Shown piece by piece: positions 1 to 64,000 of a stretch of 64,000 bases of DNA. Position 1 is the stretch's first letter. Each line of letters begins with the position of its first letter. Below the pieces are notes generated by a model. The model made no database searches. It saw only the letters and a program-made list of their open reading frames with translations, and was not told the origin of the DNA. Source of the DNA: an uncultured Lachnospiraceae bacterium (lineage in GTDB: Bacteria; Bacillota; Clostridia; Lachnospirales; Lachnospiraceae). A program made the position numbers and the translations under genes. The stretch lies in the NCBI GenBank assembly GCA_910584725.1, contig CAJUBE010000006.1, forward strand, positions 14,801-78,800, read 5' to 3'.

Positions 1-866
1 TTCTTCTCCAGATTTTCCTCCGTGCCGGAACGGATCAGCATAATTGAAGAAATCACCGTAATAATTTCCAGATAATTCATCATATATCTTTTCAGCTTAC
101 CCTTCCCGTATATCTTCGCTTTCTTTTCCACGAGATAATCAATCATAATCTTATTGACCTTGATCTGCTGGTCAATTCTGCCGATCATTATCTCCTCGTT
201 GACCGACTGTCCCTCCCTGCCTATATAATAACGATAAAAATTCACATCGAGATAATACATGTTTTTCACAAAGGGCAGCGGCTCAAACACAAAAATGTTG
301 TCTACATAGAAAGTGTTTTCCGGCAGCTCAAGTCCGCACTCCCGAAGGAGCTTCGTGCGGAAAATCACGGAATGCATGAGAATATACTGTCCCTTATGAA
401 AATGCTTCACCTCATTCCAGCCGAATATTCTGTCCTGCGGAAGCGCATGATGATATTTCATCACCTTATGCTTCTTTTCGCCCTCTTTCTCATAGACAAA
501 ATTGCTGACAAGCATATCAAGCGTCGTGTCCCCCGCGATGATATCCCGCAGCACCTCAAGAATTTTCAGGTAAGCGCTCTCCTTCACCCAGTCGTCGCTG
601 TCCACAACCTTATAGTACAGGCCGGAAGCACAGGCAAGCCCTGCATTTACAGCTGATCCATGCCCACCGTTTTTCTTGTGGATCACCTTAACAATGGAAG
701 GGTAAAGCCTCTCGTAAGCGTCCGCGATCTCCCCCGTCCCGTCAGTGGATCCGTCGTCCACAATCAATATTTCCACATCCTCGCCGCCGGGCAGCAGCGA
801 CTCGATGCACTTTTTCATATAGTTTTCTGAGTTATAACAAGGTATTGCAACCGATAACAATTTCAT
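1..866 (-). CDS. family 2 glycosyltransferase (3' end runs off the window)
   Basis: Reverse translation from ATG at 864-866 reads MKLLSVAIPCYNSENYMKKCIESLLPGGEDVEILIVDDGSTDGT...NGGHGSAVNAG...VVDSDDW, a typical GT-A/GT2 N-terminus. It is absent from the ORF track because no stop lies in the window. Confidence 0.8.
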   Translation of the reverse strand, partial: MKLLSVAIPCYNSENYMKKCIESLLPGGEDVEILIVDDGSTDGTGEIADAYERLYPSIVKVIHKKNGGHGSAVNAGLACASGLYYKVVDSDDWVKESAYLKILEVLRDIIAGDTTLDMLVSNFVYEKEGEKKHKVMKYHHALPQDRIFGWNEVKHFHKGQYILMHSVIFRTKLLRECGLELPENTFYVDNIFVFEPLPFVKNMYYLDVNFYRYYIGREGQSVNEEIMIGRIDQQIKVNKIMIDYLVEKKAKIYGKGKLKRYMMNYLEIITVISSIMLIRSGTEENLEK

Positions 867-1091
867 GCCAAAATATCCATGCCTTTCTCTATTCTGATTG
901 TACGGGCAGCTTTTGGGGCCGTCCGACTTTTGTCTATTCTAGCATAAAAATTCTCGTATATTGTTACAGAATTCTTATATTTTCCTTATTTTTCAAGCCG
1001 TTCCGTCTTTGACCTCCCGCACCCGGGCTCCGCCTGATGCACAGACGCCTGCCTCATCCGCAAAACGGCCAAAAGCAAAACTGCCTCTAAC

Positions 1092-2852
1092 TTACCTGTT
1101 CCTTCCCCGCCGCAGCTCCACCCGCTCCGCGTATGCGGCAAAAGCGGACGGTATCGGATATTCTGTCCGCGTCTGCTCCGGCTCCACAAAGATAAAGCCC
1201 TCCGGTTCCTGTCCTGACCCTTTCACGGCAAGCTCGTCCACCCGGATCAGATACCCCGTCATATGCCATTCTTTGTGGGTAAACACATGCTTCGCCGGCG
1301 GAAGCTTTCGGATTCTGATCGGTGAAAGGCCGATCTCTTTCAAATAAGCGCCGACGCCCGCCTCCTCACAGTGTCCCTCCAGGGAGGGAAATTCATACAT
1401 ACCTGCCAAAAGTCCTTTCTCCGGCCTCTTTCGAAGCGCTACCCTCTCCGCGTCCTGTATGACCAGAATGGTCTTTTCCTCGATGCTTCTCGGCTTCTTT
1501 TTCGCCTTCTTCGGAAACTCCGCCTCCCTTCCCTCCGCCCTTGCAAGACACAGTTCGTTCCAGGGGCACATCCCGCACTTCGGCGCACCGTTCGGTATGC
1601 ATACCATAGCTCCAAGCTCCATTAACGCCTGATTGAAGTCTCCGGGACGATCTGCCGGCATCACGTCGAGCAGTTCGTCCTCCACGGACTTTTTCACCTT
1701 AGCACTCAGAATATCCCTGTCATCCTCCCGCAGCCTTGAGAGAATCCGCAGCACATTGCCATCCACTGCGGGGTATGGCCGTCCGAAAGCGATAGATGAA
1801 ACGGCTCCCGCCGTATAGCTGCCGATCCCCGGAAGTGCCTGTATTTTCTCATAATCGTCAGGCATTTCTCCGCCGTATTCGGAGACGAGAATTTCCGCCG
1901 CTTTTTTCAGGTTTCTGGCCCTGTTGTAGTAACCGAGCCCCTCCCAAAGTTTGAGCAGCTTCTCCTCCTCCACGGCTGCCAGACTCCTTATATCGGGCAG
2001 TGCCTGCAAAAATCGGTCGTAGTAAGGCTTCACTGCCTCCACCCGGGTCTGCTGCAGCATAATCTCCGAGAGCCACACGTGATAGGGCGTCGGCTCCTCC
2101 CTCCACGGCAGGACGCGCCTTCCCCTGTCATACCATGCAAGCAGCGGTTTTGCAATCCTGTCAAGGCTGTCCAGAAAAACAGGAACAGGCGCATCCATTT
2201 TCAGGCTGTCCTCCCCCACAAGGCAGTCGTATGCGAGAAGCCGCACGCCCGCTTTTCTGGCCCGCTTGAGTGCTTCGCCAAAGGCCGGCTGGGTATCCCA
2301 ATTCGGCTCCAGACAACAGACCCCTTTCATCTGAACCACAAACAGCAGATACGCTTCATAACCCTGCCTGCGCGCTTCCACCAGTTCTTCCACATGTTTG
2401 ACCGCACGCTCGGAAGGCGCATCCGGGAAAGCCGCCACCCCTTCCCGCTCCAGCGTCACGCCCTTGACCTCAACGTAAGCCTGCCGCCCGGATGCACTCT
2501 CCACATAGAAATCAAACCGGGAGCTGCCGAAGGTTTTCTCCGGCCTGACCAGACTGACGTCCTCATAGAGTCCGCCTGCCCGCAGCCACTCACCCGCCAC
2601 TTTGTTCGGCGCGTTGGAGTCCATGTTGACCAGACGGCCTTCCTTCTCCACAGCCACAAGATCATACGCCGTGGCGCGTGCTGCATTCCCGCTCTTTTCC
2701 AGATATACCCTGGCATGATCTGTCAAAAGCTCCCGGCATCTGCCCGTATTCTTTACATGCACTTTCGTCCTCGCGCCCATCAGATCCACATAGGCGACAA
2801 AGCGGTTTGGACGCTCTATAAACTCCGCGGAGACAATCTCTGTATACTTCAT
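1092..2852 (-). CDS. mutY: SfsA-like (OB + PD-(D/E)XK-like) domain fused in frame to A/G-specific adenine glycosylase MutY
   Basis: The N-terminal ~225 aa (MKYTEIVSAEFIERPNRFVAYVDL...VKNTGRCRELL...YVEVKGVTL) looks like SfsA. The rest (LLAWYDRGRRVLPWRE...WLSEIMLQQTRVEAV..., HhH-GPD, CGMCPWNELCLA 4Fe-4S loop, NUDIX-like C-terminus) looks like MutY. It is one uninterrupted 586-codon ORF. Confidence 0.85.
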   Translation of the reverse strand: MKYTEIVSAEFIERPNRFVAYVDLMGARTKVHVKNTGRCRELLTDHARVYLEKSGNAARATAYDLVAVEKEGRLVNMDSNAPNKVAGEWLRAGGLYEDVSLVRPEKTFGSSRFDFYVESASGRQAYVEVKGVTLEREGVAAFPDAPSERAVKHVEELVEARRQGYEAYLLFVVQMKGVCCLEPNWDTQPAFGEALKRARKAGVRLLAYDCLVGEDSLKMDAPVPVFLDSLDRIAKPLLAWYDRGRRVLPWREEPTPYHVWLSEIMLQQTRVEAVKPYYDRFLQALPDIRSLAAVEEEKLLKLWEGLGYYNRARNLKKAAEILVSEYGGEMPDDYEKIQALPGIGSYTAGAVSSIAFGRPYPAVDGNVLRILSRLREDDRDILSAKVKKSVEDELLDVMPADRPGDFNQALMELGAMVCIPNGAPKCGMCPWNELCLARAEGREAEFPKKAKKKPRSIEEKTILVIQDAERVALRKRPEKGLLAGMYEFPSLEGHCEEAGVGAYLKEIGLSPIRIRKLPPAKHVFTHKEWHMTGYLIRVDELAVKGSGQEPEGFIFVEPEQTRTEYPIPSAFAAYAERVELRRGRNR

Positions 2853-2865
2853 ATCCTGCTCCCAT

Positions 2866-2884
2866 GATTCCGCATCGCGGAATC
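2866..2884. repeat. GATTCCGC-N3-GCGGAATC hairpin (module A of the intergenic repeat family), just upstream of the sfsA-mutY RBS
   Basis: gattccgcatcgcggaatc has an 8-bp perfect stem. The same palindrome recurs at 12438-12456, 13515-13533 and 49249-49263. Confidence 0.8.
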
Positions 2885-2890
2885 TTTCCT

Positions 2891-3832
2891 TTAGCTGCTG
2901 TCCTTCGCCTCTATCTCCCCGACAGATTCTCTATTCTTATAGGGCACCCGGGCTGCGGGCACCACCTCGGAAGCCGGGAGCGTGTGCGCGGACTGGTCAT
3001 CAAAGAATATATGCGCGCCGAACGCCTGCAGCACATCCTTCTTTCGGATTCCGCCCAAAAAGAACACTTCGTCGATACGCACATCCCACGCCCGGAGCGT
3101 GCGGATAACACGCTCGTGTGCCGGCGCGCATCTGGTCGTGACAAGCGCAGTTCTGATAGGGCTCTCTTTCTCCGAGTAATTTTTCTGCAGCTCTGACAAA
3201 GTCTTCAAAAATTTTGCAAAGGGCCCTGCCTGCAGAGGGTTATCTGCATTCCGTCTCTCGTTTTCCTCAAATGCCTCCAAACCCTGTTCCTGAAAAATTC
3301 TTTCTGACTCATCCGAAAAGAGCACCGCATCGCCGTCAAAAGCCACTCTGATCTGCCTTATCCTGTGGTCGCAGTCATAGGTCGTAATGCCTTCCGTGCA
3401 GATGATGCCAGCCGCAATATTCGAATCAATGGCCCGCTGTACATCCTCCTCGCAGGCCGACAGAAAAAGATCTGTCTTAAATGCCGTCAGATACGGGGCG
3501 AGCGATGCTCCTCCCGCCAACACCGCACGGGTGATCCGCAGGCCGTAATGCTCAATCGCCTTAAAAACCCGCAGAGAGGTGTCCGGGCTGTTTCTGGACA
3601 TAATAATCACCTCTACGCGCCCCTCCATGCCCGGCAGTTCATTCAGATTCAGAAGCGCCCGCACCAGCGGAAATCCGGGCCCGGGCTGAAGAAGTTCATC
3701 CTCATGTTCCACCTGATAGCGGCTGTACGCTTCCATGCCTTCTTCCTCAAATATTTTATTCTCAAATGTCAAATCAAACAATGTTCTGGATGAAACGCCA
3801 ACCACAAGTTTGTTTTCCAGTTCGTAAGCCAT
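2891..3832 (-). CDS. 5'-nucleotidase family protein (PF06189-like)
   Basis: MAYELENKLVVGVSSRTLFDLTFENKIFEEEGMEAYSRYQVEHEDELLQPGPGFPLVRALLNLN...IIMSRNSPDTSLRVFKAIEHYGL matches my memory of this family. The start is set at the internal ATG (MAYE). Confidence 0.55.
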   Translation of the reverse strand: MAYELENKLVVGVSSRTLFDLTFENKIFEEEGMEAYSRYQVEHEDELLQPGPGFPLVRALLNLNELPGMEGRVEVIIMSRNSPDTSLRVFKAIEHYGLRITRAVLAGGASLAPYLTAFKTDLFLSACEEDVQRAIDSNIAAGIICTEGITTYDCDHRIRQIRVAFDGDAVLFSDESERIFQEQGLEAFEENERRNADNPLQAGPFAKFLKTLSELQKNYSEKESPIRTALVTTRCAPAHERVIRTLRAWDVRIDEVFFLGGIRKKDVLQAFGAHIFFDDQSAHTLPASEVVPAARVPYKNRESVGEIEAKDSS

Positions 3833-3884
3833 AATACACCCCCATCCGTGATCTCTCCGGCGGGGCTTTGCAGCAGACAACTGA

Positions 3885-4517
3885 CTATCTCAATCTGTTG
3901 CACTCAAATTTCTCAAAGGTGCGCAGACAATTCCTAAGCTCCATATATCTGTCCTCCACATCCCCCTCCTTAATCTCCAGATCTGACGATACCGCCATGG
4001 TATTAATCATATCGTCCGTGATCCGGTTATGGAGAGAGTCGAGAATCGTAAGCTTCTGCTCATAGGAATCCGCGTCAAGAAACGCCAACACCAGAGGATC
4101 AATATTCAGTTGTTCTTCCTCCGGCACGGCCTCCGCCGGCGCCGCCCCTGTGGAAACCGCTTCGGGCACGGCAGGCTCCGCGACATAATCCGCTTCCCTC
4201 TTATCTCCCATCGCGTCTTTCGGTAAACCTGCAGACTCCTCCCGCCCGGGAATCTCCGTCAAAATAGCAGGCTCCTCGTCCTCTATATCCTGCAGAAGTT
4301 CAAAGCGGTATCTCTGTCTGGCATCGGGATATTTCCCACGGTCTACCTCCTCCATAAACATGGACAGCGGCCGTACATATATCTCAAAAGTGCCGTACAT
4401 CGCCTGATAAACCACCATCAGTTCCCTCGTCTCGCTGTGCTTCGCAAGACAGCGGATCTGATATAAATTGCCCTTAAAATGTCTGTACATTTCCTGTGGT
4501 CTGGGATTATGTCTCAT
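3885..4517 (-). CDS. DUF1653 domain protein with an acidic C-terminal extension
   Basis: The N-terminus YRHFKGNLYQIRCLAKHSETRELMVVYQAMYGTFEIYVRPLSMF is the DUF1653 signature. RBS aaaggaga lies upstream. Confidence 0.7.
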   Translation of the reverse strand: MRHNPRPQEMYRHFKGNLYQIRCLAKHSETRELMVVYQAMYGTFEIYVRPLSMFMEEVDRGKYPDARQRYRFELLQDIEDEEPAILTEIPGREESAGLPKDAMGDKREADYVAEPAVPEAVSTGAAPAEAVPEEEQLNIDPLVLAFLDADSYEQKLTILDSLHNRITDDMINTMAVSSDLEIKEGDVEDRYMELRNCLRTFEKFECNRLR

Positions 4518-4605
4518 AGAAATCTCCTTTATACGAAATTTTTCTCTACTAGTATAATCCCAAAACAGATAAATGTCTATCCACGGCGCAGACTTACCCC
4601 ATCAG

Positions 4606-4657
4606 CAAACGTTTGTTCTTTTATTCCCATTTTAGAACAAACGTTCCCATTCGTCAA
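4606..4657 (-). promoter_or_regulatory. sigma-A type promoter (TTGACG-17-TAAAAT) overlapped by two inverted LexA/Cheo-box-like sites
   Basis: Minus strand reads TTGACG aatgggaacgtttgttc TAAAAT. AGAACAAACGTTCC (4634-4647) matches 13/14 of CGAACRNRYGTTYC. AGAACAAACGTTTG (rc of 4606-4619) matches 12/14. Confidence 0.5.
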
Positions 4658-5013
4658 GTGTAAATAATGGAAAGATCCTCCACCTCAGCGCAAAACTCTG
4701 CACAGCGCAAGGCCTCAGAAAGCCGCTCCCTCTCGTCGTCGCCGAGACTTTTGATTCCCCTGTGGTGAATTTCCATCCGGTAACTTCTCTCACCGCCATT
4801 CTCTCTCGTCCAGGTGATCGTCACGCCGCTGTTTCGATACCCGCGCTCCTCCAGAATCCCTTTCGTCCTCTCTGTGAAAGCATCCTCGAGCAGCGCGTAT
4901 CTCTCATTTTCCTGTGTGTAATCCATCCGTTCCCTGCACATAACCGTCCCGCCCACACAGAAAGCGGCCACCAGAACAAGAAAAACCGTAATCATGCCTA
5001 ATCCCCTGTTCAT
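4654..5013 (-). CDS. hypothetical membrane-anchored protein
   Basis: 119-aa ORF with an N-terminal hydrophobic segment ITVFLVLVAAFCVGGTV. I recognise no family. Confidence 0.45.
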   Translation of the reverse strand: MNRGLGMITVFLVLVAAFCVGGTVMCRERMDYTQENERYALLEDAFTERTKGILEERGYRNSGVTITWTRENGGERSYRMEIHHRGIKSLGDDERERLSEALRCAEFCAEVEDLSIIYT

Positions 5014-5085
5014 CCATCACACCCCCTTGTTTAAAACCATTGCTTGAAAACACTATAGCATTTCATAAGTCCCATAAACGGGACG

Positions 5086-5127
5086 CAAAAAGGGACAGAA
5101 AATCTTTTTACAGACTTTCTGTCCCTC
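5086..5127 (-). terminator. intrinsic terminator downstream of 5158..5451
   Basis: 10-bp stem gggacagaaa/tttctgtccc (5092-5101 / 5116-5125), followed on the minus strand by TTTTT. Confidence 0.65.
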
Positions 5128-5157
5128 CGTATTTCCTATTTAGTTTACATAATACAT

Positions 5158-5451
5158 TTATTCCTCAATCGGCTTATATCTGTCAAAGATCTTGTCGCCG
5201 CCGCACACATGCCTTGAGCCGTCGCTCTCGGTAATGATATAATCGCCCTCGGCAATGAATGTCTTTCCTCTCTTATGGATGATATAGGGACATACAATCG
5301 CGCCGTTATCCTTCTTGATCTGGACAAGGGCATCCGTGACAAACCAGCCTCTTGTCATCACATCCGTCCACAGCTCGACGCCGTCCTCCATGCCCTTACC
5401 GACCTCATATTTCTCCACTTCCACCTCAAAAGCCGCACGTATACATTTCAT
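5158..5451 (-). CDS. hypothetical small protein
   Basis: 97-aa ORF followed by a terminator. No recognisable motif. Confidence 0.45.
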   Translation of the reverse strand: MKCIRAAFEVEVEKYEVGKGMEDGVELWTDVMTRGWFVTDALVQIKKDNGAIVCPYIIHKRGKTFIAEGDYIITESDGSRHVCGGDKIFDRYKPIEE

Positions 5452-5488
5452 AACAAATTCCTCCTTTCACCTTTCGTACCGCCGCATA

Positions 5489-6100
5489 TTACCGCTCTAT
5501 CGCTTCCTTCAGGGCGTCAAACAGCTCCTCATACGTCTCATAAGCGGGTATCTGCGGATAATCTTTCTTGATCTGCTCCGTACTCTTAAACAAAAATCCT
5601 GCCTTTCCCGCCTGAATCATAGCCAGATCGTTATGGCTGTCCCCGGCGGCAATCGTCTCATACCCGATAGACTGTAACGCCTTCACCGTGGTGAGTTTGG
5701 ACTCTTTGACACGCATCTTAAACCCTGTGATCTCCCCATCCGGCGCAACCTCCAGGGAATTGCAAAAAATCGTCGGCAGACCGAGCTTTTCCATCAGCGG
5801 TCCCGCAAACTGGGTAAAGGTATCGCTGATGATGATAACCTGTGTCATGCGCCTCAACTTATCCAGAAACTCCTTCGCGCCCGGAAGCGGGTCTATCTTC
5901 GAGATCGTCTCCTGAATCTCCTTAAGCCCCAGTCCGTGCTCCCGCAAAATGCCGAGCCGCCAGTTCATCAGCTTATCATAATCAGGCTCGTCCCTCGTCG
6001 TTCTGGTAAGCTCCGGAATGCCGCTCTCCTTCGCAAAAGCAATCCAGATCTCCGGCACCAGCACACCCTCCAGATCCAGACAAACAATATACATACTCAT
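5489..6100 (-). CDS. thrH: phosphoserine phosphatase / homoserine phosphotransferase ThrH (HAD family)
   Basis: MSMYIVCLDLEGVLVPEIWIAFAKESGIPELTRTTRDEPDYDKLM...IIISDTF...AAGDSHND closely resembles Pseudomonas ThrH. The start is set at the internal ATG preceded by GGAGG. Confidence 0.8.
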   Translation of the reverse strand: MSMYIVCLDLEGVLVPEIWIAFAKESGIPELTRTTRDEPDYDKLMNWRLGILREHGLGLKEIQETISKIDPLPGAKEFLDKLRRMTQVIIISDTFTQFAGPLMEKLGLPTIFCNSLEVAPDGEITGFKMRVKESKLTTVKALQSIGYETIAAGDSHNDLAMIQAGKAGFLFKSTEQIKKDYPQIPAYETYEELFDALKEAIER

Positions 6101-6298
6101 GTCATGCCTCCAATTATCTCTCATGTAAGTAAATGACGGTAAATAATCATTCCATTCACTATTGTACTGTAAATATACCCTTTTGCGCAACCGGAAGTTT
6201 TTCACCCGCCGGAAAACATCTTCCTGCCTGTGGATTTTTGCCGGCTCCATGCCGCTGCCAACAGCCAGAAATTTCTCACAGCTGTGCATCTCAAGCCT

Positions 6299-7300
6299 CT
6301 ATAGGTTTTTCGCCTTCCCCGGCTGCCTGCTGCTTTTCACGATCAAAAGCTCCACGCTCATCACGTCGTTCATCCTGCCCGTCTTGACTGCCTCCTCCGT
6401 CTCCACACAGTCCGTCAGCGCCCGCTTTAACTCCGCCTCCTTAAATTTCGCCGCCTGACTGACATATTTCCCGGCGATAAAGCCCTTCAGCCCCACTTTC
6501 TCACCGATGCTGCGCGTGTCATACCCTTTGTTCTTCAGCTCCTTCACCTGCAAAAGCAGGTTAAACTGTCTGGCGATCAGAAACAGAATCCGCATGGGCG
6601 GCTCCTTTAAGGTCAGCAGGTCATAGTACAGCTCCATCGCCTTCTTCTGCTTTTTGTCCGCCACCGCCTCCACCATGTCAAAGATGCGGCTGTCGATCTG
6701 CCGGACGCAGACCGCCTCGATGTCCTGCGCCGTAACCACGTCCCGCTCCAAGGCGTAACAGACCAGTTTTTCCACCTCGCCGCGGATATTTTCCATATCC
6801 GTACCCGTCTTTTCCAGAAAATAGTCAAGATCCCGCTGGGTGATCCGCTTTCCATCCTTCATGAGCAGTTCCGCAACCCAGCGTTTCAGCACACCGTCAT
6901 CGGGCGTTTTGCACTCGATCACCCGTCCCTTTGCGGCGACCGCCTTGTAGAGTTTACTCCGCTTATCGACCTCCGCCTCCACGAACAGGAAATAGGCGCT
7001 GGGCGCAGGGTCTGCCAGATACGCCGCAAGATCCTCGCCGCCCTTCTTGAAAAAACCGCTGTTCTCTATGACAAGAACCCGTCTCTCGGCAAGAAACGGC
7101 ATGGTCTGCGCCAGATCGATCACCTCTCCCGGCACGATGCCTTTCCCCTCGAAACAGTTCAGGTTCATCAGGTCACCGTCCCCCATAAGCGCCTTCTTCA
7201 CCCTGTCCCTGTACTGTCTGCGCAGGTACGCCTCATCCCCGCACAGAAGATATGCCTGTTTTAATGTCCCTTCCCGGATTTCTTCGTTTAACTTTTTCAT
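6299..7300 (-). CDS. holA: DNA polymerase III delta subunit
   Basis: The 333-aa length, the N-terminus LKQAYLLCGDEAYLRRQ and the position downstream of comEC are typical of Firmicute holA. Confidence 0.85.
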   Translation of the reverse strand: MKKLNEEIREGTLKQAYLLCGDEAYLRRQYRDRVKKALMGDGDLMNLNCFEGKGIVPGEVIDLAQTMPFLAERRVLVIENSGFFKKGGEDLAAYLADPAPSAYFLFVEAEVDKRSKLYKAVAAKGRVIECKTPDDGVLKRWVAELLMKDGKRITQRDLDYFLEKTGTDMENIRGEVEKLVCYALERDVVTAQDIEAVCVRQIDSRIFDMVEAVADKKQKKAMELYYDLLTLKEPPMRILFLIARQFNLLLQVKELKNKGYDTRSIGEKVGLKGFIAGKYVSQAAKFKEAELKRALTDCVETEEAVKTGRMNDVMSVELLIVKSSRQPGKAKNL

Positions 7301-7352
7301 AATTAACAGTATAATCTGTCATTCGGCAAAAAACAACTCTGTTTCAAAAGGT

Positions 7353-8369
7353 CTAAAACCGGTGTCCGCCTCCGCCGCCGCTTCGACCGCCTCCCCGGCT
7401 TCCACCGCTGCTCCGGCTGCTGCCGCTGCCACTCCGGCTTCCGCCGCTGCTGCCGCTGCTTCTCGGGCGGTAAGTGCGGCTCTCCCGGACAAAAAACGCC
7501 TGCGGCTCCGTATAGCGAAAATAATTCCCGGCGTTCCCCAGCATCTCTCGTCTGCGGGGTTTCCCGATCCGTGTGGCAAAACACACCAGACCATAGTTTA
7601 ACAGCAGCGCCAGAATCATTGCAAGCAGGGCGTTGCTGATATATTTCATGGGCTGGGCAATCCGATTTCCCTCAAGAAGCGCAAACGCCTGCCCGTATAC
7701 CTGCACCGCGCATTGATAATAGTCGCCGCCTGTGGCATAGGGGTACACATTGTCCGTGATCGTATCGGCATAGGATTCGGTGACCACCCGGTAGACATCC
7801 CCGTCACAGTGTATCCACAGCATACGGTTGTCCATATCGATCAGCAGGAGAATGCCGCTGTCGGTACCGACCTTTTCTCTGTAATACTCCCCCGCGTAGG
7901 ACGCCGTATTCCAGACGCTGCTGTCCGTGGTCTTAAAAATAGCATTTCCGTAGGCCGTGATATCCTCCATCGCCGACGCCAGTTCCCGCTTTTCCCCGGC
8001 ATCCAGAAGCTGCGCGCTGTCTTCCACGAACACCTTGTAGCCCGTATCTGGATTTATGTAAACCTCTTTGCCGGAATCCTCGCCCTCCGTCTGATTTATG
8101 TAAACTAATTCGCCGGAATCAATGTCCTCTTCTTGATTTATGTAAACTTGTTCATTTTCAACCGGGTTTTCATTCTCATTTATGTAAACCTCTTCGTCGA
8201 CATCCGTCTCTGTCTCCCCATCTTCCGCCACAAACTGATAAAATGTCCCGGCGCCATTCAATTGGTGCAGCTTCACGCTCATTTCCACAAAGGTAAAGAT
8301 CACAACTACCACAAGGGTGAGCAGGGCACATAGCAGAATCCTTCGTCTCAATTTATGATTCTCAGACAT
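7353..8369 (-). CDS. TPM-domain membrane protein with 4 x 14-aa VYIN repeats and a Gly/Ser/Arg-rich tail
   Basis: N-terminal TM segment, then a TPM-like core (FVEDSAQLLDAGEKRELASAMEDITAYGNAIF...ILLLIDMDNRMLWI), a second TM segment and the tail SSGSSGGSRSGSGSSRSSGGSRGGG. The start ATG at 8369 (alternative 8375) overlaps the upstream stop as ATGTCTGA. Confidence 0.7.
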   Translation of the reverse strand: MSENHKLRRRILLCALLTLVVVVIFTFVEMSVKLHQLNGAGTFYQFVAEDGETETDVDEEVYINENENPVENEQVYINQEEDIDSGELVYINQTEGEDSGKEVYINPDTGYKVFVEDSAQLLDAGEKRELASAMEDITAYGNAIFKTTDSSVWNTASYAGEYYREKVGTDSGILLLIDMDNRMLWIHCDGDVYRVVTESYADTITDNVYPYATGGDYYQCAVQVYGQAFALLEGNRIAQPMKYISNALLAMILALLLNYGLVCFATRIGKPRRREMLGNAGNYFRYTEPQAFFVRESRTYRPRSSGSSGGSRSGSGSSRSSGGSRGGGRSGGGGGHRF

Positions 8370-9957
8370 TCTCATCCCCTCCCCTCCTGCCAAGCTGCGG
8401 CAGCTTTCTCGTCGCCAGCGTATTGTGTCTCTCAATGATATCCAGTAAGGTCCAGACCACCGCCGCCATGGAGACCACCGCCCCGCCGTAATAGTACAGG
8501 TCGGCAACCGGGTTCCATATCATAATCACAAAGGCGAACAGGATCGCCGCGACAGGTTTCACCAGCACGGGAAGCATCTCTTTTACCATGCCTTTCCGCA
8601 CAGGCTTCTGCCACCGCTCCAAAGTCACGATGCGCATCAGACCAAAACCGCACAAAAGAACTGCAAGCACAGCCAGACTGCTCTCACTACGCACAGCCAC
8701 AGTCACCATAGCCGTCGGCAAAAAAAACAGAAAGATCAGCGCCCCTGCCAAAATCTGCAGCAGCTTGATTCCGCTGGCGGAAAGTCCGAAGATTCTTTCC
8801 TCTTCCACCCGGACATACCGCCCTGCGGCGTGCATATACCCCTTATCGTCTTCCCTCAGTTCCCTCTCCCCGATCCGTGATGTCTGGACACAGGACACCA
8901 CCGCGCAGACAGCCGCCAGAGCTGCCGCCAGAAATAAGGCAACGCCCGGCGTGATGGTAAAGCGCAGATTCAGCAGGAAAAACAGCGGAACCGCCAGAAG
9001 CAGAGAACCCGCCACGTACTTTTTTCTGTCCACAGGCAGATCCGCCGCCGCTTTTCCCGTCTGCCCGTTTACCACGGCGTATGCTATCCTGTCACCCTTC
9101 TTATAGGAGAGAAACCACACGGGAAGCATGGCAAGCTCCGCGGATGTACACGTCGGGCGAAGCGCATTTTTCAGCGCGTCCTTATTTCTCCCGTCCTTCA
9201 CATGATACCGGGCGCACGTCCTGTTGTGCGAAAGCCGCTCATATCCCTCCTCCGTCACAAGCGCATCGGCGTCCTGCCTGTACACGCTGCTGTCCACATC
9301 CTTTGCGTCCGCATAAAAACCGCTCAAAAAAGCCGGTGTAAAAGGCTTGCCCTCCTCCATTCCGTAGGGTGCGATGGCGCCGCTCAGCTCGTCGGAAAAA
9401 TCCGCCGCCGCGTCGTAGGAAATCCCCCGGTAGGACGCATCCACCTCGCTGATGATATCATAGTGTTTTGTCACCAGATAATCCCCTCTCTGATGGCTCG
9501 TACTGCCCGGAAAGGAAATCTTTTCCTTCTTCTCAAAGGCATAGACCCAGTAGGGCATGTAAATTCCCCGGAATTTTTCGATATACGCCTCATCCTTCAA
9601 TTCCTTCGGCGCAAATATGGCGCGGCGCATCATTCTGGCATAGGAAGCCTTGCAGTCCTCCTTTGTCTTGGAAAACGGAATGATGCGGGCAGGTCTCCTC
9701 CCCTTGCCGATCCTGCTCTCCAGAACAGCCGGGGAACCGCAGAAACAGCAGAACGTGGCGGCTGTGTTATCCTCGCTCAAAAGTTCTGCCCCGCACTGGG
9801 AACAGGCAAAAATCGTCGCCTCATATTCACTGTTTTCCGCTTCGTCCCCCTTCTGCAGACTGTAGGGGTTCGCGGTGGTGCCGCAATGGCTGCATACCAT
9901 CTTCTGTGCGGCGATATCATATTTCAGATTGTAGCCGCAGTTTGGACATTCGTACAT
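8362..9957 (-). CDS. double zinc-ribbon membrane protein (unknown function)
   Basis: MYECPNCGYNL...CSHCG and CSQCGAEL...CCFCGS are two CxxC pairs. There are several C-terminal TM helices. The start is set at the internal ATG (MYECPNCG) with aagagga upstream. Confidence 0.6.
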   Translation of the reverse strand: MYECPNCGYNLKYDIAAQKMVCSHCGTTANPYSLQKGDEAENSEYEATIFACSQCGAELLSEDNTAATFCCFCGSPAVLESRIGKGRRPARIIPFSKTKEDCKASYARMMRRAIFAPKELKDEAYIEKFRGIYMPYWVYAFEKKEKISFPGSTSHQRGDYLVTKHYDIISEVDASYRGISYDAAADFSDELSGAIAPYGMEEGKPFTPAFLSGFYADAKDVDSSVYRQDADALVTEEGYERLSHNRTCARYHVKDGRNKDALKNALRPTCTSAELAMLPVWFLSYKKGDRIAYAVVNGQTGKAAADLPVDRKKYVAGSLLLAVPLFFLLNLRFTITPGVALFLAAALAAVCAVVSCVQTSRIGERELREDDKGYMHAAGRYVRVEEERIFGLSASGIKLLQILAGALIFLFFLPTAMVTVAVRSESSLAVLAVLLCGFGLMRIVTLERWQKPVRKGMVKEMLPVLVKPVAAILFAFVIMIWNPVADLYYYGGAVVSMAAVVWTLLDIIERHNTLATRKLPQLGRRGGDENV

Positions 9958-10046
9958 AAAGCAAATCCTCTTTTCCCTTTCTATTTTCAGTATAAGGTAT
10001 CCCGCGCCGCCGCACAATTGCAGAATTTGGCGAGTTTCCGTTTCCC

Positions 10047-12401
10047 TCATTTCGTCACATATTCTTCTATCCGCACGCGCCCGTTCTTCACCCGGACCGT
10101 CACCGCTCCGCCCGCAGGCGTCTGGTAAATCCGGCATTCCCGGTCTGCCAGCCGCTCAAGCGTCTCCTTGTGGGGATGCCCGTAAGCGTTATCCCGCCCC
10201 GCGGAAATCAGCGCAATCCGCGGATCGACCATTTCCAGAAAGTAGGCTTCCGTAGAATTTTTCGAGCCGTGGTGCGCGACCTTGAGCAGCGTGATCCGCC
10301 CGGCAAGCCTGCCTGTCCCGCGCATGTCCGACAGTCTCTTCGTCACAAGGCGCTCGCCCTCCCCTTCCAGATCCCCCGTGAAGAGAGCGGAAAAGTTTTC
10401 GTAAGTCAGATAGAGTACGGTGGAACCCGCATTGGCATCTGAGTTTACATAACTTTTACCCGGGTGTATGCAGGTTAACATAAGTTTACCATTCCGCAAA
10501 TGTTCCCCCTCGCAAAGCAGCCGCACGGGAATGCCGCAGCCCTGCGCCAGCGACACCAGTTCCAGATAATTTTCGTCCCTGCACTCCTCTGCCAGATCGG
10601 GCAGATACAGACAACCGATCCCGATGCCCGTCTCGCCGTATGCTTCCATCAGCCCCTTAATCCCGCTTATGTGGTCCGCGTCAGAGTGGGTGACAAACAC
10701 CGCATCCAGCCGGCTCACACCCCGGTATTTTAAAAACGGGGCGATCTGATAAGTCTCCACTTCCTTCCGATCGGAACTGCCGCCGTCAATCAGATAGTGC
10801 CCGCCCTGCCCGTCCGCCAGATAAATGCAGTCGCCCTGCCCGATGTCCAGCATGGTGATCTCGAAGCCCTGCGGCAGCCGAAAACCCAGAAGGACGACTG
10901 CGCACATAACCGCACACCAGAAATGTCCCTTTTTCATTCTTTTCGTCTTCCCCGCCGTCAAAAACACCGCCATCGAAAGAAGCGCAAGATATGCCATAAC
11001 CTGCCAATTCCCGGGATGCCCCGCCACCCACCGCCGTCCGGGCAGTCCCAGAACAAACGAGGCGCATTTCTCGTAGAAAGTCAAAATCCACACGCCCGGG
11101 ACAGCCGCAAGACGACCAAGCGGCAGCACACATGCCGCCGCCCCCATAACCGCAATGCCGCTTAAAAAAAGCGCCCCCATGCAGGGAATCACGATCAAAT
11201 TTAAAAGCACGGAATAGGGCGGAAATTCGTAAAAAAAGCACAGATACACGGGAAGGGTGCAGAGGGAAATCCAGCCCCCCGTAAACAGCGCCCGCAAAAA
11301 GCGGTTTTCCGCAGGAAAGCGGTCGGACAGCGCAGGAAAGTGACAGGACACCGACGGCAGAAAGCCGATGCCGCACACCGCGCCGAAGGAGAAGAGGAAG
11401 CCGCTCTGCGTCAGATAAAGCGGCTGTTCGACGAGAATCAGAAACGCCGCCGTCGTCATCGCCGTCAGCAGATCGTAGGTTCTGCCGCATAAGTCCGCGC
11501 ACAGTTTCATCCCAAACATGACAAATGCCCTGACGATGGATATCCCCATGCCCGTCATCGTGCCATAGCAGTACATCAACGCCAGAGACAATATGATGTT
11601 AACTGGTTTTGGCACATACATCCGCTGCAAAAGCTTGTGGAATCCCATTCCCAGAATGGACAGGTGGAGACCGCTTATCGCCAGAATATGTATGATGCCG
11701 TTTTGCTGGTACAGACTCTTGATCCCCTCATCTAACGTCGCCTTCTCCCCTAACAGCATGGCGCCCATAACAGACGCCTCCTTTTCGGGGTAACAGGCGT
11801 CAAGAAGGAGCGACAGATATTCCCGGCAGCGGTAAAGCGTCTCACGGAAGGCGGAAAAACCGCCGCTTTCCGCCAGACACGACGCCTTCATCAGCCTGCC
11901 CTGCTGCCCCGAGACGCGGTAATACGCCGCCGCATCAAACTCCCCGGGATTCGTAGCATGGGCAAAGGGTCTAAACTTTCCTTCCACCAAAATAAGACTT
12001 CCCATGGCAGGATTTTCCTCCTGCCCGAGATAGCATAAAATCCCCTCGATTTCTTCCGCGCCCGCAAGCCCGAAGCGCTCCCTGTTTTTCCTCAGTAATT
12101 TTTCTGTTTTCTTTACGGAATCTGCAGCGATTGAATTGGAAAATGCTGTGTCAGAATCTGCCAAGATTTGTTTCAGAACGGATACCTGATCCGTTTTCAG
12201 AATGACGACCTGCTCCAATGTGACCACAAGAACTTCCTCAAAGCCGGAAATCCTATGCTCCTTCCACTCCACACGACCCACGGCGGCGACCGTCTCCCCG
12301 TCGAGACCGCCGTAATCCGGCACTTCGTGCGGAATCAGATTTATCCCAAGAAGCAGAACCATCACAAATGCCAGCCCGAGCAGGCATAGTGGTCTGCGCA
12401 T
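10047..12401 (-). CDS. comEC: DNA internalization competence protein ComEC/Rec2 with a C-terminal metallo-beta-lactamase domain
   Basis: 784-aa polytopic protein. Contains IHILAISGLHLSILG (competence domain) and VTHSDADHISG ... KVAHHGSKNS (MBL domain). Confidence 0.9.
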   Translation of the reverse strand: MRRPLCLLGLAFVMVLLLGINLIPHEVPDYGGLDGETVAAVGRVEWKEHRISGFEEVLVVTLEQVVILKTDQVSVLKQILADSDTAFSNSIAADSVKKTEKLLRKNRERFGLAGAEEIEGILCYLGQEENPAMGSLILVEGKFRPFAHATNPGEFDAAAYYRVSGQQGRLMKASCLAESGGFSAFRETLYRCREYLSLLLDACYPEKEASVMGAMLLGEKATLDEGIKSLYQQNGIIHILAISGLHLSILGMGFHKLLQRMYVPKPVNIILSLALMYCYGTMTGMGISIVRAFVMFGMKLCADLCGRTYDLLTAMTTAAFLILVEQPLYLTQSGFLFSFGAVCGIGFLPSVSCHFPALSDRFPAENRFLRALFTGGWISLCTLPVYLCFFYEFPPYSVLLNLIVIPCMGALFLSGIAVMGAAACVLPLGRLAAVPGVWILTFYEKCASFVLGLPGRRWVAGHPGNWQVMAYLALLSMAVFLTAGKTKRMKKGHFWCAVMCAVVLLGFRLPQGFEITMLDIGQGDCIYLADGQGGHYLIDGGSSDRKEVETYQIAPFLKYRGVSRLDAVFVTHSDADHISGIKGLMEAYGETGIGIGCLYLPDLAEECRDENYLELVSLAQGCGIPVRLLCEGEHLRNGKLMLTCIHPGKSYVNSDANAGSTVLYLTYENFSALFTGDLEGEGERLVTKRLSDMRGTGRLAGRITLLKVAHHGSKNSTEAYFLEMVDPRIALISAGRDNAYGHPHKETLERLADRECRIYQTPAGGAVTVRVKNGRVRIEEYVTK

Positions 12402-12418
12402 ATTTTTTCCTCCCTATC

Positions 12419-12582
12419 TTTTCACTCTAACCGCCATGATTCCGCTTCGCGGAATCTCAAATCAATACGGAGAATGCCGTATTTCAGGCATTCTCCTGAG
12501 TGAAACGGAGTTGCAAGGCAACTCCTAGAACTTCTTAGCGAGACAGCCGCTGCTGTCGAGCTCTAGAAGTTCTTTTCACTCT
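12419..12582. repeat. composite nested-palindrome (REP-like) element, modules A+B+small hairpin+C
   Basis: ttttcactct; hairpin gattccgc-ttc-gcggaatc; hairpin ggagaatgcc-N8-ggcattctcc; gagtgaaa; hairpin ggagttgc-aag-gcaactcc; long imperfect hairpin tagaacttcttagcgag...cgagctctagaagttct; ttttcactct. Confidence 0.8.
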
Positions 12583-13502
12583 AATATATCCAAGTTTCTC
12601 TCAAACACATTGTTCAGGCTCATATTCTCCCGGTATGAAATATTTGTCTCACCGTTTATGGATATCTGCACCCGATTCACATTGGAAAGCTCCGCCAGCG
12701 AATTGGTGATGGAATAGATCGTTACATCGGAAGCTACATTGTAGGGTTGGTTGAGGAAATCATTATTTAAGTTTACATAACACGTCCCATCCTTCACGGT
12801 GACACTCACAATTTTTGTCGTCGGATTGATCGTCGGGTACGCGCCCTCCGCCATCGGGCCCTCCACAAGCTTCTCCACCACAAGCTTCTCCAGCGAAATG
12901 TTGCTGTTGTACACCACATTGCGGCGGGTTTCCTCCACCAGACTGTCCCCCGTCTCATTGGCGAAATAGAGCCGCAGATCCACCTTTTCATAGGCGTTAA
13001 TCTCATTGCCCGCATTCTCGATAAAGGTGTCCGCCGCCATCACTCCCACAGCCGCTCCCGCCGCGTCCATAAGCTGCTCCCCGTTCACCGTAAAGGTGAT
13101 CCGCTCCACACCCGGAATCTGCGTCAGCGTCCTCACAATAGAAGCCCGCGCAAGAATTTCCCGCGTTCCACGCAGATTGTGATACCTCTCGTCAAAATCC
13201 AGCGTCAGCAGGCCGTTGTCGAGCGTGTGGCCCGCCACCGAAATTTCTTTCTCAAGCAGCGTCTCGTACTCCATCTTCTCCGATATGTGGGCAAGCTGCT
13301 CCAAAAACTCCGCGAGCAGAAGCGCCCCGTCCGATGTTTCACTCGTATACTCCCGGTCGACGATCTTCGTCTCATCATTGTTTACATAATATATCTTGTA
13401 CGAAGTGCCCTCCTGCGCTTCCCTCCTGTCCCCACAAGCCGTACACAGGAGCAGTCCCATGACCAGCGCGATGCGCAAAAGCAGGTGTCCCGCCTTTTTC
13501 AT
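12576..13502 (-). CDS. gerM: GerM-like (GerMN domain) lipoprotein
   Basis: Lipoprotein signal MKKAGHLLLRIALVMGLLLCTAC, then two GerMN-like halves. GGAGG lies 5 nt upstream of the ATG at 13502. Confidence 0.75.
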   Translation of the reverse strand: MKKAGHLLLRIALVMGLLLCTACGDRREAQEGTSYKIYYVNNDETKIVDREYTSETSDGALLLAEFLEQLAHISEKMEYETLLEKEISVAGHTLDNGLLTLDFDERYHNLRGTREILARASIVRTLTQIPGVERITFTVNGEQLMDAAGAAVGVMAADTFIENAGNEINAYEKVDLRLYFANETGDSLVEETRRNVVYNSNISLEKLVVEKLVEGPMAEGAYPTINPTTKIVSVTVKDGTCYVNLNNDFLNQPYNVASDVTIYSITNSLAELSNVNRVQISINGETNISYRENMSLNNVFERNLDILE

Positions 13503-13514
13503 ACTAACCTCCAT

Positions 13515-13533
13515 GATTCCGCTTCGCGGAATC
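13515..13533. repeat. GATTCCGC-N3-GCGGAATC hairpin immediately upstream of the gerM RBS
   Basis: Minus strand reads gattccgcgaagcggaatc atGGAGGttagt ATG. Confidence 0.8.
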
Positions 13534-13548
13534 TCAAATCTACTCCCA

Positions 13549-15063
13549 TTAAACAGCAATGTACTTCAAAGGAATTTTCACCGTAAAATCGGTGCCCTCC
13601 CCCTCAATGCTCGCCACCTTGATCGAACCTCTGTGCATGACAACCGCGCTTTTGGTGATGGCAAGTCCCAGCCCTGTGCCCCCGATCTCCCTGGAACGCG
13701 ACTTATCCACACGGTAAAAACGCTCATAGATATGTTCCAGCGCATCCTCAGGGATGCCCACGCCGGAATCCTCCACTTTCACCGTGAAGAACTGGTGGTC
13801 TGCATCCAGCGTCACTTTCACAAAGCCGTGTTCTTTATTGTACTTGATCGCGTTCTCCACAAGATTGGAGAGCGCAAGCGTGAGTTTTACTTCGTCCACC
13901 GACGCCTTCACAGGCCGCAGGCTCTCATACACAAGCTGCACATCTCGGCGCTGTGCGATGGGACGCAGCCGTCTCATAATCAGCTCCACAAGCGCGTTGA
14001 TATCCACCTCTGATATATTCAGATCCGCCGATGTCCTGTCCATTTTTACGAGAGAGAGCAGATCGTTGATGATCTTATCCTCCCTCTCAATCTCAGCGGC
14101 GATATCTGTCATAAACTCCTGATAGACTTCTAACGGCACATCCTTCTGAGTAATCAAGGAATCCGCCAGCACCTTCATGGAGGTGATCGGCGTCCGCAGT
14201 TCATGGGACACGTTGGACACAAACTCCTGTCTGGAATCATCCAGCATCTTCATACGCCCCAGCACCCGGTTAAAGGCGTCGCCGATATGCTCCGTCTCCA
14301 GACAGTCCGTCACAGAAATGGGATCGCTGGTATAGCCCTCCTGCACCTGGTCTAACGCCGCTATCATCTTTTTAAAGGGCGCAAACAAAAATTTGGATAC
14401 CAAAAGCGTCACCACAAAAATCAGTATGCCGACAATTGACATGATGATTACCGCCTGCCGGTTCAGGATATCCATAGTCGCGATAATGCTGTCGTTGGAT
14501 GCGCTCACAAGCATCACACCCCGCACCAGATCAATGCGTTCCCCGGTGCCAACCGGAAGATCCGCCTCCAGCGTCTCCGTGATCGGTATGGTCATCTCAA
14601 TATAGCCGTTTTCCCTGTCGTATCTGTTTGCGCTCTCGCCGCGCAGACAGCGGATGACCTCCTCCGAGATTATGGTTTTTCCCTCGCTGATACCGTAGGT
14701 GTCCTTCACAATCCGAAGATCTGCGTTGATGACAAGCACGCGGCCGTCATACAGATTCGAGAGCTGCTCCAGCTCCGCATTGATGACCTCGGAAGAAGTA
14801 TCCTGCAGATAATGGTAGGTAATCAGATGATTTGCCAGAATCCTGACTTGGGTGGAAATGTCAGAAGTTCTGACATTTACCGCCCGCTGCTCATAATTCT
14901 GCAGGATCGCATAGCGCATGATAAAGCACGGAATCAGCCCGACAATGAGCAGAATCAGAAAAATACGCCCCTTCAGGCTCCTCAAGAATGTAATTTGATG
15001 AAAATGTGTTTTAAGCAAAGTAATATCCAACGCCCCACTTCGTCCGCACATACACGGGCTCAC
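13549..15063 (-). CDS. sensor histidine kinase (TM - extracellular domain - TM - HAMP - HisKA - HATPase_c)
   Basis: H-box SNVSHELRTPITSM, N-box NLVENAIKYN, G-box GTGLGLAI. The exact start is uncertain: ATG at 15063/15051, or a TTG overlapping the regulator stop. Confidence 0.85.
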   Translation of the reverse strand: MSPCMCGRSGALDITLLKTHFHQITFLRSLKGRIFLILLIVGLIPCFIMRYAILQNYEQRAVNVRTSDISTQVRILANHLITYHYLQDTSSEVINAELEQLSNLYDGRVLVINADLRIVKDTYGISEGKTIISEEVIRCLRGESANRYDRENGYIEMTIPITETLEADLPVGTGERIDLVRGVMLVSASNDSIIATMDILNRQAVIIMSIVGILIFVVTLLVSKFLFAPFKKMIAALDQVQEGYTSDPISVTDCLETEHIGDAFNRVLGRMKMLDDSRQEFVSNVSHELRTPITSMKVLADSLITQKDVPLEVYQEFMTDIAAEIEREDKIINDLLSLVKMDRTSADLNISEVDINALVELIMRRLRPIAQRRDVQLVYESLRPVKASVDEVKLTLALSNLVENAIKYNKEHGFVKVTLDADHQFFTVKVEDSGVGIPEDALEHIYERFYRVDKSRSREIGGTGLGLAITKSAVVMHRGSIKVASIEGEGTDFTVKIPLKYIAV

Positions 15064-15700
15064 CGGGCACTTCCTCTATTTTTTCGCGCAGTCTTCTGAT
15101 ATGTACGTCCACAGTCCGCACATCACCGGGATAATCGCTTCCCCACACCAGCTTAAGAAGCTCCTCCCTGCCGTAAACCTTTCCGGCATTCCGCATCAAA
15201 AGCTCCAGCACCTCAAATTCCTTGGCGGTCAGGTTGATCTCCCGATCCTTGATATGCACTCTCCTGCCCTCGCAGTCAAGGCGCATATCACCCCGCTCCA
15301 CCAACCGGGGCTCCTCCTTTTTCTCCGGAGCCTGACGGTTCGTCCTGCGCATAATGGCCTTGATTCTGGCCTTTACCTCCAAAATATTAAAGGGCTTTGT
15401 AATATAATCGTCAGCACCGTTGTCAAGCCCCAGAATCTTATCCATATCATCGCCCTTGGCCGTCAGCATGACGATCGGCACATTGGAAAACCCGCGGATC
15501 TGCTGGCACACCTCAAACCCTGTCATTTTGGGCAGCATGACATCGAGGAGGATCATGTCATACGCGTTCTCCTCCGCCAGTCGCAGGGCCTCCTCCCCGT
15601 CGTAGGCGCAGTCCACTTCCATGCCGTCCTGCTCCAGACTGAACCGGATCCCTTTCACGATCAACTTTTCGTCATCCACTACCAAAACTCTCTGTGCCAT
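15011..15700 (-). CDS. OmpR-family response regulator
   Basis: Receiver VLVVDDE...MILLDVMLPKMTGFEV...TAKGD...DDYITKPF plus a winged-helix C-terminus RTVDVHIRRLREKIE...VRTKWGVGY. Confidence 0.9.
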   Translation of the reverse strand: MAQRVLVVDDEKLIVKGIRFSLEQDGMEVDCAYDGEEALRLAEENAYDMILLDVMLPKMTGFEVCQQIRGFSNVPIVMLTAKGDDMDKILGLDNGADDYITKPFNILEVKARIKAIMRRTNRQAPEKKEEPRLVERGDMRLDCEGRRVHIKDREINLTAKEFEVLELLMRNAGKVYGREELLKLVWGSDYPGDVRTVDVHIRRLREKIEEVPGEPVYVRTKWGVGYYFA

Positions 15701-15722
15701 ACTCCCTGCCCTGCCTGTCTTT

Positions 15723-16595
15723 CTAGTTTACACTTATGCTGTCCTTTATTTTCTCATACATACCTTCTTTGATGCCGTTTACTTTCATAATGTCTTCCGG
15801 CTTCTCAAACGCCCCGTGAGATTCCCTGTAAGATATGATGGCTGCCGCCCTCGTTGCGCCGACGCCGGGAATTTCGCAAAGCTGCGCCTCCGAAGCGGTA
15901 TTGATGTTGATTCTGCCGCCCTGCGCGCCGTCTGTGTCTCTTCCCTGTCCTTCCGGAGCTGTGCCGCCGACAATGCCGATCTCTTTCCCCGCGCTGTCCT
16001 GCGGTTGATCTGATACGCCCTCCTGCGCCTTTTCCGACGCGAAAGCTGCTTCCCTCTCTTCGGCGGCTGCCGCCTCCTCCCTCGTGGGAATCACCAACTT
16101 CACGCCGTCCTCCAGAGCCTGCGCCTGGTTTACATAATTCTGTTCCGCATTCTCCGTAAAGCCACCCGCCCGCTGTACCGCCTCGTAGACGCGGCTTCCC
16201 GTCTCCAGCTCATAAACGCCCGGTCTCGCCACCGCGCCGCAGACGTGGACGTAAATCACGCCGGACTGTATTGCCGCTGCATCCGCCTGCGCCAAATTCG
16301 ATGTGGCGGACATCTCCGTCCCCCTGTCCTCTCCGTCCGCGGCACGCTGCTCCTTTCCCGTCGAAACGCCCTGTGCGGAGACTTCCTGTCCGGCAGCCAC
16401 AGTTTCCCCCGTATCTCCCGTCAAAACTGTCTGTCCAACAGCGTCCCCCTGTAAAGCGGACTGCCCCTCCGCCGCGTTCTCCTCATGCAAAAGAAGAAGC
16501 TCTTCCTTCTTCGTACAGCCGCACAACAGCAAAAGCAGTGCGAATGCCAGTCCCACCTGCCATATCCTGTCTGCCTGTCTCTTTCCTTTTTTCAT
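15723..16595 (-). CDS. comEA: competence protein ComEA (SLBB + tandem helix-hairpin-helix)
   Basis: Signal anchor with lipobox LLLLCGC, a low-complexity linker, SLBB-like YVHVCGAVARPGVYEL, and the C-terminal HhH INTASEAQLCEIPGVGATRAAAIISYRE. Alternative start at 16601. Confidence 0.8.
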   Translation of the reverse strand: MKKGKRQADRIWQVGLAFALLLLLCGCTKKEELLLLHEENAAEGQSALQGDAVGQTVLTGDTGETVAAGQEVSAQGVSTGKEQRAADGEDRGTEMSATSNLAQADAAAIQSGVIYVHVCGAVARPGVYELETGSRVYEAVQRAGGFTENAEQNYVNQAQALEDGVKLVIPTREEAAAAEEREAAFASEKAQEGVSDQPQDSAGKEIGIVGGTAPEGQGRDTDGAQGGRININTASEAQLCEIPGVGATRAAAIISYRESHGAFEKPEDIMKVNGIKEGMYEKIKDSISVN

Positions 16596-16679
16596 CTGCA
16601 TAGTCTCCCTTCCGGGCTTCATCGCCCCTTGGGAGGTTCCCGCTATGCGCTGTATTCTCATTGTAAAATAAATCCCGTC

Positions 16680-17111
16680 CTATGTCCACTTAAAAATTAT
16701 GATTCCGGCAATCATCACACCCGCTCCCAGCAGCTTTTTCATCTCTAGGGGCTGCTTCTCCACCCCGAATAGACCGAGAACTTCAATGACATAGGCGATG
16801 ATAAGCTGGGAAACCACGATAAACATCACTGACCGCGCAGGCCCGAGCTGCTCCATGCTCTTGATGACGGTGTACGTGATAAAGGTGCCGATGGCGCCGC
16901 CGAGCAGCATGTATTTCGGCTCCACCTGTAAGAGCGCGGAAAACGACGCCCGATCCGTGGCAAGCCAGACGGCCAGACAGACCAAAAGCGCCGTAAACTG
17001 CACAAAAGCGTTGGCCACCCAAATCCCTGACTGTTTCGTGACCTGCGTGTTAAAGACTCCCTGCACACTCATCAGCGCACCGGATAAAATGGCGATCCAA
17101 AATCCTAACAT
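16680..17111 (-). CDS. DMT-superfamily small membrane protein (YdcZ/DUF606-like)
   Basis: MLGFWIAILSGALMSVQGVFNTQVTK... has about 4-5 TM helices. GGGAGG lies 5 nt upstream of the ATG at 17111. Confidence 0.65.
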   Translation of the reverse strand: MLGFWIAILSGALMSVQGVFNTQVTKQSGIWVANAFVQFTALLVCLAVWLATDRASFSALLQVEPKYMLLGGAIGTFITYTVIKSMEQLGPARSVMFIVVSQLIIAYVIEVLGLFGVEKQPLEMKKLLGAGVMIAGIIIFKWT

Positions 17112-17205
17112 AATTACCTCCCGTCCTCTGACTCTGCCTATACGCGCAGAGTGAAACAAGACAGCAAAAGCTGTCTTGTCTTAGGTTGACCATATCGGTC
17201 GGTAA

Positions 17206-18726
17206 TTATTCTTCCATACCGACATCCTCTTCCTCCATCTCTTCCACAGGAATAGGCACGTCGATATATTGTTCGGTGTACGCTTCACCGAGCACCTGTC
17301 CCATAATCTGCTCAGACAATGCCCTCAATTCGTCGTTGGCATCCGCGCCCTCCCAGATTCTGGCGAAAGCAATCTCAAGCTGTACCCAGAAATTGCTCGT
17401 CTCTATCATCTTCGGCATGGGAACCGACCGGGCGTATTCCTCCAGAAAAGCCGCCGCGTTCGGATCGTCATAGGTTTTTTCCCCGTCACAGTGTACGGGC
17501 AGCTTTCCCGTCCGGGTATAGAGCTCCTGCGTGTTATACTGCGTCAGGTACACCGCAAAGTCGTTGGCCATTTCCTTCTTCGTAGAATAACCGTTGACAC
17601 CGACGCACTGCGTCACGGACAGGGATGCGGAAGACAGCTCCCCGCTCACATCCGGCACACGGGTCACGCCGTAATCATAGGAGAAATCTCCGTCCGCGCG
17701 GGCCTTCTCCAATTTGGAAAGCGCATCCGTCGTTGCCACCGTGTAGACGATCTTACCGTCCAAAAAGTCCTGCAGAACGCCGTCATAGCTGATTTCCTTC
17801 GTGTCTATGGAAAAAAACTGGTTCAGATTCTGGTACACCCGGAGCGCTTTGATCGCGTTCTCATTATAAATACCGATAGAATCCGCATTGTCGCCGTTGA
17901 CGCCGCCCACATCAATATAATTTCCCACAATAAAATAATTATAAAAAATATCCGATACATCCCACTTAAAAACCGCTTCTACCTGCTCCGGCGCATCGTA
18001 GACATCCGCAAAGGACAAAATTTCATCTATCGTCTCGGGAATGGCCTCCTCCATTTTGGCCTCGACCTCCTCCGCGGAAACCTCTTCCTCCTCGGAAGCC
18101 TCCCGAATCTCTTCCTCCACGTCGCCGTTGTCCGCCTGTTCCTGCGCGTCCTCCGCCATAGCCTGATCCCGCTCGGCCACAATCTGCGCCTTGGCCCATT
18201 CTTCCAGATAGGTTCTGTTGTAAAGGAGACAGCTCGTCTCATAATAGAAGGGATAGCCGATTTGTTTGTCATGGTACGTCACCGCCCGAACCGCCGTTCC
18301 CGGCAGCAGCTCCTCCATGGGCGTCACGCCCTCCGGCAGTTTTACCTCACAGGCCAGCCCGGCCAGATACGCCTTTTCCAGCGCGTCATTGCTTACAATA
18401 TACAGATCCGGAACCTCTTCCTCCTGCAGAGATGCCTGATTGATCGTCTCCAGATACTCCAACCCCTGTGTGTAAACAGGCACCACGCGCACCTCGTCCT
18501 GGTATTCGCTGTAGGAGACTGCCACACCGTTCAGATAATCCGTAAGCCCCTCGTCCGCATACCACAGATACAGGGTTTCCCTGTGCCCAAACAGCGTATC
18601 CTCCTCCGCCTCTTCCTCCGCCTGCGGAAGCACGGCCAGGCCAAGCCTCCCCGCGCCGTAAAGCCCACCCGCAACCAGGGCGAGCGCGAGGATCATCAAT
18701 AATCTTTTCTTAAATGTCAATTCCAC
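17206..18726 (-). CDS. extracellular solute-binding protein (MalE-like) with an acidic insertion
   Basis: Signal anchor LLMILALALVAGG, an SBP-like fold pattern, and a Glu-rich insert DNGDVEEEIREASEEEEVSAEEVEAKMEE. Start is GTG at 18726 or TTG at 18720. Confidence 0.6.
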   Translation of the reverse strand: MELTFKKRLLMILALALVAGGLYGAGRLGLAVLPQAEEEAEEDTLFGHRETLYLWYADEGLTDYLNGVAVSYSEYQDEVRVVPVYTQGLEYLETINQASLQEEEVPDLYIVSNDALEKAYLAGLACEVKLPEGVTPMEELLPGTAVRAVTYHDKQIGYPFYYETSCLLYNRTYLEEWAKAQIVAERDQAMAEDAQEQADNGDVEEEIREASEEEEVSAEEVEAKMEEAIPETIDEILSFADVYDAPEQVEAVFKWDVSDIFYNYFIVGNYIDVGGVNGDNADSIGIYNENAIKALRVYQNLNQFFSIDTKEISYDGVLQDFLDGKIVYTVATTDALSKLEKARADGDFSYDYGVTRVPDVSGELSSASLSVTQCVGVNGYSTKKEMANDFAVYLTQYNTQELYTRTGKLPVHCDGEKTYDDPNAAAFLEEYARSVPMPKMIETSNFWVQLEIAFARIWEGADANDELRALSEQIMGQVLGEAYTEQYIDVPIPVEEMEEEDVGMEE

Positions 18727-18747
18727 TCTCCTTATTTACCAAATCTC

Positions 18748-18945
18748 AACTCCTAGAACTTCTTAACGAAGCAGCCTCTGCTGCTGAGTTTTAGAAGTTC
18801 TTTTCACTCTAACCGCCATGTCACAGCTTAGCTGTGACTCAAATCAATGCGGAGAATGCCGCATTTCAGGCATTCTCTGGCGTGAGACTTAGTACTTCTT
18901 AGCGAAGCAGCCTTTGCTGCTGAGCTTTAGAAGTACTTCTCACGC
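18748..18945. repeat. composite nested-palindrome (REP-like) element, modules C+A'+B+C
   Basis: tagaacttcttaacgaagcagc...gctgctgagttttagaagttct; tttcactctaaccgccatg; hairpin tcacagc-tta-gctgtga; ctcaaatcaatgc; ggagaatgcc-N8-ggcattctc; gcgtgaga; ttagtacttcttagcgaagcagc...tttagaagtacttct; cacgc. Confidence 0.85.
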
Positions 18946-20138
18946 TACGCTATACTGTCGCGCAAAATCTCTATCATATCGTCCACATGTTCCTCCGTGA
19001 TGACAAGCGGCGGCACAAAACGAATGATACTTGTCCCGGCATTGATCAGCACAAGTCCCCGCTCCATTGCCCGCTTGATGATATCTCCCACGGGTCTGTT
19101 GAACACAAGCCCCTGCATGAGCCCGGCGCCGCGCCTTGTCTCCACACAGGAGAACTCTTCCACAAGCTCGTCAAGCCGCTTCTCCAGATAAGCGCCGACC
19201 CTGTTCACATTGGAGAGCACATCCTTCTCTTTAAACAGGTCAATCACCTTGCTGACTGCCGCGCAGGCAAGCGGATTGCCTCCGTAGGTGGTGCCGTGGT
19301 CACCGGCGACAAGGGAATTGGCCCCCACCTTCTCCGTCATCAGAAACGCGCCCACGGGCACGCCACAGCCGAGCGCCTTCGCCGTGGTCATCACATCCGG
19401 CTTAATGCCATAGCGTTGCCACGCAAACATCTTGCCTGTGCGCCCCATGCCGCACTGAATTTCATCCAATATCATCAGGATGTCTCTCTCGTCGCAGAGC
19501 TTCCTGACCTTTTGCATAAATTCCTCCGTGGCCGGATAAATGCCGCCCTCTCCCTGCACAGTCTCAAAAAGGATCGCGCAGGTCTTGTCGTTTGCCTGCG
19601 CCATCACACTGTCAAAATCGTTCAGATCAGCAAAGCGGATATTGCCGATCATCGGCTCGAAAGCTTCCCTGTAGTGGGGATTTCCCGTCACCGAAAGCGC
19701 TCCCATGGTGCGCCCGTGGAAAGAATGATTCATGGCAATGATCTCGTGATCCGTTTTCCCGTCCTTCAGATACGCATACTTGCGCGCCGTCTTGATGGCG
19801 CCCTCCACAGCCTCCGCGCCGCTGTTCGTAAAGAACACGCGATCCATGCCGGAGATCTCTTTGAGTTTTTTCGCCGCCTCGATGGCGGGTGTATTGTAAT
19901 AGTAGTTTGAGGTATGAATAATCTTGTCAATCTGGCTTTTCAGCGCGTCGTTGTAGGCTTCATTGTGATAGCCCAGCGCAAACACGGCGATTCCCGCCAC
20001 AAAATCCAGATATTTTTTCCCATCCACATCGTAGAGGTACACGCCCTCCCCCTTATCAAATACGACCTGATAACGGTTGTAGGTGTGAAGCAGCGCCTGC
20101 TCCGCCTCGTCTATATAACATTGCATTTCCGCACTCAT
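18945..20138 (-). CDS. argD: acetylornithine aminotransferase
   Basis: Class III PLP aminotransferase (FTNSGAEAVEGAIKTARKY...LDEIQCGMGRTGK...TTAKALG) located in an arg cluster. Confidence 0.9.
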   Translation of the reverse strand: MSAEMQCYIDEAEQALLHTYNRYQVVFDKGEGVYLYDVDGKKYLDFVAGIAVFALGYHNEAYNDALKSQIDKIIHTSNYYYNTPAIEAAKKLKEISGMDRVFFTNSGAEAVEGAIKTARKYAYLKDGKTDHEIIAMNHSFHGRTMGALSVTGNPHYREAFEPMIGNIRFADLNDFDSVMAQANDKTCAILFETVQGEGGIYPATEEFMQKVRKLCDERDILMILDEIQCGMGRTGKMFAWQRYGIKPDVMTTAKALGCGVPVGAFLMTEKVGANSLVAGDHGTTYGGNPLACAAVSKVIDLFKEKDVLSNVNRVGAYLEKRLDELVEEFSCVETRRGAGLMQGLVFNRPVGDIIKRAMERGLVLINAGTSIIRFVPPLVITEEHVDDMIEILRDSIA

Positions 20139-20229
20139 TTTTCTGCCTTCTTTCTATCCATATTTATGTATTGCGAAACCCTTCTCAACCTCCCTGTCAT
20201 GCCGTCAAAGCGGCACAAACAATCCATGC

Positions 20230-20315
20230 AGAGAATGCCGCTCTTTGGCATTCTCTCGTGTGAAGCTTGAAATCACTTGGCGAGGTATTTTCGAGCTTAG
20301 TGATTTCCTTCACAC
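20230..20315. repeat. REP-like element, modules B+C (variant)
   Basis: agagaatgcc-N7-ggcattctct; gtgtgaag; hairpin cttgaaatcacttggcgagg...cgagcttagtgatttc; cttcacac. The last codons of argB (CEGNH*) lie inside the element. Confidence 0.7.
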
Positions 20316-21202
20316 AGTTCTTTATCCCGGTCTGCAATGATCGCCGTACCGATACCGTGATCGGTAAAGATTTCCAGCAGCAGGCAGTGGGCGATCCGTC
20401 CGTCCAGAATATGCACCCGGTTTACGCCCTCCCTGATGGCATCCGTACAGTTTCCCAGCTTCGGGAGCATACCGCCGCCGATACAGCCGCTGTCAATCAG
20501 TTCCTCCGCCTGCGTTGCTGTCAATCTTGAGATAAAGCTGGATTTGTCGTTAATATCTCTGTAAAGGCCCTCTATATCTGTCAGGAACACCAGCTTGTCC
20601 GCACCCACTGCCTTGGCGATGGCGCAGGCCGCGTCGTCCGCATTGATATTGTAGGTCATAAACTGTTCATCCAGACCGATGGGCGCCACGATGGGCAGGA
20701 AGTCCTTCTCCAGAAGGTCGTAGATCACCTTCGGGTCAACGCCGCAGATCTCTCCCACAAAACCGATGTCCTGCCCGTCCGCATACCTCTTCTTACACTG
20801 CAAAAGCCCGGCATCCTTACCGCTGATGCCGACCGCCCGAACGCCCAGCTCCTCCACCATGCGCACAAGGTTTTTGTTGACTTTATTCAGAACCATCTCC
20901 GCGATTTCCATGGTTTCGTCGTCGGTCACCCGCAGGCCGTTCACGAACTCCGCCTCCTTGCCGACCTTGCCGACCCAGCGGCTGATCTCCTTGCCGCCGC
21001 CATGGACGATAATGGGCTTAAAACCGACAAGCTTAAGAAGCGTCACGTCCTTGATGACGTTTCGCTGCAGCTCTTCGTTGCTCATGGCGCTGCCGCCGTA
21101 TTTTACCACGATGATCTTTCTGTTAAATTTCTGGATATAGGGAAGGGCTTCGATCAATACCTCCGCCTTCGCCAGAATTTTGTCCATTTCCTGCTGTTCC
21201 AT
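20297..21202 (-). CDS. argB: acetylglutamate kinase
   Basis: [10 protein letters not shown]...IVHGGG...[12 protein letters not shown] is the typical AAK family / ArgB pattern. Confidence 0.9.
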
Positions 21203-21240
21203 AAAATTGTGCCTCTTTTCATTTATTGATAATAGTCCGC

Positions 21241-22464
21241 TCAGCTCCGGTAATCCGCATTAATATTAACATATTCATGAGTCAGGTCGCAGCCCCAGGC
21301 GGTGGCTTCAGCGTCGCCGCGTTTCATGTCCACGATCACGGTTACCTCGGGGGCTGAGAGGAGTTTCGTCGCCTCTTCCTCGTCATAGTCCGTCAGCATA
21401 CCGTCTTTGCATATCTGCATCCGGTTTCCGGCAGCCTCGCAGTAGAGGTCTACCTGCTCCGGGTCGAAATCCACACCCGCGTAGCCGAGGGCGCACATGA
21501 TACGCCCCACGTTAGCGTCATGGCCGTAGATCATGGCTTTCGTCAGGCTGGAGCAGATCACGGATTTACACAAAATACGCGCCTCCTCCTTCGTTGCCGC
21601 ATGAATAACACGTGTCTCAAAGAGGGCCGTCGCGCCCTCGCCGTCCCCCGCCATCTTTTTCGCCAGCGTCTCATCTATATAGTGCAGAGCTTCCTTAAAT
21701 ATCTCGTAGTCCGCGTTCCGCTCCGTAATCTCGGAGTTTCCCGCGAGGCCGTTCGCCAGCACGATCAGCGTATCGTTGGTGGAAGTGTCCCCGTCCACGG
21801 AAATCATGTTGAAGGTGTCCTTCACATCCTCGCTGAGCGCTTCCTGTAAAAGCTCTTTGGAAATCGCGATATCCGTTGTGATGAAACAGAGCATGGTGCT
21901 CATATTCGGATGAATCATGCCTGAGCCCTTGCACATGCCGCCCACAGTCACTGTTTTCCCGCCTACCTCGATCTGCACCGCCGCCTGCTTCGGCTTCGTA
22001 TCCGTGGTCATCATGGCCTCCACGGCCGCAAGTCCCGCCTCCGGCGTATGTGCCCTAGCCTGCGCAAGCCTGTCCACACCGGCCACAAGCTTCTCTATCG
22101 GAATTTGCCAGCCAATCACGCCAGTGGACGCCACCAGAACGGCGTCGGACGATACATCCAGCGCTTCCGCCGCCTTCTGCGCCGTCTGCCTGCAGCACTC
22201 ATACCCCTGCTTTCCCGTACAGGCGTTGGCAATACCCGCGTTGACCACCACCGCCTGCGCGTAAGGGGAATGCGCCACAATCTCCCTGTCCCACAAAACA
22301 GGCGCCGCCTTCACCACGTTTCCGGTAAATACCCCTGCCGCCCGGCAGGGCGCCTGGCTGTAAATCAGCGCCATATCCTTCCTGTTCTGATATTTGATCG
22401 ACGCTTCCACCCCGGCCGCCTCAAAACCCGCCGCCGCAGTCACGCCGCCTTCTATGATTTTCAT
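21241..22464 (-). CDS. argJ: bifunctional glutamate N-acetyltransferase / amino-acid acetyltransferase
   Basis: [19 protein letters not shown]...[23 protein letters not shown] (autoprocessing site)...NINADYRS. The start is set at the internal ATG. Confidence 0.9.
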
Positions 22465-22516
22465 GCCGTCTTTATCCTCTTTTCTTAACTTATAGTAACT
22501 TCTCGCACTAATATAC

Positions 22517-22545
22517 AATAAAACGGCGAGGATTGCAACCTCGCC
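22517..22545 (-). terminator. intrinsic terminator after 22547..23332
   Basis: Minus strand reads GGCGAGG-ttgcaat-CCTCGCC followed by gttttatt. Confidence 0.6.
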
Positions 22546-22546
22546 G

Positions 22547-23332
22547 CTATGCAAGCGTCTCCCCGATCACTTTCTCCAACTCCGAAACCATAAGCTCCAC
22601 CACCGATATCGCCGCCGGGTCTTTAAACATGCTGTTTAACAGCAGACGGATATTCAGCTCGAATCTGGCGGGGAGAATACTGCACTCCTCCATGCTGACC
22701 TGCACCAGACGCTTCTCTCCGGGATGCCGCTTCTCGTTCAGCGCAAAGAGAATATCGAAATAGGATGCCAGAAACCGATTGACGCTCTGATTGATATTCA
22801 CCATGTCGCCCCGTTTCATTGCCTTGTCGATCTGTACAATAAAGGAGGGAATGCCATACTTTATCAGATTCATGTGATGACTGATGATATTATCTTTCAG
22901 TTCCCGCGGGTACGGCACCTGATACTTTTCCTTAGCCGCCGCCAACATGCCTCCTTTGTCGTAGGCGATCCGGCCTGTCATAAGATTGTGCCACATACCG
23001 GTTGTACAGCCGTCCATCACCTCATACTGTGTCACCACCCGGTCAATGCCCGCCAGAAACTCCTCAAGGTTTCGGTATACAATGTTCAGCTCCGTGCCGT
23101 CCTCCATGATACAGACGTCCTCATGCTCCCTGTAACGGTTGTCGAGCGCCATACTTCCACAGTATTTCTCCAGCACGCCCCGCCTAAGCTCCGTGGGAAC
23201 CGGCTCCGTGCTGTAGACATACACATCATAGTCCGAAAATTCATCGTTTCTTTTGACGGCGCGCGAACCGCCTATCGCCATGGCGCGCACCTGTGGAAAT
23301 CTTGCGTATTCATTAAAAATGTCCTGTACCAT
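22547..23332 (-). CDS. nucleotidyltransferase-domain protein (DUF4037-like)
   Basis: AIGGSRAVKRNDEFSDYDVYVY is the GS...DxD pol-beta-type NTase motif, followed by a helical C-terminal domain. The start is set at MVQDIF with AGGAAGGA upstream. Confidence 0.55.
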   Translation of the reverse strand: MVQDIFNEYARFPQVRAMAIGGSRAVKRNDEFSDYDVYVYSTEPVPTELRRGVLEKYCGSMALDNRYREHEDVCIMEDGTELNIVYRNLEEFLAGIDRVVTQYEVMDGCTTGMWHNLMTGRIAYDKGGMLAAAKEKYQVPYPRELKDNIISHHMNLIKYGIPSFIVQIDKAMKRGDMVNINQSVNRFLASYFDILFALNEKRHPGEKRLVQVSMEECSILPARFELNIRLLLNSMFKDPAAISVVELMVSELEKVIGETLA

Positions 23333-23426
23333 CGGCTGTCCGTCCTTCCTGTACCGCGCAGGCTTCCTGCCTGCCGGTCCGGCTCCGTACAATTTGTGTC
23401 ACCGCATTCGGCGGGATATCTGACTT

Positions 23427-23780
23427 TTACAGAAGCTCCTCCCACTCACTTTCCTTAAAACCCGGATACACGCCCTTCTCACACACAAGAATCGGGCGCT
23501 TCACAAGCATCCCGTCCGTGGCAAGGAGCGCAAGCTGCTCCTCCTCGCTCATGCCGGGCAGTTTATCCTTAAGCGCCATCTCCTTGTAGAGCAGCCCGCT
23601 CGTGTTGAAAAACCGTTTCAGCGGCAGCCCGCTTTTTTCATGCCATGTCCGCAGTTCGTCCGCAGTCGGATTCTCCTCTTTGATCGGGCGTCCTTCATAG
23701 GCAATCCCCCTTTCATCCAGCCATTTCAAAGCCTTCTGGCAGGTGGAACATTTCGCGTAATAGAGAACCATGGGTTTCAT
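23427..23780 (-). CDS. ArsC/Spx/YffB-family thioredoxin-fold protein
   Basis: MKPMVLYYAKCSTCQKALKWLDERGIAYEGRPI...LLATDGMLVKRPIL. GGAGG lies 8 nt upstream. Confidence 0.8.
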   Translation of the reverse strand: MKPMVLYYAKCSTCQKALKWLDERGIAYEGRPIKEENPTADELRTWHEKSGLPLKRFFNTSGLLYKEMALKDKLPGMSEEEQLALLATDGMLVKRPILVCEKGVYPGFKESEWEELL

Positions 23781-23896
23781 GTCTGATTCCTCCGTATCGT
23801 ATTTTCCATATTGCATTTCCATTTGCAAATACCATTTTGATTTTATCAGTATTTCCTGTCTTTTGGCAATCATTATTCCAAAATTTCTTTGCACCG

Positions 23897-24013
23897 CATA
23901 AGCAGACTCAAAATGCTTCGCATTTCTCGTTCGCGTTGCTCGTCATAAGCAGTTGACATCATGCTTTCATGCAAGCATGAGCATGTTGTCAACTCCTTCT
24001 GACTCTGCTTATA
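23897..24013. repeat. nested imperfect palindrome in the 5' region of the ArsC-family gene
   Basis: ataagcagactc ... cataagcagttgacatcatgctt-tcatgc-aagcatgagcatgttgtcaact ... gactctgcttat. Confidence 0.6.
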
Positions 24014-24014
24014 C

Positions 24015-24056
24015 GCAAAAAACGGCGGTTTCTCCTTTCGGATGCCCCGCCGCCGT
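24015..24056 (-). terminator. intrinsic terminator after 24072..25022
   Basis: Minus strand reads acggcgg...ccgccgt followed by TTTTT. Confidence 0.7.
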
Positions 24057-24071
24057 ACATCTCTATTCTTC

Positions 24072-25022
24072 TTATCCCATATTGCGCAGATAGATCATGT
24101 TGTTGACCGTGATTTCCGCCCGCCACCAGTTTTTGCTGACCGCCCATGCCTCCGGATAGTCGTCCCAGCTCCAGTTCACGGCGTAGCCGCCGTCCGGCAT
24201 CTGCGCCTTTCTGATCAGTTCGCACTCGTACTGCGCCGCTTCACGGTTTCCGTCATAAAAAACAGATTCCTTCCTATTAAAGAACTGGGACGGCTTGCAG
24301 ACATAACCCGTCTCCCATGTAGAAGTGTCCTGTGTGATGGTTGCAGACACCAGCTCCTGCAAAAGCGCCGTCAGACGCTCCATCTCAAACCTGCCGGAAA
24401 GCCCTGCCGCCCCGATATCCTCCCAGAGCTGCACAAAGCAGGGGAGCACGTGCATATCCTGCGGATCGCCGTTCTGAAAAAGGGCCTCCACCGATTCTTT
24501 CGCGATACCGAGCGCCCTTTTCCAGAAACCGCTGTCCTCCTGCGCATACCGCAGGATAAATCCTGCCAGAGATGCGGTCGGATTGTACCGCCTGATAAAC
24601 CTCTCCTTCTCCGTATCCTGATACCATGGCGCATGGGGATATGTCCACCATGAGGCATGGGGAAAGTCATTGTTGGAAGCAACTACATAGCTCCATTTCT
24701 CCCCGTCAAATTCAGACGTGTGCTCCAGATAATCCAATAGCTTTATGATAATTGGTTCTGACTTATGTAAACCTTCCAACTCCCGCAGCGCAACCGTCGC
24801 CCGCCACGCCTGCATCGGTATGGAATGGGGGTTCATATTGTCCTCCTCCAACCCGTGCCCAAAGCCGCCGTCCTCATTCTGGTAAGCGGTTAACGCGTCG
24901 AGCACCTCCTGCTCACTCCCATTTTCAAAGTGATATTTCCACCTTGCCAAGTCAAGCGGTCTTGCGTTTCGATATACAAACCGCCTCGCTCTCTCAAATA
25001 CTTCTCTGTCCTGTTCTCTCAT
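24072..25022 (-). CDS. hypothetical protein, possibly alpha/alpha-toroid (prenyltransferase/squalene-cyclase-like repeat)
   Basis: YQNEDGGFGHGLEEDN and Trp-rich repeats. The family assignment is only from motif memory. Confidence 0.4.
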   Translation of the reverse strand: MREQDREVFERARRFVYRNARPLDLARWKYHFENGSEQEVLDALTAYQNEDGGFGHGLEEDNMNPHSIPMQAWRATVALRELEGLHKSEPIIIKLLDYLEHTSEFDGEKWSYVVASNNDFPHASWWTYPHAPWYQDTEKERFIRRYNPTASLAGFILRYAQEDSGFWKRALGIAKESVEALFQNGDPQDMHVLPCFVQLWEDIGAAGLSGRFEMERLTALLQELVSATITQDTSTWETGYVCKPSQFFNRKESVFYDGNREAAQYECELIRKAQMPDGGYAVNWSWDDYPEAWAVSKNWWRAEITVNNMIYLRNMG

Positions 25023-25244
25023 AACCAGGAATCCTCCTTGTCAAAATATATTTGCCGCAGCTATTCCTTATTTTTTTCTCCCTGGATCAAGCGATGACCC
25101 TCAAATCAAGGTTGAAGGATTTTCCTTCGACCTTATTACTCCATGTAAAATACACATGAAATCGTCTTCATCTGTAAACACTTTTTCCTGTACCGAATAG
25201 CTGCGTTTCTAAAATTATATCCCGAATTTCTGATTCCCGTCTTG

Positions 25245-26087
25245 TTAAAAAGCGACAGATTTTCCGGCAAGAGCGCGCGCCTGCGGAATCGTCATACCGT
25301 GATATCTCTTAAATTCCCGCATGAGATGCGCCTGATCCGTATATTGCAGCAGGCAGACCTCATCCATGATCTGCCGGCACGGCACGGTAAGGATATCCTG
25401 CCACAAATTCTGATAGCGCACAAGCGAGGCAAAGGTTTTCGGCGAAACGCCCATATTCTCCTGAAATACGCGCTGCAGGTGCCTGCCGCTCACGTGAATG
25501 TCCCGCGCCAGCTCATCCATCCGCAGCGCGCCGCGGCGGGAAAGAATCTCCGCCACCGCATCCATGAAAACCGGCTCCTCCCGCCGCAGATCCATTCTTT
25601 GAAACAGCGCCCCTTCCGCCAGTTGCACCCGCTCTTCGATCCCCGTCGTCTCCCACAGCCTCTGCCCCAGAGCGCGCGCAAGCCATGAAAAATAGCCGCC
25701 TGCATCACCGTAAAAATTCCTGCACGTCCGCATGGACTCCTCCGCGAAAAGGACCGCGCTCCACGCATAAAAACGGACGGCAAAAACCGATAAGCGCTGA
25801 CTTACCATGTTTGCGCCGCCGCCTGAGAACGCCCTGTCATCGATGCCGCAAAATAAATCCGACAGACTGTTATCCGTATAATTAACCGTAAATATCACAT
25901 CCATACAGGTGTCCGGCACCACCACATTCTCCGTACCCACCCCGGCTTCCAATGTATAGATATCCCTGCTTCCCCAGAAACAGCGGATGTAAGGCTTAAG
26001 CGCCGCACACGGTTCAATCTCCACATAGGAATCGCTGTGGCGGTAAGGCATTGCCGTGATGGGGGTATAGTTTTTAAAGCACTTCAT
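25245..26087 (-). CDS. AraC-family transcriptional regulator
   Basis: C-terminal HTH_18 pattern LARDIHVSGRHLQRVFQENMGVSPKTFASLVRYQ...QAHLMREFKRYHGMT. Confidence 0.8.
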   Translation of the reverse strand: MKCFKNYTPITAMPYRHSDSYVEIEPCAALKPYIRCFWGSRDIYTLEAGVGTENVVVPDTCMDVIFTVNYTDNSLSDLFCGIDDRAFSGGGANMVSQRLSVFAVRFYAWSAVLFAEESMRTCRNFYGDAGGYFSWLARALGQRLWETTGIEERVQLAEGALFQRMDLRREEPVFMDAVAEILSRRGALRMDELARDIHVSGRHLQRVFQENMGVSPKTFASLVRYQNLWQDILTVPCRQIMDEVCLLQYTDQAHLMREFKRYHGMTIPQARALAGKSVAF

Positions 26088-26116
26088 AATTCAGAAAACC
26101 TTCCCTCTGCAAAAAA

Positions 26117-29100
26117 TCAAACCATTGCGTTTGCATTTATCCGCTCAATCACCTTTCGGATTCCTGCCCAGACATACATGTCCGTAAAAATCTCCACCAC
26201 ACTCCCCTTATCGGTAAAGGGCGATTCCTGTAAAACGGAAAAATCCTTCAGCATACCGTTATGGACAATGTATTCTACAATCTGATTGACAAAGTAAATC
26301 TGCCGGCTGTCCATATTCGTCCCATCCAGATATTGCACAAATGCCTCCTTCGCCGCCTTCATATCCAGTCCGACAATCTCGCGGACAAATTCTCCAAGCG
26401 GTTTCTTTCCGTACTCCCTCTCATAGTCTTCCCTCGTGCCAAGCTCTCCCCAGAGGATTTCTTCAAGAGACCTGATATCAAATTCACTCAGCGGCTTATT
26501 GCTCTTTAATTTCGCAATCGCAATATGATTCTGATTCTGGCGGATATAATACTCCGCCTTTGCCTTATAATTCTTTAAGTCGTCGTTTTCCAGTTCCGCC
26601 TCATGCCACTGCACAGATAAAATATCATCCGAAAAATTTGTCTCGTATTTAACCGATTTCTGCGGAATATATTTCATCAGACTGCGAAGTTCCTCCCGCA
26701 TATATTCAAACTCATCGATTCCGGCATTCTCCACATAGCTTGTCTGTAAAATTTTCTGGATTAAATCCGTCTTTACCTGTATCTCCGGGATATTAGCCAC
26801 ACCCGCTATTGCCTTCACGTGTTTTTGCAAGTCGTTCTTTGCTCTTGTATACGGCTTATCCGAAAGGTAAGCCAATTCCATCCCATACATCAGTGCGTCA
26901 AACCGCACCGCGCCCGCGTCGTCCCCATCCGGCAAAATAAGCGGCGCAAGCTCTTCTTTCACATCCTGCGTATCTTCATAACTGATAGACTGGTAGCCTT
27001 TCACATCGGCATACAAATCAACATATTTCAAGTGCTGTTTTACCGCGAAATTTTCTCTGTTAAGCTCCCGCACTTTACCGCTCATCGTCTCAACCAGCTT
27101 TTCCCGATAAGCCGTCAGGCGTTTCACCTGACGGCTGGCATCCTGCAGCTTATAGGCAAGCTGAAATTCCAGATTAAAAATCGCACTCTGTAACGCCATC
27201 TGATTCGCCGTCGGTTTTCCCTCATTTACCCTGAAAAAAGCAAAGTTTCCACAAAAATCAAAGATATAGAATTTCTGCTTGTCCTCCCCATCTATCAGTC
27301 CCGGACACAATCTGGTGCCCCTGCCAATCATCTGCCAGAATTTTGCCTTACTCAACACTTTCTTGAAAAAAACGAGATTTAACACTTCCGGCACATCAAT
27401 CCCCGTATCAAGCATATCCACGGAAATCGCAATCTGCGGCAATTTTTCCCCCTCAGCGAACTCGTCTATCGCCTTTTGCGCATAAGCCGTGTAATTGTCA
27501 ATCACCCTCGCAAAATCCTGCCCGTTCTTAGACAAGTGCGGATATTCTTTATTAAATATCTCATAAATTTTTTCCGCGTGATTGTGGTTCACCGCAAAAA
27601 TAATCGTTTTTCCCAGCTTCTCCCCGTAGTCAACCTTCAATCCATCACCCATCACAACGTGAAGAACCTGTCTGATCGTATCCTCGTTAAAAAGCCATTT
27701 GTTAATTGCGGACGACTGTATTCTTTCCGGGAAATTGCCGTCCTCGTCCTTAAAAGTAGCCTCATACTCCTCTTTGTCTTCCGTCGATAATTCGTCGTAG
27801 GCAATCCCCTGCTCAATAAATTTTACCTCCGATTCCACCGACAAATAATCAACCAGATATCCGTCCTTTACAGCCTGCGCTAAATCGTAACCGTAAGTCG
27901 GCACACCGTCTTCCAGGTCAAAGACAGCATACGTGTTTTTATCAATTTCTTCCTTCGGTGTCGCCGTCAGTCCCACCAGCAAAGCATCGAAATAAGTAAA
28001 GATATCTTTATATTTATTGTAGATAGACCTGTGCGCCTCGTCGCAGATAATCAAATCAAAGTGCCCGCAGGAAAAAATTTTTCCCTCCCGGTCTGTTGCA
28101 TTGTCGATCAGATTGATCATTGTCTGATAAGTGGAAAATACGCACCGGGCATGATAATTGGACTTTTCCTCCACCACATTGACAACAGACAACTCCTCCG
28201 GGAACTGATTGACAAAACTTCTCTTTGCCTGTGTGACAAGAGAATTGCGGTCAGCGAGAAACAGGACGTTTCTAATCCATCCCGCATCCATCAGCGCCTT
28301 GCAGAGCGCAATCACCGTTCTGGTCTTTCCTGACCCTGTCGCCATGACAAGGAGCGCTTTCCTTCGGTTTTTCTCATCAAAGCTGTCACAAATCGCCCGG
28401 ATTGCCGCCGCCTGATAATATCTTCCCGCAATCTTTGTATCCGCCACAATGTTTTTTAACGACATCCTCGAGTTTCGCAGATTAAACCATTTCTCCAGAT
28501 CTCTCTTGGAATAAATCCCGGACACCTGCCTCTCCGGGTACTGTCCATCTACCATTCTTGTCTCAAAACCGTTTGTCAAAAAAACAACCGGTCTTCTCTT
28601 ATATTTCTGCTCCAGACTATCCGCATAAAGTTTTGCCTGCTGCCGTCCTCTTGCCACATCTTCACAGGTGCTTTTCGCCTCGATAATGGCAAGCGGTTTT
28701 TGCGCATCGTCATAGAGCACATAATCGACGCGCCCCTTTCCCGACTGATTCGGCATCCCGTCGACTTCTACCTCGTTAAGCCAGTTCTTTCCCTCAATCC
28801 AGCCCGCATCCTTAAGCATTTCGTCAATGTAGATTTTCCGGGTCTTATATTCGGATAAATCCAAAGGTTTCGGCACATAGGCGAGCTGCTTTGCCTCTCT
28901 TCTCCTCGTGAGCTCTTCCTTTAACGCCTTGTTTTCCTCAATCAAGGCTTTCAAGTCAACGTCCGCAAACTCGCTGCGAACAGCCGTCTCTTCCGGCATT
29001 TCTTTTCTGAGAAGCGAAGCGTCAAACTGCCGCTCCTCATAATCCTTCGAGTAACAGCATGCCACGAAATCAAGAAAGAAAAACAGATTTTGCAGACAGA

Positions 29101-29425
29101 GCGACGCCTCATCAAAGGTAATCTTTGCTCCGGCATGAGCCGCCCGGTTGCCTATCTTGCGAATCAAGTCCATCCGCCGCCAAAGACTCCTGTCTATGAG
29201 CGCATGGAACTCCTCGGTACTCATCAGACTATGTAAATTATCCTGATAAGGCTTTTGCAGGGAATCGTCAACCGAATACAGCCATTTGACCGCAAACTCC
29301 ATCGCGCGGCGGCAATTGATGACGCACGCCTCGCGGTCTATGGGGAGCAGTTTTTCGGAAGATATGGCGACCTCCGAGAAGCTGGAAAATTGTGGTTCTT
29401 TTTTTAGGTAGTCGAAATTGGTCAT
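26117..29425 (-). CDS. hsdR: type I restriction enzyme R subunit (N-terminal DUF4145-like domain + nuclease + SF2 helicase)
   Basis: RVDYVLYDD...PLAIIEAK (PD-(D/E)xK), LLVMATGSGKTRT (motif I), LIICDEAHRS (DEAH), MIGRGTRL (motif VI). The start is set at MTNFDYLKK with aagggaga upstream. Confidence 0.9.
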   Translation of the reverse strand: MTNFDYLKKEPQFSSFSEVAISSEKLLPIDREACVINCRRAMEFAVKWLYSVDDSLQKPYQDNLHSLMSTEEFHALIDRSLWRRMDLIRKIGNRAAHAGAKITFDEASLCLQNLFFFLDFVACCYSKDYEERQFDASLLRKEMPEETAVRSEFADVDLKALIEENKALKEELTRRREAKQLAYVPKPLDLSEYKTRKIYIDEMLKDAGWIEGKNWLNEVEVDGMPNQSGKGRVDYVLYDDAQKPLAIIEAKSTCEDVARGRQQAKLYADSLEQKYKRRPVVFLTNGFETRMVDGQYPERQVSGIYSKRDLEKWFNLRNSRMSLKNIVADTKIAGRYYQAAAIRAICDSFDEKNRRKALLVMATGSGKTRTVIALCKALMDAGWIRNVLFLADRNSLVTQAKRSFVNQFPEELSVVNVVEEKSNYHARCVFSTYQTMINLIDNATDREGKIFSCGHFDLIICDEAHRSIYNKYKDIFTYFDALLVGLTATPKEEIDKNTYAVFDLEDGVPTYGYDLAQAVKDGYLVDYLSVESEVKFIEQGIAYDELSTEDKEEYEATFKDEDGNFPERIQSSAINKWLFNEDTIRQVLHVVMGDGLKVDYGEKLGKTIIFAVNHNHAEKIYEIFNKEYPHLSKNGQDFARVIDNYTAYAQKAIDEFAEGEKLPQIAISVDMLDTGIDVPEVLNLVFFKKVLSKAKFWQMIGRGTRLCPGLIDGEDKQKFYIFDFCGNFAFFRVNEGKPTANQMALQSAIFNLEFQLAYKLQDASRQVKRLTAYREKLVETMSGKVRELNRENFAVKQHLKYVDLYADVKGYQSISYEDTQDVKEELAPLILPDGDDAGAVRFDALMYGMELAYLSDKPYTRAKNDLQKHVKAIAGVANIPEIQVKTDLIQKILQTSYVENAGIDEFEYMREELRSLMKYIPQKSVKYETNFSDDILSVQWHEAELENDDLKNYKAKAEYYIRQNQNHIAIAKLKSNKPLSEFDIRSLEEILWGELGTREDYEREYGKKPLGEFVREIVGLDMKAAKEAFVQYLDGTNMDSRQIYFVNQIVEYIVHNGMLKDFSVLQESPFTDKGSVVEIFTDMYVWAGIRKVIERINANAMV

Positions 29426-29454
29426 GGGTGGTCTCCCTTGCATCAAACACATAC

Positions 29455-30045
29455 TCAAAATATGGTTTCACTTTTCTTTCGGATACATCGTTCAAACAGA
29501 TCTTCCATTTTTTCGTAATCACATAAAAAGGATTGCTCACTCGCCTTTAGCATTTCTTCTCTGCTGACCTTTCCAAAATTTATTACATACCCATTGTGAA
29601 GCGTCAATGTCCTTATAAACTCACGTTGACTGCGTCCGTTGCCTTCACGAAGAGGATGCAGGGCATTAATCTCCGAAAAATAGTACGCCAATCGAACCGA
29701 AAGCTCTTTTCCGCCCAAACCTTTTAGATAATTTTCTGCTCTCAGCTTTCCAAAAATTTCTTCCGCCTGACTTTCTATAAATTTCGCATTGCAAAACATG
29801 TTCCCTTTTGCAATATCCACTTTTCTGATTTCCCCTGCCCATTCGTATATATCCTGAAAAATATACTTGTGAATTGATTGCAAATGCCTTAAGTCAAACT
29901 TTCCCTGAATAGGTTTATCCACCAATTCAAGAATACGGAGCATTGTCAGGCGCTTTTCCATCTGCCTAAGCTGCTCCATATCCCGTATACCCATCCTGTT
30001 TTTCAATACATCCGACCCCGGATAACAGTATACCTTATCAGACAT
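29455..30045 (-). CDS. Fic/DOC-family toxin (class I, antitoxin-inhibited type)
   Basis: Fic motif HPLREGNGRSQREF. The ATG overlaps the antitoxin stop as TAATG. Confidence 0.85.
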   Translation of the reverse strand: MSDKVYCYPGSDVLKNRMGIRDMEQLRQMEKRLTMLRILELVDKPIQGKFDLRHLQSIHKYIFQDIYEWAGEIRKVDIAKGNMFCNAKFIESQAEEIFGKLRAENYLKGLGGKELSVRLAYYFSEINALHPLREGNGRSQREFIRTLTLHNGYVINFGKVSREEMLKASEQSFLCDYEKMEDLFERCIRKKSETIF

Positions 30046-30371
30046 TATCTGCCCTCTCCTATGATCCGTTTCCGCAATTCATCGCCCGTTACTTCCCCAT
30101 TTTTATAAGCGTACAGTAATTGTAAATCCTCTTCTGTCAGCTCTATCCCTTCAAAAGCCATTGTAGCTGCCACTTCTTCTATCGTTTCCGCTTTGGTATA
30201 TACCGAATGATTCATTTTTACTTTAAAGGGAATCCCCTCAGTAAGTATAATCTGCTTTATCATCATATTGACAACGGCAGATAGATTAGTTCCCAGCTTT
30301 TCCAAAATTTCAGAAGCTTTTTCTTTATCTTCCGCAGAAGTCCTTACTTGCAATAAAGATGTATTGGACAT
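30045..30371 (-). CDS. antitoxin: RelB/DinJ-like ribbon-helix-helix fused to a VbhA-like Fic-inhibitory domain
   Basis: N-terminus SLLQVRTSAEDKEKASEILEKLGTNLSAVVNMMIKQI...IPFKV is DinJ-like. The C-terminus carries the inhibitory motif TMAFEG, i.e. (S/T)xxxE(G/N). AGGAGG lies 9 nt upstream. Confidence 0.7.
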   Translation of the reverse strand: MSNTSLLQVRTSAEDKEKASEILEKLGTNLSAVVNMMIKQIILTEGIPFKVKMNHSVYTKAETIEEVAATMAFEGIELTEEDLQLLYAYKNGEVTGDELRKRIIGEGR

Positions 30372-30396
30372 AATAGCAGCCCTCCTTTCGTCCCCC

Positions 30397-30425
30397 ATTA
30401 TACAACATAGTAATTACATTGTAAA
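30397..30425 (-). promoter_or_regulatory. consensus sigma-A promoter in front of antitoxin-fic-hsdR
   Basis: Minus strand reads TTTACA-17 nt-TATAAT (tttaca atgtaattactatgttg tataat). Confidence 0.6.
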
Positions 30426-30438
30426 CGTGAGCCTGCTT

Positions 30439-31620
30439 TTACCCAAAATATTTCTGCATCAGGCTGTCAAACAGAAGTTGAAGCTGGTCGATGGATTGCT
30501 GTATTTTAAATTTTGGTTCGTCGATATCATGGACGAAGGCAGCAAAAGATTTCTGCAACTCAAGTGGTGGCAGTTTAAATCGTAAATGCTTTATTATTGT
30601 TAAATTTAAACCATCCATAATCGCGCCTTTTGAGTTCATATGCATTTGAGCAATTATCTCAGGATGGATTTGAAAGGCATTAGCAAGAAAATATGGATCA
30701 GCCAATTCATCTTTTAATGTCAAACATGCTAAATGCTTGGTATTTATAGCTAAAGGTATATCTTTTGGAATAACCGCCGAGCGTCCAACTGTTCCCATGA
30801 TTGTAATGATTACATCTAAAGGTTTTACAGTATATCGTTTTAACTTCTGATACTTTTCCTTTGTGATATACCGCATTCTATTATATGAAAATTTGTTTTC
30901 TACAGCATTGTCAATACCTAAAACAAAAATTCCATTATCTACAAATTCATCATGATGTAAGGCACTTCCAAAAGGTCCGGTTCTCATGTCACTACAAATA
31001 TCTTCCATATTGACAGTATCCCAATCGTCATTATTATCAAACATCTCTACAAATCGGGATTTGATTACCTCGTCAAGCATAATAAGCTGCTCTTGTTGCA
31101 ATTTTATAATTTTACAAATGATGTCCAACTTTCTGCATATATTGCGCTGTTCTTCAATGGCTGTATCTTTGATATTAAATCTAGAAATATAATCATCCGT
31201 TTTTAAATTATGGAGTCCTGTTGTTTTGTTTTCAAATGCTTTTGTCCCACCTTTTCTGTAATTTGAATATAGTGAATAAAATATATATTTCGGCTCCCAT
31301 TTATCTTTATCTTTAATTCTAAGAAGTCCAGTAAAATTATTAAAAAGATATTTGTGCTCTAACCCTTCAAAAAAGACTACTCTTCCAACTGGCTGCTTAT
31401 CACTTCCACCAGACTTCTCAATAATAATATCACCTTGTATCAAATATTTTTCATCAATATTTTTTTTAGGTATTTTTCTTGTCACTATATTTTCATAATT
31501 CACAATTCCTTCATTAGTGAAATTCGTGGTTCTTAAAACAGGTATACCTGTACCATCAACATCATCTATTCCCCATTCTCCAGATAAAGCCTTTCCAGTA
31601 ATCTCAATCAATTTTGCCAT
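30439..31620 (-). CDS. hsdS: type I R-M specificity subunit
   Basis: Two target-recognition domains separated by conserved helices (EEQRNICRKLDIICKIIKLQQEQLIMLDEVIKSRF ... LELQKSFAAFVHDIDEPKFKIQQSIDQLQLLFDSLMQKYF). ATG at 31620 with GGAG 6 nt upstream. Confidence 0.85.
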   Translation of the reverse strand: MAKLIEITGKALSGEWGIDDVDGTGIPVLRTTNFTNEGIVNYENIVTRKIPKKNIDEKYLIQGDIIIEKSGGSDKQPVGRVVFFEGLEHKYLFNNFTGLLRIKDKDKWEPKYIFYSLYSNYRKGGTKAFENKTTGLHNLKTDDYISRFNIKDTAIEEQRNICRKLDIICKIIKLQQEQLIMLDEVIKSRFVEMFDNNDDWDTVNMEDICSDMRTGPFGSALHHDEFVDNGIFVLGIDNAVENKFSYNRMRYITKEKYQKLKRYTVKPLDVIITIMGTVGRSAVIPKDIPLAINTKHLACLTLKDELADPYFLANAFQIHPEIIAQMHMNSKGAIMDGLNLTIIKHLRFKLPPLELQKSFAAFVHDIDEPKFKIQQSIDQLQLLFDSLMQKYFG

Positions 31621-31686
31621 TTTATGCTCCAATCAATCTATGCTGCTAAAGCAATCACTTCTGTTACCAAATCATAATGTCCAATC

Positions 31687-32739
31687 CTATTCACAAACAA
31701 TACCCTCTATAACATTATTCAATGATTCAAACCGCAATTTTCTACTTCCCAAATCTGTAGATGCTCGAATACCAGATGAATAATTACGTATATTTATATC
31801 CTTTTCGTTTATTTCAAGTTCTTCTTTAATCGATTTTTGAAAATTAGTAACCCTATCACCAAAATACGTTAAGCGTTCGCCCAGTCTCTCTCTCACATTT
31901 GAAGAAAATGGCATTTTATGGTTATATTCAGCAAGCACCAAAAAGAGAGTATAAAAATCTGTCATATTACGCCAACGAGTTTTCTTTATATTAGGTAAAA
32001 TTTGCAAAATCTCTTTTGCTACACTATTAAAAACACCTTTTATCCGTTCACTATCACTAAACTCTTCCTCATATAATTTATAATAATAATCCAATTTCAC
32101 CTTTTTATTTTGATGACCATTTAAATATGCGATCACAATTTCGCTTATAAATTCAGCATCTAACATACGCCTTATCTTTTGTGGCGTAAAAACACCTATA
32201 TCTTCCCAATAGGTCTGATCCGAAATATCATTAATCATAACAATAAATTCGCCCGAATAAGTAGCCTGTCTCAGTTCCTGTTGGTTCAACCTTTCATTAT
32301 TCTTATTAATTCTTTTAAAAATATTACGTATTATATCATCATCTATATCCGGCAACAGTCTTATCACAAACTTATACTCAAAAAACCTTTTTTTATCGTT
32401 TGGCGATAACTCATCAAAAGTCAAATTTTCCCACTGTTCACTGGTTTCAGTTGGCACTAATGAAAATTCATTATTTATAAAATCTAAAACCGTTCTCAAT
32501 CTTTGCTGTCCATCAACCACAACAAATTGGCTTTCTCCCTTTTCATTCACACGTTCTTGCAAATATATTTCTGGAATTGGATAGCTCCTTAAAATGGAAT
32601 CAATTAAATAACTTTTTTGATTAATAGTCCAAACGGGATTACGTTGAAAGGTTGGTTTGATTACCAAACTATCCCCCTCCTTACTTCTTTGATTAAACCA
32701 CGCAATATTTTGTTGTGTACTTCCTAAATAATCTTTCAT
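31687..32739 (-). CDS. DUF262 (ParB/Srx-fold, GmrSD N-terminal-like) protein lacking a DUF1524/HNH nuclease domain
   Basis: IKPTFQRNPVWTINQKSYLIDSILRSYPIPEIYL...FVVVDGQQRLRTVLDFI is the canonical DGQQR motif. I see no His-Me/HNH motif in the C-terminal ~200 aa. The ATG overlaps the upstream stop as TAATG; GGAGG lies 9 nt upstream. Confidence 0.8.
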   Translation of the reverse strand: MKDYLGSTQQNIAWFNQRSKEGDSLVIKPTFQRNPVWTINQKSYLIDSILRSYPIPEIYLQERVNEKGESQFVVVDGQQRLRTVLDFINNEFSLVPTETSEQWENLTFDELSPNDKKRFFEYKFVIRLLPDIDDDIIRNIFKRINKNNERLNQQELRQATYSGEFIVMINDISDQTYWEDIGVFTPQKIRRMLDAEFISEIVIAYLNGHQNKKVKLDYYYKLYEEEFSDSERIKGVFNSVAKEILQILPNIKKTRWRNMTDFYTLFLVLAEYNHKMPFSSNVRERLGERLTYFGDRVTNFQKSIKEELEINEKDINIRNYSSGIRASTDLGSRKLRFESLNNVIEGIVCE

Positions 32740-33344
32740 TATGAAATACCTCCTAAAATTATTTCTTGACATTCTCTAACACTATTGATTTGATAATCTC
32801 GAAATGATTTGTTATCCTTATATATCCTAAAATTAATCTCTCTTTCATTTATAGGCGGATTACTTCTCATTTCATTTATTACTTCATTCCAAAGTTTTCC
32901 AAATGATAAAATTGGTAATATCTTGTCAGTTGCTATAGTTCCCCAATATATTAACCTATTTCTATGATCCTCTAAAGCTTGTTTCATATTATTATTTAAT
33001 TTATAATATTTTTGGTTTCTAAGTTCATGCCATGCAATATCAAAATAATAATTAGATATTATCCCTACATCAATATCCGAATATTGGCTAAACTTTTTAA
33101 AATTCTTCTTTGGATTTAAGCTATAACCAAGACAAGCTGAACCAGTAATTATTATATCTCTCGCATCTATCTGAAGTCTAGATGCCATTTTATGTTTCCA
33201 TTCATAATACTTTACTTCATTACCGCAAAAAATATTAGGTGTTTTTTCCATTATCCACTTGGAAATGAATACATCTGGCGATATTGTTACTAAATCATTT
33301 CTAATATTTTCCAAAAGTTCATCTGTGTATTGCATCTCTTCCAT
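32739..33344 (-). CDS. pol-beta-superfamily nucleotidyltransferase-like protein (unclassified)
   Basis: IIITGSACLGYSLNPKKNFKKFSQYSDIDVGIIS has the G-S ... D-x-D arrangement of minimal NTases. The start is set at MEEMQ (agagggg 8 nt upstream). Very AT-rich. Confidence 0.5.
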   Translation of the reverse strand: MEEMQYTDELLENIRNDLVTISPDVFISKWIMEKTPNIFCGNEVKYYEWKHKMASRLQIDARDIIITGSACLGYSLNPKKNFKKFSQYSDIDVGIISNYYFDIAWHELRNQKYYKLNNNMKQALEDHRNRLIYWGTIATDKILPILSFGKLWNEVINEMRSNPPINEREINFRIYKDNKSFRDYQINSVRECQEIILGGIS

Positions 33345-33462
33345 AAGCATAGCCCCTCTAGACGTTATCAAAATGTATAATATCAATCATATCTTACTCT
33401 TCTAAAAATTCTCTCTTTCTCTACACTCTTGCACTTTGCAAAAAATGCAAATTCCCAACTAT

Positions 33463-34971
33463 CTACAACTCCTCTTCCAGCATCCCCTTAAGTTCCTCCA
33501 ACTCCTCCCCAATCTGCCGCTCCAGCTCAAATATCTGTTCCAGTATTTCTCCTGTCGGCGGGTATTCTACGGGCACATATTCCTGCTTCTTATATTTATT
33601 AATCGACAAGTCGTAGTCGTTTTTCGTAATTTCCTGCTTTGGCACAAAAAACGACTTCTCCGTCCTCTCCCTTTCCGTTTCCCCGTCCCTGTTGTGGAAC
33701 CGTTCTATGATATCAGGAATATCATTTTCATTTATAGGGCTTCTCTTATCATCCAGGCTGAACCCGTCCGCCTGCATATCATAAAACCAGACTTGATCAG
33801 TCCCGCCATGGTTGGTCTTTGTAAAAATCAGAATCCCTGTGGAAACGCCTGCGTATGGCTTAAACACTCCGGGCGGCATGGAGATCACCGCTTCCAGTCT
33901 CTGATTTTCCAACAGTTCTTTTCTGATATCTTTATGCGCTTTTGAAGACCCAAACAGCACACCATCCGGAACAATGCAGGCACATCTCCCGCCCACTTTC
34001 ATCATCCTCACAAACAACGCAAGAAACAAAAGTTCCGTCTTCTTTGTCTTGCATACCTTAAGCAGATCCGCGGACACCGCTTCCGCATCAAGACTCCCCT
34101 TAAAAGGCGGGTTCGCTAAAATCAGGGAATACTTATCTGCGTCCGAATTTTGTTCCGACAGACTGTCCCTATACTCGATAAAAGGATTCTCCACCCCGTG
34201 CGTCATCATATTCATGGCGCCGATGCGCAGCATGGTTCTGTCCATATCATAGCCATGAAACATATGATTCATATAATGGTCTTTTTTCACTTTGTCATAA
34301 AAGATTTCTTCCTTGTGTTTTTCCTTCAGATATTCTCCTGCGGTCACAAGAAATCCAGATGTGCCGCAAGCCGGATCGCATATCACATCCTCCGCGGAAG
34401 GTTTCATCAGTTCCACCATCATACGGATAATATGTCTCGGTGTGCGAAACTGTCCATTTAACCCCGACTGCGCAATCTTAGAAAGCAGATACTCATATAC
34501 ATCTCCTCTGATATCCACATCCTTCACCTGCTCCATCAGCGCAAAAATATCTTCCAGTGAATCCACCACCTTTGACAAAAGAAGCGGCGTCGGCAGCTTA
34601 AAGATTGCGTCATCCATATATTTTGCATAGGCGCTATCCTTGTCTCCATGCAGATTTTTCATGAACGGGAACACCCATTCCTGCACGACCGAATACATTT
34701 TCTGCGCCGGGAAGTCATGGAACACAGACCATTTCAAGGTTCTTCCCTCCACCTCTCTGTCTCCGACGCTTACCTGCCCGGCAAAAATACTCTGAAAGGG
34801 CAGTCCAAGCATAACACTCTCTTTCTCCCGCATGGTATCCGAAACATCCAAATCATGAATGAATATCAAATAGGTAATCTGCTCGATCACTTCCAGCGGA
34901 TTCACCAGACCGCCCGCCGCAAACGCATCCCAAAGGGCATCTATTTTATTTCTCAGCTCTCCTGTAACCAT
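33463..34971 (-). CDS. hsdM: type I R-M N6-adenine DNA methyltransferase subunit
   Basis: HsdM N-terminal domain, FRTPRHI, ICDPACGTSGFL (motif I), LANPPFKGS (motif IV). The ATG overlaps the upstream fic stop as TGATG. Confidence 0.9.
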   Translation of the reverse strand: MVTGELRNKIDALWDAFAAGGLVNPLEVIEQITYLIFIHDLDVSDTMREKESVMLGLPFQSIFAGQVSVGDREVEGRTLKWSVFHDFPAQKMYSVVQEWVFPFMKNLHGDKDSAYAKYMDDAIFKLPTPLLLSKVVDSLEDIFALMEQVKDVDIRGDVYEYLLSKIAQSGLNGQFRTPRHIIRMMVELMKPSAEDVICDPACGTSGFLVTAGEYLKEKHKEEIFYDKVKKDHYMNHMFHGYDMDRTMLRIGAMNMMTHGVENPFIEYRDSLSEQNSDADKYSLILANPPFKGSLDAEAVSADLLKVCKTKKTELLFLALFVRMMKVGGRCACIVPDGVLFGSSKAHKDIRKELLENQRLEAVISMPPGVFKPYAGVSTGILIFTKTNHGGTDQVWFYDMQADGFSLDDKRSPINENDIPDIIERFHNRDGETERERTEKSFFVPKQEITKNDYDLSINKYKKQEYVPVEYPPTGEILEQIFELERQIGEELEELKGMLEEEL

Positions 34972-36041
34972 CACGCCTCATCCTCCCAATTCCATTTGTA
35001 TTTTGTATATCTGCCGCCGCCTATCTTAATAATCCTTCCATCCTTTACCAAATCGTTAAGCGTCCTCTGCACCGTAGTCTGACTGATATCAGAAAACATC
35101 TGTACCAGTTCTCTTTTCGTTATCACGCCGATATGTTCCCTTATTTCCTCTGCAATTCTGTCCGGTTTTGACATTTTATGCCGGGTAACTGTTTTTGCTC
35201 TTTCAAAAAACTCCCGGTAAGCTGCCGCAGTTACGCCAAGCATATATTTTACAAAGAAGCTGTAATCATTCCGATTCTCATGCCAATCTGCCGAGCTATC
35301 CGCCAGTGCCTCGTAATATGCCTCCTTAGACTGCTCAATCAATTTTTCTATACTAATATACTTACCCACAAAATACCCTGCTCTGTACAATAAAAGCAGT
35401 GTCAATAATCTGCTCATCCTGCCGTTTCCGTCTCTGAAAGGGTGAATGCACAGAAAATCCAGAACAAACATGGGGATGATCAGCAATAAATCCGCCTGTC
35501 CTTCCTCTACAACCTTTCCATACGCCTCACATAGCCCTTCCACCGCTTCCTTTGTCTCCCACGCCGGAACGGTCTGAAATCTCACCCTCTTATTTCCTGT
35601 TTCGTCCTGCTCTTCAATCACGTTATCCACAACTTTATAGGCACCGCCTGTCCCCGTTCCTTCAAACTTATACAGATCACGATGCATCTGTAAGATAAAG
35701 GAGGCTCTCGCTGGAATATGCTCATAGTTCTCGTGAATCGTATTGAGCACATCCCGATACCCTGCTATTTCTCTTTCGTCCCTCGACCTAGGCTTTGTCT
35801 TATCTAAAACGAGTTTCCGCAGCTGCTCATCTGACGTATGGATACCCTCAATTCTGTTTGAACTTTCCGTGCTCTGTATTTTCGCAATCTGCACCAAATC
35901 TTCCAAAACATCCGCATGCCTGTCCGCTATCAGACGCTGTTCTCCCCGAAACTCATGTATTGTGGTTAAATATCCTACGATTTCCGGCGTCAGGAGGCTC
36001 TGCCATTTATTTTCATAATCATAATTTCTCAAACATGTCAC
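34971..36041 (-). CDS. class II Fic-family protein (N-terminal inhibitory helix, C-terminal winged HTH)
   Basis: Inhibitory motif SNRIEG, Fic motif HPFRDGNGRMSRLL, C-terminal wHTH ITKRELVQMFSDISQTTVQRTLNDLVKDGRI. Confidence 0.85.
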   Translation of the reverse strand: MTCLRNYDYENKWQSLLTPEIVGYLTTIHEFRGEQRLIADRHADVLEDLVQIAKIQSTESSNRIEGIHTSDEQLRKLVLDKTKPRSRDEREIAGYRDVLNTIHENYEHIPARASFILQMHRDLYKFEGTGTGGAYKVVDNVIEEQDETGNKRVRFQTVPAWETKEAVEGLCEAYGKVVEEGQADLLLIIPMFVLDFLCIHPFRDGNGRMSRLLTLLLLYRAGYFVGKYISIEKLIEQSKEAYYEALADSSADWHENRNDYSFFVKYMLGVTAAAYREFFERAKTVTRHKMSKPDRIAEEIREHIGVITKRELVQMFSDISQTTVQRTLNDLVKDGRIIKIGGGRYTKYKWNWEDEA

Positions 36042-36078
36042 CCCTGTTATGTTAAAATTTCAAACTATTTATTCCATT

Positions 36079-36107
36079 ATATTATCTTGTAATTACGTCA
36101 ATGTCAA
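36079..36107 (-). promoter_or_regulatory. candidate sigma-A promoter of the fic-hsdM... operon
   Basis: Minus strand reads TTGACA-17 nt-TAATAT in an AT-rich spacer upstream of the fic start. Confidence 0.45.
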
Positions 36108-36201
36108 TACCATTTTAGTCATTAACCAGCAAAAGACTAAATTAAATCATAAAAAGGCGCATTTGAAACACCAAACTGTCACATTCCGTTCTCACTCTAT
36201 C

Positions 36202-36224
36202 AAAAAAGAGCCCCGAAGGACTCC
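36202..36224 (-). terminator. intrinsic terminator after the MATE remnant
   Basis: Minus strand reads ggagtcc-ttcg-gggctc followed by TTTTTT. Confidence 0.6.
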
Positions 36225-36271
36225 ATCAAAAATTCACGCTCAACAAAAAATGTAACTTTGTCCAAATATTT

Positions 36272-36670
36272 TCATCCCATAGTCTCCCGCCGATACACCC
36301 ACAACAGACAAAGGCACAAAAACACATCCGCCAGAAACCACGCGCACACTTCTCCCCAGAACACACCCGCCTGACCTATCTTCTTTGTCAGGAAAAAGGC
36401 GCAGCCCACCCGCATAGCAAGCTGCAAAAAACTGGAGCACATGGGCAGCAGCGTATTTCCCATCCCCTGCACGCACCCAAACATGACAAACTCCAGCCAC
36501 TCTGTCGCACCCAGAGCCGCCAGTGCCGTCACACCGAGATATTTTCCCACGATCATCGTGTCCACAAAGGTATACAGCTGCTGAAACACATTGCCGACCA
36601 TCAGGGAGAAGGCAAATCCAATCAGCAGGACAAACGGGCTGCCCTCCGTCATGTCTTTCGCACTTTTCAT
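36272..36670 (-). pseudogene. internally deleted MATE-family efflux transporter remnant
   Basis: The first ~60 aa (DMTEGSPFVLLIGFAFSLMVGNVFQQLYTFVDTMIVGKYLGVTALAALGA) match a MATE N-terminus. The last ~50 aa resemble a MATE C-terminus. It is 132 aa in total versus about 450 expected. Confidence 0.6.
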
Positions 36671-36696
36671 CGCATTCCTGAACCTGCCCTCTCCGC

Positions 36697-37305
36697 CTAT
36701 TCGGAAGAAATCTCCGTTTCCGCCGTTTCCATGCCCTCCGGCATCCCCACATTCGTCTCCGCATTCTGGGACGCCTCAAAGGGATCTTCATACTCCTTCT
36801 CTTCCTCCTCGCCCCAGAGCGAATCCCATTCCTTGTGCTCGCCCTCCGTATTCATTGCCGCCATCTCTTTCGCCATCTTATAGATATCCATGTTAAAATC
36901 CATCAGCTTCTTTTCGTCCTGTGCGGGCACGCGGTCGCCCCGGCTGATTCTTCTGGCAATTTCCAGACACTTTGCCATATTCTCGCCATACTCCTTCATA
37001 GCATCCGCCTGCTGCTCGGAAACCACGCTGTTAAAGATGCCGACCTCCTGCTCGATCAAGTCATCCAGCGTCTTCTCATTTTTGTCAATCTGCCCGGAAA
37101 GCTCATCGATTTTCTCCTGCAGTTCTTTTTCCCGCTGCATGTAGGCTTCGGAAAGCTCAAAAGTCACGCCCTGCTCCTCGCTCTTCTTTCTCGCCTCCTC
37201 CATCTTTTTGCGGTTTTCCTCCCGCTGCTTCACAAAATCCCTTTTCTCTCCCCTTAAAAGACCAAGCTGCTGCCTGTAAGCTTTCTGCGCTTCTCCGATT
37301 TTCAT
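36697..37305 (-). CDS. hypothetical coiled-coil, acidic protein
   Basis: 202-aa ORF rich in E/K heptads. No motif recognised. Confidence 0.45.
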   Translation of the reverse strand: MKIGEAQKAYRQQLGLLRGEKRDFVKQREENRKKMEEARKKSEEQGVTFELSEAYMQREKELQEKIDELSGQIDKNEKTLDDLIEQEVGIFNSVVSEQQADAMKEYGENMAKCLEIARRISRGDRVPAQDEKKLMDFNMDIYKMAKEMAAMNTEGEHKEWDSLWGEEEEKEYEDPFEASQNAETNVGMPEGMETAETEISSE

Positions 37306-37605
37306 GGTATCACTTCCTTATGATGGTTAGACGCATCCTTGCGCCCGTCTTGGTTATGAATATCCTGCGCTGCAAATTTTTCTGCCGGAGTATTCTGTTA
37401 CTGTTTTATCATTAATATCGGCATATTTAATGAGTTCCTACAGTCGATGCACAACTATCTTGCAAAAATGTCTGACCGAAATTTTGCAGGCAGAGGGGCG
37501 ACTTTGAATTACAAAAGAATAAAATGTGTATTCTTCTTGCCCACATTAAACACCCATGGTATAGTGTATCTACAATACATATCATTAATATACGGAGGTA
37601 AAGGC

Positions 37606-38046
37606 ATGGCTGAAGAACACAAGAAGGGCTTAGATGCCGGGCTGGTAGGAAACGATTTGGAAAACTGCTGCAGAAAAGAAACGACATGTGGACAGTGTCA
37701 GAAAAGCAACTGTATCATCGGATACGGAAAGCAGTGCATCAACGATTACAAACAGGCGCCTAAAAAGGAAGTTGCGCAGGGAATGGCTCATATTCCCACA
37801 ATGGACTTCAAGGTGTTTGACGAGGCAGAACTGGAAACGGCGATCGCGCATATCCTGAAAGAATGTAAAGACTGTAAGGAAGACCACACGGACGACTGCA
37901 TCATCAATGTCATAAGGAGCTGCTACGAGGTAGGGCTTTTGGGCGACGTGCAGCCGTATGAAGGCAGCGCCCTGCAGTATCTGATGTATATCAAGGAGAA
38001 CTTCCCGGAGAAGTCTCTCCATATTGCCGACCTTTACAGGAGCTGA
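37606..38046 (+). CDS. hypothetical Cys-rich protein
   Basis: GGAGG lies 7 nt upstream of the ATG at 37606. Cys clusters NCCRKETTCGQCQKSNC and ECKDCKEDHTDDC. A terminator follows. Confidence 0.5.
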   Translation: MAEEHKKGLDAGLVGNDLENCCRKETTCGQCQKSNCIIGYGKQCINDYKQAPKKEVAQGMAHIPTMDFKVFDEAELETAIAHILKECKDCKEDHTDDCIINVIRSCYEVGLLGDVQPYEGSALQYLMYIKENFPEKSLHIADLYRS

Positions 38047-38058
38047 TAAGCTTCCTAA

Positions 38059-38089
38059 GCACTTAAGAGAAATCTTAGGTGCTTTTTTC
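38059..38089 (+). terminator. intrinsic terminator
   Basis: gcacttaag-agaaat-cttaggtgc followed by TTTTTT. Confidence 0.7.
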
Positions 38090-38228
38090 TGCCACGAAAT
38101 AAATCAGCCTTACTGCTTGTCTGACTCATGTATTTCTGAACTTTAGACAAAACTAGCCACATAAAGTCGGGCAGGCCACCTGATACAAAGCTATACTGCA
38201 ATTACAGCAAACGCAAAGGAGATCACAC

Positions 38229-38489
38229 ATGGAATGGATGAAGGCAATCGAAGATGCTGTAACATACATTGAAACGCATATCACGGAGGAGATCGACACG
38301 GAAGCCGTGGCAAGGCACGTCTGCATCTCGCCCTTCTATTTTCAGAAAGGCTTCAGCATACTCTGCGGCTACACAGTAGCCGAATACATCCGCAATCGCA
38401 GGCTTGCCCTCGCAGGAACAGTAAATGAAACGCAGCCGCATGATATCTTACCGTCGTGCGGCTGCTTGCGGTTTGCGGTTATTCTTTGA
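38229..38489 (+). pseudogene. 5' fragment of an AraC-family (GyrI-like effector domain type) regulator gene
   Basis: MEWMKAIEDAVTYIETHITEEIDTEAVARHVCISPFYFQKGFSILCGYTVAEYIRNRRLALAG is only the first HTH. Homology stops near 38410, and the reading frame then runs into the adjacent cassette. Confidence 0.6.
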
Positions 38490-38694
38490 TTCTGTCAATC
38501 TCCGCCATGTTGACACCCAAACTGTTCAGTAATGCTTTCAATGAGATATATTGTATTTTTAATTCCGCATAGGTTCTTGTGGCATTTTCTTCTTTTGCTA
38601 TTACCATATATCTTTGCACTTTTTCAAAATCTTCCAATCCTCTTTGTATAATTTCCCCATTATTCATATCTTCCATTACCTCCATACATATCAC
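38479..38694 (-). CDS. small helical protein, paralog A (unknown family)
   Basis: 65-71 aa ending ...LKALLNSLGVNMAEIDRIKE; about 40% identical to 41790..41987. The start codon is ambiguous (38694, 38685, 38676 or 38667). Confidence 0.55.
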   Translation of the reverse strand: MICMEVMEDMNNGEIIQRGLEDFEKVQRYMVIAKEENATRTYAELKIQYISLKALLNSLGVNMAEIDRIKE

Positions 38695-38732
38695 CGCCTT
38701 TTAATTAGTGACTGTTACTTGCTACTAATATT

Positions 38733-38761
38733 ATTATAGTGGTTTTGCGGGAAAGTGTAAA
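38733..38761 (-). promoter_or_regulatory. consensus sigma-A promoter of small gene A
   Basis: Minus strand reads TTTACA ctttcccgcaaaaccac TATAAT (17-nt spacer), nearly identical to 42030..42058. Confidence 0.6.
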
Positions 38762-38767
38762 GTCTGT

Positions 38768-40774
38768 TCATTTTCTCACAATCCGATAATAAGTCCCCGC
38801 CGTCATCACATAACTTCCCCCGTAGAGAAGCGCCACCACCGCCGCCACACCCACACAGCAGCGAATCAAAAGCCCGGTGTCGAAAAACCGCAGCGCCGCC
38901 AGAAGCCCGTTCACCATCACAAGTCCCGCCGCCGTGTGCAGAAGCGCCCCCACAAGAGGCAGGAAAAACACGAGAAGAATCTGCCTGCGGATCGTTCCTC
39001 GGATTTCCGCGTCGCTCATGCCGACCTTCCTCATAATCCCGAAACTGTCCTGATCCTCGTACCCTTCCGACACCTGTTTAAAGTACATGATGAGCAGCAG
39101 GCACATAAAGAACAGAAGCCCGAATACCATACCGATAAAGAGCAGGCCGCCGTTCATGGATCGGTCCTCATCCCTGCCATCCAGACCATTATCAAGCCGC
39201 AGAAAACCCTGCTGCCCCTGACACCACACCGACCACGCTTCGATAAAGGCGTCCCGCTCCGTCTCCTTCCCGTCAAGCAGAATGCCGAGACGCCTCTCAC
39301 CGCTGTGCAGAAACCCTTCCAGATCGGTCACGCCGTTCGTCACCGCCCATGCCGACACAAACCGATCAAACGCCTGCCGGTCCTTCACCACAATCACATA
39401 TTGGGCGGTAAAGTTGAACATCCTGTTTTTTGCCTGCGGAAAAGGATAAATGCGCTCCGGCTCCTCCTTGACCGCCGCTTCCACACCCAAAAAGTTTACG
39501 CCGTCATACCCGAAAGCCGATCCCGTGGAGTACAGCAGCACTTCGTCCTCCCCCAGACTTTTATTCTGCCCTTCCAGACGATTATAGTCATCCAACAAAA
39601 GCAGCGTGACAGCGAACTGGTCAGCAAATTCCATTCCGGCGGCGGATACAAACGCATTGCTTCCCTCGGACCTTCCGCAGTTAAGTACCATGGCGTAGTA
39701 ATCGTCCAGCCGCCCTACTCCCTGCCCGTACTTTTCTGAGAGTTCCGCCGCCTTCTCCCGCGCCTTTTCCACCACATCGCTGTTCTCCGAATAGGAAACT
39801 TCCATATCATATGGGTAATCATAGTAGGCGATCTGATCCATCCCCGTCCACAAAGTGACCGTACAGGTCAACGTAATCAGAAGCATTGTGGAGAAAATGC
39901 AGATATTGGACAGCCCCGCCGCATTCTTTTTCATGCGGTACAACATGCCCGAGATGGTCACCTGATTGGACGGTCTGTAGTATATCTTTTTCCTTTTCTT
40001 CAAAAACCGCAGGAAAGCCACGCTCCCCGAGGTGAACAGAAAATACGTGCCCAGAACCACAAGCAATACCGCCAGAAAAAAGTCCGTAAAAATCATGCTG
40101 TCCAGTTTGCTGGTGACGGAAATATAATAGCCGCACGCCAGAAGAACCACGCCCGCCGCAGTCCACAGCCCGATCCGCCGGGGCTCCTTCTCCCCCTTCC
40201 TGCTCTCGGACAAAAGCTCTGTCGGCTTCATGCGGTAAAAGCCCCAAAGGCTTTTTACATAGACGCAGAGAAAGACAGCCGCAAAATATCGGAGCGTCTC
40301 GATGACCGCATCCATGGAAAAACGAAACGCCACATCCACAGGTAACCGCGACATGCGAAGCAGCAGGAGAAACATCAGCTTATTCAGCACAAAACCGAGT
40401 ATGATCCCCGCCGAAACGCTGACCAGATACATTCCCAGATTTTCCCAGAAAAGCATGATGCCGATGTGCTTCCGTTCCAGTCCCAAAAGGCTGTAAAGTC
40501 CCAGCTCCCGCTTCCGACGTTTCTGTAAAAAACTGCCCGCATAGAGCAGAAACAACAGCAGAATGCTGGAGAGCAGCCCCTTTCCCAGCGCGAGCATCAG
40601 CCACGCATACGCCGCCTTTGGCAGTCTCTCCATCAAGTCGTTGTGCAGAAGGGAAGAGAACAGATAATAGCTGAACACGGAAAAAAAGCACGCCATGAGA
40701 TAGGGACGGTAAACCAGCTTATTCTGCTTCACTCCTCTGAACGCCATGACCGGCAGTAATTTCATTTTATTCAT
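38768..40774 (-). CDS. BceB-type ABC permease (FtsX domains, 10 TM, large extracellular loop)
   Basis: About 670 aa with two FtsX-like halves and a ~200-aa loop, immediately downstream of a MacB/BceA-type ATPase. Confidence 0.85.
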   Translation of the reverse strand: MNKMKLLPVMAFRGVKQNKLVYRPYLMACFFSVFSYYLFSSLLHNDLMERLPKAAYAWLMLALGKGLLSSILLLFLLYAGSFLQKRRKRELGLYSLLGLERKHIGIMLFWENLGMYLVSVSAGIILGFVLNKLMFLLLLRMSRLPVDVAFRFSMDAVIETLRYFAAVFLCVYVKSLWGFYRMKPTELLSESRKGEKEPRRIGLWTAAGVVLLACGYYISVTSKLDSMIFTDFFLAVLLVVLGTYFLFTSGSVAFLRFLKKRKKIYYRPSNQVTISGMLYRMKKNAAGLSNICIFSTMLLITLTCTVTLWTGMDQIAYYDYPYDMEVSYSENSDVVEKAREKAAELSEKYGQGVGRLDDYYAMVLNCGRSEGSNAFVSAAGMEFADQFAVTLLLLDDYNRLEGQNKSLGEDEVLLYSTGSAFGYDGVNFLGVEAAVKEEPERIYPFPQAKNRMFNFTAQYVIVVKDRQAFDRFVSAWAVTNGVTDLEGFLHSGERRLGILLDGKETERDAFIEAWSVWCQGQQGFLRLDNGLDGRDEDRSMNGGLLFIGMVFGLLFFMCLLLIMYFKQVSEGYEDQDSFGIMRKVGMSDAEIRGTIRRQILLVFFLPLVGALLHTAAGLVMVNGLLAALRFFDTGLLIRCCVGVAAVVALLYGGSYVMTAGTYYRIVRK

Positions 40775-40799
40775 AGTCACACTCACCTCCCAGCTCCCT

Positions 40800-41600
40800 C
40801 TATGCCTGCCCTTCCACGTCAACATCACCCGCCGTATATTCCTGCCCGTCCTGCGCCTGCATCACCGTCAAGGCGTCCGATATCATGCGGTACATTTCGT
40901 CTCTGCTCCGTTCGCCCCGGTAAATCTGGTGGAACACGCAGCCGTCCTTGATAAAGAGCACTCGCCCCGCGTGCGCCGCCGCCTGAATGCTGTGGGTCAC
41001 CATGAGAATCGTCTGCCCCTCCCCGTTTATTTCCCCGAAAAGTTTCAAGAGTTTCCCGGACGCTCTGGAATCCAGCGCCCCCGTGGGCTCGTCCGCCAGC
41101 ACGATATCGGGATCCGTGATCAAGGCGCGGCACACCGCCGCCCGCTGTTTCTGTCCACCCGACACTTCGTAGGGATATTTATCCAGAAGATCCGCGATCG
41201 CCAGTTTGCGGGCAAGAGGCAAAAGACGCTCCTCCATCTCCCGGTAAGGCATCCCTGCCAGCACCAGAGGCAGGAAAATATTGTCCCGCAGGGACATGGT
41301 GTCAAGCAGGTTAAAATCCTGAAAGACAAAGCCCAGATGATCCCGTCTGAACGCGCACAAATCCTTCTGGCTGACCTTGGAGAGTTCCTGCCCATTTAAA
41401 AGCACCTGTCCGCTGGTCGCCGTGTCCAGAGAAGCCAGAATGTTTAGGAGCGTGGTCTTTCCCGAGCCGGACTCCCCCATGATTGCCACATACTCCCCTT
41501 CCTCCACGGAAAAGTTCACGTCGTTTAACGCCTGCACCTTGACCGAGCCGAAGCGGGTGGTATATATTTTCTTCACATTTTTTACGGTTAACAGTGACAT
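40800..41600 (-). CDS. BceA-type ABC ATP-binding protein
   Basis: Walker A GESGSGKTTLLN, signature VSGGQKQR, Walker B ILADEPTGALD. Confidence 0.9.
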   Translation of the reverse strand: MSLLTVKNVKKIYTTRFGSVKVQALNDVNFSVEEGEYVAIMGESGSGKTTLLNILASLDTATSGQVLLNGQELSKVSQKDLCAFRRDHLGFVFQDFNLLDTMSLRDNIFLPLVLAGMPYREMEERLLPLARKLAIADLLDKYPYEVSGGQKQRAAVCRALITDPDIVLADEPTGALDSRASGKLLKLFGEINGEGQTILMVTHSIQAAAHAGRVLFIKDGCVFHQIYRGERSRDEMYRMISDALTVMQAQDGQEYTAGDVDVEGQA

Positions 41601-41763
41601 GTTTGCCCTCCTCTACTGCTTTTATTACAACAAGCCCGACTTCCACGCTTTCTGTCAATCATCGGCAGGCTCATACGATCTGTCAATTGCTTATCACTGA
41701 TATTATCATAAGCAAAAGGGAAATGCGCTGCCATGGATCCGGCTTACATTTCCCTCTCGTAAC

Positions 41764-41777
41764 TTACATTTTTGTAA
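41764..41777. promoter_or_regulatory. candidate BceR-type response-regulator binding site
   Basis: TTACA-tttt-TGTAA fits, as I recall it, the TNACA-N4-TGTAA inverted repeat reported upstream of BceAB-type transporters. It lies about 165 nt upstream of the ATPase start. Confidence 0.45.
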
Positions 41778-41789
41778 GATATTTGTTGG

Positions 41790-41987
41790 CTATTCTTTTA
41801 TTCTGTCAATGTCTGTAAGATTAATGCCCGAAGATGTGAGTATTACTTTCAAGGTATTATATCTTACTTTCATAGCCTCATATACTTTAGAATCTTTATC
41901 CGCCAAAAGCATATAACTTTGTAACTGCACAAATTCCTCAATGTTCTTTTGCATCATTTCTTTTTCCGTCATTTCTAACACCTCCAT
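41790..41987 (-). CDS. small helical protein, paralog B (unknown family)
   Basis: MEVLEMTEKEMMQKNIEEFVQLQSYMLLADKDSKVYEAMKVRYNTLKVILTSSGINLTDIDRIKE. GGAGG lies 8 nt upstream of the internal ATG (MTEKE). Confidence 0.55.
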   Translation of the reverse strand: MEVLEMTEKEMMQKNIEEFVQLQSYMLLADKDSKVYEAMKVRYNTLKVILTSSGINLTDIDRIKE

Positions 41988-42029
41988 GCCATCACCGCCT
42001 TCTAACAGCTATTACCTGCTACTATAATA

Positions 42030-42058
42030 ATTATAACGATTTCAAGGGAAAGTGTAAA
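42030..42058 (-). promoter_or_regulatory. consensus sigma-A promoter of small gene B
   Basis: Minus strand reads TTTACA ctttcccttgaaatcgt TATAAT (17-nt spacer). Confidence 0.6.
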
Positions 42059-42064
42059 GCCGAT

Positions 42065-43147
42065 TCAATCGTTCAACTGAGAAGCCTCCTGCGCGATGCC
42101 GAGAAACACCTTCGTCCCTCCGCCCCGCTTCGACTCCACATGGATGGACAGCCCCAGCCTGTCCATGATCTGCCTGCACAGATACAGCCCGATGCCTGTG
42201 GACTTATTTTCCATGCGCCCGTTATATCCCGTAAATCCCCGCTCAAAAATACGCGGCAGATCGCTCTCCTCGATGCCAATGCCCGTATCCTCAATGACAA
42301 GATAGCCGCAGCCATCCGTGACACGCACACCCCTATCGTCCGTCCCGTATATGGAGATCGCGCCCTCTTTCGTGTACTTTAGCGCGTTGGACAGCACCTG
42401 CTCTATCACAAAGGAAAACCACTTGCCGTCCGTGACCACATAGGTATGACACGCCTCCAACTGTAGGCTGATCCCCGCCCCGCTGAACAGAAGCCAGAAC
42501 TTTTTGAGCGCTTTCTTCACCAGCTCGTCCACGTCCAGCCTTGCAAAAGAAAGATCGGAGGAAATGCTCTCCATTCTGGCATAGTGGAGCGCCATATCCA
42601 CATACTGTCCCGTCTTGAAAACTTCCTCCCGGAGCTGTTTTGCAATCTGCCTTTCCACATCACCGTCCGCCGTCTTGCTCTCATTTTCGCCTGCGGCTGC
42701 GTCAATATTCTGTAAAAGCAGGTCCATAGCCGAGAGCGGCACCTTGATCTGGTGCGTCCACATGGTGTAATAGTCCGCCATGTTCTGCTGCTTCTCGTCA
42801 AGTTGTGTCACCAGCGCCTTTTTCTCCGCCTCCTGCGCTATAACAATCTGCTGATAAGCCCGCTCCATGCCGGAGGAGGTCTGCGGCAGGCTGTCACTTC
42901 TCTCCTCCGCCGACAGGATATTCGCCAAAGCCTTATACTTTTCCCGGTATTTCATATAATCCCACACAAGAAAACAGCCGCCGAAAAAAGCCGCAAGCCC
43001 CAGCGCATAGGTCATATTCGCAAGCACACCCGCATAGCCGTAGAGCGCGGCTACCATCATAAAAAGACACGCTTCTATTACATAAAATAAAACCGGGGCA
43101 AGCCGCTCACGCAGATATGCCGCCGGTATATGGGTTTTCTTTTCCAT
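42065..43147 (-). CDS. BceS-type intramembrane-sensing histidine kinase
   Basis: Two N-terminal TM helices with a minimal loop, H-box TMWTHQIKVPLSAM, HATPase motifs NALKYT and DTGIGI. Confidence 0.85.
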   Translation of the reverse strand: MEKKTHIPAAYLRERLAPVLFYVIEACLFMMVAALYGYAGVLANMTYALGLAAFFGGCFLVWDYMKYREKYKALANILSAEERSDSLPQTSSGMERAYQQIVIAQEAEKKALVTQLDEKQQNMADYYTMWTHQIKVPLSAMDLLLQNIDAAAGENESKTADGDVERQIAKQLREEVFKTGQYVDMALHYARMESISSDLSFARLDVDELVKKALKKFWLLFSGAGISLQLEACHTYVVTDGKWFSFVIEQVLSNALKYTKEGAISIYGTDDRGVRVTDGCGYLVIEDTGIGIEESDLPRIFERGFTGYNGRMENKSTGIGLYLCRQIMDRLGLSIHVESKRGGGTKVFLGIAQEASQLND

Positions 43148-43150
43148 TTC

Positions 43151-43549
43151 CTAATATCGCTCCAAAAATTCTGCCATTGTAACAATCTCCGGCATCTCTA
43201 CATCCAAAACCAAAAAATCCTTATCCCCTGTGACAAATACGTCAATGCCTTCCATAATCATAGTAGCCAGTATTGGTGCATCCTTTACATCGCGCATTTC
43301 CGGAAACTCACCCAAATCCAAAGTTTTCGGTGTATAAACCAACTCAAAAGGAAGTTCCATAAAAAAACGGTCAAGAAACTTCCTCTTTGCAGGAAACTTC
43401 CTGTCTGTCACAAGCCGCAGCTCCTCAATCACATAGTCACACACCACAATCTGATAACTGTCCGCCAATCGCTTTGCCAGTCCCCTTGTCTGCGCAGACG
43501 GATAGAAAATCATGGAAATAAAAATGTTGGTATCAAGCATTACCCGCAA
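43151..43549 (-). CDS. PIN-domain toxin (VapC-like)
   Basis: MRVMLDTNIFIS...CDYVIEEL...DVKDAPILAT...FVTGDKDF carries the acidic residues of a PIN fold. Confidence 0.8.
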   Translation of the reverse strand: MRVMLDTNIFISMIFYPSAQTRGLAKRLADSYQIVVCDYVIEELRLVTDRKFPAKRKFLDRFFMELPFELVYTPKTLDLGEFPEMRDVKDAPILATMIMEGIDVFVTGDKDFLVLDVEMPEIVTMAEFLERY

Positions 43550-43550
43550 A

Positions 43551-43808
43551 TTAATACCTCCTTACTTCCCTTCGGATTTCCTTCATATAATCCTGCATTT
43601 CTTCCTCTGTTGCAAACCCAGCCCTTTGTGCTTCACCCGCAAACGCTTCCTCCGCCCGTTTAAATGCCAACATTGCAGAGTTTTCAAAATAGAATCTGCC
43701 ATTTTCCTCGAAAATCACAATCTTATCTCCAGCTTTCAGCTTCAAAGCATTTCGCACCGATACGGGAATGGTAATCTGTCCTTTGCTGGAAAGTTTTGCT
43801 ACTTCCAT
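43551..43808 (-). CDS. AbrB/MazE/SpoVT-family antitoxin
   Basis: LSSKGQITIPVSVRNALKLKAGDKIVIFEENG is a swapped-hairpin barrel motif. Its stop is 1 nt from the PIN start. Confidence 0.8.
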   Translation of the reverse strand: MEVAKLSSKGQITIPVSVRNALKLKAGDKIVIFEENGRFYFENSAMLAFKRAEEAFAGEAQRAGFATEEEMQDYMKEIRREVRRY

Positions 43809-43931
43809 AATTCATCATCCTTTCAAATCCGATACTTGGTTTTCTTTACTTTCTTTACCTTTATTATATGCAACAGAATACATAATATCAATCTTTTCAG
43901 TAATGATTTTTATGGACAATAAACGAAAGCA

Positions 43932-44708
43932 TTAATCCGTCTCCCCCAGCAGATACCCCACGCCCTTCTTCGTCTGAATCAGCTCTGACAGCCCGATTTC
44001 CCCAAGCCGCCTGCGCAGGCGGTTCATGTTCACCGTGAGGGTATTGTCATCCACAAAACACTCATTGTCCCAGAGCCGCTTCATCAGCAGATCCCTGCTG
44101 ACCACGCCGCCCGACGCCTCGAAGAGTGTCTGCAAGATGCGGAACTCATTTTTTGTCAGTTCAATGCGTCCGCCGTCTTTTTCCTTCGCCACCGTCTTTT
44201 CCAAAGCTGGCGCGCAGCCCTGCGTGTCTGCCTTATCCTGCACAGATTCCGCCATCCTTTTGCGGCAGGAAAGTGACATATCCGTCATGTTTAACAACAC
44301 ACCCTTATACTCCAGCACCGTCCCCGGCGCCGTGAACGCATAGGCACGCCTTAAGAGCGCCTGTATCTTTGCCTGCAATATCTCCAAATCAAAGGGCTTT
44401 ACCACAAAGTCGTCGCCGCCCATATTGACCGCCATCACCACGTTCATGTTATCCGAAGCCGACGAGATAAAGATAATCGGCACCTGCGACACTTTGCGGA
44501 TTTCGCCGCACCAGTAGTAGCCGTTGTAAAAGGGCAGACCGATGTCCAGCAGCACAAGCTGGGGATCGCAGGATGCAAACTGCCCCATCACATCCGAAAA
44601 ATCTTTGACCGTCTCCACCTCGTAGCCCCACTTTTCCAGATATTTGCCGATCTGCTCTGCGATGACTGCGTCGTCCTCCACCACAAGTATTTTGTACATT
44701 TTAATCAT
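43932..44708 (-). CDS. BceR-type OmpR-family response regulator (with a ~30-aa insertion)
   Basis: Receiver ILVVEDD...LVLLDIGLPFYNG...SSASD...DDFVVKPF and wHTH TVNMNRLRRRLGE...TKKGVGY. Alternative start at 44699 (MYKIL). Confidence 0.85.
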   Translation of the reverse strand: MIKMYKILVVEDDAVIAEQIGKYLEKWGYEVETVKDFSDVMGQFASCDPQLVLLDIGLPFYNGYYWCGEIRKVSQVPIIFISSASDNMNVVMAVNMGGDDFVVKPFDLEILQAKIQALLRRAYAFTAPGTVLEYKGVLLNMTDMSLSCRKRMAESVQDKADTQGCAPALEKTVAKEKDGGRIELTKNEFRILQTLFEASGGVVSRDLLMKRLWDNECFVDDNTLTVNMNRLRRRLGEIGLSELIQTKKGVGYLLGETD

Positions 44709-45071
44709 TACCCCTTTTCAGAAGTCCGTAAGCCAATTCGCCGCTCGCCTAGAGTGAGCAAACTCCCTCTAGCTCACTTGCGCTCATTGTATCATAACTT
44801 CGGTTGCCTATCTATACCGTTTCGGATTCTTCCGGCACAAAATTTACCCAAAAGATATAAATCTATTTGACAAAAGGCAACGAAAGTTGTGACTTCGCCG
44901 GGGAAAGCTCTCCCTCCATTGACAGCGAAAAAAACTATGCTATCGTTGTATGTAATAAAGTTAACAATTTTAAAGCATAAACGACCTATGGATTACGCCG
45001 AGTTGGCGATATCATTTATTGTTCAGAATCAAACAACAGAACAACCGAGGGCACTATAGATGACTATAGAG

Positions 45072-45111
45072 ATAAGACCTATGTGAGCAATTCACATAGG
45101 TCTTATTTTTT
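45072..45111 (+). terminator. strong intrinsic terminator 30 nt upstream of the chemoreceptor start
   Basis: 15-bp perfect stem ataagacctatgtga / tcacataggtcttat, loop gcaat, then TTTTT. Confidence 0.8.
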
Positions 45112-45253
45112 AAATTACACAAAAAGAAAGAAGGAAAATCATGAACAAACGGAAAAGTAGTATGAAGAACCAATTTTTAAGAAATCTTTTATTAGGTATG
45201 TTACTGCCATTTGTCATTATTTTTTTGTAATTGCAGTACAGATTTATAATGAT

Positions 45254-47173
45254 GTGCAGTCGGATAAAGAGGAAACTTATTCGACAATGGCGAATATGAT
45301 GGCTGATAATATCAAAGAGGTAGTATTGAAATATGTTTCTGTTGTGGAGACGGCAGCAGACAATGAAAATGTAACCAGTATGGATTATGAGAAAGCAGAA
45401 GCATACCTGAATACGATTATTTCAGAGAGCGGTGATGTTTGGTCACATTTTTTGATCACAGACAGCGAGGGAACAGAAATTGCCCATACCGACGGTGAAG
45501 AACATCGTGGAACATCTATCGCAGACAGAGAATATTATATTACACCGTGGAACGAGGGCACGACCGTTATTTGTGAACCTACCTTTTCAAAGAGCACCGG
45601 AAGAAGAATTTTGGCAATCGGTACGCCGATTGTCAGTGAGGGCAAAGAAATTGGTGTATTAGTCGGATTTGTGCGGTTGGAGTACATATCATTTGTTTTA
45701 AACGAATATCGCATCACGGACAACAATTATGTGTTTATGCTGAATTCGGATGGCGCATTGTCAGCTCATCCAAATGAAGACATTGTTTTAAAGCAAAACT
45801 GGGTAACAGGAGAGTGTGATGCGTCTGTTTCTTCGGATGAAATAGATAACATGACAGAGAATCAGAGACAAGCGATTGCCAATATGATGAAGGGCGAAGA
45901 AGGTGTTGTATCCGGAAATGATTATGTTTATACATATGCTCCGGTAGGAATTGGGGGAATGTCCATTTGTATTACGGCTCCCGTTAAGGAAGCGTATGAA
46001 ATCGTGAAGAACCTGCTGGGAATATTGCTCATATCCATTGTAATTATTATCATGATCGGAATTGTAACTTCTATCCTTATGGCAAAAAGTATAACAGCAC
46101 CGTTTACATGGATTGCACAACAGACGGAAGCGCTTGCTCATGGAAATACCGATTTGTCAGAGTACAGGATGGGGTATTCTTCTACGAAAGAAATGATAGA
46201 ATTAAAAGAAGCCATAGCGTTTCTGGCATCCAGTCTGGAAAGTATGCTTTCAAAACTGGATGTGGAATCAGAAAATATGTTAAACACAGTAGGAGTCATT
46301 GCTTCACGTGTGTCCAGTTCAAATGAAAGCGCAAATGATACATCTGCAACAATGCAGCAGCTCGCCGCAAGTATGGAAGAAATTTCTGCAACAACAGACA
46401 ACATGAATAATTCTACCATAACTACGGCAGAGACAATTCTTGAAATTGCCAAAAATTCTGAGAGTGGCGCAGTATTTGCAAAAGAATGTCAGTTAAGGGC
46501 AAAAGAAAGTGAAAAGACAGCATTAGATGGAAAATCATCGACGAATGAAATGGTAAGTGAGATTCGCTCCATTATGAAAGAGTCCATTGAAAATAGCAAG
46601 AAGGTAGATGACATTACAAAGCTTACAGCAGATATTTTAAGTATTGCCAGCCAGACCAATCTTCTTGCACTAAACGCTTCGATTGAAGCGGCGAGAGCAG
46701 GTGAGGTGGGCAAGGGCTTTGCCGTTGTTGCGGAAGAAATTCGTGAATTGGCAGAGCGTTCTCGAATGACCGCCAATAACATTCAGGAAATCAGTGAAAC
46801 CGTCATTGAAGCGGTAGAGAAACTGGCATCTGATTCCGGCGCCATGCTAGAATTTGTGGACGGAACCGTATTAAAGGACTATGATAAGTTTGCCGAGATT
46901 GCACAGTTTTATAGAGAAGATTCGACCCATTTGGAGAGTGTTCTCAGTGAATTTGCCGGTCAGGCAGATGATTTGCGTGAGAATACTGACGTACTAAAAG
47001 AAGGAATGAATGGAATTACCATTGCCATTGAAGAAAGTGCAAAGGGAATTGTGATGGTAGCGGAGTCAACCGCAGAACTGGTGAAAAATCTTGGTTCCAT
47101 CAAGGAGGACGACAACGACAATAAGCGTATTTCAAACGAGCTGCGTCAGGAAGTAGATAAGTTCCGTCAATAA
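45254..47173 (+). CDS. methyl-accepting chemotaxis protein (dCache-like sensor + HAMP + MCP signalling domain); the N-terminal TM segment is in another frame
   Basis: Signalling hairpin [40 protein letters not shown]. The expected N-terminus [29 protein letters not shown] is encoded from the ATG at 45141 in a different frame and stops at 45228-45230. Confidence 0.85.
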
Positions 47174-47195
47174 AATAATATCGGGACAGTGTCTC

Positions 47196-47234
47196 CCTCC
47201 ATCTATCTTTTACACATGGTAGATGGAGGTTTTC
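47196..47234 (+). terminator. intrinsic terminator after the MCP gene
   Basis: cctccatcta-N14-tagatggagg followed by TTTT. Confidence 0.7.
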
Positions 47235-47273
47235 TATTTCCGTTTCATTTTCCCTTCACCCAGCAAAGCTTTA

Positions 47274-48245
47274 TCACTCACTCTTCTCCTTACCAACAAT
47301 CCCCCGTACCACCAACGCAATCCCCACCACACAGCACCCGATCAGCGCAAGCCATCTGATATTGCCGTCAACCGTATCCACATTCCAGATCAAGGGTTGG
47401 AACGCGGGAAGGGAACGCTCGACCCCGATCCACCTGTTGACCAGATAGTTAGCAAAGAATCCATAAACTCCGACTAACGTCGTGCATATTCCGGCTTTCA
47501 AAAATCCGTTGCAGTTTACATAACGTATCAACAGGAACGCAAACCATGCAAACAGCAGGCACGGAAAGGATATCTTCGGCGCAAGCTGCCCAAACTCCGG
47601 GGATTTCACATACACCCCGATCACGGACATCATCAGTATATATAGGAACGTATCGACAGCCATCACCGTCAGTCCCTTGTAGCTGCCAAGCAATGCTTTT
47701 AACGGCTGCGCATATACCGCGAACGGCAGAAAGCATACCGAAAGCCCGAACAAAACCGTCGCCGAAACGAGGAAAAACCATGTCCCATGGGTGTAAATGC
47801 AGATCACCCCAAATAACAGGAACAGACTTGCCGTAAATGTCCCCATCGTCCAGAGCAGCTTATGGTCCGGCATCATCAGCGGCACAATGCTGAGGGACGA
47901 CGCCGTAACCAGAGAAGCCAGCACGATAAAAAACCAGTCCAGCGCCGCGCCGGTCGCCAGATTCACAATCAGACAGACCAGCACCGGAATCATAAAAATA
48001 CCTGCAATCGCCGCACCGATCACGGCGGACTTCCTCTTAAAAAGTTTTGCCTGCCTGTGAAGCACGTCCACAGCCTCTGTCTCCAGACTGTTCTCCATCT
48101 CCTCGCTCCTCATCTGCCGTAAAAGCGCGGAACAATCCGTGCAGTCCGTCAGATGTTCCTCCACAAGCCCCCTGCTCTCCTCACTACAGATCTGATCCGC
48201 ATAGAGGGGAAGTAAATCCTTTATCACATTACAATGTAGTTTCAT
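47274..48245 (-). CDS. anti-sigma factor (zf-HC2) with a polytopic membrane domain
   Basis: MKLHCNVIKDLLPLYADQICSEESRGLVEEHLTDCTDCSALL is a zf-HC2 motif, followed by about 8 TM helices. It overlaps the sigma gene by 17 nt. Confidence 0.7.
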   Translation of the reverse strand: MKLHCNVIKDLLPLYADQICSEESRGLVEEHLTDCTDCSALLRQMRSEEMENSLETEAVDVLHRQAKLFKRKSAVIGAAIAGIFMIPVLVCLIVNLATGAALDWFFIVLASLVTASSLSIVPLMMPDHKLLWTMGTFTASLFLLFGVICIYTHGTWFFLVSATVLFGLSVCFLPFAVYAQPLKALLGSYKGLTVMAVDTFLYILMMSVIGVYVKSPEFGQLAPKISFPCLLFAWFAFLLIRYVNCNGFLKAGICTTLVGVYGFFANYLVNRWIGVERSLPAFQPLIWNVDTVDGNIRWLALIGCCVVGIALVVRGIVGKEKSE

Positions 48246-48732
48246 GAATCCCCATCCTTTCCATAAGCTTACATTTGGCACGGTGGTATGTGACCCTCGC
48301 CCAGCTCTCTGTCCTGCCGCAGATGCCGCTGATTTCCCGGAAAGACATCTCTCCGAAAATCCGCAGCTCAAACACCTTGCGGTAAGGCTCTTCCAGTTCT
48401 TGTAACGCCTGATGAATCTGGCAGGACGTGTCCTTGTCTTCCACTTCCCGCGCAATATCAATGCCGCTGTCGGCATCCGCATCAGACGGCATGGGTGCGG
48501 CACGCTTTGCCTGCCGACGCATTTCATCGACAAAAAGATTTCTGGCAATGGAACAGAGCCATGTCACCGCGTTTGCTTCCCCGCGAAAGGATGCGTTTGT
48601 GGTAAACGCCTTATAAAACGTCTCCTGCGTGATCTCCTCCGCCATGTGCGCCTTTCCCGCAAGCGCCATCACATAGGAATACACCCGCATATAGTACGTC
48701 TGATACAACTTTTCAAACGCCTCTTTCTCCAT
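48229..48732 (-). CDS. ECF (sigma-70 family) RNA polymerase sigma factor
   Basis: Region 2 AEEITQETFYKAF and region 4 FGEMSFREISGICGRTESWARVTYHRAK. Confidence 0.85.
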   Translation of the reverse strand: MEKEAFEKLYQTYYMRVYSYVMALAGKAHMAEEITQETFYKAFTTNASFRGEANAVTWLCSIARNLFVDEMRRQAKRAAPMPSDADADSGIDIAREVEDKDTSCQIHQALQELEEPYRKVFELRIFGEMSFREISGICGRTESWARVTYHRAKCKLMERMGIHETTL

Positions 48733-48829
48733 CTGCCATCACCTCTTTTTCCGTGCTTTCATGGGTTAGACGGATTCATTTCTGTTTTGTTACAACAATT
48801 CCACAAATTTTTTTACGTGATACATGCCA

Positions 48830-49234
48830 TTAATGACCGAGCGCATTTTCAACCGCTTTCTTGATGACAGTGCTGGAATTGGTTGCGCCCGACACCGCGT
48901 CCACATCTATTTTCTGCTCCGCAAGCATGTCGCTGATAACCGCCTCCGTGGCTTTTCCCCGCTCCTGCCTGTGCTCCAAAATGGCAATGTCCGTCATTTT
49001 CCCGTCACTAACCGTCACCTCCACTTTTGCATAGATAAAATTCACGTCATACTCCCCGACATAGACGCCGTCGGGAATCGCGGACAAATCTACGCTGCCT
49101 ATGACCGTTTCCTTTACCGCATTTTGGTAATCCGCCACGCTTTTCAGATAGACAGCCGTGCAGAGCAGACCAATCAAAAATAGGAAAATGGCGACACACA
49201 TAATGACTCTTCTTTTCGTAAATTTTTCTCTCAT
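48830..49234 (-). CDS. membrane-anchored FMN-binding domain protein
   Basis: N-terminal TM segment, then YAKVEVTVSDGKMTDI...VDAVSGATNSSTVIKKAV (FMN_bind SGAT motif). Confidence 0.7.
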   Translation of the reverse strand: MREKFTKRRVIMCVAIFLFLIGLLCTAVYLKSVADYQNAVKETVIGSVDLSAIPDGVYVGEYDVNFIYAKVEVTVSDGKMTDIAILEHRQERGKATEAVISDMLAEQKIDVDAVSGATNSSTVIKKAVENALGH

Positions 49235-49248
49235 CACTACCTCCGTAA

Positions 49249-49263
49249 TTCCGCTTCGCGGAA
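49249..49263. repeat. TTCCGC-N3-GCGGAA hairpin upstream of the RBS of 48830..49234
   Basis: Minus strand reads ttccgcgaagcggaa ttacGGAGGtagtg ATG. Confidence 0.7.
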
Positions 49264-49276
49264 AAGTTCTTCTCCC

Positions 49277-49909
49277 CTATTTTGCCGCGATCGAGCGGTA
49301 CAGCATGGAAAATCCATATTCCAGAAACTGCCCTTTCGACAAGCCCATAGCCTTCTCAATATATGCTTCTTTGTTTGCGGCAAGCTGTATCATTCCGAAC
49401 AACATGCCCCAAAAGTTAAATATGGCAGGCATGATTTCCAAGCCGCTTATCAAATCTCCCTTCTTCATGCCTTCCAGCAGGAACTCTTTTATCTTTTCAT
49501 TGATCTTTTCCCCGACCCGGTAAGTCTCCTTTTCCTCCGGCAGATACTCCCGGTTTTCAAAATCAACGTTGATCTTATCCAGCACCATTTTAAAATAGAA
49601 TGGAAATTCCTCCTGATACCGCACCAGTCCCTTACAGATTAAATAATACCGCTCTCGCGTGCTCTCCTTCCGTTCCAGCGCGGCGGATATGTAGTCATAC
49701 AGTTTTTTCATACTGTTTAATACCAGAATGCCTACGATTTCCTCTTTGTTCTCAAAATACACATAGAGCGTCGCCTTGCTGTACCCGGCGGCTTTCGCAA
49801 TATCGTCCATGGACGTGGCGGCGATCCCCTTTTCCAGAAACAGTGCCGACGCGGCAGACGCTATGTTTTCGCGGTGGACACTCAGAGGTTCTTTTTTTCT
49901 TCTGCCCAT
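49277..49909 (-). CDS. TetR/AcrR-family transcriptional regulator
   Basis: IASAASALFLEKGIAATSMDDIAKAAGYSKATLYVYF is the TetR HTH. AGGAG lies 5 nt upstream of the ATG at 49909. Confidence 0.85.
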   Translation of the reverse strand: MGRRKKEPLSVHRENIASAASALFLEKGIAATSMDDIAKAAGYSKATLYVYFENKEEIVGILVLNSMKKLYDYISAALERKESTRERYYLICKGLVRYQEEFPFYFKMVLDKINVDFENREYLPEEKETYRVGEKINEKIKEFLLEGMKKGDLISGLEIMPAIFNFWGMLFGMIQLAANKEAYIEKAMGLSKGQFLEYGFSMLYRSIAAK

Positions 49910-50109
49910 AGGTTCTCCTTTTTGAAAGTCATGAGTTTTTTTTAGAATTGATACAATTTTCCTTTTGCAGTTAATTAAACTCACGGTTTAATTGTATAAA
50001 GTATTTATTTTCTTGTCAATAGAATTATGTTTATGTTTGTGGTAAGATAAGGACATTGAACCTCTAAATAATTATTATGCTGCTATTTACCAGAAGGGAA
50101 ATCATACAT

Positions 50110-50598
50110 ATGGGAAATCTGACTATTCTCTTAAACGGCACACCCGAACGTTTCCGCCCCACGGCAGAACAGGTACTGCCCTCTTTTATCAAGTTATTTG
50201 AGGACTATGTTTCACAGATTACTCCACTGATGGAGCGGGACCATGCCATGCGCAGACAGAACGCAGACGGGAGTCTGAGCGAACAGATCGGCGCGCTGGA
50301 AGAAGAAAGTAAATCGGTAAAAGACAGGCTTTTGAAAGGACACATCACCAATAATATTTATGTATCGCCATTTGACACGGTTCCCAGCACCTTTGCCTAC
50401 TTTCATACTGGCGGAACGCTCCACTTTACCATGAAAACGGCAAAAAAGATTACCATTCATATTTCATTTACAGATGAGGACGGCAACGATACATACCACC
50501 GATTTATACTACGTCCCGCAGAAGGAAGGTGGCTGATTGACTGGTTCGGTTATAGCTGCGAAGGGGAAGAGGGACCATTTAAAAAATATGATCTGTAA
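50110..50598 (+). CDS. hypothetical protein
   Basis: 162-aa ORF from MGNLTILLNG. No motif recognised. Confidence 0.45.
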   Translation: MGNLTILLNGTPERFRPTAEQVLPSFIKLFEDYVSQITPLMERDHAMRRQNADGSLSEQIGALEEESKSVKDRLLKGHITNNIYVSPFDTVPSTFAYFHTGGTLHFTMKTAKKITIHISFTDEDGNDTYHRFILRPAEGRWLIDWFGYSCEGEEGPFKKYDL

Positions 50599-50611
50599 TA
50601 TGACAAACCGA

Positions 50612-50650
50612 GCGGCACAAAAATGCCGCCCTTCCCGTAAATCCCTATGT
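50612..50650 (+). repeat. direct repeat copy 1 (hairpin ggcggca-N6-tgccgcc plus ~20 nt)
   Basis: gcggcacaaaaatgccgcccttcccgtaaatccctatgt is about 35/40 identical to 51379-51418. Confidence 0.8.
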
Positions 50651-50726
50651 AAAAATCACGCTTGACAGCTCCCACTATATTTCCTATACTATAGAAAAAG
50701 GGATGGGTTTTTTGCCAAGTAAAATC

Positions 50727-51257
50727 TTATGATTTGAAAGGGTTGCTCGTTTCTTTTTTTATGTCAATCATATCATAAAGATACATTTTTCCATCAGCAT
50801 CATGTCGTATCAACATGGAAGCGTGAAATACATTGTACCGTTCTATTTCCCCACGTTCATCATACACAGGCAGCGCAAAGCGGGAATCATACCGATACCA
50901 GCCATTTGCGGCATTTCTGTTATGTTTTTCTCCAACATTTTTCCTATAATGTTTCCCAGCTGCAATCTCAATCATTTCTGGTATGCCTTGTGAGGCATTT
51001 GCCTTTGCCTTCGCATTTGCGCCTTTCAAAGAATATGTATACCGGGAACCTGTGTATTCATCTGGCAAATCCTTTCCAATATACACAATATCTTTTGTAT
51101 CAGCGATTTCATAAAATTCTCCCACATAACTTGTAAGATAACGCTTAACGTCATCCCAATTTACGGCTCTTTTTCCCTTGAAAATAATATCGTTAATCAA
51201 TACAATCCTATTCCCACTTAAATCGGTTATGATATTTACGTTCCTGTTCAAACCCAT
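50727..51257 (-). CDS. hypothetical protein (AT-rich, likely acquired)
   Basis: 176-aa ORF MGLNRNVNIITDLSGNRIVLINDIIFKGKRAVNWDDVKRYL... I have a vague memory of nuclease-like domains from polyvalent mobile-element proteins but cannot substantiate it. Confidence 0.45.
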   Translation of the reverse strand: MGLNRNVNIITDLSGNRIVLINDIIFKGKRAVNWDDVKRYLTSYVGEFYEIADTKDIVYIGKDLPDEYTGSRYTYSLKGANAKAKANASQGIPEMIEIAAGKHYRKNVGEKHNRNAANGWYRYDSRFALPVYDERGEIERYNVFHASMLIRHDADGKMYLYDMIDIKKETSNPFKS

Positions 51258-51378
51258 TTCCTCCGTTGAGTTGTCTGCCCTTATTGGTTATAACAAAATA
51301 TAACATAATAGTCAACAGAAAGTCGTGAATCAATAAAACAACAAATTAACGCAGTTTTCTGCCATCATAATATATAGG

Positions 51379-51418
51379 GCGGCACAAAAATGCCGCCCTT
51401 TCCCCGAAACTCCTATGT
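51379..51418 (+). repeat. direct repeat copy 2
   Basis: gcggcacaaaaatgccgccctttccccgaaactcctatgt. Confidence 0.8.
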
Positions 51419-51425
51419 TCCCTCA

Positions 51426-51971
51426 TCATCTCTCCACCAGATGTAGCCGCCGCAAAGTCGTGACCACCGGCTTGTAGATCAGAAAGGTAATCCCCGCGTT
51501 CAGCCCGCCCTTCAACAGATTAAAGGGCAGAAATGCCGTCAGCAGCAGCGCCTCCACCGCCTCCCGCGGATAGCCCATGTAGACCGGGGCGACCAGCCAG
51601 TTCCAGAGCATCATCACCGCGATCTGGCACGCCACCCCGCAGACAAGCGCCGCCACCGCGCCACGCCGTGTGCGGTGCCTTTTGTAGAGAAACGCCGCGG
51701 TACACGCAAAAGAGCCGCTTGAAATCATATTCATCATGCACCCCCAGACGCCCGTGCTGCTGATCGTAACCATCTCCACGACCGAGACTATCACCGCCAT
51801 CGCCAGTGAAGTGAGCGGTCCGAAAATCAGACCGCCGATCACGATCACCACATCCTTCGGGTCGTACTTTAGAAAAAGTACAACGGGAATGCGCCCGACC
51901 GCCACCGCTATGTACGCGAGCGCGCACAGCATCCCTACTGTTGTGAGTTTTTTTGTCCTGCTGTTTTTCAT
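51426..51971 (-). CDS. ribU: ECF-transporter S component, probably riboflavin-specific
   Basis: 181 aa with about 5-6 TM helices, MKNSRTKKLTTVGMLCALAYIAV. It sits directly downstream of an FMN riboswitch. Confidence 0.7.
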   Translation of the reverse strand: MKNSRTKKLTTVGMLCALAYIAVAVGRIPVVLFLKYDPKDVVIVIGGLIFGPLTSLAMAVIVSVVEMVTISSTGVWGCMMNMISSGSFACTAAFLYKRHRTRRGAVAALVCGVACQIAVMMLWNWLVAPVYMGYPREAVEALLLTAFLPFNLLKGGLNAGITFLIYKPVVTTLRRLHLVER

Positions 51972-51984
51972 TTTCCATTCCTCC

Positions 51985-52230
51985 TAAAATAAATTAACAC
52001 CTGAAAGTACCGATGCCTTTCAAGTGTTATAATTTTAGGTGTATTGAAAATGCCACCAGAGCAGTTGGACGATAAAGAGTGCACAAATCATTGCCAGAGT
52101 TCTTCTGACAATCTCAATACACCTTCTTTAATCCGGACTATACCGTCGGTTCTGGAATTTCACCAGCCCCCGCGCTTTCGCGCCCGCGGACTGTCACCGC
52201 CGATCGGGAATTTCACCCTGCCCTGAAGAC
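51985..52230 (-). promoter_or_regulatory. FMN riboswitch (RFN element) with a terminator expression platform
   Basis: Minus strand reads cttcagggcagggtgaaattcccgatcggcggtgacagtccgcg...ggtgaaattccagaaccgacggtatagtccggattaaagaagg, the RFN core. The terminator is aacacttgaaag-N9-ctttcaggtgtt + aatttatttt (51985-52028). Confidence 0.85.
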
Positions 52231-52256
52231 ATTACGACTATTCAGTTGTTTAAAAG

Positions 52257-52286
52257 AGTATAGCATACGGAAAAAGCGGACGTCAA
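52257..52286 (-). promoter_or_regulatory. sigma-A promoter of the riboswitch-ribU unit
   Basis: Minus strand reads TTGACG-18 nt-TATACT. Confidence 0.55.
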
Positions 52287-52288
52287 GC

Positions 52289-52732
52289 TCAGTTGTTAAA
52301 CGCCGTAATATTCGCCTCGTTCAGCGTGAAATCATAATAATTTAAGTCCTCCCGCCTCGTCCATCCGATCTGTTTCCAGAACGCGTTTCCGATATCGTTT
52401 TTCGTAAAAGCGATCAAAGACACTTTATTGATGTTTTCCGCCTTTAACGCCTCCATACAAAATACCACCATCGCTTTTCCGATGCCGCGCATCCGCCAGT
52501 CCTGTGCCACACACACATGGTAAAGGCATCCCCTTCTGCCGTCGTGCCCGCAGAGGATCGCGCCCACAATCCTGCCCTCCTCCACAGCCACCACGCTGGT
52601 GTCCGGGTTCCTCTCAAGAAAACGTGCCACGCCCTCTCTGGAATCGTCCAAGCTCCTTATGGCAAATCCCTTAATCGACATCCAAAGCGCTTTCACGCCA
52701 TCGTAATCTTCTATCGTCATTTTTCGTATCAT
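52289..52732 (-). CDS. GNAT-family N-acetyltransferase
   Basis: Acetyl-CoA binding pattern VCVAQDWRMRGIGKAMV. Confidence 0.8.
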   Translation of the reverse strand: MIRKMTIEDYDGVKALWMSIKGFAIRSLDDSREGVARFLERNPDTSVVAVEEGRIVGAILCGHDGRRGCLYHVCVAQDWRMRGIGKAMVVFCMEALKAENINKVSLIAFTKNDIGNAFWKQIGWTRREDLNYYDFTLNEANITAFNN

Positions 52733-52753
52733 ATGTATTCTCCGTTTCCTATA

Positions 52754-53190
52754 TTATGTCAACCTATGTGCAAGTTATGCAATTTGCTCCTCTGCGCTCG
52801 CATCTACTTCACAATATTAGATTTATGTAAACAGCATCTCTCATAATTCCTTCTAAGTTATGTAAATCTTTGCACCAGATTTTCAGTCCAGCAGCCCATA
52901 GATCTGATACATGGAAAGCATATTTTGAAGTGCAAGTTTTCTGCCCGTCAACTGCCTGTATGTCGCCGTCTTTGTTTTACCTTCCGCCTTCAGCGTTTCC
53001 ATTTTTTCCGAAACGGTCCCGTATTCCTCCTGAACCGCCTGCAGCATTTTTTCAAATTTTTCCTCCCGTTCAGACATCTTTTTCCCTCCGTCTCTTCTTC
53101 TGGTACACGGTTATATATTATGTAAACTTATTTTTGCCAATATTATGTTAACTATTATTAGTACCTAAGTTGTTTTTGCGTTATGTAAAC
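52754..53190 (+). repeat. cluster of 6-7 same-orientation copies of TTATGT(A/C/T)AAC flanking a 64-aa ORF
   Basis: Exact copies at 52823, 53118 and 53181. One-mismatch copies at 52754 (ttatgtcaac), 52858 (ttatgtaaat) and 53143 (ttatgttaac). A weaker copy at 52775. Confidence 0.8.
52883..53077 (-). CDS. small hypothetical helical protein
   Basis: MSEREEKFEKMLQAVQEEYGTVSEKMETLKAEGKTKTATYRQLTGRKLALQNMLSMYQIYGLLD. GGAGG lies 7 nt upstream. A candidate promoter TTGGCA-17-TATATA has a GTTTACATAA copy in its spacer. Confidence 0.45.
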   Translation of the reverse strand: MSEREEKFEKMLQAVQEEYGTVSEKMETLKAEGKTKTATYRQLTGRKLALQNMLSMYQIYGLLD

Positions 53191-53678
53191 TACTCGCCCA
53201 CCAATTCCACCACCGTATACCCGTGCCCCACATAGGGCAGAAATTTCTCCAAGACATCCTTCATCCGCAGCTTCAGACTCGACGTATTCACGCAGGGGTG
53301 GCAGCCCACAAACTCATCCTGCAGAAGCTCCCTGTCGATCAGAAGCCTCACCCTGTGTTCCTTGTCGTTCATCAGCCCCATCACGCTCACAGACCCCGGC
53401 GTGATGTCCAGAAATTCTTCCATATACTCTGCCTCCGCAAAGGACAGCCGGGACACGCCAAGCTGGGCGGAAAGTTCCTTTGTCTTAAACTTTTTTAAGC
53501 CCGGCATCATCAGCAGATAAAAGTCCGTCTTCTGCCTGTTGCACAAAAACAGGTTCTTGCAGATGTGAATGCCCAGAGCCTCATCCACACCATGACAGTC
53601 ATCCACGGTCGCCGCCGCCTCATGGTCCACGCGCTGATAAGATATTTTCAGCTCATCAAGTAACTCATATACCGCCAT
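53190..53678 (-). CDS. YbaK/ProX-type aminoacyl-tRNA editing domain protein
   Basis: MAVYELLDELKISYQRVDHEAAATVDDC...KNLFLCNRQKTDFYLLMMPG...GSVSVMGL. The start is uncertain; in-frame ATGs exist up to 53798. Confidence 0.7.
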   Translation of the reverse strand: MAVYELLDELKISYQRVDHEAAATVDDCHGVDEALGIHICKNLFLCNRQKTDFYLLMMPGLKKFKTKELSAQLGVSRLSFAEAEYMEEFLDITPGSVSVMGLMNDKEHRVRLLIDRELLQDEFVGCHPCVNTSSLKLRMKDVLEKFLPYVGHGYTVVELVGE

Positions 53679-53855
53679 TTCCTTCAAAAGTCTACCTTTA
53701 TGTGAGGGTTTCATGTCAACTGGCGTTCTTGACATCTCACGCGCCCGCAAGCCCTCTTTCTCTTCCTGTCCGCTCACTTTTCCTCCATTCCGAAGCATTC
53801 ACAAATTCTTGGTTGATTCAATTGTTCTTCAAAAAATTTATGTCGTTCTTTCCAC

Positions 53856-54359
53856 TCAATCCGTCTCATAATATAAACAGTCCGCCCACTCCTGAATGCC
53901 GATCATACCCATCCGCTCATCCGGCTTCGCACCGTCCAGTTCCCGGTAAAAGTTTGCAATCTCCGTCCCGATCCGTGAAATCTGCCTGTGCATTTTCAAA
54001 TTGCCGAATAAGGCAGGACCGCCATACTCATATATTTCCGCACCCTCAAGCCAGAAAAACCGACAGCCGCGGTGCTTCTCCAAAAACATCTTTGTCTCCT
54101 CTATCTTCTCATCCAGTTCTGCTTCCGGAATAAGCCCTTTTTGCTTCAATTCCTCCAGAAAGGCATAAAGCCGCTCCACGCCCTCCTCAAAATTACCCCG
54201 CAGCGCAATTTTAAAGGGACTACCGAATATACTTGACCTTACCCTTTTGGTTTTACAGCTCACCAGAATTTTATAGGCAATGGGAATGTCATAATTATAT
54301 TCCGAAATCGCCACAAACGCTTTGTCTTTTTTCGCATATAAATAAGCTCTGTTTGCCAA
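53856..54359 (-). CDS. hypothetical protein
   Basis: Best start is the TTG at 54359, 5 nt after GGAGGAG and 11 nt after the comEB stop. No family recognised. Confidence 0.45.
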   Translation of the reverse strand: MANRAYLYAKKDKAFVAISEYNYDIPIAYKILVSCKTKRVRSSIFGSPFKIALRGNFEEGVERLYAFLEELKQKGLIPEAELDEKIEETKMFLEKHRGCRFFWLEGAEIYEYGGPALFGNLKMHRQISRIGTEIANFYRELDGAKPDERMGMIGIQEWADCLYYETD

Positions 54360-54370
54360 ATCTTCTCCTC

Positions 54371-54859
54371 CTAATAGCCGAACGTCCCCTCCAGAGACTC
54401 GTCCTCGTCGATCCATTGTTGCACTGGAATCACCCGGTACTCATCCTCAGTATCTCTCACATACACCGTCTCGATCCCCGCATTGATGATCTGCCTCTTG
54501 CACATAGAACAGCTGCAGGAGTTTTTCACGTACTCCCCGGTCTCCGCCTCCACCCCGGTCAGATACATGGCGCTGCCGATCATTTTGTCCCTCGACGCGC
54601 TGATGATCGCATTGGTCTCCGCGTGGACGCTGCGGCACAGTTCATACCGCTCACCCCTCGGAATTTCCATCTTTTGGCGAATACACTCTCCCACGTCAGT
54701 ACAGTTTTTTCTGCCTCTGGGCGCGCCCACATACCCCGTCGAGATCACCTCGTCATTTTTCACGATCACCGCGCCGTAATGTCTGCGCAGGCAGGTGGAA
54801 CGCTGTGCCACCATTTTTGCCAAGTCCAGATAATAATTTACTTTGTCTCTTCTCTCCAT
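54371..54859 (-). CDS. comEB: dCMP deaminase (ComEB-type)
   Basis: Zinc-binding motifs HAETNAI and SCSMCKRQIINAGI. Confidence 0.85.
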   Translation of the reverse strand: MERRDKVNYYLDLAKMVAQRSTCLRRHYGAVIVKNDEVISTGYVGAPRGRKNCTDVGECIRQKMEIPRGERYELCRSVHAETNAIISASRDKMIGSAMYLTGVEAETGEYVKNSCSCSMCKRQIINAGIETVYVRDTEDEYRVIPVQQWIDEDESLEGTFGY

Positions 54860-54924
54860 CTTCCATCCTCCACAACGTCAACTAAAATTCTTCAGTACCA
54901 TCGCCGAATAATTCTCGTCATTGT

Positions 54925-55569
54925 CTACCTCACAAACGAAATCGCTTCCCGCTTCCTCCTATACGCCAGCTCCACAGGCAGGTCATTCCAAAGCTCCGTC
55001 CTCGTCCCATACTTTTTAAGTTTTTCCAGAACCAATGTATCCGGGTCGGGGTACACGATAAAATCGTCCTCCTCCCCCATCTCCGGGCGCACCGCAAACG
55101 CAAGCTGTTCCGTTTCCACCGAAAACCGTGCGTTCACGCCCTCCTTATTTCCCCTCGCGTCGAGTCTGAACCACTTTTTGCAATCCCTGCTGTACACCCC
55201 GTTCAGCCCGTGATAAACCAGGACAGGAGCCGTCTTGTCATCCAAGATTACCTTCTGATAGCAAAAACCTGCCGGGACAGATTTGCATCGCAGCAAGGCG
55301 GCCAGCAAATGCGATTTTGCAAAGCAGATTCCGTGACCGGCGCGCAGCACCTCCGAAGCGGTACAGGTAAGTCTATCTTCGCCTATGTCTGCCGAATGTG
55401 AAATCTGATCCCGGACAAATTCATAGGCAGCTTTTATAAAATCCAGTTCATGATCTGCCTTTTGAGACAATGCGTCAGACAACTCTGCCACATTCTCATT
55501 ATCATAATCAATCACATTGTCACGCTTTACATATGCTTCCATTTCTTCCGAGTATGGAACAATGTTCAT
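54925..55569 (-). CDS. transglutaminase-like cysteine peptidase domain protein
   Basis: GHGICFAKSHLLAALLRCKSVPAGFCY has the catalytic Cys context. Confidence 0.7.
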   Translation of the reverse strand: MNIVPYSEEMEAYVKRDNVIDYDNENVAELSDALSQKADHELDFIKAAYEFVRDQISHSADIGEDRLTCTASEVLRAGHGICFAKSHLLAALLRCKSVPAGFCYQKVILDDKTAPVLVYHGLNGVYSRDCKKWFRLDARGNKEGVNARFSVETEQLAFAVRPEMGEEDDFIVYPDPDTLVLEKLKKYGTRTELWNDLPVELAYRRKREAISFVR

Positions 55570-55973
55570 CGCTTTAACTCCTTCCGCAAAATAATCTCCA
55601 AAGGCTCCCCCGGCAGCAACAGCGAGCCGCAGTCCACATACCCGTTCTTCCGGTAAAAAAACTGTGCCTGCTCGCTCGACAGGGTGGAGGTCAATACCAT
55701 TTCATAACCGCAATCCGCCATTTCCTTCTCCCAGAAATCGAGCAGCCGTCCGCCATATCCCTGCCCTCTGTATTCCTCCAAAAGATAGAGCATATTCATA
55801 AACGGTGTCTCATCCCAGAACAAATTGTACCGCAGCCAGCCCGCAAAACAATCCTCGTGATGCATGACCAAAACCCGCTCTGCATGGATCGCGTTTGCTA
55901 ATTCTGTTTCGCTGATATGCTTATCGTATTTTCTGACTGTCTCGAAATCCTTTTCGTCTGCGTATCGAATCAT
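55566..55973 (-). CDS. GNAT-family N-acetyltransferase
   Basis: LYLLEEYRGQGYGGRLLDFW. Its stop overlaps the next start by 4 nt. Confidence 0.75.
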   Translation of the reverse strand: MIRYADEKDFETVRKYDKHISETELANAIHAERVLVMHHEDCFAGWLRYNLFWDETPFMNMLYLLEEYRGQGYGGRLLDFWEKEMADCGYEMVLTSTLSSEQAQFFYRKNGYVDCGSLLLPGEPLEIILRKELKR

Positions 55974-55990
55974 AGTGACATCCTCATTAT

Positions 55991-56386
55991 TTACTGCCTC
56001 TCAAATTTTATTGCCATTACCCCGTCATCTTCCACAAACTTCCCGCCCTCTGTTCTGATTAAATGCGTTCCCACAGGAAGATGTAAATATGGTATAATGT
56101 CAGAATCATAATTACAGACCGTATTCAAAGCAAATACATGAAAATTATCCGCATCATTGCTATACGAATCGCTCTCATCGCCCTTAAAGAAATGCCAGCC
56201 GCTGTCAGGCTGATTTTCAAGCGGTTCGTCCCGAAACATGTACCCGACTTTCCAGCCTTCCTTCGATATCATATCGGAAACGATACAACCGTTCCCATTT
56301 GGTTCCTGCCAGTCGATCAGTGGCTTCACATCAACCTGCAAAAATCCATTCTCATTTTTCTTTTTTGATTTTTCAAACAACCCCAT
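55991..56386 (-). CDS. DUF2185 (Imm33-like immunity-type) domain protein
   Basis: CIVSDMISKEGWKVGYMFRDEPLENQPDSGWHFFKGDESDSY matches my memory of DUF2185. Confidence 0.55.
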   Translation of the reverse strand: MGLFEKSKKKNENGFLQVDVKPLIDWQEPNGNGCIVSDMISKEGWKVGYMFRDEPLENQPDSGWHFFKGDESDSYSNDADNFHVFALNTVCNYDSDIIPYLHLPVGTHLIRTEGGKFVEDDGVMAIKFERQ

Positions 56387-56401
56387 ATGATTTCCCCCGT
56401 A

Positions 56402-57091
56402 TTACTTCCACGGACGCTTGCGTCCCGTCCATCCCATTTCCTTCCAATACTTCGCGTCCCTCTCGTTAAAGCCCTTCCTCTGCATCAGATGCATGGCAAA
56501 AAACCAGACTCTTGTCTTGATTCCCGGTTTTACTTTTCCATGCCGCTTCCTGATCTTTTCCGCCAGCGCGGTAGTCGCTTTATCAATCGAAGCCCGCTTC
56601 TTTTCACTGACGCCCTTCCATGTAGTCGCGGCCACGCCTTTCCCGTATCGGTATATTTTCCCGACGCCCCAGAAAAACAGGCTGTCCGCCATATCTTTAT
56701 TGGTCGAGCTAAGACCAGCGCCCGCCGCGGTGGAAATGCAGACGCCCTGCTTGCAAAACATGGATCTTGCCGGACGGTGCACCATCCACCGATACCCGCA
56801 ATGGTCTAAAAACGCTTTCATAGCGCCCGTCGCGTGATACACATAGACCGGGCTTGCCAGAATGATCACATCCGCCTCATCCATCGCGCTTGTGATTGGT
56901 GAAATCGCCTCGTAGTGCGGACATTTTTTCTCACTCTCCATAAAGCACCGGTTACAGCCCACACAGAAGCTGTCAAAATCTCGCGGCAGGAAAAACTCCC
57001 TGCACTCCCCTCCGATTTTTTCGCCCAGCGCGTGCGCGATATGATAGGTGGAACCTTGGTGGCTCTGCCCGTGTATGATAACTGTCTTCAT
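56402..57091 (-). CDS. flavodoxin-like / NAD(P)H-dependent FMN reductase family protein
   Basis: MKTVIIHGQSHQGSTYHIA...CVGCNRCF...ADVIILASPVYVYHATGAMKAFLD. Confidence 0.7.
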   Translation of the reverse strand: MKTVIIHGQSHQGSTYHIAHALGEKIGGECREFFLPRDFDSFCVGCNRCFMESEKKCPHYEAISPITSAMDEADVIILASPVYVYHATGAMKAFLDHCGYRWMVHRPARSMFCKQGVCISTAAGAGLSSTNKDMADSLFFWGVGKIYRYGKGVAATTWKGVSEKKRASIDKATTALAEKIRKRHGKVKPGIKTRVWFFAMHLMQRKGFNERDAKYWKEMGWTGRKRPWK

Positions 57092-57118
57092 AAACTATCG
57101 CCCCCTCTAATCCCGCAT

Positions 57119-58138
57119 TTAATTTAATCTCTGTCTCCCTATCCCATCTTCGATGCTTTCAAGAATATCTAAGTTTTCTAAAAAGTCTCGCTCAACCGAT
57201 GAGTAATCATTATACTGTAACCGCCTGAATTTATCATATTCAGAATGCGCCTTATCAATAGCCTGCTTGTGAGAAATATGTCCCGTAGTTGTTAAAATAT
57301 CCCGGCGGGTCATCTTTAAATAATCGTCAATCGTTTCCAACCAATCTCTCATATACATTGGCTCGTGATTCAGAGCGTGAACCTCTGCAATATCCAAATA
57401 CGCTGTCACGATTTTATTAAGCGCATCCAGTTCACTCTCACTCAGATAGTTTTTTGCAACCTCTACATCAGACCGTCGAATCGTCTCGCCCTGCCACGAC
57501 GTTAATCCCAAATTTTTCTTTTCCGAATCAACACGCTCATAAATCACCTCAGCTGCTGTATGTTTATGAGCCGCCCAATGCATTTTATTTTGCACCTGCC
57601 TAAAAAATAGAATGGAACTCTCCGCCTTAGGGTCATAATCTATACTGGTAGCATATATTTCCAACACTTTTCTCCAAAATACTTTTTCAGACGAACGAAT
57701 ATCCCTGATACGATTAAGAAGTTCGTCAAAATAATTTCCTCCTCCAAGATTTTTTAACCGTTCATCATCAAGTGCAAAACCTTTTATCATATATTCTTTT
57801 AAAATATTTGTCGCCCAAATACGAAACTGTGTGCCTCGATGAGACTTCACACGATATCCGACCGAAATTATAACGTCCAGATTATAATAAACGACCTGAT
57901 AGGTTTTCCCATCTGAAGCAGTTGTTGCATAATTTGCAACAACTGCTTCCCGATTTAACTCGCCTTCCGAAAAAATATTTTTAATATGCCGCGAAATAGT
58001 GGATTTGTCTCTTTGAAACAGTTCAGCCATCTGGTCTGCCGAAAGCCAGACTGTTTCATCATCAAAACTAACTTCAATTTTTGTCAGTCCGTCTTCTGTT
58101 GTATACATTATTATATTTGCATTAGGTTTCTTATCCAT
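57119..58138 (-). CDS. RhuM-family (virulence/Fic-associated) protein
   Basis: VWLSADQMAELFQRDKSTISRHIKNIFSEGEL...YNLDVIISVGYRVKSHRGTQFRIWAT. More AT-rich than its neighbours. Confidence 0.8.
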   Translation of the reverse strand: MDKKPNANIIMYTTEDGLTKIEVSFDDETVWLSADQMAELFQRDKSTISRHIKNIFSEGELNREAVVANYATTASDGKTYQVVYYNLDVIISVGYRVKSHRGTQFRIWATNILKEYMIKGFALDDERLKNLGGGNYFDELLNRIRDIRSSEKVFWRKVLEIYATSIDYDPKAESSILFFRQVQNKMHWAAHKHTAAEVIYERVDSEKKNLGLTSWQGETIRRSDVEVAKNYLSESELDALNKIVTAYLDIAEVHALNHEPMYMRDWLETIDDYLKMTRRDILTTTGHISHKQAIDKAHSEYDKFRRLQYNDYSSVERDFLENLDILESIEDGIGRQRLN

Positions 58139-58182
58139 CCATGATTCCTCCCCAAATGATCCCTTCGTTCAACAACCCGAAG

Positions 58183-58959
58183 TTACCCTAACACCATCCA
58201 GATAAAACTAACCGTCGAAAACAGATTGCAAATACAGTGAAACAGTATACTTATGTAAAAATTCTTTTTCCTATACGCGACATACATCACCGGCGTAAAC
58301 GCCAAGATACGAAATATATTGTTAAACGGCAGCCAGAAATGATAGAGCGAAAACAGAACCGTTATCAGAATCGGCGTAAGCGGACCCTGCTTTTCGTAAT
58401 GGGAAGTCAGATATCCCCGGAAAAACAGTTCCTCCGTAACCGGTCCGACAACGACGTTAAAAACACCGTAATAGATGCAGGTCAGCACAAGCACCGGTTT
58501 GGAAAATGATTTTAAATATTCGTAGTTCGTCCAGTCAAATCCGGCAGACAGACTTTGCAGTACACTGTTCCTTATCCCGGCAAAAATCTGGTTCTCAACA
58601 GGCGCGACAAAGGCGGACAGCAACCCCGCCACCCCAAAGAATACAAACGCGATGGCAAACGCCTTCCACCATGCCATCTTTTCCTGTCCCACAAAAGCGC
58701 TTTTCAGAGAATATGCGCCATATTCCTTTTTGCTTGCAGACAAAATGATCCCCAGTTCTAGCGGCACTAAAGTGAAAGTTCCCAGAATACAAAACAGCAG
58801 GATATACGGTATGTTGCAAACATGCCCCAGAATCAGATAGCTGGCGCTAAGTACTGCCGTGGGTATGAAAATCCTGAGTAAAAGCCCTTTCGTATCTATT
58901 TGAATCATTGCACTCAAAACCATCCCTTCCCTGTTCCTGTCACCCGGATTCCTCTCCAC
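58183..58959 (-). CDS. CPBP-family intramembrane glutamic endopeptidase (CAAX/Abi)
   Basis: Motifs PVTEELFFRGYL, LFSLYHF and SILFHCICN. GTG start with GGAGAGG 9 nt upstream. Confidence 0.75.
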   Translation of the reverse strand: MERNPGDRNREGMVLSAMIQIDTKGLLLRIFIPTAVLSASYLILGHVCNIPYILLFCILGTFTLVPLELGIILSASKKEYGAYSLKSAFVGQEKMAWWKAFAIAFVFFGVAGLLSAFVAPVENQIFAGIRNSVLQSLSAGFDWTNYEYLKSFSKPVLVLTCIYYGVFNVVVGPVTEELFFRGYLTSHYEKQGPLTPILITVLFSLYHFWLPFNNIFRILAFTPVMYVAYRKKNFYISILFHCICNLFSTVSFIWMVLG

Positions 58960-58997
58960 CCGTCTCAGCCTCTCCAGACAACCACTTCGTCATTCCG

Positions 58998-59453
58998 TTA
59001 CGCCCTATGTACATACATCCGCGACAGTTCCGGCTCCCCGTCCCCCTGCGCCATGCAGAAAAACTCCCAGCCGTACCGCTCATAAAAGGAGTCATGGTCT
59101 GTCAGAAGGTAAAGCGTGTCGACGCCCCTCTCTTTCATATCCGCGCAGACATCGTTTAGCAGCGCGCCGGCAATGCCCATGCCGCGCCGGTCCTCCTCCG
59201 TATAGACAGCGCAGACGTTGGGCACAAGGTCTTTCCTGTCGTGAAAATCATTCTCAATCACGCCAAGTCCACCTATGATCCTGCCGTCCTCCACCGCCAC
59301 ATACCACTGAGGAAACGGCTTTTCCCCGGTAAGACTCTCCTCCATACTTTCCAGATATGCGGCAAGCGGTACGCCCCATTTTTTGTGAAACCATTTTGCC
59401 GCCTGCTCCTTGATTTCCGGTTGGTCCGCCAGCCGTATGATTCGGTAATCCAT
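58998..59453 (-). CDS. GNAT-family N-acetyltransferase
   Basis: VYTEEDRRGMGIAGALL. Promoter TTGACA-17-TAAAAT upstream. Confidence 0.8.
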   Translation of the reverse strand: MDYRIIRLADQPEIKEQAAKWFHKKWGVPLAAYLESMEESLTGEKPFPQWYVAVEDGRIIGGLGVIENDFHDRKDLVPNVCAVYTEEDRRGMGIAGALLNDVCADMKERGVDTLYLLTDHDSFYERYGWEFFCMAQGDGEPELSRMYVHRA

Positions 59454-59695
59454 TTTGTGCCTCCTCTGGCTAATCTAAAGCCGGATTTTATTTTAAACAT
59501 GCGAGCCGGGCTTGTCAAACAACTTTCCCCGTTCAATACCCACAGCCATTTCGTTACAATTCACACGCACACCAGATTTCGCATCTATTTACTACTATTT
59601 CGGTGTGAATTGCAACGTCTGATGCACACAAAATGCTTCAAAACGCGCATTTTGGCGCTGGCTCCGACACCATGCAGCAAGTGCATGGCGCGGCT

Positions 59696-59920
59696 CTAAA
59701 TTGTAACTCCATTTCTTTCAAGTCTCTCATCCTCCTTAATATATCCGGCATGAAACTCCATATTGATCTGCTTCAGTTCCTTCTTTCCGTCAATGTAATC
59801 CTGATACATATCGGCAAGCCCCGCCATACAGCCGTCGCAATTTGCGCTGATATTGCCCAGTGAATCCCGGACAATCTTTTCCCTTTCTTCTCTCGTTGTC
59901 TCTGAAATCAAATAACTCAT
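59696..59920 (-). CDS. small hypothetical protein
   Basis: 74-aa ORF, no motif recognised. Confidence 0.35.
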   Translation of the reverse strand: MSYLISETTREEREKIVRDSLGNISANCDGCMAGLADMYQDYIDGKKELKQINMEFHAGYIKEDERLERNGVTI

Positions 59921-59938
59921 TGATAATCACCTCTCTAT

Positions 59939-60676
59939 TCATTTCTTCGCCTTTATCAGTAAAAAATCCGGTTTATGCAGCAAATCCCTATATTCCGGAT
60001 ACGCTTTCAGCATGTCCGCATCCGGCAGCGGCTCGATCATTTTTTCAATCACAAAACCCGCATCGATCAATGTATTTACAATCGTCGAAAAAGTTCTATG
60101 ATATTTTTTCACGTGATCTACAAACCATACGCTCTCCTTTTCACCCTCAATACCATAGTCTGCGAGATTTACATAGATTTTCTTTCCGTTTTCGTCCCTT
60201 GTCCATCTGTCGCCCCCGGAATGACAGGTGCACAGCGGATTCTCCTGTGAGAAGACAAGCACGCCGCCTTCATCCAACAGCTGATATATATTTTCCACAA
60301 CGCCCGGAAAATCTTCTACATAGTGAAATGCCAGCGAACTGACTACCACATCAAACTTCCCGTTCAGCCGCTCAATATCCTCCATCGGCATATGTATATA
60401 TGTTATCTTTGGATGCGCATTCTCCTTTTTCGCAACCGCAAGCATCTTCTCAGAAATATCGATTCCCGTCACATGATCGGCGCCCGCCTCCATAAAATAT
60501 TTACAATGCTCTCCAAAACCACAGCCCAGATCCAATACCTTTCTGCCGCGCAAATCCGGCAACAGGGAAAGCAGCGCCGGAATCTCAAACAACTTGTTTG
60601 CATTCACTTCATTATCTCTGATCTTTCTGTATCCCTCGAAAAAAATTTCATTATCATATATGTTCTGCTTCGCCAT
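59939..60676 (-). CDS. class I SAM-dependent methyltransferase
   Basis: Motif I VLDLGCGFGEH and post-I DHVTGIDIS. Confidence 0.8.
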   Translation of the reverse strand: MAKQNIYDNEIFFEGYRKIRDNEVNANKLFEIPALLSLLPDLRGRKVLDLGCGFGEHCKYFMEAGADHVTGIDISEKMLAVAKKENAHPKITYIHMPMEDIERLNGKFDVVVSSLAFHYVEDFPGVVENIYQLLDEGGVLVFSQENPLCTCHSGGDRWTRDENGKKIYVNLADYGIEGEKESVWFVDHVKKYHRTFSTIVNTLIDAGFVIEKMIEPLPDADMLKAYPEYRDLLHKPDFLLIKAKK

Positions 60677-60766
60677 ATTGCATCACCCCATCCTCCCAAG
60701 ACGCCTGCACGCATAACTATACATCATAAATGAATAATATACAACTTTTTTTCATTTTATACATAA

Positions 60767-60835
60767 ATATCGCAAATATTCATATAAAATATGCATAAAT
60801 TTACACTTGCATTCTCGCCCGTCCTGTTGTATATT
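60767..60835 (+). promoter_or_regulatory. argG promoter (TTGCAT-17-TATATT) with two ARG-box-like sequences
   Basis: TATGCATAAATTTACACT (60790-60807) matches 15/18 of TNTGAATWWWWATTCANW. The rc of 60767-60784, TATGAATATTTGCGATAT, matches 13/18. The boxes abut the -35. Confidence 0.4.
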
Positions 60836-60942
60836 GTTTTAAGGGCAGACGCGGTCCGCCATTTTCCGGCAGACGCTATGCACCCACCAGAGAACCGTAA
60901 CAATATAAAGTATAATACATATTTCAAATGGAGGAAACGAAA

Positions 60943-62166
60943 ATGAAAGAAAAAGTAGTTCTTGCGTATTCCGGCGGACTTGATACGACCGTGATCATCC
61001 CCTGGTTAAAGGAAAACTTCGACTATGAAGTCATCTGCGTGTGCGGCAACTGCGGGCAGGCGGAGGAGCTTGACGGTCTTGAGGAGCGCGCCCTCTCAAG
61101 CGGCGCGTCCAAACTCTACATCGAGGATCTGACCGACGAGTTCTGCGACGACTTTATCATGCCCTGTGTACAGGCGCACGCTGTCTATGAAAACAAATAC
61201 CTGCTGGGCACATCCATGGCAAGACCCGTGATCGCCAAGAAGTTAGTCGAGATTGCCCGCAAGGAGGGCGCTACCGCCATCTGCCACGGCGCTACCGGCA
61301 AGGGCAACGACCAGATCCGTTTCGAGCTGGGCATCAAGGCGCTTGCTCCCGACTTAAAGATCATTGCCGCATGGCGTAATGAAAAGTGGACCTTAAACTC
61401 CCGCGAGGAGGAGATCGAATACTGCAAACAGCACGGCATCAACCTTCCCTTCTCCGCAGATTCCAGCTACAGCCGCGACCGCAACCTCTGGCACATCAGC
61501 CACGAGGGCTTAGAGCTGGAAGACCCTGCCAACGAGCCCAACTACGAGCACCTGCTTGTGCTCGGCACCACGCCGGAGAAGGCTCCCGAGGAAGGCGAGT
61601 ACGTGACCATGACCTTTGAGAAGGGCATCCCCACTTCCGTAAACGGCAAGAAGATGAAAGTTTCCGAAATTATCGCCACCTTGAACGAGCTGGGCGGCAA
61701 GCACGGCATCGGCATCGTCGATATCGTGGAAAACCGCGTGGTCGGCATGAAGTCCCGCGGCGTGTACGAGACGCCCGGCGGCACCATCCTCTACGAAGCC
61801 CATCAACAGTTGGAAGAGCTGATTCTCGACCGCGACACCTACGCGCTCAAGGCTGACCTTGGCAATAAATTTGCTCAGGTGGTATACGAAGGCAAGTGGT
61901 TCACTCCACTTCGCGAGGCGCTGCAGGCGTTCATCGAGTCCACACAGCGGTATGTGACCGGCGAAGTGAAATTCAAGCTCTACAAAGGCAACATCATCAA
62001 GGCAGGCACCACCTCTCCGTACACGCTCTACAACGAGAGCATCGCCTCCTTCACCACCGGCGACCTCTACGACCACCACGACGCGGAGGGCTTCATCAAC
62101 CTCTTCGGCTTATCCTGCAAGGTTCGCGCCATGAAGATGCAGGAGCAGGGGGAGAAGCTGCTCTGA
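60943..62166 (+). CDS. argG: argininosuccinate synthase
   Basis: [17 protein letters not shown]...[15 protein letters not shown]...[15 protein letters not shown] lies 8 nt upstream. Confidence 0.95.
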
Positions 62167-62186
62167 TCTGAAAAATAGAATCATGG

Positions 62187-62232
62187 AAACACCCCGCAGC
62201 ACACTTTCAGAGTATGCCGCGGGGTGTTTTTT
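62187..62232 (+). terminator. intrinsic terminator after argG
   Basis: aaacaccccgc-N21-gcggggtgttt followed by a T run. Confidence 0.8.
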
Positions 62233-62481
62233 CCTTTTTTTTTCTTCCCAAATGTGATATGATGTACGCGAAAGCAATGAGCAGTGCGCAGACGGTAGAT
62301 AAATGGAGCGGGGAGCTTGCTCACCGAAACATTTATCTAATTGGATGCATAGGGCGAATGCCCGCGAGCGAGGAAAATCGAAGATTTTTCGAGCTTGCAC
62401 TGCGTTCTAAAGTGCATACACAATAGATAAATGGAGCAGAGAGTCTGCTCCCTGAAACGCAAAAGGGATTTTCTTGTACAC

Positions 62482-62775
62482 ATGAACGTAATTACACTGA
62501 TTACCATATATTTAGCAGTCATTAATTTTATAAGTTTCACCGTTATGGGAATAGATAAGCTCAAGGCGCGCAAGCGCGCATGGCGCATTCCGGAGTCCAC
62601 GCTTTTTGTGCTCGCCATCATCGGCGGCAGCGTCGGCTCGATCATCGGAATGCACCTGTTCCGCCACAAGACGAGGCACTGGTATTTTCTGTACGGGATG
62701 CCGGCCATCCTGCTGATCCAGATTCTGATTGTGGTGGCGCTGATTTCATCCCCGATTGAATTTATGATTCTCTGA
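62482..62775 (+). CDS. DUF1294 membrane protein
   Basis: MNVITLITIYLAVINFISFTVMGIDKLKARKRAWRIPESTLFVLAIIGGSVGSIIGMHLFRHKTRH. Confidence 0.75.
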   Translation: MNVITLITIYLAVINFISFTVMGIDKLKARKRAWRIPESTLFVLAIIGGSVGSIIGMHLFRHKTRHWYFLYGMPAILLIQILIVVALISSPIEFMIL

Positions 62776-62857
62776 CCGGACAAATGTCGGAAAATTTCCG
62801 AAAACCATTCGGTTTTTCGGGCATCTTTTAAAATATAATAATTATGGAGGGTTCTAT

Positions 62858-63634
62858 ATGCATATCGCGGTTTGTGATGATAATATTGCGGACAGAAAAC
62901 AGATGGAGCGGCTCCTCGGGCGCGCCTCCGACAGACGGCTCCACACGACAGGCGTGCTCTATATTGATTCCTACGGAAATGTGGAGGCGGTGTTACGTTC
63001 TCCCATGCTCTACGACGCCTTTTTCATCGACATGACGAACGGACCTGTGAACGGCTTCCAGCTTGCGAGAAAGCTGATCGACGCGGGTGTTGTGGCTCCT
63101 ATTGTGCTGTGTATCTCCACCATCGACTACCCTTCCGTCATCGAGGCAGCTCTCGCCAAAGTGCCGGACGACGTCACGGAAGCCTCCAACCACGATATCC
63201 TGCGCAGACAGCTCCAGAAACAGATTCTCTATCTGAACAAACCGATCAAGGTGAACGAACTGGATGAGATGCTGGATCACGCGCAGAGCCTAAAGGCAGA
63301 AACGATTCCCACCATAGAACTGCGCGGAGAGAAGGACACGCTCTATGTCCATGAGGATGAAATTCTCTACGCGGTGAAAAGCGGCAACTATCTCCATGTG
63401 GTGCTGACGGAGGAACGCTCCCTTGACATCTTAAGCACTCTGCCCAATCTCCACGCGCAGATTTCCATGTTCACCCATTTTGTTATGATTTCCGAGCACT
63501 GTTTAGTCAACATAACTTCCGTAGAAAAGGTTTCCATGTTAAAGCTTATTATGAAGGATGGGAAAACATTTTCCGTGTCGCCGCTGGAACTGCCCAAAGT
63601 AAAGAAGGCGCTCAGAGGAGAATGCCGCTCCTAA
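62858..63634 (+). CDS. LytR/AlgR-family response regulator (receiver + LytTR DNA-binding domain)
   Basis: MHIAVCDDN...DAFFIDM is the receiver. The C-terminal LytTR is ILYAVKSGNYLHVVL...FVMISEHCLVNITSV. GGAGGG lies 6 nt upstream. Confidence 0.8.
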   Translation: MHIAVCDDNIADRKQMERLLGRASDRRLHTTGVLYIDSYGNVEAVLRSPMLYDAFFIDMTNGPVNGFQLARKLIDAGVVAPIVLCISTIDYPSVIEAALAKVPDDVTEASNHDILRRQLQKQILYLNKPIKVNELDEMLDHAQSLKAETIPTIELRGEKDTLYVHEDEILYAVKSGNYLHVVLTEERSLDILSTLPNLHAQISMFTHFVMISEHCLVNITSVEKVSMLKLIMKDGKTFSVSPLELPKVKKALRGECRS

Positions 63635-63712
63635 GGCATTCTCCCGAGTGAGATTTAGTACTTCTTGGCGTCCCGTCCTATGGCGGGACGTCTTTAGAAG
63701 TACTTCTCACTC
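63617..63712. repeat. REP-like element, modules B+C, between convergent genes
   Basis: ggagaatgcc-N8-ggcattctcc (encodes the last codons GECRS* of the LytTR gene); gagtgaga; ttagtacttcttggcgtcccg...cgggacgtctttagaagtacttct; cactc. Confidence 0.8.
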
Positions 63713-63714
63713 TG

Positions 63715-64000
63715 TTATAGGGTCACAATCACCCCGCCGTCGTTGGCATACATGCTGCTGACCCCGGCGGTGTCCATAACCAGAATCCGTTTATAGGAGG
63801 CGCGCTTCTCCATCAGACTGCGCATATACGCCGCCCGCTCCGCACAGTTACAGTGGGTAATCATCAGCGTTCTCTCCTCCGGGTTCTCCACATCGCCCAC
63901 GATAAAGTCCGCCATCCGGGCAAGCGCCTTATTGATGCCGATCGCCTGTCCCTTCTGTTCAATGACGCCCCAGTTTCCCACCATCACAGGTTTGATATTT
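63715..64000 (-). CDS. DegV-family fatty-acid-binding protein (5' end outside the window)
   Basis: C-terminal sequence ...ITHCNCAERAAYMRSLMEKR...VMDTAGVSSMYANDGGVIVTL. The frame stays open to the window edge. Confidence 0.7.
   Translation of the reverse strand, partial: NIKPVMVGNWGVIEQKGQAIGINKALARMADFIVGDVENPEERTLMITHCNCAERAAYMRSLMEKRASYKRILVMDTAGVSSMYANDGGVIVTL

What the first reader, a model, noticed from the sequence alone, without database searches (positions are those of the whole stretch)
26117..36271. Type I R-M operon interleaved with five extra defence-type genes, forming a ~10-kb AT-rich island
Eight co-oriented minus-strand genes: class II fic - hsdM | NTase-like - DUF262 | hsdS | RHH::VbhA antitoxin - fic | hsdR. 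Three junctions are 1-nt stop/start overlaps (TGATG at 34971, TAATG at 32739 and 30045), so the extra genes are translationally wired into the operon. The block is visibly more AT-rich than its flanks, most extremely at 30.4-33.4 kb (hsdS, DUF262, NTase-like). The hsdR stop (26117) lies only 29 bp from the start codon of the downstream AraC gene (26087), leaving no room for a terminator or a native promoter. The other border is an internally deleted MATE gene. I see no integrase or transposase. Restriction-linked ORFs inside hsd operons are known (e.g. PrrC, HEPN/MNT pairs). Two different Fic proteins plus an NTase/DUF262 pair in one hsd operon is not an arrangement I know.
Basis: partly seen in the sequence, partly recalled or inferred. 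Interest (0 to 1): 0.7.

Follow-up and report, generated by a model that had tools for sequence, protein, structure and literature searches.

The report
Restriction operon carrying extra defence cassettes
A gut Lachnospiraceae bacterium has a Type I restriction-modification operon that always starts with a Fic enzyme gene and, in this strain, also holds two extra gene cassettes; this is a known kind of "defence genes nested inside defence genes" locus, and one cassette is an uncharacterised, widespread gene pair.

Summary
Eight intact co-oriented minus-strand genes (ficII, hsdM, 201-aa protein, DUF262, hsdS, RHH-VbhA antitoxin, fic, hsdR) lie at 26117-36041, with the stated overlaps, low GC and the 29-nt gap to AraC.

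The locus is a mosaic, not one wired eight-gene unit.

1. ficII-hsdM-hsdS-hsdR is a conserved four-gene core. In 78 of 80 related metagenome loci hsdM follows ficII within 2-69 nt. A conserved 16-bp-arm palindrome abuts the -35 box.
2. The intervals hsdM-to-hsdS and hsdS-to-hsdR act as cargo slots. Relatives carry AbiJ, NERD, RhuM-Doc, MNT-HepT, TIR, AbiTii or recombinase genes there.
3. The 201-aa/DUF262 pair is an autonomous cassette. It is adjacent in 49 of 51 species across many phyla and sits inside a Type I system only in this lineage. Its GC3 is 0.20-0.26.
4. The Fic toxin-antitoxin pair has its own strong promoter and is lost or replaced in close relatives.
5. Relatives with an empty site show that MATE plus the island was inserted between hyp202 and AraC. 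AraC is natively coupled to its upstream gene, which explains the 29-nt gap.

"NTase-like" is only a motif-level hint. Embedding in Type I systems is published (Payne 2024, TgvAB, pneumococcal tvr). I rate this a new variant of a known kind.

The parts
26112..36719 (-). Segment absent from empty-site relatives: MATE fragment plus the R-M island, 10.6 kb. It is flanked by imperfect copies of a ~22-26 bp target sequence.
   Evidence: L069:9384-9969 = window 37305-36720, then L069:9974-10936 = window 26111-25155. L074 shows the same. The target sequence TGCAGAAGCGGAGGTTCCTTCTGAAT is represented at both ends.
36272..36670 (-). MATE efflux gene fragment (132 aa) with an in-frame internal deletion of ~930 bp.
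   Evidence: Pfam MatE on residues 24-81. Intact 447-451 aa copies occur in L018, L073 and L075.
36207..36224 (-). Terminator-like hairpin followed by a T-run, between the MATE fragment and the island promoter.
36114..36141 (-). Dyad-symmetric element TTTAGTC-N14-GACTAAA abutting the -35 box. It is a degenerate copy of the family palindrome TTCAATTTAGTCATTT-N6-AAATGACTAAATTGAA and is a putative operator.
   Evidence: The 16 positions are 91% symmetric against 25-51% when slid. Six positions show symmetric double changes, and 0 of 500 shuffles reach the observed value.
36079..36107 (-). Promoter-like site P1 (TTGACA-17-TAATAT, with TATAAT 2 nt further on) upstream of ficII.
   Evidence: The -35 and -10 columns are conserved in alignment A2.
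34971..36032 (-). ficII: class II Fic AMPylase (HPFRDGNGRMSR, with N-terminal inhibitory SNRIEG) plus a C-terminal winged-helix domain. It is the conserved first gene of the operon.
   Evidence: hsdM follows in 78 of 80 loci.
33463..34971 (-). hsdM, Type I methyltransferase. Its start overlaps the ficII stop (TGATG).
30595..33471 (-). Low-GC block (GC ~0.31, GC3 0.20-0.26) holding the 201-aa gene, DUF262 and most of hsdS. Homology to relative L073 breaks at both of its edges.
32739..33344 (-). 201-aa protein of an uncharacterised family (phrog_32008). Residues G68, S69, D90, D92, H127, D140 and R173 are conserved. It is the obligate partner of the DUF262 gene.
31687..32739 (-). DUF262-only protein (ParB-like NTPase with QRNPVW, DGQQR and FKRIN motifs, plus an NsnA-type C-terminal half). 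It has no DUF1524 nuclease domain.
30439..31620 (-). hsdS specificity subunit with two TRDs. The C-terminal TRD differs in L018.
30397..30425 (-). Promoter-like site P2 (TTTACA-17-TATAAT, 11 of 12 matches, TG-extended). The palindrome TTACAATGTAA overlaps its -35 box.
30045..30371 (-). Antitoxin: RelB-type RHH fused to a VbhA-like inhibitory helix (TMAFEG).
29455..30045 (-). Class I Fic toxin, VbhT/FicT-like (HPLREGNGRSQR).
26117..29425 (-). hsdR restriction subunit (1102 aa) with an N-terminal DUF4145 domain and a C-terminal EcoEI_R_C domain.
25245..26087 (-). AraC-family regulator (flank). In empty-site relatives it is translationally coupled to hyp206 (ATGA overlap).

Best explanation
The locus is a mosaic defence island built on a four-gene Type I restriction-modification operon, ficII-hsdM-hsdS-hsdR. 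This operon family is common in gut Clostridia.

Shown:
- The class II Fic-wHTH gene is a conserved, catalytically intact leader gene tightly coupled to hsdM.
- A conserved palindrome sits against the -35 box of the operon promoter.
- The hsdM-to-hsdS and hsdS-to-hsdR intervals are variable slots that hold different defence-type cargo in different relatives.
- In this window, slot 1 (together with hsdS) was replaced by a low-GC block carrying an autonomous two-gene cassette, the 201-aa protein plus a DUF262-only protein.
- Slot 2 holds a class I Fic toxin with an RHH-VbhA antitoxin and its own promoter.
- The island plus a MATE gene was inserted between hyp202 and AraC.

Inferred:
- HsdM2S methylates host DNA and HsdR2M2S restricts unmodified DNA.
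- Dimeric FicII binds the palindrome through its wHTH and autoregulates the operon. It may also act as a SoFic-type abortive-infection AMPylase.
- The DUF262 NTPase senses phage DNA that escapes Type I restriction, for example modified DNA. It works through its 201-aa partner, as a back-up in the manner of BrxU/BREX and TgvAB/Type I.
- The Fic toxin-antitoxin pair AMPylates a host target to arrest growth and/or stabilises the island.
- Transcription starts at P1, is boosted at P2, and reads through into AraC.
For: Core and coupling:
- 80 metagenome loci carry ficII at 65-96% identity. In 78 of them hsdM starts 2-69 nt downstream.
- The minimal hsdM-to-hsdR distance of 1.29 kb (hsdS only) is seen in L077, L078, L081, L083, L085, L089 and L098.
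- 79 of 80 copies keep HPFxDGNGRxSR and 80 of 80 keep SN[KR]IEG.

Operator: palindrome conservation and symmetric covariation.

Cargo slots: tyrosine recombinase, AbiJ_NTD4, DUF3990, NERD, RhuM-Fic/DOC, MNT+HepT, CAP12 TIR, AAA-ATPase+PDDEXK, AbiTii and another Fic.

Autonomy of the 201-aa/DUF262 pair:
- 51 species loci; 49 have DUF262 immediately downstream.
- Only L018 has hsd genes within 9 kb, by tblastn and phmmer.
- Stand-alone contexts are seen.
- The reverse association holds down to 24-41% DUF262 identity.

Mosaicism:
- GC3 strata.
- L018 lacks ficI and keeps an antitoxin pseudogene.
- L073 is a decayed island with a RhuM-Doc remnant in slot 1.
- L075 and L076 carry a 30%-identical Fic in slot 2.

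Insertion: empty sites in L069-L072 and L074 and a duplicated target sequence.

Transcription signals.

Precedents: Payne 2024, TgvAB, Menshen next to R-M systems, phd-doc in a pneumococcal Type I locus, SoFic.
Against: - No functional data: no methylome, transcript map or phage assay.
- The roles of FicII (regulator versus effector) and of the 201-aa protein are inferred only.
- The 201-aa model (pLDDT 88.8) has no significant structural neighbour, so its activity is unknown.
- No intrinsic terminator separates the modules, so functional integration cannot be excluded.
- The palindrome in the window copy is partly degenerate (7-bp perfect arms).
- Context surveys used tblastn and phmmer with this family's Hsd proteins. 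Very divergent Type I systems near other cassette copies could be missed; L155 has a HindI-type HsdR nearby that these queries did not detect.
- Most comparison sequences are MAG or metagenome contigs.
Confidence: 0.78

Rival explanations
1. One reading: a single integrated eight-gene operon. The five accessory genes are functionally dependent on, or guard, the Type I enzyme, as PrrC is held in check by EcoprrI.
For: - All genes are co-oriented, with no terminator-like sites between them and short spacers.
- ficII/hsdM coupling is conserved family-wide.
- TgvAB protects 10-100 times better in its native Type I cluster.
- Embedded genes share the orientation of the host system in 96.7% of cases.
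Against: - The 201-aa/DUF262 pair occurs without any Type I genes in 50 of 51 species.
- The toxin-antitoxin module has its own promoter and is lost or replaced in genomes with 91-97% identical hsd genes.
- Many relatives have the bare four-gene core.
- There are three compositional strata.
Confidence: 0.15
2. The accessory genes are mainly selfish or addiction elements rather than immunity. The Fic toxin-antitoxin pair, and possibly FicII, stabilise the island against loss, and the cassettes hitch-hike on a frequently exchanged R-M operon.
For: - Classic type II toxin-antitoxin layout with an autoregulatory-looking promoter palindrome.
- Island identity exceeds backbone identity in L076 and L018, which suggests horizontal exchange.
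- Payne et al. discuss a selfish benefit of embedding.
- Decay of modules in L018 and L073 shows weak selection.
Against: - All eight genes are intact here and catalytic motifs are kept.
- SoFic-type and DUF262-type proteins have demonstrated anti-phage activity.
- The two roles are not mutually exclusive.
Confidence: 0.25
3. The 201-aa/DUF262 pair is not a defence system. It could be a ParB-like DNA-handling module of mobile elements, for example for partition or DNA-modification bookkeeping.
For: - DUF262 belongs to the ParB/Srx superfamily.
- Both proteins match phage ortholog groups of unknown function.
- Many stand-alone copies sit among housekeeping genes.
Against: - The best PADLOC match is NsnA of Menshen across the full length.
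- Every characterised DUF262 system is anti-phage.
- Copies occur in toxin-antitoxin or defence islands: Leptospira, and L155 next to GmrSD, a Type I HsdR and RhuM genes.
- There is embedding in a Type I operon here.
Confidence: 0.15

Closest known systems
Defence genes embedded in Type I R-M, BREX, DISARM and Hma systems ('guilt-by-embedding', Payne et al. 2024, bioRxiv 10.1101/2024.01.29.577857)
   Same: Co-oriented defence-type genes are nested between hsd genes. The 196-aa Fic matches their candidate PDC-S04 at 2e-78. GmrSD-like/DUF262 genes are reported as frequent Type I cargo.
   Different: - The 201-aa partner has no PADLOC model.
- Two slots are occupied at once.
- The leader Fic gene lies outside the hsd genes and is conserved family-wide rather than being occasional cargo.
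TgvAB of Vibrio cholerae VPI-2 (PMC11411939)
   Same: A two-gene DUF262-based module embedded in a Type I operon. Both genes are needed. It also occurs far more often outside Type I clusters (1,341 versus 79 hits).
   Different: TgvAB is DUF262 plus DUF262-DUF1524 (an HNH nuclease). Here there is no DUF1524, and the partner is an unrelated 201-aa protein.
Menshen (NsnABC) and PD-T4-2 (PMC12065111, PMC10952713)
   Same: The DUF262-only protein has the NsnA-type architecture (ParB-DUF262 plus a C-terminal DNA-binding half). PADLOC gives NsnA 5e-43 and PD-T4-2_A 5e-22. The logic of a DUF262 sensor with a separate effector is the same.
   Different: No NsnB ABC ATPase, no NsnC and no HEPN partner. 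The partner gene lies upstream and belongs to a new family.
SoFic single-gene defence (class II Fic; PMC12249575, Millman 2022 as cited there)
   Same: Class II Fic with an N-terminal inhibitory helix and a C-terminal domain. The PADLOC SoFic profile matches residues 49-346 at 1e-36.
   Different: - It is not stand-alone. It is translationally coupled to hsdM in 78 of 80 loci, with a conserved palindrome at its promoter.
- It scores far below the NCBIfam SoFic equivalog cut-off (47.8 versus 550 bits).
- There is no small AS1-like gene downstream.
VbhT/VbhA and FicT/FicA class I Fic toxin-antitoxin modules, and pneumococcal phd-doc inside the tvr Type I locus (PMC4257102, PMC6265443)
   Same: The toxin is 1e-43 to VbhT structures. 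The antitoxin carries the TxxxEG inhibitory motif. The antitoxin gene is upstream with a 1-nt overlap. A Fic/Doc-family toxin-antitoxin pair inside a Type I locus has precedent.
   Different: The antitoxin is fused to a RelB-type RHH DNA-binding domain. The toxin lacks the BID domain of VbhT. The toxin type (Fic AMPylase) differs from Doc kinase.

Membership tests
Type I restriction-modification system | HsdM N6-adenine methyltransferase | tested here: met
   Pfam N6_Mtase 2.5e-65 plus HsdM_N; PADLOC MTase_I 7e-184
Type I restriction-modification system | HsdS with two target-recognition domains | tested here: met
   Methylase_S, two stretches; PADLOC Specificity_I 3e-63
Type I restriction-modification system | HsdR with nuclease and SF2 motor domains | tested here: met
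   HSDR_N, ResIII, Helicase_C and EcoEI_R_C; PADLOC REase_I 4e-148. NCBIfam equivalog cut-offs are not reached.
Type I restriction-modification system | Methylation and restriction activity | not testable with these tools
   Needs a methylome or a transformation/phage assay
SoFic (class II Fic defence protein) | Fic motif HxFx(D/E)GNGRxxR plus an N-terminal inhibitory (S/T)xxxE(G/N) in the same chain | tested here: met
   HPFRDGNGRMSR at residue 197; SNRIEG at residue 58
SoFic (class II Fic defence protein) | Equivalog-level similarity to SoFic | tested here: not met
   NCBIfam ProtAdlyltaseSoFic 47.8 bits against a cut-off of 550. The PADLOC SoFic profile does match at 1e-36.
SoFic (class II Fic defence protein) | Acts as a stand-alone single-gene system | tested here: not met
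   Coupled to hsdM in 78 of 80 loci
Class I Fic toxin-antitoxin (VbhT/VbhA, FicTA) | Fic toxin lacking its own inhibitory helix, with the active-site motif | tested here: met
   HPLREGNGRSQR; no (S/T)xxxE(G/N) in the toxin; VbhT structures 1e-43
Class I Fic toxin-antitoxin (VbhT/VbhA, FicTA) | Separate upstream antitoxin carrying the (S/T)xxxE(G/N) helix | tested here: met
   TMAFEG at residue 70. Pfam VbhA 24.4 bits, just under the cut-off of 25.9. TAATG overlap.
GmrSD / BrxU / SspE Type IV restriction | DUF262 NTPase domain with QR, DGQQR and FxxxN motifs | tested here: met
   GmrSD_N 4e-23; motifs at residues 32, 76 and 141
GmrSD / BrxU / SspE Type IV restriction | DUF1524 His-Me nuclease domain | tested here: not met
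   No GmrSD_C/DUF1524 hit in the 350-aa protein or its partner
Menshen (NsnABC) | NsnA-like DUF262 protein | tested here: met
   PADLOC NsnA 5e-43 over profile positions 61-381 of 385
Menshen (NsnABC) | Adjacent NsnB ABC ATPase and NsnC effector | tested here: not met
   The neighbours are the 201-aa protein and hsdS; no ATPase
PD-T4-2 | DUF262 protein plus a HEPN partner | tested here: not met
   PD-T4-2_A 5e-22 for the DUF262 protein, but the partner has no PADLOC or Pfam hit at E<=10 or E<=1. The HEPN partner is as described in PMC10952713.
Pol-beta-fold nucleotidyltransferase (MNT-like) for the 201-aa protein | hG[GS] ... [DE]x[DE] motif on the beta1-alpha2-beta2 core | tested here: inconclusive
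   - G68, S69, D90 and D92 are invariant or nearly invariant, and the strand order is compatible.
- There is no Pfam or PDB profile hit.
- Foldseek best hits are poly(A) polymerase, GLD-2, Tam41 and CdnE, but at E>=0.5 and TM<=0.27.
- hhalign against an MNT aligns the motifs at probability 1%.
Integrative mobile element | Integrase or recombinase and att-like flanking repeats | tested here: inconclusive
   - No recombinase in the island and no tRNA in the window.
- An imperfect ~22-26 bp duplication of the target flanks the insert.

The most novel reading that the evidence does not exclude
The class II Fic-wHTH protein is an integral fourth component of a widespread Type I R-M family. As a dimer it binds the conserved 16-bp-arm palindrome at the -35 box and acts as the system's controller, by analogy with the C-proteins of Type II systems. 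Its auto-inhibited AMPylase is released when the R-M complex is attacked, or it modifies an Hsd subunit. This would couple restriction to an abortive or regulatory response. Separately, the 201-aa/DUF262 pair would be a new, phylum-spanning two-gene anti-phage system with a previously undescribed effector fold.
Probability: 0.2. Interest if true: 0.75.

Novelty: new variant of a known kind. Interest (0 to 1): 0.45.

Why it matters
Nesting of defence genes inside R-M operons is already a published discovery principle, so the locus as described does not change the picture. It does give three concrete, testable leads.

1. A Type I R-M family in gut Clostridia has an obligatory Fic-wHTH leader gene and a conserved operator-like palindrome. 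That points to transcriptional control or AMPylation-based control of Type I systems, for which no controller protein is known to me (from memory, not tested).
2. An uncharacterised 201-aa/DUF262 gene pair is found in many phyla (about 1,400 sequence clusters at 50% identity). It is a good candidate for a new defence system of the form 'DUF262 sensor plus unknown effector'.
3. There is a natural series of closely related loci: empty site, bare core, different cargo, and decayed copies. This series shows how cargo slots in R-M operons are filled, swapped and lost.

Tried and rejected
- E. coli genome search of the 12.5-kb region: no match. The organism is a Lachnospiraceae MAG lineage.
- The 201-aa protein gave nothing significant in: Pfam and PADLOC at permissive E-values, a PDB sequence-profile search, Foldseek against PDB and BFVD, and hhalign against an MNT (probability 1%). 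I therefore do not endorse 'NTase'.
- GenBank phages: no homologue of the 201-aa protein. Plasmids: two weak hits only.
- Payne et al. supplements for PDC-S04/Fic: the files are truncated and gave nothing usable.
- Literature search for PDB 8UQU, the closest structure to FicII: nothing relevant.
- tRNA scan for an integration target: none found.
- I considered that L018's permuted order (island upstream of hyp205-MATE-AraC) might be a MAG mis-assembly. I rejected this as the sole explanation because independent contigs L079 (site B) and L077/L078 (site C) also place the island at other intergenic positions.
- I considered the MATE gene as a native border. I rejected this because empty-site relatives lack it.

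Full report
**Observation**

The region 26117-36041 carries eight intact, co-oriented minus-strand ORFs. Profile searches identify them as follows.

- HsdR, 1102 aa: DUF4145, HSDR_N, ResIII/helicase and EcoEI_R_C domains.
- A 196-aa class I Fic: PADLOC PDC-S04 2e-78; VbhT structures 1e-43.
- A 108-aa antitoxin: a RelB-type RHH fused to a VbhA-like helix.
- HsdS with two TRDs.
- A 350-aa DUF262-only protein: GmrSD_N; PADLOC NsnA 5e-43.
- A 201-aa protein with no hit in Pfam, NCBIfam or PADLOC.
- HsdM.
- A 353-aa class II Fic with a C-terminal winged helix: PADLOC SoFic 1e-36.

Motifs are intact:
- FicII: HPFRDGNGRMSR plus the inhibitory SNRIEG.
- Class I toxin: HPLREGNGRSQR.
- Antitoxin: TMAFEG.
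- DUF262: QRNPVW, DGQQR and FKRIN.

GC falls to 0.30 at 31-33 kb, against 0.51-0.55 in the flanks.

The likely start codons differ slightly from a naive ORF call. hsdR starts at ATG 29425, the antitoxin at ATG 30371, the 201-aa gene at ATG 33344 and ficII at TTG 36032. Independent gene calls on identical contigs agree.

**Source organism**

The window matches mouse- or human-gut Lachnospiraceae MAGs. The exact locus occurs only in same-species assemblies. A related MAG (L018, Lachnospiraceae bacterium SC1186_S39_bin.15) is about 91-93% identical across the island.

**The Fic leader gene belongs to the R-M family**

A metagenome scan with FicII returned 431 relatives, of which the best 80 loci (65-96% identity) were kept. 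In 78 of the 80, hsdM begins 2-69 nt after ficII. The two exceptions are a contig end and a deletion. hsdS and hsdR follow.

The smallest hsdM-to-hsdR distance is 1.29 kb, enough for hsdS alone (L077, L078, L081, L083, L085, L089, L098). The ancestral core is therefore ficII-hsdM-hsdS-hsdR.

The Fic catalytic motif is kept in 79 of 80 copies and the inhibitory motif in all 80.

Upstream, the family shares a palindrome, TTCAATTTAGTCATTT-N6-AAATGACTAAATTGAA. It abuts a conserved -35/-10 pair. Across 41 distinct sequences:
- The 16 arm positions are 91% symmetric, against 25-51% when the partner is slid.
- Six positions show symmetric double substitutions.
- 0 of 500 shuffles reach the observed covariation.

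The window copy (36141-36114) is a degenerate version. Many members carry a second, similar element between the -10 box and the ribosome-binding site.

I infer an operator for a dimeric DNA-binding protein. The obvious candidate is FicII's own wHTH, since SoFic crystallises as a homodimer (PMC12249575). This is inference, not shown.

**The two intervals are cargo slots**

Between hsdM and hsdR the relatives carry very different genes:
- a tyrosine recombinase with extra hsdS copies (22 loci)
- AbiJ_NTD4 (20 loci)
- DUF3990 (11 loci)
- NERD
- RhuM-Fic/DOC
- MNT plus HepT
- a CAP12/Pycsar TIR protein
- an AAA-ATPase with a PD-(D/E)XK domain
- AbiTii
- another Fic

The nearest relatives differ from the window exactly in these slots.
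- L075 (hsdM 98%, hsdR 98%) has a RhuM-Doc gene in slot 1 and a 31%-identical Fic in slot 2.
- L076 has a VbhA-only antitoxin with a 30%-identical Fic.
- L073 is a decaying island. ficII, hsdM, hsdS, ficI and hsdR all carry deletions or frameshifts. A 49-aa remnant of the RhuM-Doc gene sits where the window has the 201-aa/DUF262 pair.
- L018 has the 201-aa/DUF262 pair, lacks ficI, keeps only an antitoxin pseudogene, and has a different C-terminal TRD in hsdS.

**Composition**

GC3 falls into distinct strata:

| Genes | GC3 |
|---|---|
| Flanking genes | 0.65-0.68 |
| hsdR, hsdM, ficII | 0.48-0.55 |
| Toxin-antitoxin pair | 0.36-0.41 |
| hsdS, DUF262, 201-aa gene | 0.20-0.26 |

Homology with L073 breaks at 33472, three codons before the hsdM stop, and at 30594, in the conserved 3' end of hsdS. 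The low-GC block therefore looks like a cassette swap between conserved hsdM and hsdS ends.

**The 201-aa/DUF262 pair is an autonomous, old, uncharacterised cassette**

- The 201-aa protein has 242 homologues in the word-indexed search.
- It has 1,428 clusters at 50% identity in the exhaustive search. Nearly all are 190-210 aa, and none is fused to DUF262.
- In one genome per species, 51 loci were found. They span Bacillota, Bacteroidota, several proteobacterial classes, Cyanobacteria, Actinomycetota, Verrucomicrobiota, Planctomycetota and Acidobacteriota.
- 49 of the 51 have the DUF262 homologue immediately downstream. The exceptions are a contig end and a 2-kb gap.
- Only L018 has hsd genes within 9 kb, by tblastn and phmmer.

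Stand-alone contexts include:
- a site between an ABC transporter and lepA, for a 78%-identical copy
- a toxin-antitoxin-rich island in Leptospira hartskeerlii
- a site next to clpB in Winogradskyella

One viral-catalogue contig (L155) places the pair among three RhuM genes. These lie beside a full-length GmrSD, a HindI-type HsdR and a serine recombinase.

Starting instead from a DUF262 profile, 8 of 15 viral-contig loci have a 201-aa-like ORF directly upstream. This holds even where DUF262 identity is only 24-41%. The two genes have therefore co-diverged.

Both proteins match PHROGs of unknown function.

The AlphaFold model of the 201-aa protein is confident (pLDDT 88.8). It has no significant Foldseek neighbour. 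Several weak top hits are pol-beta nucleotidyltransferases, and the invariant GS...DxD motif aligns with that of an MNT, but at 1% probability. 'NTase-like' is a lead, not a result.

**The toxin-antitoxin module has its own control region**

Directly after the hsdS stop lies TTTACA-17-TATAAT (11 of 12 matches, TG-extended). The palindrome TTACAATGTAA overlaps its -35 box, and AAAGGAGG follows 8 nt before the ATG at 30371. This is the usual layout of an autoregulated type II toxin-antitoxin operon.

**Borders**

Relatives whose AraC is 89% (L069-L072) or 81% (L074) identical have hyp206/204 overlapping AraC (ATGA). They have no MATE gene and no R-M genes.

At nucleotide level, L069 joins window 36720 to window 26111. 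The insert is therefore 26112-36719, that is, MATE plus the island.

The empty-site sequence TGCAGAAGCGGAGGTTCCTTCTGAAT is represented, imperfectly, at both ends of the insert.

AraC is natively translationally coupled to its upstream gene. That explains why hsdR ends 29 nt from it, with no promoter or terminator between.

The MATE copy in the window has lost about 930 bp internally, compared with L018, L073 and L075.

A terminator-like hairpin (36224-36207) precedes P1. No terminator-like site lies between the island genes or after hsdR. Read-through into AraC is therefore likely.

**Unexplained**

In congeners the same island occupies three different intergenic positions within about 3 kb of backbone:
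- Site A, MATE|AraC: window, L073, L075, L076.
- Site B, 146-aa gene|hyp202: L018, L079.
- Site C, FtsX|AraC-GyrI-like gene: L077, L078.

The island ends are constant. The left end is at the palindrome/promoter (about 36143). The right end is a few nucleotides after the hsdR stop (26111-26122). The window island carries no recombinase.

In L076 and L018 the island is more similar to the window than the backbone is, which suggests horizontal exchange.

**Comparison with known systems**

- The phenomenon is the one described by Payne et al. 2024.
- DUF262 modules in Type I operons are exemplified by TgvAB and RloF (as cited).
- Menshen is often next to Type I systems.
- A Fic/Doc-family toxin-antitoxin pair sits inside the pneumococcal tvr Type I locus.
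- The DUF262 protein fails membership of GmrSD (no DUF1524), Menshen (no NsnB or NsnC) and PD-T4-2 (no HEPN partner).
- FicII resembles SoFic but is not stand-alone, and it is far below the equivalog cut-off.

**Verdict**

The locus is a new variant of a known kind.

Two aspects are new:
- a conserved Fic-led Type I family with an operator-like palindrome
- a widespread, uncharacterised partner family for DUF262

Noticed in passing
window 36114-36141; alignment A2 of 41 upstream regions from L075-L154: A conserved 16-bp-arm palindrome (TTCAATTTAGTCATTT-N6-AAATGACTAAATTGAA) abuts the -35 box of the ficII promoter and shows symmetric compensatory changes. Many family members have a second, similar element between the -10 box and the ribosome-binding site.
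   Followed up: yes
window 26111-26122 and ~36143; L018, L077, L078, L079: The same R-M island sits at three different intergenic positions within ~3 kb of the same backbone in related genomes, with constant island ends and no recombinase. The mechanism is unknown. L018's hsdR-end junction shares the microhomology ATTTTTTG with window ~37478.
   Followed up: partly
window 43149-43929: A ~780-bp segment carrying a PIN-domain (VapC-like) gene (43151-43549, minus strand) lies between the response-regulator and histidine-kinase genes. It is absent in L069 but present, with a 77-aa upstream ORF, in L074. It is probably a VapBC module inserted in a two-component operon.
   Followed up: partly
window 38229-38489 (+): An 86-aa remnant (HTH_18/HTH_AraC) of an AraC/GyrI-like regulator that is 285 aa in L069 and L074. 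This is another sign of local gene decay next to the island.
   Followed up: partly
window 44840-47283: A low-GC (0.39-0.41) stretch with reversed GC skew carries a plus-strand methyl-accepting chemotaxis gene (45254-47173, dCache+MCPsignal). L069 has a shorter segment with an acetyltransferase gene here.
   Followed up: partly
window 29050-29320 (HsdR residues 36-124): HsdR has an N-terminal DUF4145 domain, and residues 13-189 match the PADLOC candidate PDC-M16A. The role of this extra domain is not known to me.
   Followed up: no
L155 1-11666 (IMGVR_UViG_3300029190_000089): A 76-82% identical copy of the 201-aa/DUF262 pair lies between three RhuM-family genes. Next to them are a large serine recombinase, a full-length GmrSD (DUF262+DUF1524+DUF5655) and the C-terminus of a HindI-type HsdR.
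   Followed up: partly
window 30414-30424: The perfect palindrome TTACAATGTAA overlaps the -35 box of the toxin-antitoxin promoter. It is a likely binding site for the RHH antitoxin.
   Followed up: no
window 23427-23894: The ArsC/glutaredoxin-like gene is present here and in L074 but missing from L069-L072, so it is a small variable gene in the backbone.
   Followed up: no
one search hits P0252, P0253, P0265, P0269, P0279, P0283, P0284, P0328: A minority of 201-aa family members are 270-310 aa, with an N-terminal extension of ~80-110 residues. This is either an extra domain or mis-called starts.
   Followed up: no

Follow-up and report, generated by a model that had tools for sequence, protein, structure and literature searches.

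DUF262 (ParB-like) domains are a recurrent sensor or switch in bacterial immunity, being found in GmrSD, BrxU, SspE, TgvAB, Menshen, PD-T4-2 and Dazbog, and to our knowledge the output of these systems is always a nuclease or an RNase. In MNT-HEPN pairs, the nucleotidyltransferase (NTase) gene lies upstream and overlaps the start of its partner, and AbiEii/MenT are small pol-beta-fold NTases that serve as the toxin in two-gene systems of the abortive-infection or TA type. HEPN-MNT pairs are frequent in defence islands and in R-M operons (PMC3710099).

The DGQQR motif of the DUF262 domain has a role in NTP binding and hydrolysis (PMC12065111; 10.1101/2024.01.29.577857). The GmrSD/BrxU/SspE enzymes each consist of one polypeptide whose C-terminal part is a DUF1524 HNH nuclease, and they are often found embedded within R-M, BREX and Hma loci (10.1101/2024.01.29.577857). 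In TgvAB both proteins are required, TgvA being a DUF262 protein without nuclease and TgvB a DUF262 protein with a DUF1524 His-Me nuclease (10.1101/2024.04.04.588119). PD-T4-2 of E. coli ECOR65 has been validated against T4 in its native strain (PMC9519451), and the partner of its DUF262 protein is annotated as HEPN, PF18735 (PMC10952713). Menshen (NsnABC) often adjoins type I R-M systems; NsnA belongs to a validated defence system, and the helical C-terminus of such DUF262 proteins has been conceived as a ParBDB domain (PMC12065111).

We analysed a 64,000-nt stretch of a contig from an uncultured Lachnospiraceae bacterium (CAJUBE010000006.1), hereafter the window, in which a gene of unassigned family (A) precedes a DUF262 gene within a type I R-M operon. 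This cassette retains a sensor of the NsnA type, while the output is replaced by a protein family that is not represented in Pfam and resembles a divergent NTase.

Organization of the locus

The two genes lie between hsdM and hsdS, as the initial annotation had placed them, and are co-directional with both; no terminator-like site was found between hsdM and hsdS. Judged by their best relatives (E=5e-130 for A and 2e-222 for the DUF262 protein), both ORFs are real genes.

Table 1. Coordinates of the gene pair, its neighbours and its sequence elements in the window.
Feature	Position	Strand	Description
ORF A	32739..33344	(-)	201 aa; upstream gene of the pair; divergent pol-beta-type nucleotidyltransferase-like protein
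ORF B	31687..32739	(-)	350 aa; DUF262 (ParB/Srx-like NTPase) plus C-terminal helical domain; NsnA-type architecture
hsdM (type I R-M methylase)	33463..34974	(-)	Upstream neighbour; Pfam N6_Mtase (2.5e-65) and HsdM_N; context only
hsdS (type I specificity subunit)	30439..31632	(-)	Downstream neighbour; Pfam Methylase_S (1.9e-17); context only
Coupling signal	32737..32754	(-)	AGGAGG at 32749..32754, 9-nt spacer, TAATG; one-base stop/start overlap; from sequence
Putative catalytic motif region of A	33060..33149	(-)	Residues 66-95: ITGS (G68, S69), SLNPxK insert, SDIDV (D90, D92)
DGQQR nucleotide-binding motif of the DUF262 protein	32500..32514	(-)	Residues 76-80; invariant in 45 homologues
C-terminal all-helical domain of the DUF262 protein	31696..32250	(-)	Residues ~164-348; ParBDB-type putative DNA-binding domain
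Promoter-like site in the hsdM-A spacer	33377..33406	(-)	TTTAGA-18-TATTAT with TG; consensus scan only; possible internal cassette promoter

The ATG of A is preceded by GAGGGG with an 8-nt spacer, and its TAA stop codon (32741..32739) overlaps the ATG of the DUF262 gene (32739..32737), so that the stop/start overlap claimed earlier is read directly as TAATG at 32739. The ORF listing offers an alternative, earlier in-frame ATG for the DUF262 gene at 32772; the start at 32739 is the right one, because the homologues are 349-350 aa long and begin with MKDYL. In hsdS, the ATG at 31620 that follows GGAG is the probable true start. The GC content is 0.276 for A and 0.314 for the DUF262 gene, against 0.462 for hsdR, 0.465 for hsdM and 0.487 for the whole window, and the pair is indeed the most AT-rich part of the island, hsdS being also low (0.325). 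The count of promoter-like sites near the hsdM-A spacer is not above shuffle expectation in this AT-rich region. No HEPN family was matched by Pfam in any of the eight operon genes, in agreement with the initial annotation, which had seen no HEPN partner. The window also presents a compact stacked embedding, in which a single type I R-M operon carries at least three nested or attached modules.

The DUF262 protein has an NsnA-type architecture

The downstream protein matches Pfam GmrSD_N/DUF262 at residues 20-161 (E=3.7e-23) and carries the motifs QRxxxW, DGQQR and FxxxN, the first two being invariant in 45 homologues. The PADLOC NsnA model aligns with residues 21-346 over positions 61-381 of its 385 (3.9e-43) and scores about twice as high as the PD-T4-2_A model (4.9e-22), while the HEC-05/HEC-06 models match only the first ~30-60 residues of the domain, and the NCBIfam DGQHR and DpdB models reach 12-14 bits, far under their cut-offs of 59-300. 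The AlphaFold model (pLDDT 84) presents an N-terminal alpha/beta domain, followed by helices only in residues 164-348, and Foldseek returned BrxU (3.4e-4) and SspE (4.2e-3), then ParB and Srx.

The C-terminus exhibits no recognisable nuclease, a point on which Pfam, AlphaFold and Foldseek agree with the earlier reading: Pfam gave no DUF1524/HNH or other nuclease family, the beta-beta-alpha element is absent from the C-terminal half of the model, and the homologues present no conserved DH...N...N motif, H209 being variable. By its sequence and predicted structure, the protein is of the NsnA (Menshen) architecture, i.e. a ParB-like NTPase with a helical domain and without a nuclease domain.

This resemblance covers the two-domain build, the motifs QRxxxW, DGxQR and FxxxN and the helical C-terminus of NsnA (PMC12065111). 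It does not extend to the rest of Menshen, since the NsnB ABC-ATPase is absent, the gene after the DUF262 gene being hsdS, and AAA_15 or AAA_21 neighbours occur in only 2-3 loci. The inactive PIN plus nuclease/toxin protein NsnC is also missing (A has no PADLOC match at E<=1, NsnC included), and the partner is instead a single upstream NTase-like gene that matches no PADLOC model. With PD-T4-2 (DUF262 plus HEPN) the locus shares a two-gene layout around a nuclease-less DUF262 protein, but A has an NTase-like strand order and matches neither PD-T4-2_B nor HEPN, and the same holds for distant members of its family. TgvAB is likewise a DUF262-based two-gene module within a type I R-M operon; the window pair, however, has one DUF262 protein, an NTase-like partner and no DUF1524. 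The NTPase domain with DGQQR is common to the GmrSD/BrxU/SspE enzymes, of which BrxU and SspE are the best structural matches, whereas the pair lacks their DUF1524 nuclease half.

Protein A is probably a divergent pol-beta-type nucleotidyltransferase

Protein A of the window, searched alone, gave no match in Pfam (also at E<=10), NCBIfam, PADLOC (E<=1) or the PDB sequences, and a PDB search with the A-family profile returned nothing usable; in PHROGs it matches phrog_32008 at 2.2e-48. The family comprises 278 clusters at 90% identity and 1395 representatives at 50% identity, from phyla that include Bacillota, Bacteroidota, Pseudomonadota, Actinomycetota, Cyanobacteria, Chloroflexi, Planctomycetota and Spirochaetes.

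The hallmark of pol-beta NTases is hG[GS] after strand 1 and [DE]h[DE]h on strand 2. The signature of this type noted earlier, ITGSACLGYS...SDIDVGI, was found at residues 66-95, and in the AlphaFold model ITGS lies at the end of the strand E64-67 and SDIDV on the strand E91-96, as in that hallmark. The spacing from GS to DxD is about 20 residues, compared with the usual 9-13. G68, D90 and D92 are invariant across 46 sequences; in a set of 75 diverse sequences, G68 and D92 remain invariant and S69 and D90 are at least 90% conserved, GS and DxD being the most conserved positions of A. Further conserved elements, specific to the family, are the SLNPxK insert, DHRxR and RIYKD. The superfamily has a third catalytic carboxylate on strand 3, for which D140 (GTIATD), just past the strand E136-138, is a candidate: it is invariant in the close set and is not among the >=90% columns of the broad set; distant members present D-P near this position, where the alignment is uncertain.

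Among the 75 relatives, 30 match PF01909 NTP_transf_2 at E<=1, with a best value of 0.0011 and none reaching the gathering score. No other family exceeds 4 members, PF18765 being matched by 4. The hhalign comparison of A with the MNT profile gave P=2.4e-4 and a probability of 44% over 35 columns, pairing GS with GS and SDIDV with SDLDL, with a 10-residue insertion in A between the motifs. The AlphaFold model (mean pLDDT 88) has four beta strands, and its order of secondary structure fits the minimal NTase core. Foldseek of this confident model against the PDB found no match at E<=0.001 (best E=0.66), the top matches under the threshold being poly(A) polymerases and TUTase 4 (E 0.7-10, TM below 0.3). 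In BFVD, NTases came only below threshold, and the sole match under 0.01, an uncharacterised protein of a giant virus, is not informative. The profile signals thus point weakly but consistently to an NTase and are not proof, in line with the initial annotation, and A probably represents a new, divergent clade of pol-beta-type NTases. Two other assignments were considered: HEPN is ruled out by the beta strands and by the absence of a HEPN match, and a PIN-like fold, as in the N-terminus of NsnC, was rejected because the GS/DxD pattern together with the NTP_transf_2 signals agrees better with an NTase.

The longer members of the family were checked for domain fusions, and most of their N-terminal extensions appear to stem from wrongly called starts in GC-rich genomes. 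A reverse-transcriptase N-terminus (P0178), a Rhs-type C-terminus (P0138) and an internal deletion joining half of A to half of DUF262 (P0214) are probable chimeras or decay products and were set aside as evidence.

HEPN-MNT pairs share with the locus the NTP_transf_2-type GS...SDxD pattern, the NTase gene in first position and the overlapping stop/start. They differ by their HEPN partner and by the size of MNT (~100-125 aa), A containing a conserved 10-residue insert; its greater length had been stated before and holds (201 aa, compared with 98-124 aa for MNT antitoxins). AbiEii/MenT offer only a functional analogy, taken up below, as A matches no Abi model (PADLOC, E<=1) and their partners are of the AbiEi or MenA type, not DUF262. 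For Dazbog (DzbAB), neither window protein matches the DzbA or DzbB profile (PADLOC, E<=1). The pair therefore stands outside Menshen, PD-T4-2, TgvAB, GmrSD, HEPN-MNT and Dazbog, because each time a defining component is missing. That it is undescribed, as first proposed, holds against PADLOC-DB 2023 and the searchable literature, of which recent supplements are incompletely covered, and it is a candidate new variant of DUF262-centred defence.

A and the DUF262 gene form an obligate pair

In 61 of the 62 genomes with a locus found through A, a co-directional DUF262 gene follows directly, and in IMG/VR viral contigs the pair is present in 13 of 13 loci. The reciprocal search through DUF262 recovered A upstream in 74 of 75 testable loci. 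The linkage asked about in the initial annotation is thus observed in other genomes, and it persists in distant relatives at 23-30% identity. The single unpaired A locus is cut by a contig end, and in the lone DUF262 locus without A a serine-recombinase insertion removed A.

The spacing between the two genes is -8 to +9 nt in 49 of the 55 intact pairs from other genomes, and the two proteins co-diverge (Mantel r=0.79; 0 of 2000 permutations as high). A natural fusion exists in one locus (L084), where a single 628-aa ORF contains A at residues 50-246 and DUF262 at 258-581. Clustering of 477 neighbours from the 62 loci gave no conserved third gene around the pair. The pairing of A with DUF262 is obligate. 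An exception in the partner is presented by an Aliarcobacter plasmid, on which a relative of A precedes, in the same position, a DUF4365 (REase-like)-TPR protein; this partner could be self-sufficient. In a subclade (L070, L073) a DNA methyltransferase gene overlaps the DUF262 stop, and several loci contain decayed or split copies of the pair.

Genomic contexts of the pair

Copies in hsd operons were found in the window, L088 and L091, the layout being retained in the syntenic L088, L089, L090 and L091. The hsd loci house only the closest relatives (90-98% identity), and the hsd genes are detectable with the window's own proteins in only 1 of 62 genome loci; the idea that the pair might always reside in hsd loci is thus not borne out, most other copies lying elsewhere. 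A 78%-identical copy is located between ABC permease genes and lepA, with no hsd genes.

The copy of Enterocloster bolteae, a common human-gut bacterium, lies in a defence island between QatABCD plus AbiJ and RhuM. That of E. coli strain 1500, at 3286-4880 of NZ_CP040269.1, provides the only annotated genes between P2 gpA and the portal gene gpQ, an interval that is a documented P2 defence hotspot (PMC9122126). A Cronobacter copy is carried on a 6.2-kb plasmid, and the viral-contig copies adjoin integrases, repressors, Psu-like proteins and primases; none of these copies has adjoining hsd genes. Matches to A are present in IMG/VR and PHROGs, and in the INPHARED phage genomes neither the window A nor the A-like protein of E. 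coli gave a match.

Neighbours of the pair match PARIS, Septu, Gabija, DRT, CBASS-effector and R-M models, in scans that pool crude ORF calls per position and show diversity, not formal defence-island enrichment. Many loci have purely housekeeping neighbours, which was counted as evidence against a defence reading. The GC content of the pair is more than 5 points below that of the flanks in 47 of 55 loci (mean difference -0.108). The pair is an autonomous, horizontally mobile cassette, here caught within a type I R-M operon as an "embedded" system.

Discussion

We tentatively propose, at somewhat short of an even chance, that the pair is a defence module directed against phages or mobile elements, its two products working together in one complex; the mechanism is inferred only. 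In favour of this are the obligate pairing, translational coupling and co-divergence of the two genes, the natural fusion, the conserved motifs of catalytic type, the near full-length match of the DUF262 protein to NsnA, the low GC content relative to the flanks, and the location in defence and mobile-element contexts. The DUF262 protein, with its helical domain of the DNA-binding type, would sense invading, possibly modified, DNA, and NTP binding or hydrolysis would be the switch, as in GmrSD, BrxU and SspE. The switch would control the NTase-like A in place of a DUF1524 nuclease, and A, by analogy with AbiEii/MenT, might attach nucleotides to a target (tRNA, another RNA, a protein or DNA ends), so that the infection would be arrested. 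The least certain step is the direction of control, i.e. A as effector rather than regulator. The gene order, with the NTase first, and the nearest relatives of the MNT type are at least as compatible with A being a regulator or antitoxin.

The opposite wiring is a serious minority possibility. A would be an MNT-type regulator that nucleotidylates (e.g. AMPylates) a DUF262 effector, infection relieving or triggering the modification, and the effector would act by DNA nicking of the ParB/Srx type, DNA clamping or NTP consumption. Indeed, A has detectable relatives only among MNT-type families (PF01909, PF18765), the upstream NTase gene with overlapping stop/start reproduces the MNT-HEPN order, and the Aliarcobacter relative with its DUF4365-TPR neighbour suggests that A services different DNA-targeting partners. 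DNA nicking by ParB/Srx proteins, with ATP as negative switch, is reported in a passage of PMC12839542 that cites Maindola 2014. However, A has twice the size of MNT antitoxins and possesses SLNPxK, DHRxR and RIYKD as elements of its own, a nuclease motif is not visible in the window DUF262 protein, and DUF262 is a sensor or switch, not a killing activity, in every characterised system (PMC12065111, PMC10952713). A module outside immunity is improbable: the pair would be a selfish addiction or maintenance unit, such as a ParB-like protein for partition or silencing together with a modifying enzyme, or simply a TA pair. The ParB-like fold, the carriage on plasmids, prophages and satellites, the GC content low relative to the flanks and the decayed or split copies, expected for dispensable cargo, are compatible with it. 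Nevertheless, neither a ParA partner nor a centromere-like context was observed, many chromosomal copies sit between housekeeping genes without a visible mobile element, the P2 gpA-gpQ hotspot and the Qat/AbiJ neighbours are typical of defence cargo (PMC9122126), and the nearest sequence family, NsnA, is a validated defence component (PMC12065111).

A role as dedicated accessory of the type I R-M complex, which the initial annotation had offered as one alternative, now appears highly unlikely. The pair would modify HsdR, HsdM, HsdS or DNA, or be a PrrC-like backup upon R-M inhibition, and its co-directional position between hsdM and hsdS without intervening terminator-like sites, kept in the syntenic loci, as well as the methyltransferase gene of the L070 and L073 subclade, would agree with this. 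It is contradicted by the restriction of hsd loci to 90-98% identical copies, by the detection of hsd genes, with the window's own proteins, in only 1 of 62 genome loci, by the copies in E. bolteae, in E. coli P2, on the plasmid and in viral contigs, and by the 78% copy, which stands alone between housekeeping genes. Equally remote is a DNA-modification module, in which a ParB-like NTPase (as DndB or DpdB) and the NTase would install or regulate a DNA mark: ParB-like proteins do function in the Dnd and Dpd modification systems (PMC12839542), the DGQHR/DpdB models give weak matches and some copies are associated with a methyltransferase, but those matches stay far below the cut-offs, no other modification genes co-occur, and two genes without a restriction partner would have no obvious selective value.

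If the pair is a defence system, as we favour, it would bring a new effector chemistry to the DUF262 sensor class and provide a clean two-gene model of a ParB-like NTPase signalling to a separate partner. With ~1400 clusters at 50% identity, A belongs to a large family that spans many phyla. A broader view, which we regard as doubtful although not fanciful, is that of an unnamed, widespread immune family in which a ParB-like, NTP-gated DNA sensor is joined to a new pol-beta NTase clade, the clade being able to re-pair, e.g. with DUF4365-TPR. The output would then be nucleotidyl transfer to RNA (tRNA included), protein or DNA ends, or a nucleotide signal, in contrast to the nuclease or RNase of all other DUF262 systems. 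As the E. coli copy accounts for the only annotated genes in the P2 defence hotspot, it is directly testable in a standard host.

Operon organization in the window

In the window, ORF A (201 aa, nucleotidyltransferase-like) and the DUF262 gene belong to one co-directional minus-strand cluster, in the order Fic-HTH, hsdM, A, DUF262, hsdS, antitoxin, Fic/Doc and hsdR. The A stop codon (TAA) overlaps the DUF262 ATG within a TAATG. GC fractions are 0.276 (A) and 0.314 (DUF262 gene) compared with 0.46 for hsdM/hsdR and 0.49 for the window, and no terminator-like site was found on the coding strand between the operon genes. The description of the locus in the initial annotation was therefore right in all particulars.

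Features of the R-M operon carrying the A and DUF262 genes
Feature	Position in the window	Strand	Remarks
Promoter-like site	36079..36107		TTGACA-17-TAATAT, 5' of the Fic-HTH gene
Fic-HTH gene, 356 aa	34971..36041	-	C-terminal DIP2311-like/DeoR-type HTH; 4-nt overlap with hsdM start
hsdM	33463..34974	-	
ORF A	32739..33344	-	ATG 8 nt downstream of GAGGGG
DUF262 gene	31687..32739	-	AGGAGG 9 nt 5' of ATG
hsdS	30439..31632	-	
RelB/VbhA-like antitoxin, 117 aa	30045..30398	-	Gene end adjoins Fic/Doc start at 30045
Fic/Doc gene, 196 aa	29455..30045	-	
Antitoxin and Fic/Doc together	29455..30398	-	
hsdR	26117..about 29425	-	
DUF4145 of HsdR	about 29087..29353		
Operon flanks	38768..41600 and 25245..26087		ABC ATPase and FtsX permease at one end, AraC-type regulator at the other

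The genes flanking the R-M operon are identical in kind in the window and in two syntenic loci, L088 and L091, and therefore the whole R-M island lies at a chromosomal position that is conserved among related Lachnospiraceae-type genomes. The Fic-HTH gene in front of hsdM is kept in the syntenic loci L088-L091; with the separate Fic/Doc gene, the operon thus holds two different Fic genes. The antitoxin and Fic/Doc genes look like a FicTA/VbhTA-type pair, a second embedded module between hsdS and hsdR, which is an independent insertion into the operon because it is absent from L088 and L091, where 263 and 32 nt separate hsdS from hsdR. In HsdR, a DUF4145 domain (1e-14) lies N-terminal to the usual HSDR_N/ResIII/EcoEI_R_C domains, and the start of the protein is probably ATG 29425, not TTG 29458, because the orthologues have 1102 aa.

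Linkage of the A and DUF262 genes

A genome scan for relatives of A, with one genome per species, yielded 62 loci from many phyla. A DUF262 homologue lies immediately downstream of A, on the same strand, in 61 of them, and the lone unpaired locus stops at a contig edge. The spacing is between -8 and +9 nt in 49/55 intact pairs, with an overlap of 1 or 4 nt in 15 of the 55, and clustering of 477 neighbouring ORFs revealed no conserved third gene. In IMG/VR viral contigs all 13 loci are paired, some of their A members being only 23-28% identical to the window A. One viral ORF of 628 aa (L084:7851-9737, IMGVR_UViG_2910832237_000010) contains an NTase-like domain (residues 50-246) followed by a DUF262/helical region (258-581) and appears to be a Rosetta-stone fusion of the pair, a single example in which a sequencing error is possible.

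The converse search, with a DUF262 alignment, retrieved 81 loci, 75 with enough upstream sequence, and an A-family gene is immediately upstream in 74 of these; adjacency of the two genes, put forward for checking in the initial annotation, was thereby found from both sides. The exception, L112, and the paired L104, both human-gut metagenome contigs, share 99.95% identity from a breakpoint 52 nt 5' of the DUF262 start onwards. Upstream of this breakpoint L112 has a 499-aa serine-recombinase gene where A was, a recent rearrangement that left the DUF262 gene orphaned. Additionally, pairwise identities of A and DUF262 at 50 loci are correlated (Mantel r=0.79; 0/2000 permutations as high). Therefore, the linkage, spacing, fusion and co-divergence data together define A and DUF262 as an obligate, co-inherited unit.

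The DUF262 protein

Residues 20-161 correspond to GmrSD_N/DUF262 (Pfam, 3.7e-23), and the three DUF262 motifs, FQRNPVW, VDGQQR and IFxRINKNN, are invariant among 45 homologues. In PADLOC, the Menshen DUF262 component NsnA is matched over almost its full length (3.9e-43; residues 21-346 aligned with profile positions 61-381 of 385), ahead of PD-T4-2_A (4.9e-22). In the AlphaFold model (pLDDT 84), the N-terminal domain is alpha/beta and the domain after it (residues about 164-348) is all-helical, with Foldseek matches to BrxU (3.4e-4), SspE, ParB CTPases, KorB and sulfiredoxin. By sequence and model, the protein has the published NsnA architecture, 'ParB-DUF262 + ParBDB' (PMC12065111).

The absence of a DUF1524/HNH half, read earlier from the sequence, was confirmed: Pfam detected none, the AlphaFold model, all-helical C-terminally, presents no beta-beta-alpha element, and the homologues have no conserved histidine. 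The label 'nuclease-less' is correct as far as a His-Me finger is concerned, with the caveat that ParB/Srx proteins are themselves reported to nick DNA, in a paper citing earlier work (PMC12839542).

The A protein family

Queried alone, the 201-aa protein had no match in Pfam, NCBIfam, PADLOC or the sequences of the PDB; it matches phrog_32008 at 2.2e-48. Its large, well-conserved family numbers 278 clusters when grouped at 90% identity and 1395 representatives (E<=0.001) when grouped at 50%, with members usually of 190-205 aa and annotated 'hypothetical' wherever sources give a name. Invariant in 46 members are P36, D60, G68, G73, S75, P78, K80, S89, D90, D92, F101, W105, H127, R130, G135, T136, A138, D140, W152, R173, Y175, D177 and Y184. 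In a more diverse set of 75 members, G68, S89, D92, F101 and W105 are still invariant, and S69, G73, S75, P78, D90, R173 and Y175 are at least 90% conserved; the GS and DxD are therefore among the most constrained positions of the family.

The AlphaFold model (pLDDT 88.4, pTM 0.84) presents helix 43-57, strand 64-67, the GS, helix 69-72, strand 91-96 with the DxD, helices, strand 136-138, a helix, strand 170-175 and a helix, a predicted order that fits the minimal pol-beta NTase core. In individual Pfam scans (E<=1), PF01909 NTP_transf_2 was matched by 30 of the 75 diverse members (best 0.0011) and PF18765 Polbeta by 4, the next commonest family appearing in only 2, and the PF01909 signal recurs in two further, more distant members. 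Against 46 bona fide MNT-type transferases, all with precomputed PF18765 and PF01909 annotations, the A profile aligned with P=2.4e-4 and a probability of 44% (hhalign); the two GS motifs fall opposite each other, as do SDIDV and SDLDL, with 10 extra residues of A in between. The assignment of A as an NTase in the initial annotation is thus backed by weak PF01909 and MNT-profile signals, while all matches to NTase families fall short of curated thresholds and Foldseek against the PDB gave no significant match, the sub-threshold top being mostly poly(A) polymerases and TUTase 4. Considering all the sequence and model evidence, A is quite probably a divergent pol-beta-fold NTase homologue, and its pattern of conservation favours a catalytically competent protein.

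Genomic contexts and mobility

Copies 98% and 90% identical lie in syntenic Fic-hsdM-A-DUF262-hsdS-hsdR operons on Lachnospiraceae-type contigs. A solitary copy, 78% identical, separates ABC permease genes from lepA, and that of Enterocloster bolteae (82%) is flanked by QatABCD with an AbiJ-like gene and by two RhuM genes. Plasmids carrying the pair include one of 6.2 kb from Cronobacter and a megaplasmid of Pseudoalteromonas. Genes for integrases, CI/CII-type regulators, Psu-like proteins and primases adjoin it on viral contigs; in genomes the neighbours are highly varied, with housekeeping genes, transposases and scattered defence genes matching PARIS, Septu, Gabija, DRT, CBASS-effector, PD-Lambda-5 and R-M models. 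The pair is more than 5 GC points under its flanks in 47/55 loci and more than 5 points over in none of the 55. Such a pattern is typical of horizontally mobile accessory cargo, which here seems to land often in defence contexts. The cassette is independent of hsd loci, and a constant association with them, raised in the initial annotation, did not hold, as shown by the plasmid, prophage, E. bolteae and housekeeping-flanked copies.

A distant pair (L074:3286-4880; 202 aa and 329 aa, 4-nt overlap) in E. coli strain 1500 (NZ_CP040269.1) makes up all the annotated cargo in the gpA-to-portal interval of a P2-like prophage, which is known as a defence hotspot (PMC9122126). Among 5426 complete E. 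coli genomes this copy is present in 1, and it offers a handy experimental handle. In seven loci (L044, L052, L054, L055, L057, L058 and L059) the cassette is decaying, since one or both genes are split or truncated.

Comparison with known systems and possible mechanism

The pair is most like the DUF262-centred defence systems in its predicted working, yet it belongs to none of them. Menshen (NsnABC) requires NsnB and NsnC, PD-T4-2 a HEPN partner (PMC10952713), and GmrSD, BrxU, SspE and TgvB require DUF1524 (10.1101/2024.04.04.588119; 10.1101/2024.01.29.577857), all of which the pair lacks; the Dazbog profiles are unmatched, and where HEPN-MNT requires a HEPN protein, A has a DUF262 partner instead. 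DUF262 genes inside type I R-M loci are already well known, for example RloF of Campylobacter, TgvAB and GmrSD-like genes (PMC3632139; 10.1101/2024.04.04.588119; 10.1101/2024.01.29.577857). Full-text literature searches found no description of this pairing of a DUF262 (ParB-like) protein with a nucleotidyltransferase. The pair is best described as a candidate DUF262-based defence system with a new, Pfam-less NTase-like partner family, and it is directly testable.

Obligate pairing, coupling, co-divergence, one fusion and defence or mobile-element contexts are shown, as is the conservation of NTP-binding and catalytic-type motifs in both proteins. The DUF262-helical protein would, like BrxU, SspE and NsnA, be an NTP-gated DNA sensor, and A, by analogy with AbiEii/MenT-type NTase toxins, its catalytic output, filling the place held by DUF1524, HEPN or NsnC in other systems; we put forward this sensor-to-output model tentatively. 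The main rival reverses the arrow, in that A would modify a DNA-acting DUF262 protein in the manner of an MNT; we regard it as only somewhat less likely, and it fits the gene order of the pair, the MNT-like signal in A and the exchange of DUF262 for a DUF4365 partner. A dedicated R-M accessory role is unlikely because hsd genes rarely accompany the pair. The inference in the initial annotation was largely right, the R-M accessory part being the one that was not supported.

Variants of the pair

In two loci of a divergent subclade (L070:885-2955 and L073:5646-7487), an N6_N4 DNA methyltransferase gene overlaps the end of the DUF262 gene, giving a three-gene variant; no such trailing gene was found in the other loci examined. 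On the Aliarcobacter cryaerophilus plasmid pM830MA (L069:4878-7537), the gene downstream of an A-family member (219 aa, family HMM E=5e-24) encodes, in place of DUF262, a DUF4365 (REase-like) protein of 647 aa that has weak TPR matches, so that the NTase-like family has changed partner here. In L134:964-4026 an extra, more distant DUF262-like ORF (E=7e-36) lies upstream of the pair, and the order is DUF262, A, DUF262. Three metagenomic A-family proteins are possibly defence-island recombination products or assembly chimeras: P0178, with a reverse-transcriptase-like N-terminus (YVDD) attached to the middle of A; P0138, with a PxxxxDPxGL motif of Rhs type and a C-terminal tip downstream of A; and P0214, in which the N-terminal half of A is fused to the C-terminal half of DUF262.
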